Origin: a virus
DNA length: 15,775 bases
Direction: 5' to 3' (one strand)
UHGV virus genome: UHGV-0129795
Part shown: positions 1 through 15,775 of the stretch, piece after piece
How positions within the stretch are numbered: position 1 is the stretch's first letter
Layout of the letters: each line of letters begins with the position of its first letter
The notes under the pieces: model-generated
Told to the model about the DNA's origin: nothing
Seen by the model: only the letters and a program-made list of their open reading frames with translations
Databases searched by the model: none
Program-made: the position numbers and the translations under genes

Positions 1-57
1 CGCCGGGTCGCTGTTACCGAGCGGCTGGTTATGTGTGAAAACTTCAGTAATTGCCAT
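1..57 (-). CDS. D: Head decoration protein D, N-terminal fragment (gene runs off the left edge)
   Basis: Minus-strand ATG at 57..55, 10 nt downstream of the C stop (67..69). Translation MAITEVFTHNQPLGNSDPA resembles the lambda gpD N-terminus as I recall it (..ETFTHYQPQGNSDPA..). Position after C is as in lambda. Confidence 0.75.
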   Translation of the reverse strand, partial: MAITEVFTHNQPLGNSDPA

Positions 58-66
58 GATAGCCTC

Positions 67-1410
67 TTAAACGGGGGTGTTTAACAAATCGTCAGCGGCA
101 TCAGAAGATGCGCTACCTGCTGGGAGTGCACCGGGTGCTGTTTCCATCAAACGATCCAGCGCCGTATCGGTACGCGCCTGGGCACTTTGCGGTGCAGCAG
201 CCAGAATGCGCTGTGCGCTCTCTACCGTCATACCCGGCGTTTCGGCCAGTGCTCGCGCCTGTGACTCACGCCCTTTAGCCTCATCGCAGTTCAGGATGCC
301 CATGATGCGGCTATTCTCTGCAGCTACTGCTGCAGTAACCTGCGCACTGACATCTACAGGGGCCGCTACGGAAGCAATGGTCGTGTCAACGGTAGTGACC
401 TGTTCAGCTGAGGCAGTTGTCTGAGTTGCTGCCTGGTCAACTGGCTTAGTGGTCACAGCTGAAGCAGAAGGTGATGGCATAGTTCCTCCAAGGGTTGTTT
501 TTTTGCGTCTGTCGAGTGCTTCGCGCATCACGCCGAGCGCATCGGTATTGTTAACAAGTTCATCCGCCAGTCCGTTATCCAAAGACTCCTGGCCGGAGAA
601 TACTGCCGCTTCGGTGTCCAGCACGTCCTGAACAGACATGCCGGTATAAGCGGAAACCTTTTCGGCAAACATCTGACGAGTGGCATCGATACGCGTCTGG
701 AAATCAGCACGCACATCTTTCGGAAGCTTTTCGTAAGGGTTGCCGTCGACCTTGCGATCGCCGCTGTAAATCAGCGTGACCTCAACGCCGTTAGTTTTGA
801 GCGCAGCGCCATAGTTGCTGTGCGCCATCATGACCCCAATGGAGCCGGTTCTGGCCGTTTGTGTGACCAGCCGTCGCGATGCCGAACTGGCTATAAGCTG
901 CCCTGCACTGCAGTTCATGTCATTGGCCAGCGCCCAGATGGGTTTGATATCGCGCATACGGGCTATAATGTCGGCGCAGTCAAACGCCCCGGACACCATT
1001 CCACCCGGCGTATCCATATCCAGAAGAATGCCGTCAACGCCGGGGTCACTGATTGCCTGCTGCAGGCGAGCAATGATCCCGTTGTAACCCGTCATGCCGG
1101 AATAAGGCTGAAGCGCACGGGTTTTACTGACCAGCGTGCCGGAAACCGGCAAGACCGCGATACCATTTGCCACCTGATAGCTGCGTGATGGACGGGGATC
1201 CATGTCATCATCCTCACCAAACAGCGCCAGCGGTTCGGCTATTTGTCCGGCATCAAGCGTGATGCCAGAGACGGTATCTGTCAGCCGGGTGATGCCCAAC
1301 TGGCCAGCCAGCGCGCAAAAGAAAACCCGCGCATAGGCGGGTTCAAGCATCAGCGGCTCATTAAAGGCCATACTGGCAATATGCGGAAGATTACGCAGCT
1401 CGTGCGCCAT
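67..1410 (-). CDS. C: Head maturation protease / minor capsid protein C (S49 ClpP-like family), with nested Nu3-like scaffold region
   Basis: 447-aa ORF, same length class as lambda gpC (439 aa) and recognisably similar along its length. Start overlaps the portal gene by 20 nt as in lambda. The Ala/Thr/Gln-rich C-terminal half matches the region that in lambda is also expressed as Nu3 from an internal in-frame start. Confidence 0.9.
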   Translation of the reverse strand: MAHELRNLPHIASMAFNEPLMLEPAYARVFFCALAGQLGITRLTDTVSGITLDAGQIAEPLALFGEDDDMDPRPSRSYQVANGIAVLPVSGTLVSKTRALQPYSGMTGYNGIIARLQQAISDPGVDGILLDMDTPGGMVSGAFDCADIIARMRDIKPIWALANDMNCSAGQLIASSASRRLVTQTARTGSIGVMMAHSNYGAALKTNGVEVTLIYSGDRKVDGNPYEKLPKDVRADFQTRIDATRQMFAEKVSAYTGMSVQDVLDTEAAVFSGQESLDNGLADELVNNTDALGVMREALDRRKKTTLGGTMPSPSASAVTTKPVDQAATQTTASAEQVTTVDTTIASVAAPVDVSAQVTAAVAAENSRIMGILNCDEAKGRESQARALAETPGMTVESAQRILAAAPQSAQARTDTALDRLMETAPGALPAGSASSDAADDLLNTPV

Positions 1411-2983
1411 CTTGCTCCTCCTCGTTTGATTTTTTCACTCCGGCCTCAAAAGCTGCAGCGGCCCATGCCGGTGGTTTCAGACCCGCAGCACGACGCTCCA
1501 TGGTTTCCCGGACCTGCTGGGCAAAAATCTCCTGATAATCATCACCGCGTTTGGCGCACTCTTTTTCATACGTGCTGAGACCTGCCTCAATGAGCATGAC
1601 GGCCTCCTGTACCTCTTTCAGCCCGTCAATTGCCATTCGACCAGAGCCAATCCAGTTGGCATTCCCCCAGGCTGTTCTCGCCTCCTGGAAACTGAACCGG
1701 GCTTTCGAAGGAAGCGTGACCACGCGGCGGACAATCGCCTCTTCAAGCCAGCAAAGAAACATCTGACAGGCCTGTCGGGATGCCACAAACTTGCGACGCC
1801 CCATAAAGTACGCCCAGGACTCGTTAGCACTTGCGCGTGCGGTCGAGTAGCTCATCTGCGAATAGTTTCGCGAAAGCTGCTCATACGACACACCAAGCCC
1901 AGCGGCAATATAACGCAGCAGGGACTGTTCAAAAGTCGAGTAGCCGTTATCGGTATCCTGCGCCGACTGAAGGTTGAGAGAATCACCCGGCAACAGGTGT
2001 GGAACCCTTGCCCCACCCAGGCGAACAGGCGCAGCTGAGTAATAGGACGCCATTTCACCGAGCCAGCCCGTAAGTTTGCTCTGCTGCTCTTTATTATCCG
2101 CGCCGAGAATAAAGTCCATCGCCGATTGGGTATCCAGTTCACTCTCGATGGTAGCGGCATACATAGCCTTCACTATCGCGCTCTGGAGCTGGGTATTTTG
2201 CAGGGTATCGAGCATTTTCATCTGCTCCATCACGCTGTAAAACGCATTGGCCCCACGGGTCTGTCCATCCTCCATCGGTTCGAATACATGGATAAATGAA
2301 GGTCGACCGCCGGGTAGTTCGCGAGGAATGTAGGTCCAGTTCTGCGCCATCCAGCCGGGATAACCATCGTCGCTGACGTAATATCCCAGCGCAGCACCGC
2401 TATCATTTATTTTCACACCGGCGCGACAGTTCCGGGTATCACCGATATTATTCGGATTGCTGACGCGCTTCGGACTGACCATTTTGAACTGAGTACGGAA
2501 AAGACGCGTTGAATCGCTGTCCCAGGTCGCCTGCGTGCATAATTCACCGTTAAACGCGTGCATGGCCACACCTTCTCGGATCATCATCGTAAACGTTCGC
2601 TTACGCTCGGCATCAATCCCGCAAAAGTCGTCCTCGGCATACTCATTCCATGCAGCTTCCACATCCCGCGAGAATGCCCGTGAATCCTCCTCATTTATTC
2701 CCAGATAACGCCAGCTTGGTCGATAACTGAGTCTGAAAAATGACCCGACGATGTGGTCCTGGTGGAGCTGCACGGCGTTTGCCGCGTAGCCATTATTTCG
2801 CACCAGATCGTCAGCGCGGGCATTTCCGCGAGAATAGTTGGGTAGGAGTGCGGCATCTGCACTTTCACTCGGCGGATTCCAGCCTCGCAGCTGCCCACCA
2901 AACCCGCCTCCACCGCCATGATATCCTGCGTATTCCCGAAGGGATGTTTTCCCGTCAGGTCCCACCAAAGATGGTATTTTCAT
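1391..2983 (-). CDS. B: Portal protein B
   Basis: 530-aa ORF (lambda gpB is about 533 aa). N-terminus with a glycine run (..[21 protein letters not shown]..) as in lambda gpB. Sits between W and C; 4-nt overlap with W. Confidence 0.9.
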
Positions 2984-3186
2984 ACGTAAAACCCTGCTGG
3001 CCCCCGGCGTCGTGATGTGGTGCCAACCTGAGATTCAAGGTCAGCAATATATTTTTTGAGATCGCTGACTGAAGTGGCTGTAAATTCCACTCTTCGACCG
3101 TCTTTCTGTACCGTCGCCACGCGCTTTCCCATCATCAGGTCATGTAACGCAGCGCGCGCGGCATCCAGTTCAGTCTGTGTTGCCAT
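2980..3186 (-). CDS. W: Head-tail joining protein W
   Basis: 68-aa ORF, the same length as lambda gpW. The internal block [28 protein letters not shown] and the C-terminal [10 protein letters not shown] match gpW from memory. Start shares 1 nt with the A stop. Confidence 0.9.
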
Positions 3187-5108
3187 TATTCATCTCCAGA
3201 TAATGCCCGCGCGTAATCCGCCAGGGTCTTGTTATTGTTACGGCTGCCTTCTTCCTCCAGCAGGCTGGCCAGAAGTGAATCAAGATTTAGCTGCCAGCGG
3301 GATATGCTTATACGCAGCGCCGCCAGTGCATAAACAAAGCAATCGAGCGCCTCATTTCGTCGTTTTTTGCTGTCCCAGACGATCTTTTTCTTTCCGTCTA
3401 CCCATTTTTCCACCTGCTCTTCAGCTGTTAGTTGTTGGGCCTCTGTTAGATCGTAGATTTCTGGGTTATTCGGGAAATGAACCGCTCCCGCCAGCGGCTC
3501 GTCTCTTTGCGCCACCAGCGTGAAACGGTTATAAATCTGCTCTTTTGCGGTGTCTGTTCCTACCTCTGTGAGGTAAACACCATTCTTGTTACGCTTGCGT
3601 GGCATGTTCGCCACTGGCTTTCCATAAACCGACGCCCCCTTTATAGGGATCACACGAAACAGACCGTGTTTTTTTGAGCGGTTGTAGACGATGGTGGGAT
3701 CAATGCCGCCAATATCCCAGCAAGTGCGGGATATAACCATTTCGAGACCGTTCTGGCGCTTATACGTCCTGTTGATCGCTTCATCAACTCGAGCGAGAGT
3801 CGACTCATCATCATGACGACCCATAATGATAATTTTGTCGATAAGCCAGCTTTCCTCTCCCGGCCCCCATCCCCAAACACGCATTTCGTAACGGTCAAGC
3901 TGGGAGTCAATACCCGCTGTCAGATATGCCACTCGCTCCGGCACAGACGCTTCAAAGTGCTCTTTTCGTTCCGCTAAAACTTCAGCATCGGGTCGTTCAC
4001 CTATTTTCGGTTCCCACGTTTCGCCCAGGGTCGTGTTAACGAAAGTTTTTCGCTTACCCGTATCACCTTTTGTTTTTATCCAGTCCTTGACGATCTGCAC
4101 CCAGGTTGTGAACGGGCTATATGCGGTCCAGATGTGGAATGTAACGCTGTCAGGAGGTTCAATTTCGGTACCGGATGAAGAAAACCAGTTAAGGCCGTCT
4201 CGTGTCCAGATACCTGTTTCATCACAAATATACCTGGCCTCCAGAAATTCCAGCTCCTGTTGTTTAATCACACAGGCATTGTGTTCACAGAGGTAGTAAA
4301 CGCTGGCAGGTTCTCCCGGAGACCATTTGAAGCCAAATGGTGTCTCTTTATCACCGAATTTCAGATACTGCTCTTCCCCACAGTGTGGGCATGGAACATG
4401 GAACCGAAGAAAATGTTCAGACTCCTTAGCAGCTCTTTCTATCTGGCACGTACCTTTGACTTTCGGTGTAGATCCGCGAATGGATTTCGGCCATACAGAA
4501 CCCTCAATACGCTTATCACCCAGAAAGGTGGGAGAACCTTCTTTCTCGATGTCATCATCGAAAGCGGCGAGCTCGTCGTAGCCAGCCACATCAACTGATT
4601 TTTCACGGTAGTTTTTTGCAGCCTTACCGCCCAGGCACCAGAAACCACGACCATTCGAGAAACGCTTCATGCTCAGCGTATTGTCCCGGTGTTTTTTACC
4701 GTACCAGGGAGCAAGCGCCAGCAACGTCGGAATATCACGAATGGTCGGTTCTACATGAGACTTCATGAAGTTTTCAGCATCACCGTCGGTTGGTAACCAT
4801 ATTAGGGAGTTACGCTGTTTATGTTGGATGAAATATGCGTAAACGCCGAGCAACATTTTTGAGTAGCCGACACGAGCCGATTTAACGACATTCACCTCGC
4901 GAATATAGTCATTACCCATCGCATTCATAATTGCACGCTGAAATGGCAGTGTTTCCCAGCGCCCTTCCTGGTAGGCAGACTCTTTCGGGAGATAATAATT
5001 CTCATCTGCCCATTCAACTGCTGTTTGCGGTTGCGGCCGGTACAGCGAACGTAACCCCGCCCGCGCAGAGTGCTGCAGCCCCTTAACCTGACTGTTCGAT
5101 ATATTCAC
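3186..5108 (-). CDS. A: Terminase large subunit A
   Basis: 640-aa ORF (lambda gpA is 641 aa). N-terminus [54 protein letters not shown] and the following several hundred residues are near-identical to lambda gpA as I recall it. Overlaps Nu1 by 26 nt. Confidence 0.95.
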
Positions 5109-5628
5109 TCAGCAACCCCGGTATCATTTCATCCAGCGCAGCTGCCTTGTTCATGGCCTTAATGATGTCCTTCTTGAGGAAATCAATATGTCGGTTCTCC
5201 AGCTCCGGGAAGCGCCGCTGAACCGACAGAGGTATTCCATCGAGAATGCTGGCGATTTCTCCGGCTACCCGCGACAGCACGAACGTGCAGAATGCGGTCT
5301 CCACCACTTCAGCGGACTCTTTTGCATTTTTTAATTCCTGAGCGTCAGCCTGAGCTCGCGTAAGTCGGTGTCGCTCATATTCAATCGTGCCAGGTTGAAG
5401 ATCGGACTCAGAAGCGATACGGAGATCTTCAACTTCCTTCCGCAACTTTTCATTTTCTATAGCTGCATCGCGCGCACTGTACCATTCGATTGCAGCAGCA
5501 GATTCAAAGAGAACCTCATTACCTTTGCCACCACCGCGGACAACCGGCATACCTTGCTCCTGCCAGTTCTGAATCGTTCGGACGCTTACCCCGAAAATTT
5601 CGGATAAGCGTTTTTTGTTAACCTCCAT
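5083..5628 (-). CDS. nu1: Terminase small subunit Nu1
   Basis: 181-aa ORF, the same length as lambda Nu1. MEVNKK..IFG.S.RTIQNWQEQGMPV.RGGGKGNEVL and the C-terminal ..[18 protein letters not shown] match lambda Nu1. First gene downstream of cos, as in lambda. Confidence 0.95.
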   Translation of the reverse strand: MEVNKKRLSEIFGVSVRTIQNWQEQGMPVVRGGGKGNEVLFESAAAIEWYSARDAAIENEKLRKEVEDLRIASESDLQPGTIEYERHRLTRAQADAQELKNAKESAEVVETAFCTFVLSRVAGEIASILDGIPLSVQRRFPELENRHIDFLKKDIIKAMNKAAALDEMIPGLLSEYIEQSG

Positions 5629-5639
5629 GGCTTACTCCT

Positions 5640-5790
5640 GGCAAAAAACAGAGAAAGGAAACAATCAACGGTAAACTTCCGTTTTCCTTGCTCAGCATTT
5701 CCTTTCTGGAGAGAGGACGTTTTTAACAAAAACAATGAGTAAACAAGAAGAAGAACGGAAATGGCATAAACCAGAAAATTTTCATAAATA
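5640..5790. other. cosB-like terminase binding region (R1/R2/R3-like repeats)
   Basis: Lies between the Nu1 start and cosN. Contains AGAAAGGAAAC (about 5651..5665), CCGTTTTCCTTG (about 5680..5692) and AAGAAGAAGAACGGAAA (about 5744..5762), which resemble the lambda R1/R2/R3 gpNu1 sites as I recall them. AT-rich. Confidence 0.65.
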
Positions 5791-5794
5791 GCGA

Positions 5795-5825
5795 GAATCT
5801 GCGCGGACGCCGCCCCGTAACCTGT
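5795..5825. other. cosN cohesive-end site (predicted 12-nt overhang about 5804..5815)
   Basis: Plus strand reads agcgagaatctgcgcggacgccgccccgtaacctgtcggatcgccggaaaggaccc, collinear with the reverse complement of the lambda right-end/left-end junction (AGCGAAAACCCGCGAGGTCGCCGCCCCGTAACCTGTCGGATCACCGGAAAGGACCC). CGGACGCCGCCC occupies the place of the lambda overhang AGGTCGCCGCCC. Confidence 0.8.
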
Positions 5826-5916
5826 CGGATCGCCGGAAAGGACCCGCAAACGATAATAATTATCACTTACACATCGACACACGAAAACCAACCCATTTGG
5901 ACGTCTAAACGTCCAT

Positions 5917-6384
5917 TCATCGCGACAGCGCTGACCATATCGTGCCACCTGGCCGAAGACTCTTCTTCAGTTCCTCGGACACAACATCTGAGATCGCTTT
6001 TACCATTTCAGGGGATAGCTTCACGCCGGTCTTAATTTCGGGACAGATGCCAACATTGATGGCATAGCCTTTTCGTGGGTCGTTCTCTATCCGGCCAAAC
6101 TGAATATTTACAGAGCCACCAATATAACCACCAGCAGGAACACCAAAGCGCGTATTCACCAGGTGCTTAATGGCGAACTCCTGCCCTTCAGCGGTCAGGA
6201 AGGTGTAATAATTTTCCTTTTGATACTCCGTCGCGGTATGGCGTGTTTCAGCGAATCCCAGCTCTAGAAGCTCAGCAGCACCAGATTTGGCTGGCAGATC
6301 ACCAGACTGAAGCGCGCCACGGAAAAACAGCGCATACAGAACATCCGTCGCCGCGCCGGACAACGTGATAATTTTATGACCCAT
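5917..6384 (-). CDS. Hypothetical protein (155 aa), accessory gene adjacent to cos
   Basis: Complete ORF with an AAGGA ribosome-binding site 8 nt upstream of ATG. Not a lambda backbone gene and no family recognised by eye. Occupies the Rz-to-cos interval where lambda carries bor and other accessory genes. Confidence 0.6.
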   Translation of the reverse strand: MGHKIITLSGAATDVLYALFFRGALQSGDLPAKSGAAELLELGFAETRHTATEYQKENYYTFLTAEGQEFAIKHLVNTRFGVPAGGYIGGSVNIQFGRIENDPRKGYAINVGICPEIKTGVKLSPEMVKAISDVVSEELKKSLRPGGTIWSALSR

Positions 6385-6496
6385 GATTTATTTCCTTTTA
6401 GGCGTGAGCCTGTCGCACGGCAAAGCCGCCGAAAGTTAACGGTTTGCCCAGGCTCACAGCTGAAAGACTTTCTACGATGTGCGCGTGCGATGCGCA

Positions 6497-6520
6497 TAAA
6501 AAAGCCGCGTGATGGCGGCT
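6497..6520 (-). terminator. Rho-independent terminator (minus strand)
   Basis: Minus strand reads AGCCGCCATCACGCGGCTTTTTTAT: a 6-bp GC-rich stem (AGCCGC/GCGGCT), 6-nt loop, then a 6-T run. Confidence 0.6.
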
Positions 6521-6649
6521 ACTGTTTGAATATCAGGGTGTTGTTTCGTCTTAACCCTGGTTAATGTAGGCATTCAGCCCGTCGGTGGTGGGACACTGGC
6601 GCACTTAATAAAGAGTAATGGCTGATTACCTCAGAATAAGGAATCAAAA

Positions 6650-6910
6650 ATGTCAGAAGGTTTTGGTTTAAAAGAAAAGGTTGAGCAGTTAGAAAAAGAA
6701 TTAGCCGTACAAAAAATAGCAAATCAGCTTGCTTTTGGAGCACTAATTAAAGCAGTTAATGAGCTGTACCCGAACAAAGATTTATATGATGGGTTGACAA
6801 AATTTGTCCAGGAAAAACTTGATCCTGAACGTGTTAAAAACATCCCTAATCTTCACGAGGCCTTTCTAGAAGCTGCGAAAATACTGAGGACTGACGCATC
6901 TCCTGAATAA
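6650..6910 (+). CDS. Hypothetical small helical protein (86 aa) in an AT-rich island, opposite strand to the phage operons
   Basis: Plus-strand ORF with an AAGGA ribosome-binding site 8 nt upstream of ATG. Codon usage is visibly AT-rich compared with flanking phage genes. Heptad-like charged sequence (KEKVEQLEKELAVQKIANQL). No family recognised. Confidence 0.5.
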   Translation: MSEGFGLKEKVEQLEKELAVQKIANQLAFGALIKAVNELYPNKDLYDGLTKFVQEKLDPERVKNIPNLHEAFLEAAKILRTDASPE

Positions 6911-7278
6911 TTTTATCAACAAAGGCAGTTGTGTCCTCTTGCTTTTCATTCACAATGCATGTGACTGCCTTTTCTAAAGCTGTAATTCGTTCTTCAAGTG
7001 TCATACCCACTCCTGTCATTGGCTTCAAAATGATAAACCCCGCATTTGCAAGTCCTATTTATACCCCGCAGGGGATAAAAACCATATTATCCGCTTGCGG
7101 GGATAACCATTATCAAGCCCACCAGTAGATGGGCTTTGTAATGGCTACTGGCGGTCATTATGCTGATGTAAGGCTTCGGGTCAGATGGCATCGTAAAATG
7201 CGCTGGTGGGTGTGGTCTGTTCATGAATAATTCCAGTGCTCCATTATCGAAGCCCCTCAGTGAAGGGCTTCTGTAATG

Positions 7279-7464
7279 TCAGTCCCGGACGAACGTAACC
7301 TTTGTGGTTATCATTCGCCGCACAAGGCGCGTCGCTTCGCGTTGCATTTCATCAATTACTTTTGGTGTCAGCGGCTGACGCGCATATTTGCGCTCAATCT
7401 CTGCAAAAATCCCGTTCAGCGCCTCGCTGTCTGGTGGGATAACTTCAACGTTTAATCGTGCCAT
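7279..7464 (-). CDS. Hypothetical small protein (61 aa) downstream of Rz1
   Basis: In-frame ATG at 7464 within track ORF 7279..7551, preceded by an AGGA-like ribosome-binding site. Overlaps the Rz1 stop by 20 nt. A 7-bp stem hairpin follows its stop (about 7248..7270). No family recognised. Confidence 0.4.
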   Translation of the reverse strand: MARLNVEVIPPDSEALNGIFAEIERKYARQPLTPKVIDEMQREATRLVRRMITTKVTFVRD

Positions 7465-7723
7465 CGGTTTGTCCTGCCCTGTTGTTCTCGAAAGTCCTGA
7501 TATCAGCCTTATCCCTGTTGCACTGCGCCAGCGCTGACAGCAACGTGACATTCAGGTTAAGACTTGCTCCCCACGTAAACGGGTCGGGTAAATCTGGCTG
7601 GGGTGTTTCAGCCGTCAGGCTGGCTGGTAACGGAACTACCGGAACAGGCACGAAGACCGTTCGCGTATTCGTGCAGCCGCTTAACTGCGCCAGCAGGCAC
7701 AACACGAACAGCACAATCATCAT
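7445..7723 (-). CDS. Rz1: Outer-membrane lipoprotein o-spanin Rz1 (overlapping architecture)
   Basis: Tandem Met codons at 7723/7720 in the +1 frame of Rz. Hydrophobic signal MMIVLFVLCLLAQLSGC with a lipobox (LSGC). Proline-rich mature part (PVPVVPLPASLTAETPQPDLPDP). Starts inside Rz and extends past the Rz stop. Confidence 0.75.
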   Translation of the reverse strand: MMIVLFVLCLLAQLSGCTNTRTVFVPVPVVPLPASLTAETPQPDLPDPFTWGASLNLNVTLLSALAQCNRDKADIRTFENNRAGQTDGTIKR

Positions 7724-8000
7724 CCGCAACAGCAGCCTTGATATCGTTCTCGGTTCTCTGTGACTCCAGTGCGATCTGCTGCCTGACATATTGATTTGTC
7801 TCCAGAATGATGTTCGTTATTGCTACGGTGCGCAGGACATTCGCGGTGATGGTCTCAAAGGAATCAGCGCGCTGTTCTGCATCGTCAGCGCGCCGCTGTT
7901 CCTCCAGAAACTTTCCATGGTAATGATTCGCTGACCAGACAAGACCACCAGCAATACAAGCAATAAACGTTAAAATGAGCGCCCAATAACTCATCTTCAT
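7608..8000 (-). CDS. Rz: Inner-membrane i-spanin Rz
   Basis: 130-aa ORF with an N-terminal transmembrane helix (SYWALILTFIACIAGGLVW) and a charged, helical periplasmic domain. Immediately downstream of the endolysin (4-nt overlap) and contains the Rz1 start. Confidence 0.8.
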   Translation of the reverse strand: MKMSYWALILTFIACIAGGLVWSANHYHGKFLEEQRRADDAEQRADSFETITANVLRTVAITNIILETNQYVRQQIALESQRTENDIKAAVADDDCAVRVVPAGAVKRLHEYANGLRACSGSSVTSQPDG

Positions 8001-8611
8001 ACCAGCAGCGCCGCCCGCGCCTTGTTGTATCGGACCTTACGATCCTCAATACCGTTCAGACCGCCGTTAATGATGCGAGTAACACGATTAATATCGGCAC
8101 CGTAGATCATGCAGCCTTTAGAGGTGTAGAACCATGCAGCTGAGCGCGCAGCCTGTAGTTCCTGTTCCAGTTGTTCAGGTGAAGTCACCAAATCTAACTT
8201 CAGAGCAGCCCCGCAGGTGCGATAATTGTCGAGGCCAGTGATTTGAATTAACCCTCTGCCGCGATATTTCCAGCCGTCGCCGGGCGCTTTGTTACCCAGG
8301 CGGTTGCTATACACCAGATTGGCAATAGCATCCTGACGAGCTGCATGTCCGGATGTTCTGCCAAGGGCATCAGCCTGCTGCTGTGTGATCCTCTTTCCGA
8401 ACGTCGCCACCAGCGCAGATGGTGTGTAGTTCAAATTTTCAACTACAGCGCTAAAGCCACCAGACTCATGACCTACCTGAGCGATGAACATGGCCTGATC
8501 CGCGGGTGCTGTAATGCCGAATTCTTTCATCGCTGCATCTACTGGTTGAAACCAGCGCACAGCCAGTCCGGCGCTGATACCAGCCGCCTTTTGAAATAAT
8601 TGTTGGTTCAT
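7997..8611 (-). CDS. Endolysin, glycoside hydrolase family 19 (chitinase-like lysozyme)
   Basis: 204-aa ORF with AMFIAQVGHESGGF, ANLVYSNRLGN, GDGWKYRGRGLIQITGL.NYR, RSAAWFYTSKGCM and INGGLNGIEDR blocks, which match GH19-type Salmonella phage endolysins as I recall them. Sits between holin and Rz. Confidence 0.9.
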   Translation of the reverse strand: MNQQLFQKAAGISAGLAVRWFQPVDAAMKEFGITAPADQAMFIAQVGHESGGFSAVVENLNYTPSALVATFGKRITQQQADALGRTSGHAARQDAIANLVYSNRLGNKAPGDGWKYRGRGLIQITGLDNYRTCGAALKLDLVTSPEQLEQELQAARSAAWFYTSKGCMIYGADINRVTRIINGGLNGIEDRKVRYNKARAALLV

Positions 8612-8892
8612 TAGTGCCTCAGATGATCAACCAGGCGTGCAACGTTGCCTCTGACGGCCACCAGCACGGAAAGAAAAATAGTATTCGCCACGATAATGGG
8701 CCATGAGGAATGGGGATAAATCCCACAGAGATAGGCCAACGGAACAGCACTGTATGTAACAGTAATCAGCCAGGCTAAACGTGAAACCCAAGGACGATGC
8801 CGCGAATCACCACGACGATAAAACATCAGAGTAATAACAACACAAGCACATAACAGCGCGTTTATAGTTGCTGTCGGGTCATTTAGCTCCAC
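8611..8892 (-). CDS. Holin (small multi-TM membrane protein)
   Basis: 93-aa ORF with 2 to 3 hydrophobic helices and a charged C-terminus. Directly upstream of the endolysin, with overlapping stop and start (TAATG). Confidence 0.7.
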   Translation of the reverse strand: MELNDPTATINALLCACVVITLMFYRRGDSRHRPWVSRLAWLITVTYSAVPLAYLCGIYPHSSWPIIVANTIFLSVLVAVRGNVARLVDHLRH

Positions 8893-9265
8893 CTGAACCT
8901 CCCCGGCGCGTTATGAGCGCCACCAGCGACCCGATATCCTGATTATTCAGGAACGTCAGGATCTTAACGGCTAAAGCAGATACGATTACGGCACCAATGG
9001 CATCCAGAGGTTTATCACTGTATCCGGTCAAGCTTGCCAGCTTGGAGCCAACCAACCCAGAGCAAAGGATCCCGGCAATATACGACACGATAAAATATGC
9101 CAGTCGGCGCGATGCGCTCAGATCCGCTGCTGTTGCTATGTAGAATACAGCCCCTGCAAATGCGCCAAATACAACGCCGTAATCAGTTCCGGTCAGCAGT
9201 CCATAAACACTGGCACCCGTCAGGGCACCACCAGCCAGCCCAGTACCGGAAATTGGATCGGACAT
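8879..9265 (-). CDS. Holin-like membrane protein (second holin or antiholin candidate)
   Basis: 128-aa ORF rich in Gly/Ala with about 4 predicted transmembrane segments. First gene of the lysis cassette; overlaps the next holin gene by 14 nt. Confidence 0.6.
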   Translation of the reverse strand: MSDPISGTGLAGGALTGASVYGLLTGTDYGVVFGAFAGAVFYIATAADLSASRRLAYFIVSYIAGILCSGLVGSKLASLTGYSDKPLDAIGAVIVSALAVKILTFLNNQDIGSLVALITRRGGSGGAK

Positions 9266-9377
9266 TTAGCCCCCTCTTAATTGCTGTGAGTCCTCTCAGG
9301 TATGAGGGGAAATAGGCTCAGGCTTCACGGGTTGGATTTATCAACAAAGCACGTAGCGGATGATTACCGTGAGCCGG

Positions 9378-9408
9378 AAATAAAAAAGCCCCAGCGGGTG
9401 CCGGGGCG
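9378..9408 (-). terminator. Rho-independent terminator (minus strand), tR'-like, upstream of the lysis cassette
   Basis: Minus strand reads GCCCCGGCACCCGCTGGGGCTTTTTTATTT: an 8-bp GC-rich stem (one G-U pair), 4-nt loop, then a T run. Lies between the accessory membrane-protein gene and the first holin gene. Confidence 0.75.
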
Positions 9409-9499
9409 AGTTATAGATAAGTGCATGCTCTAGCAGCAAATCACTGTATTTGATATCGTTAAATCGCCAAAAATAACCCTATCAAACATGGAGAATTAT

Positions 9500-9649
9500 A
9501 TGAGTGAATCAAACAAACCATCTGGAGAAAATAAGCCTCAACCCGCACCACAGCCTAAACCGGCTCCACAGCCAGCCGAAAGAAATCTGAGGACAGGTTA
9601 TACCTTTGTTGCCGATTCTGCTGAAAACATCAGAAAAAAAGGTAAGTAA
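9500..9649 (+). CDS. Small hypothetical ORF (49 aa, Pro/Lys-rich), convergent with and overlapping the 189-aa membrane-protein gene
   Basis: ATG at 9500 preceded by GGAG 8 nt upstream (catGGAGaattatATG). Translation MSESNKPSGENKPQPAPQPKPAPQPAERNLRTGYTFVADSAENIRKKGK. Below the 60-aa cutoff of the supplied ORF track. Low complexity, so it could be non-coding. Confidence 0.3.
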   Translation: MSESNKPSGENKPQPAPQPKPAPQPAERNLRTGYTFVADSAENIRKKGK

Positions 9650-10199
9650 GTACTGAGATTACAAGTGCACAAACAGGGGTGAGGATTGTAGCGATCCTTA
9701 CCCTTTCTAGTTCTCGGCCTATTCTGGCATTCTCTTTTTTACTCATTTCAGCCATTCTGGTTAAATCCGCAAGCCGGTAGCGCCGCAAGACGTTCAATGT
9801 TGAACGCTTTCCTGAAAATCCTTTCGACTCAAAACCAGTGTAATCATCTTCAGTAAACCCTTTATAGCCATCATGGTAAAGCGCATAGGGTGTCGATGAC
9901 ACGAGAGCTCGTGACCTTACAACGAGGACGCAGCGAACAAGATAAGCCGCACACATTGCCCAGTAGACTAAAAAAACAGACATTCCAGCGGTGAGGTAAT
10001 CAAAACCTGTACGTTGCGTTAATAACAAAAATGACGAGCCCACGCCAGCAATGAGTATACTCAATAACTTCTGGCCATTTTCTTTGTTTAGTGCGTTGGA
10101 CTGGTGAATTTCGCGTATACAATCCTCGCCCTGCTTCTCCAGAAAAGCAACGAGTTCGTCGTCCGCATCCAAAAAGTAATCATCGGGTAGATTATTCAT
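9630..10199 (-). CDS. Hypothetical membrane protein (189 aa, about 3 TM helices), accessory gene between Q and the lysis cassette
   Basis: ATG at 10199 with a GAGG ribosome-binding site. Acidic N-terminal segment of about 45 aa, two adjacent hydrophobic helices, a basic cytoplasmic-type segment of about 75 aa, and a C-terminal hydrophobic helix. AT-rich relative to the phage backbone. No family recognised. Confidence 0.65.
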   Translation of the reverse strand: MNNLPDDYFLDADDELVAFLEKQGEDCIREIHQSNALNKENGQKLLSILIAGVGSSFLLLTQRTGFDYLTAGMSVFLVYWAMCAAYLVRCVLVVRSRALVSSTPYALYHDGYKGFTEDDYTGFESKGFSGKRSTLNVLRRYRLADLTRMAEMSKKENARIGRELERVRIATILTPVCALVISVLTYLFF

Positions 10200-10402
10200 T
10201 CCCCAACCTCACATCCTGTAATGCATCAATTTTACCTGAATGTCTCGAACCTTGGTATTGCTGTCTCCAGAAACGCAAAAACCCCACGGTGTTATCCGCA
10301 GGGCTTGAAACGAAGGCATTAACCCATCGTTGGGACAAAATTAACACAGATTCGGGAAAAGTAAATAGCCCAAGACAAAATCATAGGCTATCGCTATAGG
10401 CG

Positions 10403-11185
10403 TTACCGCGTTATCTGCTTAAGCTGTTTTTCGGCCCAGGACTCTTCGATATCAAATTTCGTGATCAGCAGGTCGTAGAATGGCTTAACAGACTTTTTCC
10501 AGGTGTCCAGGCTAATGGCGTCAGTAATCTGGCATACAGCAGCATAGGCTTCAGTCGACGGAAGTCGTTCATACCCACGCCCTCCGCAGCGCTTACAGTC
10601 AGCCAGAACAGGAACGCCCTGTTTCTCAGTAAGAGCCTGGTTCACTGCCTTGCCGCGCCCATGGCAATCACTGCAAGAAGCACTAACCACACCAGAGCCA
10701 TTACACTTTTTGCATAGCACTTTGATGGATTCTTTGACCTTCACCATCCCGGACACGGTCATTTTCCCTTCTGGCTTACGGAATTTATTGGTAAACACGT
10801 CAGCCTCAATGAAGCCCTGACCGTCACAACAATCGCACTGCTTCACGCTGGCAGCGCTGCGGGAATAGTCCTCAAAAGCGAAGGTGGCCAACTGGTGCAT
10901 CACCTGAGGTTTAACCGCGGCACCGAGCTTACGCAGTGCGGCAACCTTGTCGCATTTTGTCATCGCGTACTCAGCCAGCAGACCGATCGCCCGATCCCGG
11001 TCGTTATTGCTTATGCCCATCTTGCCGAGGAAGGCGCTGTAACCCATTGCGGCGCGTTCCTGCGTCATGCCCATGGCAGCCATTATGTCGGTACCGGTCA
11101 GTGAATCGGAGGCGGTAGCGCGCGGAGAATCGCTAATCAGTGTGGATTTAGCGAAGTGGTATTTCACTGTGTTTTCAAGGTTCAT
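10403..11185 (-). CDS. Q: Late-gene antitermination protein Q
   Basis: 260-aa ORF immediately upstream of the lysis region and downstream of rusA, the canonical Q position. Cys-rich C-terminal half with several CxxC pairs (CDCCDGQG, CKKCNGSG, CSDCHGRG, CKRCGGRG) typical of Q-family zinc-binding antiterminators. Assignment is by synteny and motif, not alignment. Confidence 0.7.
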   Translation of the reverse strand: MNLENTVKYHFAKSTLISDSPRATASDSLTGTDIMAAMGMTQERAAMGYSAFLGKMGISNNDRDRAIGLLAEYAMTKCDKVAALRKLGAAVKPQVMHQLATFAFEDYSRSAASVKQCDCCDGQGFIEADVFTNKFRKPEGKMTVSGMVKVKESIKVLCKKCNGSGVVSASCSDCHGRGKAVNQALTEKQGVPVLADCKRCGGRGYERLPSTEAYAAVCQITDAISLDTWKKSVKPFYDLLITKFDIEESWAEKQLKQITR

Positions 11186-11318
11186 AGCGCTTCTCCAGCA
11201 TAAGTTTTCACGTAATTCTTCAGTATCCGGTAGTCCGTTAGCACAGAGCCGGGAAAGTGGTATAAGCGAAGCCGCTGCCAGCGAACGCGGAGGTGATCGG
11301 AAAAACAGGATTCAAATG

Positions 11319-11681
11319 TCATACGGCCTCCAGCCCGGTGATTGTCAGTTCCAGCTTTCCACCTTTGGTAACGGGCATCTTCACAACGCGATAATCAACG
11401 ACCTGAGCATCGTCCAGCCAGAAACCTGCTTTGGTGAGTGCGTCAAAAGCGGCCTTTTGCAGATTATCCAGGTCACGGCGACGGCGATCCGGCATGTGGC
11501 ACTCAATGCGGATTTTCACAGGCATAGCCAGACCGATATCCAGCATTGCGTTTTTAATGATTCGGGCGACGTTATCGCGGTATGCCTGCCCTTCTGCGCT
11601 GATGTGCGTGCGCCCGCGATTATGGCGGTAGTAGCGGTTATTGCTCGGCGGCCAGGGCAATGTGATGTTGTAAGTATTCAC
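11319..11681 (-). CDS. rusA: Holliday-junction resolvase RusA
   Basis: Translation from a GTG start at 11681 gives (M)[112 protein letters not shown], near-identical to E. coli RusA (120 aa) as I recall it. The track ORF extends upstream only because there is no in-frame stop. Confidence 0.9.
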
Positions 11682-11968
11682 GCCTTGATTACCCCCTCTT
11701 TCAGCCAGATAACCTGCGTTCTCGCCATACCTTCCAGCGCGCATTCTTTAGCATACGCAGCATCGACAAAATGTGTACGGCGGTCGATCTCGTCGTGACA
11801 GGCAGAGCATGCAATGGTGGCAATCAGATCAGGCGGTTTGATTCCGGTGCCACATAACCCGGCCAGGCGAATGTGCGCCAGTACAGACGTTTCCGGGTTA
11901 CCGTTGCAGACGCCGGGAATTCGAACCTGACAATCACGACCACGAGCCTCTTTGCGTAAATTTGCCAT
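11678..11968 (-). CDS. YbcO-like protein (DUF1364, Cys-rich putative nuclease of lambdoid nin regions)
   Basis: 96-aa product from the ATG at 11968 (alternative ATG at 11995). [85 protein letters not shown] matches E. coli DLP12 YbcO from memory. Overlaps the rusA start (GTGA), as in DLP12. Confidence 0.75.
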
Positions 11969-11970
11969 GC

Positions 11971-12180
11971 TCACCCCCACGCCTTGCTTTGCCATACCCG
12001 GCTCGGGCGAGGCGCGTTATCGCCTTCCGGCAATTGCGCGCTGACGGTCCAGGTGATGTTGTCGCGATTCAGGCTGCGCTCTGTCTTTACACCGCGCGCC
12101 CGGTATTTCTCCACCAGCTCGTCGGCCTGTTCGGTGGTGCATTCGTGATGGTGGAACCAGGAAAATTTCATCGCCATCAC
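11971..12180 (-). CDS. Hypothetical small protein (69 aa), nin-region
   Basis: Start is coupled to the upstream gene (ATGA overlap at 12177..12180), and its stop lies 2 nt before the ybcO-like ATG. No family recognised. Confidence 0.5.
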   Translation of the reverse strand: MMAMKFSWFHHHECTTEQADELVEKYRARGVKTERSLNRDNITWTVSAQLPEGDNAPRPSRVWQSKAWG

Positions 12181-12773
12181 CCCGCAAAGCTCATCAGCTG
12201 GGCGGCGGCGTTTTCTGCCTCTTCACAACTGCGAAATGATCGGGAGAGTATCCATCGCCACAGAACATCGAGCGCGGCTTTGTACAGCTGCTGGAACTCA
12301 GTTTCATCCATATTTGCGAATGAGATACTGCGGGGATGTTTGCGGAGGGTGCCGTCAGGCAGCTGAATGGCGTCGTAATGGCCGGACTCAATAGTGACCC
12401 ATGCACGATATGCATCGAATGACTTACAGGCGCAGATGCTACCAGTACGCTTATCGGCAATGCGGTCAAGGTATTGCTCAGCCGCATCCAGCAGTGCGCC
12501 TTCGTTACCACCATAGGAAGCCAGGAATTTAGCATAGCCGGTAACCAGCTTGCGTTCATTGGAGGAGATTGCCCCGCCAGTTGGTTCCCAGTATTCAAAA
12601 CCAAGATTCAGCAGAGCGAAAAAGCGGCGGTGAAACGCAGGATTGCGTACCTGTTTAAAGTCGGCCTCCAGCACGGCACCGAGCTTAATTTTTGATTGCA
12701 GTAATTCGCTGGTCTCCGGCGTGGCCGGGATCAGAATTCCTGAAGATTGCTTTATTAGTTGTAAGTGCGCCAT
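12177..12773 (-). CDS. Conserved lambdoid nin-region protein, DUF1367-like (family assignment tentative)
   Basis: 198-aa ORF, first gene after the terminator at 12864..12886. Resembles proteins I recall as DUF1367 from enterobacterial lambdoid prophages; not verified. Confidence 0.55.
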   Translation of the reverse strand: MAHLQLIKQSSGILIPATPETSELLQSKIKLGAVLEADFKQVRNPAFHRRFFALLNLGFEYWEPTGGAISSNERKLVTGYAKFLASYGGNEGALLDAAEQYLDRIADKRTGSICACKSFDAYRAWVTIESGHYDAIQLPDGTLRKHPRSISFANMDETEFQQLYKAALDVLWRWILSRSFRSCEEAENAAAQLMSFAG

Positions 12774-12863
12774 GATGTTCTTCTTGGCGCAGATGGTCGT
12801 CAGTTTCTCAGGCTGACAGGGATATTATGGCTTGGCATACAGGCAAAAGCAATTTAACGCCGA

Positions 12864-12886
12864 CAAAAAAAGCCTCCGAAGAGGCT
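12864..12886 (-). terminator. Rho-independent terminator (minus strand) separating the upstream operon from the nin/Q block
   Basis: Minus strand reads AGCCTCTTCGGAGGCTTTTTTTGTCGG: a 6-bp stem (AGCCTC/GAGGCT), a tetraloop, then a 7-T run. On the plus strand the same hairpin is followed by a weaker T-rich tract. Confidence 0.7.
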
Positions 12887-12905
12887 TGTATGTTATTGAT
12901 TATAT

Positions 12906-12919
12906 TGTGACATGTCACA
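12906..12919. repeat. Perfect 14-bp palindrome TGTGACATGTCACA overlapping the stop codon of the 112-aa gene
   Basis: Read directly from the sequence at 12906..12919; it is its own reverse complement. The stop codon of ORF 12915..13253 (TGA, minus strand) lies inside it. Confidence 0.9.
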
Positions 12920-13253
12920 CGACTAACTTCACATCATGCCAGCCACGCGTAACCCAGCATTGCGAATCACCGGCGCATGGACACGACTTAACTGGCGGCA
13001 CATCACCGCATTTACCGCAGCGGTTCGCACTGATTGACTTAATGCGACCACGAACTCGGGCATCATCCTGACGGATCAGTAACGCGATGTACTCGCTCAT
13101 TTCATACGGCGCTCGCCCCGGACGGCGTGATGCACAATTGCGCTCCAGCATATCCATTTCCTGCGTATCAAGTATGAGCTCAAATTTACGCCCACCAGCA
13201 GCGGCTTGCCGGGCGCGCTGGGCAGCTTTGCGTTCTGCTGCGGTCTTAGCCAT
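12915..13253 (-). CDS. Hypothetical protein (112 aa): putative ribbon-helix-helix-like N-terminus plus Cys-rich C-terminus
   Basis: N-terminus ..ERKAAQRARQAAAGGRKFELILDTQEMDMLERNCASRRPGRAPYEMSEYIALLIRQ fits a beta-strand/helix/helix pattern as in Arc/CopG-type DNA binders (pattern-level only). C-terminus carries CGKC..CPC..C. Overlaps the upstream gene by 8 nt. Confidence 0.55.
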   Translation of the reverse strand: MAKTAAERKAAQRARQAAAGGRKFELILDTQEMDMLERNCASRRPGRAPYEMSEYIALLIRQDDARVRGRIKSISANRCGKCGDVPPVKSCPCAGDSQCWVTRGWHDVKLVV

Positions 13254-13533
13254 TATCCGCCCCTTTTGGCTTGTGGATTCGAATAGTCATACCGCTTTCA
13301 GTGGTGATCACAATAGCTTCCCCTGGCTGGATATCCCCAAGGCGAAACGCATCGTAAAAGGAATCCAAAGCCAGCGACTTCTCATCCTTACGATTCAACC
13401 ACCGCCAGCCTTTGCGAAGTGCTATGCCGAAAATCCATTGCCCTGCCTTGTAAGCCATAAAAAACCAGATGAGCACCACCTGAAAGAAGACAATCCAGTC
13501 AATAATCGTATATTTCGCGAAAGCGCCCATCAC
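13246..13533 (-). CDS. Hypothetical small membrane protein (95 aa)
   Basis: Hydrophobic N-terminal 40 aa (IIDWIVFFQVVLIWFFMAYKAGQWIFGIAL) and a polar C-terminal domain. 4-nt overlap with the upstream gene and 8-nt overlap with the downstream gene (translational coupling). Confidence 0.55.
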   Translation of the reverse strand: MMGAFAKYTIIDWIVFFQVVLIWFFMAYKAGQWIFGIALRKGWRWLNRKDEKSLALDSFYDAFRLGDIQPGEAIVITTESGMTIRIHKPKGADNG

Positions 13534-14411
13534 TTCACCTCCTGCCGCGGCGCTGCTGGCAGCGATTTAATCCAAGCGGCTGCCAAAAGACGACTCCACG
13601 CATCCTTAGAATCCTCAGCGCCGTAATCAATAATCGAATCGAATTCGTCTAGAATGGCTATCGTAGGCTCAACCGGCACTGCAACCCAACCATCCGGAAT
13701 CGCCGGAGAGTTACCCTCAAGCACCTCGCGCACGGCTTCAAACGCCGGAGTGACATACTCAACATCCTCTTCGCATACGGCATCCAGTGTGTTTAGCGTA
13801 TCGCCCATGAACGACATAGCCTGTAGAGCCTTTTCCAGCGCATCGATAACATTGGCTGGCAGCTCATCACGCTGGCTTACAGGTTCGGCTGCGAGCAGTC
13901 GCTCTAACTCCTCGCGAGCATCAGCACATCTGAAAGCGCTGAAGGTTCCACGACTGCCGTCGCTATCCAGCAGGCGATTGATGGCATCGCGTACCTCGGC
14001 AGGCAACTTGTAAGGCTGGCTTACAGGTTCATTGCTTGATGCTTGCTTGATATCTTCGCCTTGACCCGCACAATCACTGGTTTTAATGCTTGATGATTGC
14101 TTGGCTGCTTTACCCTGAAGCATGGCGGCGCGGCAGGCTTCAAATACCGCATTGTTAAACCTCACACCTTCAAAAAAGATTTTCCCATTATGCTCAAACC
14201 AGAACTCGGACTTCTCAACATCGGGTAAGAGGCTTTTAAGCACGCCCTCAGACACTGATAACACCGCTGGCTGCGGTAACTGTGGTGCTGTGCTAGTGAG
14301 CATGGACATCAACGCGCAGATGGTGTCCTCGCTGATTTCAAACATACCACTGGCGTTCTGCGTCGAGGCTTTCAGGTCTTCGATAATGCTCTGTTTCGTA
14401 AATTCAGCCAT
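13530..14411 (-). CDS. Hypothetical acidic protein (293 aa) with an internal duplicated module
   Basis: Complete ORF in the operon. Contains two related segments, EPVSQPYKLPAEVRDAINRLL and EPVSQRDELPANVIDALEKAL, about 48 aa apart, also visible as a repeated 16-nt string in the DNA. No family recognised. Confidence 0.6.
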   Translation of the reverse strand: MAEFTKQSIIEDLKASTQNASGMFEISEDTICALMSMLTSTAPQLPQPAVLSVSEGVLKSLLPDVEKSEFWFEHNGKIFFEGVRFNNAVFEACRAAMLQGKAAKQSSSIKTSDCAGQGEDIKQASSNEPVSQPYKLPAEVRDAINRLLDSDGSRGTFSAFRCADAREELERLLAAEPVSQRDELPANVIDALEKALQAMSFMGDTLNTLDAVCEEDVEYVTPAFEAVREVLEGNSPAIPDGWVAVPVEPTIAILDEFDSIIDYGAEDSKDAWSRLLAAAWIKSLPAAPRQEVK

Positions 14412-14414
14412 ACC

Positions 14415-14882
14415 CTACCCCCCCACCTTAGTGATGATACCATCGGCGATTTTTTTCGGGCTATATGCTGCTATGCATTGCTCATATCTAGCCTGGTCGT
14501 TTGTCTGTCCGTAGCTAAAACCATGCTGAAGGCCATGGCGAAACGCGCTATCCTGCAATTTGTCAGATGTTTCAATCTTCGCCTCCAGCTCTGCTATCCG
14601 ACGACTTCCATCAGCAATAACGCCTTCGTAATACTCACGTTGTTCTGCTATGCGCTTCTCTGCGGCTTCCAGCTCATCCAGCAGCGCCAAGACGGTAGCT
14701 GGATTGGCTGCGGCGATGAATCGTTTATTGGCGCGATTATCTGGTCCTGAGCATGATGCTATGTAGTAATTGGCGTTCAGTCCGGCATCAGCAATTACTC
14801 CATGGTAGTCATCAGCACACCATTCGCCTGGTGTTGCATTTTCTGCCGCCAGTCGCAGAGCCTGATAGTTAATCTCGCTCAC
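14415..14882 (-). CDS. Ead/Ea22-like family protein (tentative)
   Basis: 155-aa ORF with the motif ..AANPATVLALLDELEAAEKRIAEQ.. followed by a helical segment (AELEAKIE), resembling prophage proteins I recall as Ead/Ea22-like. Overlaps the upstream gene by 14 nt. Confidence 0.5.
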   Translation of the reverse strand: MSEINYQALRLAAENATPGEWCADDYHGVIADAGLNANYYIASCSGPDNRANKRFIAAANPATVLALLDELEAAEKRIAEQREYYEGVIADGSRRIAELEAKIETSDKLQDSAFRHGLQHGFSYGQTNDQARYEQCIAAYSPKKIADGIITKVGG

Positions 14883-15594
14883 TGGTTGCCTCCTGGTTCA
14901 CCAGCTGTTGCACGAGATTTTTATGACGGGCAAAAGTGCGCACGGCGCCCTGCAGTTTCGTCAGCTGCGCCAGCCTGTTTTTGGTGCGACGAATTTCGCG
15001 GGAGATCATCCGGGCCGCCGGAATGGACATGCTGGCGGCGCACCCTTCAGTGAACGCGGGGATTTCGCTGACAATCTGCGCGATATCTTTCTCCGGGCCG
15101 GCCTTCGTCAGTTCATGCTCTACGCTGACTGCCTCTGCTGCTGGTGCTGGTCCTGCTGCTGGTGCTGCTGGTGCCGGCAATGACCAGGTTACTCCCCTGC
15201 CCTGCCCGTTCTTCACCACGACGCCCTGGCGGGCCAGTGAACCCATCCATGCGGTGATGCCGCGAGCGTTACGCCCAAATTCCCTGGCGATGCCCACAGT
15301 ATCCATGGCACCGCGTTGCGCCAGCAGGCGGGTGATCCCCTCTACGCTGATCTCCTTCGGCTCTTCGCCGCGCAATGGCGCTTTAGCGGCGACAGCCGGA
15401 GCTGGTGCAGGGGTGTTCTTCTGGTCCTTCAGCCTGCCAACAAACCAGCCGCCGTCGGAGAAATCACACATGCCCTGCTCGCGCTGTTCGCGCAGCATGT
15501 TCAGTGCTTCCACAGGTTCGATATCCAGACGGGCTGCCACTTCGCGGTATGTCGCCCGGCCCATTTTTTCCAGTGCTTGAATGACGGTTTCCAT
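14869..15594 (-). CDS. Hypothetical DNA-binding protein (241 aa), two winged-helix-like segments joined by an Ala/Pro-rich linker
   Basis: ATG at 15594 has a strong AGGAGA ribosome-binding site 6 nt upstream. N-terminal TYREVAARLDIEPVEALNMLREQ and central GITRLLAQRG..TVGIAREFGRNARGITAWMGSLARQG look like HTH/wHTH segments. The same frame stays open from 15595 to the window edge, so an N-terminal extension or fusion cannot be excluded. Confidence 0.55.
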   Translation of the reverse strand: METVIQALEKMGRATYREVAARLDIEPVEALNMLREQREQGMCDFSDGGWFVGRLKDQKNTPAPAPAVAAKAPLRGEEPKEISVEGITRLLAQRGAMDTVGIAREFGRNARGITAWMGSLARQGVVVKNGQGRGVTWSLPAPAAPAAGPAPAAEAVSVEHELTKAGPEKDIAQIVSEIPAFTEGCAASMSIPAARMISREIRRTKNRLAQLTKLQGAVRTFARHKNLVQQLVNQEATSERD

Positions 15595-15775
15595 GTGTTC
15601 TCCTGTTAAATCAGACCAGCTGCTTTGCGTTTTTTGTATTCGGCCATCAGCATCTCTGCTGGTGTGGGGCCGCTGGCTTTAGCCGGCGCGGCGATGGCGC
15701 GACGGATTGGCGGTACGGGCTTACCCGCGGCGACGCGCTCTTCCCATCCGGCCAGGACCTTGCCGGCGGCCTGGC

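Follow-up and report, generated by a model that had tools for sequence, protein, structure and literature searches.

What occupies the interval between Rz1 and cos in the lambda-like prophage represented by the virus genome UHGV-0129795, and does it hold cargo that is expressed in the lysogen? Morons are the main route for host-altering genes in temperate phages, and their expression and movement are known for few of them. In lambda, a lysogen-expressed lipoprotein gene, bor, lies between Rz and cos on the opposite strand. For the stretch of 15,775 nt analysed here (hereafter the window), the original prediction was that this interval is not backbone and holds two unrelated genes on opposite strands with their own terminators, the plus-strand gene lying in a bor-like position. 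The interval proved to be accessory and mosaic, and both ORFs exist as predicted, each starting with ATG. However, the arrangement of two genes with two terminators has to be revised, as the interval is made up of scars and three modules and also contains a third ORF, of 52 aa. This ORF had been overlooked, as had a 61-aa ORF and the truncated start of a metallopeptidase gene. It is likely that the Rz1-cos interval is a patchwork of a mobile moron cassette, a separate late accessory gene and scars, with the following features.

5083-5628: Nu1 (Pfam PF07471)
5804-5815, minus strand: cosN-like 12-mer GGGCGGCGTCCG, read from the sequence; its position fits the location of Nu1
5851-5865: Fur-box-like 7-1-7 palindrome CGATAATAATTATCA, between the stop codon of the 155-aa gene and cosN
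5917-6384, minus strand: 155-aa gene (mEp213 gp73, the same as mEp237 gp62; relative of phi80 ORF x171.28)
6404-6458, minus strand: strong leader hairpin of the 155-aa gene, kept together with the N-terminal coding part of the gene in phi80 and mEp237
6497-6520, minus strand: intrinsic terminator at the left end of the cassette, with a stem at 6520-6503 followed by TTTTTT (consensus scan)
6650-6910, plus strand: 86-aa cargo gene (mEp213 gp72, phrog_21164), with the Shine-Dalgarno (SD) sequence AAGGA at 6638-6642
6846-7004, minus strand: 52-aa ORF with N-terminus MTLEERITALEK (mEp213 gp71, phrog_28630), which converges on the cargo gene
6921-6975, plus strand: candidate terminator hairpin of the cargo gene, AAAGGCAGT/ACTGCCTTT then TTCT, with conserved arms and a variable loop
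7060-7149, no strand: junction segment with a pair of inverted repeats of the GGGGATAA type, the hairpin AAGCCCACC/GGTGGGCTT and, at 7101-7115, a Fur-box-like site
7151-7224, minus strand: 5' remnant of a metallopeptidase gene and its upstream region
7279-7464, minus strand: 61-aa late-strand ORF (phrog_12811), downstream of Rz1 and just outside the island

The block predicted to be AT-rich is indeed so, with a sliding GC of 0.37–0.43 at 6450-7200 against about 0.50–0.58 in the head genes. The 86-aa gene departs in composition (GC 0.372, GC3 0.276) from the head and lysis genes (GC 0.48–0.57, GC3 0.44–0.57), and the 155-aa gene is not foreign by the same check (GC 0.511, GC3 0.506). The right ends of the phages mEp213 and mEp043 match positions 5891-7143 with 99.6% identity, and the identity to mEp213 stops at 7143, inside the junction segment. 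The 45-aa ORF at 7087-7224 is the truncated start of the metallopeptidase gene, and the part from 7021 to 7278 holds recombination scars. On the other side of the interval, the cosN-like GGGCGGCGTCCG shares 10 of 12 letters with what we take to be the lambda cohesive end. Three Fur-box-like matches were found in the window, where 0.05 would be expected, and CGATAATAATTATCA differs from TGATAATNATTATCA by one mismatch.

The 155-aa gene does not behave as foreign cargo, since its composition is backbone-like and it recurs beside packaging genes. It is a recurrent late-operon accessory, because it recurs directly ahead of packaging modules of four different kinds (terminase types). DNA identity to phi80 (86%) and mEp237 (97%) extends to about 6501-6509. 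The predicted minus-strand terminator upstream of the gene is present at 6497-6520; however, it forms the left boundary of the cassette, where it is conserved, and does not belong to the gene. The structured leader that had been proposed for the gene was also found: a 231-nt stretch has a fold of -73.8 kcal/mol (z = -3.06), which none of 200 shuffled sequences equals. The products of phi80 ORF x171.28, N15 gp59 and mEp237 gp62 are hypothetical proteins encoded at the right end of the genome. They have in common with the 155-aa protein ~85 N-terminal residues that hardly vary, the leader hairpin and the place beside cos, whereas the middle and C-terminal parts are swapped, and the phi80 protein has 242 aa. 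The layout of the 155-aa protein comprises an N-terminal winged helix (residues ~10-75), a variable and poorly modelled middle and a C-terminal ‘RPGGxIW’ helix module. In the predicted model the N-terminal domain has a MarR-like winged-helix fold, which suggests a probable DNA-binding domain followed by a variable middle and the ‘RPGG’ C-terminal module. The protein matches the MarR family in neither Pfam nor NCBIfam and has no PDB sequence match, its model lacks equivalents of the N- and C-terminal dimerisation helices of MarR, and its identity to MarR, PadR and TubR winged-helix proteins is 9–21%. A Pfam search (0 families) likewise gave no match to Phage_Tail_Tip (PF09327, the C-terminal region of gpJ), whereas longer relatives do match PF09327 (E 1e-6 to 4e-9); some relatives thus contain a J-like piece that the protein in the window does not have.

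A winged-helix protein encoded at this place might also be a packaging or cos-associated accessory factor that binds near cosQ/cosN and helps terminase. Its fold, the constant position of its gene as the last one before the packaging module with four terminase types, the high conservation of the N-terminal domain and leader, and the palindromes that adjoin cos are all consistent with such a role. However, the gene is not universal, which agrees with its predicted accessory nature: it is missing from L014, L015 and L021, sister prophages with the same Nu1/A genes, despite near-identical Nu1/A and cos. Moreover, the middle and C-terminal parts change independently of the terminase type, and the C-terminal module also occurs in small ORFs of tail operons. 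Considering these facts, a packaging role seems unlikely to us.

The AT-rich core at 6497-~7020 (~520 bp) is, as a part of the patchwork reading and with the same good likelihood, a mobile moron cassette like that of HK022 gp22/gp23, inserted against the direction of the late operon. Its limits were set by comparing copies in different contexts. The left homology boundary between such copies is the terminator at 6497-6520, the stem of which co-varies among 54 copies (GCCGC/GCGGC, GCCACC/GGTGGC and others), and the right end is the SD sequence of the 52-aa ORF. The conserved right end, with the start of an MTLExRVxxLE ORF, is found in 48 of 111 copies. The cassette is always antiparallel to the adjoining late genes, and nine or more kinds of late gene, L, J, tape measure, TerS and HNH among them, lie downstream of it. 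In L016 it sits between the tail genes M and L, and elsewhere it adjoins terminase genes of the lambda, HK97 and DUF1441 types; among related prophages it is present or absent, and at varying sites. At least 80% of 6520-7280 is present in only 4 of 5426 E. coli genomes, and the leader core of the cassette is in 203 of them (3.7%), in 24 phage records including HK022, ES18, HK633 and SPN3UB, and, among the matches listed, in over 120 IMG/VR contigs per scan in two scans. A moron, according to Juhala et al. (2000) as summarised in PMC3594210, is extra DNA between backbone genes with a deviant base composition, its own promoter, its own terminator and expression from the repressed prophage. The cassette is extra DNA missing from related phages, and its base composition is unlike that of its neighbours. 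The predicted lysogen-expressed cargo slot, as with bor, is a reasonable reading, because the cassette recurs antiparallel in late operons and the HK022 and ES18 records label cassettes of its type as morons.

A conserved part of the cassette lies upstream of the cargo gene and contains the following elements, all on the plus strand.

6562-6567: -10-like hexamer TAATGT, 6 nt upstream of P1 (alignments A4 and A6)
6574-6634: structured leader RNA with helices P1, P2 and P3, of which P1 and P3 cross
6574-6579 with 6620-6625: P1, TCAGCC with GGCTGA
6580-6587 with 6594-6601: P2, CGTCGGTG with CACTGGCG
6613-6615 with 6630-6632: P3, in this copy just GAG with CTC (3 bp); the consensus is AGAGG/CCUCU

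The T-A-x-x-x-T of the hexamer is invariant in 69 copies. There is no recognisable -35 element upstream of TAATGT, a generic consensus promoter scan called no plus-strand promoter in 5500-7700, and a scan of the block by eye found no conserved sigma-54, sigma-28 or extended -10 promoter. The ~100 nt between the hexamer and the cargo ATG are conserved across at least 19 BLAST-unrelated cargo families; the ATG follows the leader core by 49–55 nt, ahead of 28 k-mer families that form 19 BLASTP-unrelated clusters. P2 is paired in 98% of cases, with compensatory changes at five of its eight pairs. For the whole P1-P3 structure, 57 two-sided changed cells were counted, compared with 16.4 ± 2.8 in shuffles (none of 500 reached the observed number) and 3–24 in slid controls. 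P1 is invariant and thus uninformative for covariation, and its invariance was partly imposed by the search patterns that gathered the copies. The co-varying helices contain 83 G·U cells and 5 A·C cells; therefore the plus (cargo) strand is the folded strand, and this pattern in the aligned copies points to an RNA on the cargo strand as the conserved element. A covariance model built here (R1) matches over its full length, with 93.5 bits (E 6e-22), at 6554-6654 of the window, a copy that belongs to the seed alignment of the model; it scores 107 and 67 bits on the independent copies of HK022 and L025, respectively, and 93 bits on the ES18 copy. It found no leader copy in the whole lambda genome (bor included), in phi80 or in mEp237. 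The leader is absent from Rfam 15, and an earlier mention of it in Juhala et al. (2000) or in Casjens et al. (2005), the latter on ES18, is possible. As to named small RNAs (sRNAs), an AgvB/AsxR-type anti-sRNA identity of the element was rejected, as the Rfam models gave no match; AgvB and AsxR are located at the PR' moron site (PMC4104026). A Pas sRNA identity was rejected as well, since the reported frequency of PasB looks higher than the share of E. coli genomes with the element, which is a rough comparison between different genome sets and not one of sequences.

The closest known systems are genes 22/23 (‘srb’) of HK022 (NC_002166) and genes 24/25 of ES18 (NC_006949; ‘possible morons’ between the tail genes M and L). 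Both are annotated in GenBank as morons with terminators at the corresponding places. HK022 has the same plan, in which a small phage-strand ORF converges on and overlaps an opposite-strand gene of ~73 aa, and the same leader, antiparallel to late genes as in the window. The main differences are that HK022 gp23 belongs to cargo family 6 and the protein in the window to another BLAST cluster, that the partner ORFs are different, and that the HK022 site is the junction of tail genes I and J, whereas that in the window is the Rz1-cos interval. In case of ES18, the leader is the same and the annotated putative terminators match both inferred places, namely on the phage strand before the next late gene and after the cargo; in contrast, its cargo is a 95-aa protein of another family, and a DUF1327 protein takes the place of the MTLE-type partner ORF. 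Lambda bor occupies the same genomic slot in the same orientation relative to the late operon, and both genes are accessory. However, lambda does not have the leader, and the 86-aa protein has no Pfam match to the Bor/Iss lipoproteins, is all-helical in its model and showed no signal peptide or lipobox when inspected by eye for the original prediction.

The substitution test proposed along with the original prediction found that the 86-aa ORF is coding, with dN/dS of 0.09–0.25 in frame versus 0.7–12 in shifted frames. The AlphaFold model of its product is all-helical with low confidence (pLDDT 63, pTM 0.32), and a Foldseek search of this model against PDB gave no match with E < 7, the low-confidence model making the search uninformative. 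A profile search of 1.84 billion representatives returned only nine relatives; the more remote of these form the MGSM(S/L)ELE family, which is encoded behind the same leader. That the proteins would fall into no recognised family was borne out by profile searches, in which the 155-, 86-, 52- and 61/90-aa products had no match in Pfam or NCBIfam and no PDB sequence match; no known anti-phage defence model of PADLOC-DB 2.0 matches them, and the small proteins hit only ‘unknown function’ families in PHROGs. Across the cassettes, the cargo set is small, helical and quickly diverging, and includes a retropepsin-like protease and DUF1883. Our guess is that the most likely role of the cargo lies in conflict between phages or between phage and host, such as exclusion or counter-defence. 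The hairpin after the cargo gene (6921-6972 followed by TTTTCT) has a loop of 34 nt and no significant stability (z = -1.25), which makes it weak as a terminator, whereas other cargo families have a canonical GCGGCC..GGCCGC-TTT terminator; in L016 the loop has a 15-nt deletion. The 52-aa ORF and the 86-aa gene share 65 nt at the 3' end of the latter; the ORF is under weak purifying selection (pN/pS 0.5–0.97), and its conserved portions fall on the hairpin arms.

Three other explanations of the cassette have to be weighed against an expression module for cargo. The conserved block could be a minus-strand sRNA gene, either IsrK-like or an anti-sRNA, built from a hairpin at 6559-6534, an A/U-rich linker and the terminator at 6520-6497, whose product would work in trans or as an antisense RNA against the cargo leader. 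This layout of a stem-loop, a linker and a U-tailed terminator is sRNA-like, the hairpin loop is CA-rich, and there is a weak full-length match to the Rfam model of IsrK, the Gifsy-1 sRNA (RF01394), on the minus strand at 6578-6498 (17.6 bits, E 0.3–0.8). However, this score is far under the gathering threshold of 50 bits, the genomic place differs from that of IsrK, the hairpin CAGGGT/ACCCTG is missing from diverged copies and broken in 10–12 of 47 copies, and no minus-strand promoter is conserved, the upstream region on that strand being GC-rich or variable. Moreover, AgvB (RF02702), AsxR (RF02703), Esr41 (RF02676) and STnc100 (RF02076) gave no match at E <= 10 in permissive scans of 5400-7800 and 6380-7300, and the excess of G·U over A·C cells in the co-varying helices fits the plus strand only. 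An sRNA gene is thus very unlikely.

The strand asymmetry alone would be compatible with another reading, since folded single-stranded DNA tolerates G·T pairs: the conserved ends could be recombination sites at the DNA level, forming hairpins like those of integron attC, with the cargo exchanged or added by a site-specific mechanism or one linked to replication, and with no RNA function. The sharp boundaries in at least nine insertion contexts, and the conservation of the left end and, in 48 of 111 copies, of the right end too, agree with this. However, no integrase or transposase accompanies the cassettes, the conserved block spans from the -10-like hexamer to the SD sequence and ATG at fixed spacing, as for an expression signal, and homologous recombination between the conserved flanks accounts for cargo swaps without a dedicated enzyme, so that we give such sites little probability. 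The convergent 86-aa and 52-aa genes could, on the other hand, be a toxin-antitoxin-like addiction or exclusion pair, in which the 3' overlap gives mutual antisense control. The overlap is almost invariant among relatives that are 70–99% identical, the partner ORF is present in all 16 copies of this 86-aa cargo family, and HK022 gp22/gp23 overlap likewise. But neither protein matches Pfam, NCBIfam or PADLOC, the 52-aa partner is weakly constrained, unrelated ORFs replace it elsewhere (ES18 DUF1327, HK022 gp22), 63 of 111 copies have no partner within 330 nt downstream, and dual coding plus the hairpin account for the conservation of the overlap; an addiction pair is accordingly quite improbable.

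Under the moron cassette reading, the cargo strand would have a weak sigma-70-like promoter in which only the -10 hexamer TAATGT is conserved, and the transcript would probably begin at the foot of helix P1. It would then contain a structured leader of ~75–85 nt, in which the hairpin P2 lies inside P1 and P3 comes next, with the anti-Shine-Dalgarno-like sequence CCUCU as its 3' arm, and beyond the leader the SD sequence, the 86-aa cargo gene and the terminator-like hairpin. The phage strand of the cassette carries the small 52-aa partner ORF and, directly ahead of the following late gene, the intrinsic terminator. In the lysogen, the cargo would be transcribed from its own promoter, the leader could set its translation via P1/P3 rearrangement or a factor on the invariant loop GAUGGCUGA, and the minus-strand terminator would keep stray phage-strand transcription out of the downstream late genes. 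During lytic growth, the Q-modified polymerase would pass the terminator and the cassette, antisense to the cargo. The leader, with its -10 hexamer, P1 enclosing P2, P3 crossing P1, the invariant loop and the anti-SD-like CCUCU, may be an undescribed cis-regulatory RNA that serves as a universal portable platform of expression and translation control for a hypervariable accessory-gene slot in the late operons of enterobacterial siphophages, a proposal that we make tentatively and rate as somewhat short of probable. The switch could be a pseudoknot alternating with SD sequestration, or the binding of a host or phage factor.

What is new here is the conserved structured leader, as the kind of cassette itself is already known from HK022 gp22/gp23 and ES18 24/25. 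One promoter-plus-leader module stands ahead of at least 19 unrelated cargo families at no fewer than nine kinds of insertion site, which offers a single testable control element common to the cassettes. The covariance model is a sequence handle to find such cargo genes in any enterobacterial prophage, and the cargo set supplies candidates for a role in exclusion or anti-defence. If the leader is merely a promoter with a stabilising 5' hairpin, the locus would be an ordinary moron of a kind already in GenBank phages. If the leader is what we propose, the expression of dozens of unrelated, fast-evolving small proteins would be tied to one signal.

The prophage is lambda-like; read along the minus strand, its phage genes are holin, endolysin, spanins, an interval, and then Nu1 with the packaging and head genes. 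The original prediction took this interval for an accessory slot comparable to that of bor, which is broadly right, and the finding is real; the 155-aa and 86-aa ORFs it called are both present, and three features it did not include (the 52-aa ORF, the 61-aa ORF and a truncated metallopeptidase 5' end) are added here.

Features of the lysis-packaging interval and its surroundings
8611-8892, minus strand: holin
7997-8611, minus strand: endolysin
7608-8000 and 7445-7789, minus strand: Rz/Rz1-like spanins
7279-7464, minus strand: 61-aa late ORF (phrog_12811), directly after Rz1
7151-7224, minus strand: truncated 5' end of a metallopeptidase gene
6846-7004, minus strand: 52-aa ORF, converging on the 86-aa gene and overlapping it
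6650-6910, plus strand: 86-aa gene, the cargo of the cassette
5917-6384, minus strand: 155-aa gene
5804-5815: cosN-like 12-mer, read from the sequence
5083-5628, minus strand: Nu1, followed by the large terminase subunit, gpW, portal and protease

The 12-mer is what we take to be a likeness of lambda cosN. Over positions 5891-7143 the sequence matches the right ends of mEp213 and mEp043 at 99.6% identity; in those phages the ORFs are annotated as hypothetical gp71-gp74. The junction of this mEp213-like segment with the metallopeptidase remnant lies at about 7143-7150; the 45-aa ORF at 7087-7224 is the cut-off beginning of a gene, named 'putative metallopeptidase', of which E. coli EH09-18-41 has an intact copy (locus L147, 1954-2574). 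The segment 7087-7149 contains a hairpin (AAGCCCACC..GGTGGGCTT) and a GGGGATAA inverted repeat, and it is mostly through this segment that 906 of the 5426 complete E. coli genomes match a 6520-7280 query, usually just downstream of a small hypothetical gene adjoining a KilA-N gene. Other E. coli prophages have the 61-aa ORF at 90% DNA identity, beside LysC; in the window a hairpin follows it (GAAGCCC..GGGCTTC, 7247-7272).

The 130 nt between the minus-strand terminator and the start of the 86-aa gene are as conserved as coding sequence, and in E. coli prophages the same block precedes unrelated plus-strand genes, namely DUF1883 (K_EC180) and a 79-aa ORF (NC101). Two pattern scans of IMG/VR each gave more than 120 contigs among the matches listed, which is a lower bound. 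Among these matches, the distance from the 26-nt core to the cargo ATG is 49-55 nt, and 161 instances (96 unique proteins) fall into at least 28 k-mer families or at least 19 BLASTP-unrelated clusters, mostly helical proteins of 65-97 aa, together with proteins of 169-211 aa and with non-helical cargoes (e.g. L112, L124). The latter include a 154-aa retropepsin-like aspartyl protease, which has a DTG motif and matches PF13650 (E 1e-5), and DUF1883 proteins, which match PF08980 (E 2e-26). The leader element is present in 203 of the 5426 complete E. coli genomes and is annotated in none of them.

On the cargo strand the leader forms a structured RNA. This was examined in an alignment of 69 non-redundant copies, most of them collected with an anchor outside helix P2 and a few taken from the initial, core-anchored scan; pairing in the proposed helices is 93.8%. 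P2 (6580-6587 with 6594-6601) is 98% paired, with compensatory changes in five of its eight pairs, and P3 (consensus AGAGG/CCUCU) shows them in four of six; P1 (TCAGCC/GGCUGA) is invariant save for U·G variants and, being partly fixed by the way the copies were collected, is uninformative. Taken together, P1-P3 have 57 cells changed on both sides, versus 16.4 +/- 2.8 in shuffles (none of 500 reached it) and 3-24 in slid controls. P1 and P3 cross, and thus imply a pseudoknot or alternative states. The 3' arm of P3 resembles an anti-Shine-Dalgarno sequence just upstream of the Shine-Dalgarno, and the window's own P3 is down to 3 bp. The invariant P3 loop holds an AUG (ATGGCTGA), which in the window opens a 17-codon upstream ORF (6618-6671, plus strand) overlapping the cargo start, and which in some cassettes (e.g. 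L146, L133, L105) shares the reading frame of the cargo. At 6 nt upstream of P1 lies an invariant hexamer, T-A-x-x-x-T, which fits a candidate -10 from which transcription would begin at the foot of P1; a -35 element was not recognisable, and a generic promoter scan made no call.

Copies from different genomic contexts were aligned, which sets the limits of cassette homology from the terminator (6497) to the Shine-Dalgarno of the 52-aa ORF at about 7010-7020. The predicted minus-strand terminator was recovered by our scan (stem 6520-6503 plus T-run), and its stem co-varies among copies. The predicted AT-rich block is real, with a GC3 of 0.276 in the 86-aa gene, but does not extend to the 155-aa gene, whose GC3 of 0.506 is backbone-like. 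The cassette is a mobile unit of definite anatomy and orientation: its copies adjoin lambda-type, HK97-type and DUF1441-type terminase genes, lie directly against cos, or sit between tail genes M and L, and the late genes that follow on the phage strand are of at least nine kinds, including tail L, J, tape measure, small terminase subunit, HNH endonuclease and a holin-like protein. Some phage contigs (L031, L034, L061) carry two leader and cassette copies at separate late-region sites with different cargo genes. In tail-operon copies (L016, 4833-4860; the ES18 locus L236, 1759-1794) the phage-strand terminator ends in a T-run immediately next to the start codon of the essential tail gene L, whose expression must therefore rely on polymerase passing the terminator, presumably through antitermination by Q.

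The 86-aa ORF is a coding gene, since among relatives 70-91% identical its dN/dS is 0.09-0.25 in frame versus 0.7-12 in shifted frames, the synonymous bias whose lack was to count against the original prediction. Only eight 90%-identity clusters among 5.8 billion proteins resemble its product, and a profile search of 1.84 billion representatives added a few distant relatives of 80-84 aa. The 52-aa ORF is probably a gene; its start codon, Shine-Dalgarno and reading frame are all kept (one copy has an in-frame 15-nt deletion).

We propose that the cargo would be transcribed in the lysogen from the -10-like element, with the leader controlling its translation, while the minus-strand terminator would insulate the late genes beyond it until polymerase modified by Q passes, and late transcription would silence the cargo by antisense. 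The fast-diverging cargo proteins may have a conflict-related role. A less probable alternative is that the conserved element is a minus-strand sRNA: the sole Rfam match at the leader is a sub-threshold isrK on the opposite strand, and Rfam 15 holds no family for the leader RNA. The non-Watson-Crick cells in the helices are 83 G·U versus 5 A·C, which identifies the plus strand, that of the cargo mRNA, as the folded one. A single-stranded DNA recombination site is another improbable alternative. It is likewise improbable that the convergent 86-aa and 52-aa genes form a toxin-antitoxin-like pair; constraint on the 52-aa ORF is weak (pN/pS 0.5-0.97), and its conserved stretches fall on the arms of a plus-strand hairpin (6921-6972).

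The structured leader predicted for the 155-aa gene is borne out: it contains a strong hairpin (6404-6458), and the 231-nt stretch as a whole folds with z = -3.06. The 155-aa protein has 458 relatives, mostly from Enterobacter prophages, which share a near-invariant N-terminal region of about 85 residues and a short C-terminal motif, PGGxIW, around a hypervariable middle that in some carries a gpJ-like Phage_Tail_Tip piece. Over its final 39 residues the protein is similar to the C-terminal ends of small 'MTLE...RPGG' ORFs of the phage strand (BLASTP 2e-7, hhalign 86%), found within 330 nt downstream of the cassette in 48 of 111 cases. The gpJ Phage_Tail_Tip pieces (GxVFIxxAFI and RPGG motifs) recur in cytoplasmic-looking small late-strand proteins, fused to the winged helix (155-aa relatives P0044, P0067, P0095) or to an MTLExRVxxLE coiled-coil start (small ORFs beside other cassettes). 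The gene is the last before the packaging module, in four module kinds, and sister prophages that have the same Nu1/A genes lack it, although half of the leader hairpin survives in one of them; it is therefore a recurrent but dispensable late-strand accessory gene and, in line with the original prediction, not a universal packaging component. Its position makes a cos-linked role as a cos accessory factor conceivable, yet its absence from these sisters leaves that reading improbable, and our best guess is a putative DNA-binding late protein. A 5.5-kb contig of the assembly of a myxobacterium, Archangium violaceum (L010, NZ_JPMI01000199.1), carries this enterobacterial winged-helix N-domain at 88% identity, which is probably contamination. 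Fur-box-like 7-1-7 palindromes occur at 5851-5865, 7101-7115 and 4990-5004, with 1, 2 and 2 mismatches to TGATAATNATTATCA (three in the window, where chance would give 0.05); one is placed after the 155-aa stop and before cosN, and another upstream of the cassette on the phage strand. 'Fur-regulated protein' is the NCBI name of several 155-aa relatives, and the same label is on a neighbouring ORF of phi80 (x171.8).

When the phage collection was queried by BLAST with the leader, 24 records matched, among them HK022, ES18, HK633 and SPN3UB. The HK022 leader stands ahead of gene 23 ('srb protein; moron gene product'), at the junction of tail genes I and J, where genes 23 and 22 ('moron gene product') are convergent. 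The ES18 leader stands ahead of gene 25, with gene 24 (DUF1327) opposite, at the junction of M and L; the putative terminators annotated there fall exactly at the places inferred for the window cassette. The covariance model scored 107 bits for the independent HK022 copy, 93 bits for ES18 and 93.5 bits for the window, whose copy is part of the seed alignment, and found no match in lambda, phi80 or mEp237. Since the leader is shared with the moron genes of HK022 and ES18, the cassette belongs to the moron class, recognised since 2000 (review PMC3594210), and thus exemplifies a known kind that sequenced phages already contain. In the literature searched, which covered the moron class through that review, we found no description of a common structured leader, and the conserved, co-varying leader RNA appears to be undescribed. 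What is added to the knowledge of these elements is their modular architecture together with this conserved, co-varying leader RNA, which is directly testable.

Follow-up and report, generated by a model that had tools for sequence, protein, structure and literature searches.

The genome of phage HK97 carries, between tail genes I and J, a convergent pair of genes whose products are annotated as a "moron" (gene 22) and a "reverse moron" (gene 23), the latter gene preceded by the leader sequence described below. The pairs gp23 (srb)/gp22 of HK022 and gp25/gp24 of ES18, located in ES18 between M and L, show the same arrangement. The moron annotation in the GenBank records of HK97, HK022 and ES18 follows Juhala et al. 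2000 (J Mol Biol 299:27). No functional study turned up in literature searches on "reverse moron," HK022 srb, HK97 gp23 or mEp213. Another moron, bor of phage lambda, lies in the gap between Rz and cos, is transcribed against the late genes and presumably active in the lysogen; its product is a lipoprotein. Lambda bor is not known to have a convergent overlapping partner or to carry the leader described below.

A small overlapping antisense pair has been described for prophages of Staphylococcus aureus, in which Tha and Ith are expressed in opposite life-cycle states and act on each other (PMC11087260). This "noncontiguous operon" lies in the lysogeny module, and Tha is a HEPN RNase (PMC11087260). 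The locus described here resembles Tha/Ith as an overlapping antisense pair of a prophage and may, by inference only, share its reciprocity and interaction. It differs in its position within a late operon instead of a lysogeny module, and its genes show no sequence relation to Tha or Ith.

The DNA analyzed here, referred to as the window, is a stretch of 15,775 nt representing the late region of a lambdoid prophage, which is transcribed on the minus strand. The pair of interest sits in an AT-rich island with lysis genes on one side and packaging (terminase) genes on the other. This island, described as such in the earlier note, shows a GC content of 0.367 at positions 6601-7000 compared to ∼0.5 on either flank. 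The surroundings and the components of the locus are the following.

3186-5108, minus strand: gpA-like large terminase
5083-5628, minus strand: Nu1-like small terminase
5917-6384, minus strand: 155-aa phi80-like open reading frame (ORF)
6503..6520, minus strand: predicted intrinsic terminator, AGCCGCCATCACGCGGCT then TTTTTATGCG, from a consensus scan
about 6515..6649 (∼135 nt), plus strand: conserved leader, with a predicted promoter region and structured 5' untranslated region (UTR) at 6521..6649
6650..6910, plus strand: plus ORF, 86 aa, ATG start
6846..6910, both strands: putative two-strand coding overlap, 65 nt, with convergent 3' ends
6846..7004, minus strand: minus ORF, 52 aa, ATG at 7004, MTLEERITALEKAV...SSVFSQLLERPRED
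6921..6975, plus strand: inverted repeat (AAAGGCAGT at 6921-6929, ACTGCCTTT at 6964-6972) and T run
7014..7140: right flank, kept only in the sub-lineage of the window and Enterobacter according to alignments
7445-8000, minus strand: Rz/Rz1-like spanins
7997-8611, minus strand: GH19 endolysin
late region, minus strand: holins

The plus ORF is preceded by an AAGGA ribosome-binding site (6638-6642) and the minus ORF by GGAG on the minus strand (7013..7010), located 5 nt upstream of its ATG. The ORF listing contains a longer version of the minus ORF (6846..7028, 60 aa) with a TTG start. The earlier note had proposed convergent ORFs with a 3' overlap of about 65 nt, a 52-aa minus frame starting at the ATG at 7004 behind a GGAG site, and charged, helical products. 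These coordinates are reproduced, with an overlap of exactly 65 nt, and the ribosome-binding site and the ATG of the minus ORF are kept in relatives. Both translations are charged by inspection, and the plus protein is predicted to be all-helical (AlphaFold model; pLDDT of 72.6).

Judged by its sequence, the pair forms a self-contained cassette like that of genes 22 and 23 of HK97, which ties the locus to a group of cassettes noted since 2000. It shows the features of this class: a leader at the start of the antisense gene, a minus-strand terminator beyond it, and a convergent partner. The leader is 74-86% identical to those of HK97, HK022 and ES18, where the same minus-strand terminator is found upstream of the antisense gene and where the cassette is likewise inserted in the late operon. 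The extent of convergence is variable: the partners overlap by 123 nt (HK97), 81 nt (HK022) or 65 nt (window), and in ES18 they lie 4 nt apart. The proteins gp23 and gp22 of HK97, in contrast, are without detectable similarity to those of the window, and the insertion sites differ, being I-J or M-L in HK97, HK022 and ES18 and the lysis-terminase gap in the window. The plus gene takes the "reverse moron" position, antisense to the phage late genes, and the minus gene points in the same direction as the late genes. Lambda bor shares both the genomic gap and the antisense orientation with the plus gene. As a moron by definition, the plus gene would be expressed independently from the repressed prophage. 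It is highly probable that both genes are real and that they form a cassette of the HK97 moron/reverse-moron kind.

The island is 99-100% identical in mEp213, mEp043 and four complete Escherichia coli genomes. In the mEp213 record, both ORFs are hypothetical proteins (plus, gp72; minus, gp71), and the NCBI pipeline PGAP calls only the plus ORF (WP_016063087) and drops the minus ORF, so that the pair has been present in databases as two "hypothetical proteins," one of which is lost during automatic annotation. Protein searches yield homologues with 70-91% identity for the plus ORF and 81-85% for the minus ORF. Seven distinct diverged lineages were assembled from the homologue contigs, a Phytobacter genome and metagenome contigs. 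Both ORFs are open in all seven, with unchanged geometry. One lineage has lost 15 nt in frame from the minus ORF, outside the overlap. The cassettes of these lineages are found in the lysis-terminase gap, beside three different terminase types, or between tail genes M and L, and the plus ORF is antisense to the flanking late genes in every case.

Deeper relatives were collected in two steps, first by screening 1.8 billion representatives with a profile and then by an indexed search. They expand the plus-protein family to members with 25-37% identity, including HK633 gp67. Their plus genes are likewise oriented against the late operons that contain them, each convergent with a minus ORF whose relative frame is unchanged. 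The cassettes occupy four kinds of sites (the lysis-terminase gap, M-L, tape measure-distal tail, and I-J) with constant orientation. The retention of the same geometry in every relative found indicates that the pair is more than a chance arrangement.

Several remote cassettes (L037 at 3559-5016; L035, L036 and L038-L040) contain a gene for a 485-aa protein with a GT2-like glycosyltransferase N terminus, located in the lysis-terminase gap directly upstream of a 111-aa minus partner. Among HK633-type copies (L033 at 3268-3546 compared to L034 at 3212-3547), the minus partner is shortened from 111 to 92 aa, with loss of the overlap with the plus ORF and of the SSELFSQLS end.

The plus ORF is clearly under purifying selection, as judged by its substitution pattern. 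A dN/dS comparison for each frame, suggested in the earlier note, gives Nei-Gojobori values of 0.09-0.25 for the plus frame outside the overlap compared to 0.7-11 for control frames, with 0.48/0.20/1.12 substitution steps per site at the three codon positions. The minus frame shows weaker values outside the overlap, 0.53-0.84, with one shifted control frame at 0.25-1.13. Counted by its own codon positions, the steps in this part amount to 0.68/0.43/0.93 (chi-square P = 0.06). Two segments of the minus ORF are conserved (P = 0.018) and the middle nine codons are unconstrained; the probability of this ORF staying open by chance is ∼0.05 across four lineages. Its ribosome-binding site and ATG are retained while the sequence upstream diverges.

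The overlap shows the lowest variability of the whole module. Third positions of the plus frame drop from 1.12 to 0.33 steps per site inside it (Poisson P = 6e-5), as expected if the other frame is read as well. Deep relatives retain F, S, Q and L of the minus frame in this stretch, at positions where the opposite plus-frame residues differ (AA compared to VE). Since the SSxLFSQL residues persist where the opposing residues change, the minus frame is the better conserved of the two in this part. These 65 nt would be a clean case of a sequence encoding two proteins on opposite strands.

The minus protein matches phrog_28630 and the plus protein matches phrog_21164, both families without known function. 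Members of the minus family start with M-[TN]-L-E-[EQ]-R-[VI]-x-A-L-E (MTLEQRVEALE), which reads MTLEERITALE in the window. The minus partners in deep relatives measure 44-111 aa and share the MTLE[EQ]RVxALE start, an [IL]IQE..SSxLFSQL end, or both. The MTLEQRV start recurs in 28 cassettes with otherwise unrelated sequences, where the variability of minus codons 2-11 is 1.86/0.75/3.14 by codon position and a GAAAGGnGGAG ribosome-binding site is conserved upstream. The minus ORFs with this start overlap the plus ORF in 28 of 28 cases, by 4-65 nt, the window showing 65 nt. BLASTP of the 52-aa minus protein against the 111-aa partner of remote cassettes gives no match, and the C-terminal motif shared with remote partners is seen only by register-matched inspection. 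From the conserved start, the C-terminal motif, the codon-position pattern and the conserved ribosome-binding site in deep relatives, we conclude that the minus ORF is a gene. Two minus proteins of the MTLEQRV type, from L085 and L041, show sub-threshold matches to Pfam Phage_Tail_Tip (E of ∼1e-3), which is the C-terminal tip domain of lambda J.

The plus ORF might be the only gene of the locus, with the minus ORF as a chance frame across the plus 3' end and its terminator. The restriction of the PGAP call to the plus ORF, the minus-frame dN/dS range beside that of the shifted frame, and the conservation of hairpin arms at minus-frame third positions would fit this reading. It is nevertheless unlikely in view of the frame being open in all lineages, including the one with the 15-nt in-frame deletion, and of a ribosome-binding site and ATG that outlast changes in the sequence upstream. 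A start motif common to 28 unrelated cassettes with codon-position variability in the order 3>1>2, an SSxLFSQL segment kept opposite differing plus-frame residues, and suppressed synonymous sites of the plus frame in the overlap further argue against it. The earlier note had left open whether one ORF is a shadow of the other or whether both form a convergent small-protein pair. Intact frames in seven lineages, the plus-frame dN/dS, the conservation of the overlap and the family start of the minus protein argue for the pair, with protein-level constraint on both members and neither of them a shadow.

The inverted repeat of 9 bp reported inside the minus ORF is real, with its second arm at 6964-6972, shifted rightward by one base from the position first given (about 6963..6971). 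The second arm is followed by TCT, and the T run reads CCTTTTCT. The repeat had been offered as a terminator of the plus gene in place of a coding minus ORF; the terminator is plausible, but it does not replace the coding sequence, and both hold together. The arms keep 8-9 of 9 positions paired in six of seven lineages, but the minus ORF is intact in all seven, contrary to the disruption expected of a shadow frame. RNA folding, also suggested in the earlier note, shows a weak hairpin for the window, with a 9-10-bp stem, a 34-nt interior and -13.3 kcal/mol (z = -0.66). In relatives, the stem is lengthened by differing sequences and folding energies are -16 to -21 kcal/mol, and the 15-nt deletion of one lineage shortens the hairpin loop. 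In a survey of 71 distinct cassettes, 65% contain, in the 160 nt downstream of the plus stop codon, a hairpin of -10 kcal/mol or lower with a T tract immediately behind it, compared to 3% positives among shuffles. The HK97 and ES18 records also annotate terminators after the antisense gene. The repeat is kept in relatives and coincides in position with the plus-strand terminator of most related cassettes; it is therefore probably the terminator of the plus gene, a weak one, embedded in the minus coding sequence.

The best conserved part of the module, the leader, lies upstream of the interval 6650-7004 covered by the earlier note. The leader is better conserved than any protein downstream, with 74-88% identity (blastn) to HK97, HK022, ES18 and HK633. 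Leader and adjoining minus-strand terminator show 75-88% identity in HK633, HK022, HK97, ES18, SPN3UB and others, in which the downstream proteins differ. A 15-mer search of IMG/VR together with a profile search yields at least 139 leader copies, with 170 loci examined. At least 75 distinct small proteins from many unrelated families are found downstream of these copies, the start codon of this cargo always at a fixed distance from the leader. A profile made from 14 copies, one of them from the window, gives the leader of the window a score of 150.8 bits. The leader is present in about 199 of 5426 complete E. coli genomes (∼3.7%). The cassette class is known and annotated; the shared structured leader is an unexpected addition. 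One structured leader ahead of at least 75 small proteins points to a common expression platform for accessory genes of prophages. Four viral contigs (L148, L059, L065 and L111) contain two leader copies with different cargo, so that one phage can hold two such cassettes.

The minus-strand terminator at 6503..6520 recurs in this position in most of the 79 leader copies, its stem showing G-C to A-U covariation across copies, and the records of HK97, ES18 and HK639 annotate a terminator at the equivalent position. The stretch from the start of the 155-aa ORF to this terminator (6400-6506) is 93-98% identical in HK639, phi80, mEp237, mEp390 and many E. coli genomes without the two ORFs. In HK639, the equivalent stretch lies within the tail operon, and it resembles an independent mosaic unit with the terminator in common.

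The structure of the leader was derived from an alignment of 79 distinct copies with RNAalifold and comprises the following elements.

6562..6567, plus strand: candidate -10 element TAATGT, assigned by inference to the plus gene promoter
6575-6579 with 6620-6624, plus strand: helix A (RNAalifold), enclosing P1
6581-6587 with 6594-6600, plus strand: hairpin P1 (RNAalifold)
6612-6618 with 6627-6633, plus strand: helix B, crossing helix A

The first T, the A and the final T of TAATGT are invariant in the 79 distinct copies; the three bases in between and the ∼7 nt that follow the hexamer are variable. This pattern suggests a -10 element of the plus promoter. A -35 element is not recognized near it, and a simple promoter scan did not call the site. 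Sigma-54, sigma-32 and other promoter types, compared by eye with the leader, do not fit in spacing or conservation. Three pairs of hairpin P1 show compensatory changes, found in 10, 10 and 17 sequences. Across the helices, 90.5% of the alignment cells are paired, compared to 30-49% with the partners slid by 1-3 columns, and the observed values are reached in 0 of 500 shuffles. Helix B of the window itself forms only 4 of 7 pairs. Because helix B crosses helix A, the RNA would be pseudoknotted or adopt two alternative folds. G.U and U.G pairs are common, with U.G cells at one P1 pair in 53 of 79 sequences; these would be A.C mismatches on the minus strand, which assigns the structure to the plus-strand RNA. 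Rfam contains no family for the plus-strand leader, and no description of it was found in the literature.

The Rfam candidate isrK (RF01394), with a terminator-driven minus-strand match of 17.6 bits (E of 0.1-0.4) compared to a gathering score of 50, was rejected. The isrK RNA, a small RNA of Gifsy-1, resembles the locus in its prophage origin and in having two hairpins plus a terminator, but it lies downstream of a Q-like gene, and the match in the window is on the strand opposite to the leader. This weak full-length match, together with the position of the leader next to a minus-strand terminator, could suggest that the leader works on the minus strand, either as a small RNA ending at 6503-6520 or by forming the 3' terminus of a late or moron transcript. 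The score far below the gathering score, the fixed distance of the cargo start codons and the frequent pairs that are mismatches on the minus strand make this improbable and favor a leader acting in the plus-strand transcript.

For the minus gene, the right flank at 7014..7140 is a possible promoter or operator region. It contains CCCCGCA and GGGGATAA repeats, a palindrome (CCCCGCAGGGG) at about 7064-7074 and, at 7116-7140, a plus-strand hairpin, AAGCCCA..TGGGCTTTGT = AAGCCCAccagtagaTGGGCTTTGT. A promoter consensus scan called nothing in this flank. A minus-strand promoter-like site at 6937..6910 is taken as a chance occurrence, as the first base of its -10 element is lost in most relatives.

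The anatomy of the cassette, with its putative promoter, 5' UTR, terminators and orientation, suggests reciprocal expression of the two genes, for which Tha/Ith is a precedent. In the lysogen, the plus gene would be transcribed from its own promoter (-10 TAATGT, 6562-6567) through the structured 5' UTR, and the transcript would end at the hairpin within the minus ORF. Upon induction, Q-modified late transcription would read through the cassette and both terminators, which would yield the minus protein together with an RNA antisense to the whole plus mRNA. The plus product would thus be expressed in the lysogen and the minus product from the late operon. As a guess, the two would form a cognate pair of a lysogen-expressed factor and its late-expressed partner or antagonist. 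Between cassettes, the two proteins vary in concert, which fits a cognate pair but may also reflect mere physical linkage. The best overall explanation, an HK97-type cassette with two coding ORFs, reciprocal expression and a cognate pair, is rated as fairly probable as a whole; the mechanism of reciprocal expression and cognate pairing, rated by itself, is tentative and more doubtful than otherwise.

A type I-like RNA toxin-antitoxin system, in which one transcript acts mainly as antisense RNA through the 3' overlap, would be compatible with the convergent, overlapping transcripts. With the minus terminator located beyond the whole plus gene, the minus transcript would even be fully complementary to the plus mRNA. 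Type I pairs with a 3' overlap are known from prophages, such as TxpA/RatA and BsrG/SR4. The probability of such a system here is low, since both proteins, on inspection of their translations, are charged and without the hydrophobic stretch typical of type I toxins, constraint acts at the protein level in both frames, and PADLOC finds no match.

Searches of Pfam, NCBIfam and PADLOC give no match for the plus or the minus protein, and fold comparison gives no match that assigns an activity to either. The same searches with ten other cargo and partner proteins yield only DUF1883, a sub-threshold Lar-like zinc ribbon and the sub-threshold tail-tip matches, none of them with a known function. That the plus protein is an IraP-like anti-adaptor stabilizing RpoS is most improbable: UniRef names the distant family member P0045 "Anti-adapter protein IraP," and the size of 86 aa and the helical content are similar, but the IraP profile PF10796, which scores E. 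coli IraP with 117 bits, matches neither the window protein nor 10 relatives, even at E of ≤10, and the hhalign probability of a relation to the IraP profile is 0.2%.

A more far-reaching and speculative proposal, which we consider rather doubtful, takes the leader as a cis-regulatory RNA not described before and widespread among lambdoid phages of enterobacteria. This RNA, pseudoknotted or fold-switching, would direct the lysogen-specific expression of hypervariable small proteins, each cognate to its overlapping, late-expressed minus protein. In this proposal, a pair might consist of an exclusion or defense factor and its own inhibitor against autoimmunity, or of a late effector and its immunity protein. 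If true, the cassettes would represent a polymorphic two-protein system in late operons that links lysogeny and lytic growth. If the proteins are functional partners, the cassettes would be a new source of factors for phage-host and phage-phage interactions and a ready test bed for antisense control within operons.

Two further observations concern the lysis side of the island. The flank at 7150-7300 matches E. coli loci annotated as "putative metallopeptidase." A 90-aa ORF on the minus strand (7279-7551), which follows the spanin genes, matches phrog_12811 from residue 30 only, so its true start may be internal.

Follow-up and report, generated by a model that had tools for sequence, protein, structure and literature searches.

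The window analysed here is the whole 15,775-nucleotide stretch of UHGV virus genome UHGV-0129795, an E. coli prophage in which a short accessory region separates the late-gene antiterminator gene Q from the holin genes. Q lies on the minus strand (10403..11185) and encodes a 260-aa protein of the 'Antiterm' family with a DnaJ-like zinc-finger region; it matches PF03589 at E 2.2e-45 and phrog_127 at E 5.7e-104, and PGAP labels it 'antitermination protein'. On the same strand, the first lysis gene downstream is a holin gene of the Phage_holin_8 family (8879..9265; PF16931 at E 1.4e-34, phrog_198), followed by a second holin-family gene, Phage_holin_3_7 (8611..8892; PF05449 at E 7.3e-20, phrog_217). 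Between Q and the holins, two genes converge: a minus-strand gene for a predicted 189-aa inner-membrane protein (9630..10199), with GAGG 7 nt 5' of its ATG, and a plus-strand gene for a 49-aa Pro-rich protein (9500..9649), with GGAG 7 nt 5' of its start. The positions that the original prediction gave for both ORFs and for the hairpins on either side of them agree with those reported here exactly or to within a few bases, with the Pro-rich ORF converging on the 3' end of the longer gene. The overlap amounts to 20 nt, and the small ORF is annotated by PGAP in E. coli LR-33 and belongs to phrog_14506. Two further ORFs, 10192..10347 on the minus strand and 10091..10399 on the plus strand, were judged spurious because they overlap the late promoter and terminator block or lie antisense.

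Directly downstream of Q is a promoter homologous to annotated pR' late promoters, and the start of its predicted transcript carries a -10-like element. It occupies 10338..10365 on the minus strand and comprises a -35 element TTTACT (10365..10360), a 16-nt spacer and an extended -10 element TGT-TAATTT (10346..10338). The stretch 10365..10326 aligns column by column with the annotated pR'/qut region of HK620 and HK633, and the pR' block shows near-complete base identity with mEp237, HK225 and KL53. The -10-like element is AACGAT (10326..10331, minus strand), where the sequence CCCAACGATGG is the same in HK620 and HK633. The pR' transcript probably starts near 10331, and we take AACGAT to be a lambda-type sigma-70-dependent pause or qut component, as at lambda pR'.

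Two hairpins with terminator-like tails follow on the late strand. The first, equivalent to tR' (10269..10306, minus strand), has an 11-bp stem at 10306..10279 with a predicted stability of -15.8 kcal/mol and a T-rich tail, TTGCGTTTCT. The second (9378..9407, minus strand) has an 8-bp GC stem at 9407..9388 with a stability of -16.1 kcal/mol, followed by TTTTTTATTT. Compared with shuffled sequences, the two hairpins gave z-scores of -3.5 to -4.1 (-4.1 for the first), and a terminator scan observed 6 sites where 2.6 were expected. The stem of the first is near-invariant in mEp237, HK225 and KL53, with single-base changes at two stem positions. Its equivalent is labelled a rho-independent terminator in the HK225 record; the HK620 annotators called theirs 'qut' and put the late terminator, tQ, some 600 nt beyond it. 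From this comparison, the first hairpin appears to be a conserved terminator that follows pR' in related phages and here stands between pR' and the 189-aa gene. The strong terminator originally predicted downstream of that gene is confirmed, as is the hairpin with a T-run upstream of it, which is not, as had been supposed, the weaker of the two.

The DNA between these terminators varies among relatives. Searched by BLAST against KL53, HK225 and mEp237, the interval matched only at 10369..10265 and 9392/9417..9309, and the cargo segment, 9393..10264, is absent or replaced in related prophages that have both flanks. In KL53 the two flanking blocks are only about 255 nt apart, and no gene is annotated in that stretch. 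The slot is occupied in HK225 and MB06022 by an opposite-strand gene for 136 aa, in mEp237 by a gene for 213 aa, and in phage Louie by two opposite-strand genes. The whole segment, as this allele, is present in 6 of 5426 complete E. coli genomes, and the flanks are common to 278. One of the two pieces held by the flank-only matches among those 278 is the backbone block downstream of the slot (9309..9392, minus strand), which is 86-92% identical in KL53, HK225 and mEp237. The GC content of the cargo is 44.2%, versus 51.9% for the whole window; Q and the first holin gene are at 52-53%. The 3' half and tail of the second terminator lie in the shared backbone, this terminator closes the slot in all relatives compared, and an equivalent one lies 3' of the module in three other loci (L009, L013 and L014). 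The terminators that bracket the slot are phage backbone, not cargo. These alignments show a cargo slot of variable content between Q and the holins, its common flanks enclosing nothing or other genes, which agrees with the original prediction of an AT-rich gene in a known cargo position.

The 189-aa protein matches phrog_11870 at E 5.6e-84, a group annotated as 'unknown function'. Its family comprises 115 clusters at 90% identity, nearly all of 189 aa, with identities down to 43% and all from Enterobacterales; at 50% identity there are about 100 clusters, nearly all of 160-200 aa and without annotation. Hydropathy analysis gave two clear hydrophobic segments and one weaker one, and an AlphaFold model (pLDDT 82.5) placed helices at residues 14-61, 68-92 and 134-188. 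The roughly three transmembrane helices proposed originally are a reasonable reading. The predicted topology consists of an acidic cytoplasmic N-terminus (net charge -7), a transmembrane hairpin, a basic cytoplasmic loop of about 70 aa (74 residues, net charge +5) and a C-terminal transmembrane helix, so that the predicted periplasmic part is limited to a 6-residue loop and the C-terminal end.

The possibility that the convergent small ORF is a chance antisense frame was rejected on the basis of its dN/dS values, its third-position variation and its conserved Shine-Dalgarno sequence. Values of dN/dS were 0.08-0.44 in the 11 pairs that yielded one, with dS saturated in the twelfth. The conserved motif VGDSAE, which lies outside the overlap, varies at third codon positions, and the N-terminus is conserved. 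The small ORF is a real gene whose protein is under purifying selection. Its family consists of 96 clusters, all from Enterobacterales, and shares its taxonomic range with the larger family, the two having adjacent locus tags. The model of the small protein is disordered (pLDDT 67).

Each gene is preceded by a conserved non-coding motif. On the minus strand, GACATTCAGGTAAAAT (10229..10244) contains a -10 element TAAAAT at 10234..10229 and a weak -35; the corresponding motif, cAtt.aGgTAaaat, lies about 22-34 nt 5' of the ATG in 10 of 13 diverse loci, is recognisable in the remote locus L016, and is kept even where no pR' lies upstream. This conservation suggests that GACATTCAGGTAAAAT is probably the 189-aa gene's own promoter. 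On the plus strand, TTGATATCGTTAAATCGCCAAAAATAAC (9449..9477) contains TG at 9451-9452 and TATCGT at 9454..9459. Of 14 loci, 12 retain its conserved form, TcTGaTATyGTTaAATCGC.cA.AAatAAC, and the core of the motif is still present in a module with only 24% identity (L015). By the same comparative reasoning, TTGATATCGTTAAATCGCCAAAAATAAC is probably an extended -10 promoter of the small gene; a classic -35/-10 promoter was rejected because spacing and hexamers misfit. Both candidates have poor -35 elements, and a sigma-70 consensus scan of 8800..11300 called no promoter for either gene.

A third conserved non-coding feature lies within the coding sequence of the larger gene. An RNA hairpin at 9676..9704 on the small-gene strand begins 26 nt past the small-gene stop and falls within the RVRIATILTP codons of the 189-aa gene. 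Its predicted stability is -18.9 kcal/mol on the plus strand versus -11.0 on the minus strand, and in 13 of 15 loci the small-gene strand forms the stabler structure. An alignment of 14 sequences revealed four covarying pairs, and none of 500 shuffles matched the covariation score; a G-U pair is kept in 13 of the 14 loci. The small number of sequences and the conservation of the codons in which the hairpin sits weigh against this evidence. In many loci the tail is U-poor, so the hairpin may not be a terminator; it is probably the 3' end or a stabiliser of the small-gene transcript. The original prediction had not recognised the small ORF as what the comparisons indicate it to be, a conserved partner with a promoter motif and a 3' hairpin of its own.

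Some allele of the module occurs in 242 of the 5426 complete E. coli genomes (about 4%), mostly in Rac-like prophages beside trkG, and the small ORF accompanies the larger gene in every intact Enterobacterales locus inspected. It is found beside homologs of 43-58% identity in Enterobacter, Yersinia, Serratia, Trabulsiella, phage pPE4 and phage 613R10, and also in the 24%-identity module, which adjoins a cI/cro/cII region. Remote homologs of the 189-aa protein (19-27% identity) are without the Pro-rich partner, which implies that the membrane protein can function without the small gene; some of these lie between the early-left operon and a repressor, and one, in Lautropia, lies among ordinary chromosomal genes. 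A scan of GTDB genomes gave 9 loci, two of them pseudogenes. Within one backbone the alleles can differ sharply: in W619 the backbone is 93% identical, but the large protein is only 49% and the small protein 36% identical, a pattern of divergence typical of specificity or immunity genes. A tRNA scan of six related loci outside the window found four tRNA genes in the Enterobacter locus L005 and none in the other five.

The surroundings of the module also change. The Q proteins upstream belong to different families (PF03589 and DUF1133/PF06530), the associated holins belong to Phage_holin_8/3_7, 2_1, 3_1, 3_3 and lambda-family types, and in some genomes the module lies away from lysis genes altogether, beside cI/cro or after mom. 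TerB-like and glycosyltransferase genes adjoin it in L013 and L018. The module thus shows no stable tie to one holin or lysis cassette and, given the different Q and holin families and the sites beside cI and after mom, is not holin-specific. Together, the comparisons show that the cargo is a conserved, mobile two-gene module, both genes of which are under protein-level constraint.

Family searches were largely silent, in keeping with the original description of a protein with no recognisable family. Neither module protein matched Pfam (E <= 1), NCBIfam or PADLOC (E <= 10; 5027 models). The original prediction had named homology to a holin or antiholin as a finding that would count against it, and there was none for the 189-aa protein in Pfam or NCBIfam at E <= 1; in PHROGs its only match was phrog_11870. 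Nor did Pfam, PHROGs or PADLOC reveal any match to SieB (PF14163), RexB, Imm or another exclusion family. A profile search of PDB sequences returned GpsB as its best match, not significant at E 0.03, Foldseek against BFVD gave nothing at E <= 0.001, and a profile search started from distant members reached no relative with a Pfam annotation. A Pfam scan of 49 distant family members matched 8xMP in 5 (best E 0.019) and PycTM and YLATT in one each; we rejected these as homology because the matches are weak, scattered and nowhere near threshold. A two-transmembrane effector of the SLATT/PycTM type was likewise rejected (PycTM in 1 of 49 at E 0.016, none at the gathering threshold), and no cyclase or sensor gene was found among the neighbours of the module, which are Q, holins or repressors instead. 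At gathering thresholds, Rfam had no match in the window or in three related loci. Literature searches by accession and PHROG identifier found no paper, a search on '8xMP' found nothing relevant, and the systems GiPD474 (Gifsy) and HepS were set aside as unrelated.

The interpretation that we put forward, tentatively and as something short of probable, is that 9393..10264 is an autonomous two-gene moron in which a membrane effector is restrained by the convergent small gene. The module would have been inserted between the two terminators that follow pR'. In the lysogen, pR' transcripts would stop at the first terminator (10306..10279), and the module would run from its own two facing promoters. 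The small-gene transcript, about 240 nt long (from about 9466 to about 9705), would be complementary to roughly the final 75 nt of the mRNA for the membrane protein, and this antisense RNA, together with the disordered, basic-tailed small protein, would keep the membrane protein low or inactive. Upon induction, Q-modified polymerase would pass both terminators, pR' RNA reaching the gene only after Q modification; the membrane protein would then become the first late-operon product, and head-on transcription would override the small gene. The least certain step is the nature of the proteins: the membrane protein may be a defence- or toxin-type effector acting at the cytoplasmic face of the inner membrane, and the small gene its cognate restraint, of the abortive-infection or toxin-antitoxin kind and not lysis machinery. 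The 6-residue periplasmic loop and the charges of the N-terminus and the 74-residue loop point to a cytoplasm-facing topology. A specific version, in which antisense RNA and disordered protein jointly check the three-transmembrane effector until Q-dependent transcription, or an infecting phage that upsets the balance, flips the head-on pair of promoters and so releases it, would be a prophage switch of a kind not described before and would follow a hybrid type I/type II toxin-antitoxin logic serving abortive infection or the timing of host killing; we regard it as possible, if doubtful. We counted against this interpretation the lack of a match in PADLOC, the poor -35 elements and the silence of the sigma-70 scan, the U-poor hairpin tail in many loci, the remote homologs without a Pro-rich partner, and the orientation of the gene with the late operon, which would fit a late function equally well.

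Several of the same observations can be read in other ways. Superinfection exclusion, in which membrane protein made in the lysogen would block DNA entry or an early step, as P22 SieA and HK97 gp15 do, with the small gene tuning its level, strikes us as rather unlikely. It would fit prophage cargo in a known moron slot that encodes a predicted inner-membrane protein, a conserved -10-like motif that could permit expression in the prophage state, and alleles that diversify within one backbone. Injection-blocking proteins usually act in the periplasm, however, where this protein is predicted to expose nearly nothing, and searches of Pfam, PHROGs and PADLOC showed no similarity to SieB or another exclusion family. 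No Sie gene is known to have an obligate convergent partner with a conserved antisense hairpin. A role as late lysis accessory draws on position: the gene is oriented with the late operon, directly upstream of the holin and downstream of pR' and tR', and it has the same position in most Enterobacterales loci, so that it could be the first Q-dependent gene of the operon and, much like an antiholin or lysis regulator, tune lysis timing or membrane state while the small gene silences leakage in the lysogen. Such a protein would have to be compatible with two Q families and no fewer than four holin families that are unrelated to one another, and would also have to account for modules beside cI/cro or after mom and for remote homologs between the early-left operon and a repressor. 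Closely related prophages in which Q, pR' and both terminators are retained but the lysis genes differ lack it, and it has no holin or antiholin homology. We consider this account unlikely.

The other two alternatives concern how the cargo is expressed and whether its genes belong together. The original prediction held that the gene is transcribed constitutively from pR' in the lysogen and that transcription ends at the strong terminator, 9407..9378. This is probably wrong, since an equally stable terminator (10306..10279) intervenes, and it seems highly unlikely that enough pR' transcripts pass the first hairpin to express the gene. The HK620 annotation, with 'qut' at the first hairpin and tQ further on, would allow for inefficient termination at the first hairpin, and the presence of the second terminator at the end of the slot in all relatives would suit such a route. 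Against it stand the 11-bp stem and U-run of the first hairpin, its conservation in four phages but for two single-base stem differences, its label in HK225, and the -10-like motif that the module keeps where pR' is lacking upstream. Lastly, the cargo might serve lysogenic conversion or host physiology, for example stress or the envelope, with the small protein encoded by an independent gene packed tail-to-tail. Toxins and metabolic genes are among the morons that occupy this slot elsewhere, TerB-like and glycosyltransferase genes accompany the module in L013 and L018, and the Lautropia homolog sits among ordinary chromosomal genes. An independent small gene is hard to reconcile with strict co-occurrence and a conserved 3' overlap across 24-94% identity, and the strand-specific hairpin conserved in the overlap zone argues for functional coupling, so that this explanation, too, seems improbable.

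Lambdoid morons, a concept due to Juhala and Hendrix, include stx in the Q-S interval of Stx phages, HK97 gp15 and lambda bor and lom. Like these, the tentatively favoured two-gene moron is extra DNA between genes that are adjacent in relatives, has a lower GC content than its neighbours, and is bounded by terminators and equipped with promoter-like elements of its own, with weak -35s; with stx it shares the Q-to-holin slot. Unlike them, it consists of two convergent genes instead of a single promoter-gene-terminator unit, its protein families are uncharacterised, and its bounding terminators belong to the backbone and not to the insert. The region upstream resembles the lambda pR'-qut-tR' arrangement that yields 6S RNA, in that promoter, AACGAT start element and terminator lie directly downstream of Q and a short constitutive RNA is predicted; Stx phages make a short transcript, StxS, comparable to that of the lambda 6S RNA region. 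The predicted RNA is about 55-65 nt here versus 194 nt for 6S RNA, the sequence between -35 and -10 differs from lambda and HK620, Q is of the PF03589 family, and, unlike in the lambda late region, a second terminator lies some 0.9 kb farther along, bracketing a cargo slot.

Type I toxin-antitoxin systems with 3'-overlapping convergent transcripts include bsrG/SR4 and txpA/RatA of B. subtilis prophages and ralR/RalA of the E. coli Rac prophage. The module is likewise prophage-borne, with a membrane-targeted product against which a short convergent transcript is predicted to act, one made from its own promoter, ending in a structured 3' hairpin and complementary to the opposing mRNA at its 3' end. 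It differs in the size of the putative effector (189 aa with three transmembrane helices and large cytoplasmic segments, versus a peptide of under 60 aa) and in that its antisense unit encodes a protein under purifying selection and is not a non-coding RNA. With lambda RexAB, P22 SieA and SieB and T4 Imm it shares the character of a small inner-membrane accessory protein of temperate phages, and the remote homologs lie beside a repressor gene, the site of rexAB in lambda. There is no sequence or profile similarity to these proteins, however, the orientation is opposite to that of the repressor operon, and the partner is a 49-aa disordered protein and not a sensor like RexA. In phage phi80, the defence gene tai occupies a moron locus and its antidote, ati, is part of the Q-controlled late operon (PMC11364771). 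That pair is a conceptual precedent for the reading favoured here and resembles the module in its logic, as a prophage accessory pair with one member under Q-dependent late transcription and the other outside it. Its proteins bear no relation to those of the module; Tai targets tail assembly, the locus lies upstream of the packaging genes, and no convergent overlap is described in the text consulted (PMC11364771).

The Q-to-holin slot is the one that carries Shiga toxin genes, and other cargo placed there, along with its expression, bears on virulence and on competition between phages. Some allele of this module, which is annotated nowhere, is present in about 4% of complete E. coli genomes, and the module occurs in many other Enterobacterales prophages. 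Its facing promoter motifs, 3' overlap, strand-specific hairpin and apparently translated small ORF would amount to a compact way of tying gene expression to the choice between lysogeny and lysis. Should the module act in lysis, it would be an accessory compatible with several unrelated holin families; should it act in defence or as a toxin, it would represent a new family of membrane effectors with an unusual regulator combining RNA and protein.

The window covers part of a lambdoid E. coli prophage, with the late genes on the minus strand: Q (10403..11185, PF03589) is followed in gene order by two holin-family genes (8879..9265 and 8611..8892), a GH19 endolysin and spanins, and then by terminase and portal. 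Positions 9100..10600 match E. coli LR-33 at 100% identity; in that genome, PGAP labels the two ORFs considered here "hypothetical proteins". The LR-33 match is limited to 7149..12792, with none over 1..7148 and 12793..15775, indicating that the prophage is a mosaic of modules. LR-33 metallopeptidase and DUF2280 genes are replaced in the window. A further accessory gene may be an 86-aa ORF (6650..6910) encoded on the plus strand, against the late operon, in the gap separating the lysis genes from the gene for the small terminase.

The elements that the original prediction placed between Q and the holins were confirmed. The 189-aa gene (9630..10199, minus strand) is preceded by the Shine-Dalgarno sequence GAGG, and the convergent 49-aa ORF (9500..9649, plus strand) has GGAG upstream and a 20-nt overlap with the 3' end of its partner. 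The cargo is indeed AT-rich (44% GC vs 52% for the window), and a minus-strand scan called hairpin-plus-T-run terminators on both sides, at 10306..10279 (upstream) and 9407..9388 (downstream). The upstream hairpin had been described as weaker, but this is inaccurate, since the two stems, each folded alone, are equally stable (-15.8 and -16.1 kcal/mol, respectively); both are far more stable than shuffled controls.

Megablast found the full segment in 6 of 5426 complete E. coli genomes, while 278 share parts of it. In a Q-to-holin alignment with E. coli KL53 and phages HK225 and mEp237, the shared blocks were 10369..10265 and 9392/9417..9309, and everything between them differed: KL53 holds ~255 nt without an annotated gene, HK225 and E. 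coli MB06022 a 136-aa gene on the opposite strand, mEp237 a 213-aa gene, and phage Louie two opposite-strand genes. These differences indicate that the interval is a genuine hotspot and support its earlier reading as a cargo slot, with both terminators belonging to the backbone and not to the insert. The KL53 content (~1584..1839 of that locus, minus strand) is GC-rich, its start is partly common to mEp237, it matched no Rfam family or tRNA, and one 76-nt piece folded no better than shuffles. Additional cargo adjoins the module in phage pPE4 (a TerB-domain protein, L013 3983..4408) and Serratia sp. M24T3 (two glycosyltransferase-like genes, L018 4863..6438), so the slot can hold several cassettes in tandem. 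In Enterobacter roggenkampii (L005 5832..6139), four tRNA genes (Met, Leu, Thr, Gly) follow the module in the same slot, echoing the tRNA genes in the Q-stx interval of Stx phages.

The two genes travel together. Across Enterobacterales, the 189-aa protein falls into 115 clusters at 90% identity, with a length of exactly 189 aa in nearly all of them, and its family comprises ~100 clusters at 50% identity overall. Every intact Enterobacterales locus inspected has a convergent 41-53-aa ORF overlapping the 3' end of the big gene; these loci include Enterobacter (56% identity), Yersinia (57%), three Serratia and two Trabulsiella species, phages pPE4 and 613R10, and E. coli W619, and the small ORF also accompanies a metagenomic 43% homolog and one at 24% identity that neighbours a cI/cro/cII region. 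A profile search recovered 96 clusters of the small protein, with the same taxonomic range as the big one and adjacent locus tags (e.g., Cedecea RJE46_10710/10715, Pantoea IFU25_00500/00505). Some allele of the module occurs in 242 of the 5426 E. coli genomes, with similarity spanning promoter motif to promoter motif; sampled matches were mostly ~70% identical to the window allele, and the one examined closely is in a Rac-like prophage beside trkG, as is that of phage 613R10. In W619, on the same E. coli backbone, the flanks are 93% identical, but the big protein is only 49% and the small protein only 36% identical. Phage vB_Apl-pPE4 was deposited as an Actinobacillus phage; its module is 58% identical to the E. 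coli one and has enterobacterial-type neighbours, and its host assignment may deserve checking.

Pairwise Nei-Gojobori dN/dS values for the small ORF (0.08-0.44), together with variable third positions in the VGDSAE codons outside the overlap, indicate that it is a protein-coding gene. The small proteins share MS(E/Q)SNKP, a Pro/Gln-rich middle and F..GR..VGDSAE..RKK.K, and the AlphaFold prediction for the 49-aa protein is disordered. The 189-aa protein was modelled as a three-helix hairpin (pLDDT 82.5): helix 14-61 comprises an acidic cytoplasmic part and a TM1 carrying conserved GxGSSF, TM2 spans 68-92, and a partly ordered basic loop leads to a long helix (134-188) ending in TM3. The charge distribution predicts that the N-terminus and the 74-residue loop are cytoplasmic, with only a 6-residue loop outside. 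As originally proposed, the protein belongs to no recognisable family: sequence-profile and fold searches returned no characterised relative, and its relatives carry no Pfam domain.

The module also carries conserved candidate regulatory elements. TcTGaTATyGTTaAATCGC.cA.AAatAAC precedes the small gene in 12 of 14 loci and is better conserved than the coding sequence; its core persists in the 24%-identity module, and an extended -10 promoter (TGnTATYGT, 9451..9459) is its best reading. A second motif, cAtt.aGgTAaaat (10244..10229), lies 22-34 nt before the ATG of the 189-aa gene in 10 of 13 loci, with poor -35 elements. A hairpin follows the small ORF's stop codon, 20-27 nt after it in most loci and 26 nt after it in the window (9676..9704). 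In 13 of 15 loci, G-U pairs make it clearly more stable when read on the small-gene strand than on the complement, and one such pair is kept in 13 of 14 alleles. When 14 alleles were aligned without gaps, 86% of the cells were paired and four pairs showed covariation, with a covariation score that none of 500 shuffles reached; slid controls dropped to 38-51% pairing. One covarying pair (U-A/U-G/C-G) forces coupled V-to-A and T-to-A changes in RVRIATILTP of the big protein. Because its tail is not consistently U-rich, we call this a 3'-end/stabiliser hairpin rather than a proven terminator. Together, the two motifs and the hairpin predict a ~240-nt small mRNA antisense to the last ~75 nt of the membrane-protein mRNA. 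Many alleles (L009, ~5740..5765; equivalents in L014 and L018-L024), though not that of the window, have an inverted repeat, CCAGA-N6-7-TCTGG, immediately 5' of the -10 motif of the small gene; this repeat may serve as an operator or form an RNA hairpin in the long sense transcript.

Alignment of the first shared block to HK620 and HK633, in which pR' and qut are annotated, places pR' on the minus strand as -35 TTTACT (10365..10360), a 16-nt spacer, TGT-TAATTT (10346..10338) and then CCCAACGATGG. AACGAT (10331..10326) is presumably the counterpart of the -10-like pause element at the lambda late transcript start. The -35 to -10 stretch is unlike that of HK620, as a difference in Q family would predict. 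The 10306..10279 hairpin falls at about +25 to +52 of the pR' transcript; it is annotated as a rho-independent terminator in HK225, while HK620's annotators called the equivalent hairpin "qut" and placed tQ ~600 nt downstream. Unmodified polymerase is predicted to yield a two-hairpin RNA of ~55-65 nt (10270..10331, minus strand), a much shorter counterpart of lambda 6S RNA that might itself function as a small RNA.

This geometry corrects the proposal that pR' transcribes the 189-aa gene constitutively in the lysogen as far as the second terminator. Since the gene follows the first terminator, such expression is unlikely unless that hairpin is leaky, as it may be; by position, the gene must be the first of the Q-antiterminated late operon. 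Such a place would suit a lysis accessory, which the protein may be. The module's surroundings argue instead for an autonomous accessory module and against a lysis regulator specific to a holin: most loci have a PF03589 Q upstream, but Rac-like prophages and Serratia rubidaea have a DUF1133/PF06530 one; at least four holin families are represented downstream; and the module can also lie next to an immunity region or behind a mom gene. Remote homologs (19-27% identity), which have no Pro-rich partner, are flanked by an early-left operon and a cI-like repressor and converge on the repressor operon, and one Lautropia homolog sits among ordinary chromosomal genes. The distant relatives that meet a repressor operon head-on (L015 532..2699; L029-L033) occupy the same position as lambda rexAB. 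The protein may also act in superinfection exclusion, or be unrelated lysogenic-conversion cargo.

In this prophage, then, a mobile and diversifying pair of convergent genes, with conserved promoter-like motifs and a strand-specific hairpin, occupies the interval between the pR' terminator and the second backbone terminator. Most likely, though we put this forward tentatively, it encodes a membrane effector of the defence or toxin type together with its cognate restraint. In lysogenic cells, the facing promoters would balance the two genes against each other, the small gene restraining the membrane protein by RNA overlap and possibly also by binding of the small protein's basic tail to the acidic N-terminus; after induction, Q-modified polymerase would express the membrane protein and override the small gene.

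Literature searches by accession and PHROG id found no papers naming either protein. Bacillus prophages carry type I toxin-antitoxin loci with 3' overlap; these are close to the module, which departs from two of their defining features, toxin size and a non-coding antitoxin. The nearest conceptual precedent is Tai/Ati of phi80, with ati in the Q-controlled late operon (PMC11364771). The module is an unannotated variation on the theme of morons and antisense-controlled membrane proteins.

Follow-up and report, generated by a model that had tools for sequence, protein, structure and literature searches.

A conserved 12-bp dyad recurs in temperate phages at the end of a small gene for a predicted ribbon-helix-helix protein

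The window analysed here is the whole 15,775-nucleotide stretch of the virus genome UHGV-0129795. It is a lambdoid prophage segment, and the 481 bp surrounding the site that concerns us are 100% identical to two E. coli chromosomes. Every gene of this region lies on the - strand (Table 1). The 112-aa gene shares its transcription unit with the DUF4752 gene ahead of it, and the 8-nt overlap of the two (window 13246-13253) suggests translational coupling in a unit that ends at the site. The intrinsic terminator that follows occupies the place equivalent to that of lambda tR2, ahead of the gene in the NinB position. It is kept in the E. coli and Citrobacter relatives, and epsilon15-like phages have a different hairpin instead. 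Beyond it, the DUF1367 gene is followed by RusA, YbcO and then the Q-type antiterminator, whose expression depends on transcription getting past both site and terminator. The leader of the DUF1367 gene also contains an inverted repeat, GTCAG-N9-CTGAC (window 12799-12817; TGTCAG...CTGACA in relatives), 26-46 nt upstream of the start. In the alignment this repeat is kept in relatives irrespective of whether the next gene is DUF1367 or ninB.

Table 1. Features of the site region, with positions in the window.
Feature	Position	Strand	Basis
12-bp core GTGACATGTCAC, a case of GTGAC-N2-GTCAC	12907..12918	.	invariant in the five-relative alignment; exact in 74/80 IMG/VR relatives
112-aa gene, epsilon15 gp49 / N15 gp46 family (PHROG 536), candidate site binder	12915..13253	-	model: basic helix, ribbon-helix-helix, Cys-rich C-terminal domain
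TGA stop of the 112-aa gene, core bases 2-4	12915..12917	-	sequence
Intrinsic terminator, stem AAGCCTC-TTCG-GAGGCTT (12887-12870) plus T-run, 18 nt downstream of the site	12863..12887	-	sequence
DUF1367 gene, NinB position (PHROG 319), first gene of the nin/Q block downstream of site and terminator	12177..12773	-	
Q-type antiterminator gene, 1.7 kb downstream of the site	10403..11185	-	
DUF4752 gene, upstream of the site, same transcription unit as the 112-aa gene	13246..13533	-	8-nt overlap with the start of the 112-aa gene

Where the 112-aa gene ends, the window carries the 14-bp palindrome TGTGACATGTCACA (12906-12919). An earlier note on this DNA had described it as perfectly self-complementary and as overlapping the stop of the gene, and both points are borne out: the self-complementarity is exact and the TGA falls within the palindrome. 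The gap to the terminator hairpin, given there as 20 nt, comes to 18 nt from the position of the stem. As for the further copies that the note proposed to look for, the window holds only one TGTGACATGTCACA even when 3 mismatches are tolerated, and it is in other phages that the site is found in multiple copies. Perfect palindromes of at least 14 bp occur at a mean of 1.16 per Markov-1 randomised window, with one or more in 69% of randomisations. By the statistics of the window alone the palindrome is therefore unremarkable, about one being expected by chance, and it owes its significance to comparison with other genomes only. The functional unit is the 12-mer GTGAC-N2-GTCAC, which the note had overlooked together with its multiple copies, its matS half-sites and its occurrence in phages without the gene.

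How constant is this unit where the gene is retained? We aligned the locus with five annotated relatives, namely E. coli prophages about 90% identical, the Citrobacter phage Omnitron and an epsilon15-like Salmonella phage. The core is unchanged in all five, although they differ in their final codons, in the spacer and even in the terminator; it thus stands firm against the codon drift with which the earlier note had proposed to compare it. The outer T/A of the 14-mer (12906 and 12919) is unconserved among relatives. A larger sample from IMG/VR comprised 80 loci with relatives of the 112-aa protein at 76-100% protein identity, and 74 of these have the exact core at the stop codon. Two loci (L023 and L024) have an AG centre, GTGACAGGTCAC, and three (L010, L017 and L043) retain the site behind an extra small ORF; the exceptions are a 1-bp deletion in the centre, a lost site and a locus that stops at the gene. 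A palindrome that disappears where the gene is retained had been named in advance as a refuting result. The opposite is seen: of 79 relatives, about 77 have the core where the 112-aa gene stops, which also bears out the proposed tight linkage of the dyad to this adjacent gene.

Among the IMG/VR loci, what follows the site belongs to at least six sequence classes that are unrelated to one another. Two different terminators are represented, as are a promoter (TTGACT) with a perfect LexA box and the Shine-Dalgarno sequence and ATG of the next gene. The small ORF of the three loci above has about 65 codons (3337-3544 in L010 and L017, 1662-1869 in L043), lies between the family gene, which it overlaps by ATGA, and the site, and ends on the TGA of the site, which thus remains at the end of the transcription unit. 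In the LexA class, for example at L010:3545-3600, a TTGACT -35 hexamer and the perfect LexA box TACTGTTTATATATACAG begin 6 nt after the site; the same class is seen in L011, L017, L020, L023, L040, L041, L044, L049, L057 and L078. Its sequence marks it as an SOS-controlled promoter for the next gene, which is possibly an antirepressor gene as in SPC32H-type phages.

The site extends to distant subfamilies. Relatives at 32-55% protein identity retain GTGAC-N2-GTCAC or a near variant; only the most distant branch departs from invariant arms, and the two central bases differ from lineage to lineage. For example, the Pantoea phage AH07 has GTGACCTGTCAC, with a CT centre, at the stop of its homologue. 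In phiKO2 and 51 N15-like loci, GTGACTGGTCAC stands at the homologue's stop in every locus, with an additional copy inside repA, and 65 of 67 phiKO2-like sites have a TG centre. Sites of the Vibrio phage K303 have AC and CG centres. The most distant phage examined, the Aeromonas phage 14AhydR10PP (32% identity), carries three identical copies of the asymmetric GTGACCGGACAC (L334:251, 3032 and 29428). All three stand shortly before a Shine-Dalgarno sequence and ATG, and one precedes the family homologue by 25 nt. Each Aeromonas copy is followed by a GA(R)(R)GGTTAAAT-like sequence and then the ATG, which resembles the sequence GGAGGGTTAAAAATG that follows the phiKO2 site. Moreover, the placement of the stop codon within the site is found in epsilon15 gp49 and gp18, where the stop is the TGA of the site itself, in phiKO2 gp45, in AH07 gp31 and in the inserted small ORF of the three IMG/VR loci.

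Many of these genomes carry several copies. Exact cores occur at 2142, 19517 and 39612 in epsilon15, at 2324, 19727 and 39847 in VB_ST_E15, at 11500 and 32282 in TL-2011b, and at 5125, 7622 and 14944 in the Pectobacterium phage ZF40, a myovirus whose homologue has 62% protein identity; chance would give about 0.003 exact 12-mers per genome of such size. The closest carrier of the module, the OW1E2 prophage, has one copy in 49 kb. P2-like (Yersinia-type) phages carry arrays of two or three sites at a strict spacing of 32-33 bp, which corresponds to three helical turns. These arrays (L093:11675-11746 and most of L150-L208) are non-coding and lie between the moron region and the portal gene, away from the stop of the homologue. 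GTGAC-N2-GTCAC ranks top, by a wide margin, of 60 composition-matched inverted-repeat control motifs in all four locus groups. When spacers of 0-6 bp were allowed in about 1.9 Mb of phage loci, the spacer was 2 bp in 260 of 268 arm pairs and 3 bp in 2, counts that derive from related sequences and are not independent events. Lambda and P22, our negative controls, have neither a family member nor a site. Sequence comparison thus places the site in many unrelated temperate phages, nearly always at the end of one small gene of DNA-binding type.

Two phages depart from this pattern. A search of IMG/VR for the exact 14-mer, which gave many further contexts, led to BUCT708 (L330:2142 and 32255) and LMessi (L331:3472 and 7323), each with two exact GTGACATGTCAC sites. 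Neither tblastn nor a profile HMM found a member of the 112-aa family in either phage, and we found no ORF family that the two share and that lambda and P22 lack. Their sites therefore imply another reader, or a protein supplied in trans by another element: they are read either by a host protein, by a non-homologous phage protein or by a family protein from another element. BUCT708 is labelled a Stenotrophomonas phage, yet it has a DUF1367 gene like that of the E. coli window and resembles the IMG/VR contigs that we found.

The sites tend to lie at the ends of genes and operons. We grouped 313 distinct sites into 156 context classes, and a hairpin with a T-run follows within 30 nt downstream of the site in 27 of them, as against 6 that show only the opposite order. 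Random positions show a terminator downstream in about 1.6% of cases and the opposite arrangement in about 1.4%, so that a site just upstream of a terminator is about ten times commoner than for random positions. An open frame of at least 40 codons ends at the site in about 70% of classes, a figure that is inflated because the site itself supplies a TGA. At each of the three epsilon15 sites, reading along the gene that ends there, the stop codon comes first, then the site and then an intrinsic terminator. In the same genome (L089) the repressor operators that follow downstream of the sites at 39612, 2142 and 19517 lie at 12-27, 2931-2947 and 19895-19911, respectively. These operators, ATTACC-N5-GGTAAT, are those of the GenBank annotation, and each site closes a transcription unit; the late region thus looks divided into units with a repressor operator at the start and a site and terminator at the end.

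Other copies lie within genes. In three unrelated early proteins the site is translated as C-D-M-S; Q-like antiterminators have it as V-T-C-H, at either of two zinc-knuckle positions, and this suggests that selection acts on the DNA word wherever codons permit. The V-T-C-H sites (L331:3472 and L092:3419) belong to two Q variants and occupy differing positions of the Cys-rich motif; the Q gene of the window has no site. We also considered a link to packaging, since sites flank terS-terL in epsilon15-like phages and adjoin terS in K303. However, this placement is not general: in the window 7 kb separate the site from Nu1, and in ZF40 terL is far away.

The 112-aa protein is itself of a kind that could read such a dyad. 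An AF2 model built from a deep alignment reached a pLDDT of 90.9; we used it in place of a model built from close homologues only, which had a pLDDT of 67.5 and gave meaningless Foldseek matches. The protein models as an N-terminal basic helix, a ribbon-helix-helix (RHH) and a Cys-rich tail, and this C-terminal domain probably binds Zn. The model has the beta-alpha-alpha fold of the strand-dimerising RHH type, in agreement with the RHH-like product of the earlier description. R8, R13 and R15 are invariant across subfamilies, while the beta-strand is variable. The structural matches of the model include MatP, with a likeness at the level of the RHH fold only. At the sequence level, Pfam, NCBIfam and the PDB (by phmmer and by profile search) returned nothing, and we found no relevant literature on the motif, on the function of the protein (gp49, gp46) or on MatP with phage.

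What reads the site? Of the functions first suggested for the palindrome, the operator of a dimeric DNA-binding protein has turned out to be the best reading, given the conserved dyad, the gene linkage and the RHH model. The site appears to be a conserved 12-bp element of protein-binding type tied to an RHH-like family, well beyond a chance palindrome. From its conservation, linkage to the gene, multi-copy distribution and terminator placement, and from the predicted fold, we infer binding, a binder and an effect. We give about an even chance to the reading that the palindrome is a copy of a conserved cis-acting DNA site for a dimeric protein, likeliest the 112-aa product, with a role in transcription or DNA architecture. 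In this model a single dimer would occupy the dyad. Its invariant arginines, on the basic helix, would recognize the likewise invariant GTGAC arms, and the central 2 bp, which differ by lineage, would lie opposite the variable beta-ribbon. In the prophage the site has the last codon of the replication-side genes on one side and the tR2-like terminator on the other. Protein bound here would modulate the amount of transcription that enters the nin/Q block, whether as an obstacle to RNA polymerase or through a change in termination. Control of read-through into this block, which had also been suggested before, is plausible in that terminators repeatedly follow close on the site. The mechanism that we favor is a modulation of transcription where operons end, and architectural bridging in the style of MatP-matS is possibly the alternative.

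Some observations count against a cognate phage protein. The site lies at the 3' end of the gene without overlapping a promoter, which is atypical for RHH autoregulators, and the window and the OW1E2 prophage have a single copy each. Our confidence stops at an even chance mainly because of the sites of BUCT708 and LMessi, phages in which no family member was found. Two things nevertheless favor the phage protein as primary reader, namely the lineage-specific centres and the tight linkage of gene and site, which persists in subfamilies with only about 40% identity.

Host proteins are the obvious competitors for this role. MatP is possessed by Enterobacterales, Vibrionales and Aeromonadales, the very orders that host these phages, and a reader of this kind would at once accommodate the two phages that carry two exact sites each and have neither a family member nor an exclusive common ORF family. 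The half-sites GTGAC and GTCAC are, moreover, identical to those of matS, a 13-bp site with a 3-bp spacer and the consensus GTGACRNYGTCAC (PMC6907758, Table 2). MatP, or a factor of MatP/SlmA type, would then read a site that phages place at gene ends for their own localization or organization, and linkage to the 112-aa gene would be secondary. We consider this rather unlikely. The 2-bp spacer prevails in the arm pairs and 3-bp matS spacing is at chance level; the centre, and one arm in the Aeromonas phage, vary with the subfamily of the phage protein; the site keeps to the stop of the family gene in subfamilies of only about 40% identity; and lambda and P22 have no site. A different account starts from the unrelated classes of DNA downstream of the site, from the two copies that flank terS-terL in epsilon15-like phages and from the small ORF inserted between gene and site in L010, L017 and L043. 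On this account the element is a mosaic junction, serving as a conserved linker or as a nuclease or recombinase target in the exchange of phage modules. A length of 12 bp is too short for homologous exchange, however; copies within coding sequence (the CDMS and VTCH codons) and in phased arrays are not junctions; and boundaries at gene ends are expected in these phages regardless. No recombinase or nuclease gene accompanies the site. The recombination or cleavage site first suggested for the palindrome finds no positive evidence, and we regard a role in module exchange as improbable.

Could the element instead act in RNA, as a 3' UTR hairpin ahead of the terminator or as a translational operator beside the next ribosome-binding site? 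The site is transcribed in all cases, the order of site then terminator dominates among the context classes (27 versus 6), and in several lineages a start codon with its Shine-Dalgarno sequence follows the site by 8-19 nt. However, the arms are invariant and show no compensatory change in the stem, the 2-nt centre is too short for a loop, and the Aeromonas GTGACCGGACAC disrupts a pair without compensation. A hairpin of the palindrome is absent from the local minimum-free-energy fold (z-score -1.0), Rfam gave no match, and the helically phased 33-bp arrays indicate duplex DNA. These findings make an RNA element a poor prospect, somewhat poorer than the mosaic junction, and the evidence points to duplex DNA that would be read by a symmetric dimer rather than to an RNA hairpin. 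An antitermination signal of the nut / boxB type was rejected on related grounds: no covariation, no predicted hairpin, the broken Aeromonas pairing and no Rfam match. The least probable reading, to which we give hardly any credence, is that of a chance palindrome or merely a promoter -35 hexamer. Chance does account for one 14-bp palindrome in the window, and a consensus scan pairs GTGACA with TAACAT at 17-nt spacing. Conservation across unrelated phages rules chance out, however, and the -10-like TAACAT, with a TATAAT directly after the site, occurs in one downstream class only and varies there (TGTAAT, TGGAAT, TACAAT); a transcript from this promoter would also begin within the terminator stem.

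If the reading as the cognate site of a dimeric phage protein is true, a 12-bp word and a small orphan protein would form a regulatory or architectural module common to podo-, sipho- and myovirus-type prophages, P2-like phages and N15-like linear plasmid prophages. Such a module would give the widespread "hypothetical protein" of PHROG 536 a function and account for the recurrent arrangement of stop, site and terminator at operon ends. As the prophage site stands at the gate of the nin/Q block, it would therefore stand at the gate of lysis timing. A bolder version, which we put forward as speculation and hold to be doubtful, is a phage matS-like system of gamma-proteobacterial temperate phages, in which a protein with a basic helix, an RHH and a Zn tail reads dispersed sites at operon ends and gates terminators or bridges DNA. 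Passage through a terminator would then be decided by a DNA site, giving late or nin/Q expression a timing independent of Q and N, and phages with the site only would respond either to a host factor or to the protein made by another phage resident in the cell.

How does the element compare with known systems? The RHH repressors (Arc, Mnt, CopG, MetJ, the ParD/TacA antitoxins and AmrZ) share with it the predicted fold, the short dyad target and the gene adjoining the site. The short dyad or phased sub-sites of RHH operators have counterparts in the invariant 5-bp arms, the 2-bp centre and the 32-33 bp arrays, and phased multiple sites in some genomes suggest cooperative binding here as well. 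However, the operators of these repressors overlap the promoter that they regulate, usually their own, whereas the phage site shares bases with a stop codon and has a terminator after it. No promoter is conserved at the site; the LexA-controlled promoter that it abuts in one class of relatives is not general. Moreover, the phage protein adds the N-terminal basic helix and the C-terminal Cys-rich domain, and its 12-mer is common to many unrelated phage types.

In the partition cassettes of P1 (parB-parS) and F (sopB-sopC), the centromere lies just downstream of the gene for the binding protein. Our site is likewise directly 3' of the gene of its presumed binder, and further copies are dispersed over the genome, including that of the N15-like phiKO2, as are the SopB sites of N15 and phiKO2. 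However, the window has no gene for a partner ATPase next to the 112-aa gene, the majority of carriers integrate as prophages, and the annotated partition sites of phiKO2 have a different sequence, GTGCGACCACGGTCGCAC; on the basis of the missing ATPase gene and the differing sites we rejected a centromere of the ParB/SopB type. The site of SlmA, a TetR-type protein, has the consensus GTGAGTACTCAC; it is likewise a perfect palindrome of 12 bp, and its four outer bases on each side agree with ours (GTGA....TCAC). However, its central four bases are GTAC rather than CATG, and positions 5 and 8 of the phage motif are invariant C and G. A CRP site, whose half-sites the 14-mer was first seen to resemble, is not supported. 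The outer pentamers of the 14-mer, TGTGA and TCACA, do match TGTGA-N6-TCACA, but they are spaced by 4 rather than 6, their outer T/A is unconserved, and C5 and G8, which in a CRP site would belong to the spacer, are invariant, so that the conserved arm is GTGAC with a 2-bp centre.

The closest parallel is with MatP/matS. In addition to the identical 5-bp half-sites, both systems have few dispersed copies per replicon, and MatP is an RHH preceded by a basic helix, as in the model of the phage protein. However, the matS spacer is 3 bp where that of the phage site is 2 bp, the four-helix bundle and coiled coil of MatP are missing from the phage protein, which has the Cys-rich tail, and the phage sites cluster at gene ends beside terminators. 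The MatP Pfam families PF06303 and PF17414 gave no match to the 112-aa protein up to an E-value of 10, and hhalign of the family profile against E. coli MatP, which stood for the MatP side because its homologue search returned only near-identical E. coli sequences, gave a probability of 0.2. The two sites with a 3-bp spacer in the phage loci are consistent with chance. The 13-mer GTGACACCGTCAC, a perfect match to the matS consensus, occurs at L088:40885, within recT of the OW1E2 prophage, and at L095:6736 in K303. Because the spacer differs and the profile is unrelated, the element resembles a site of matS or RHH-operator type yet falls outside the MatP/matS family. The identity of the half-sites with those of matS nevertheless raises the question of whether phages copy, avoid or compete with the Ter-organizing system of their hosts.
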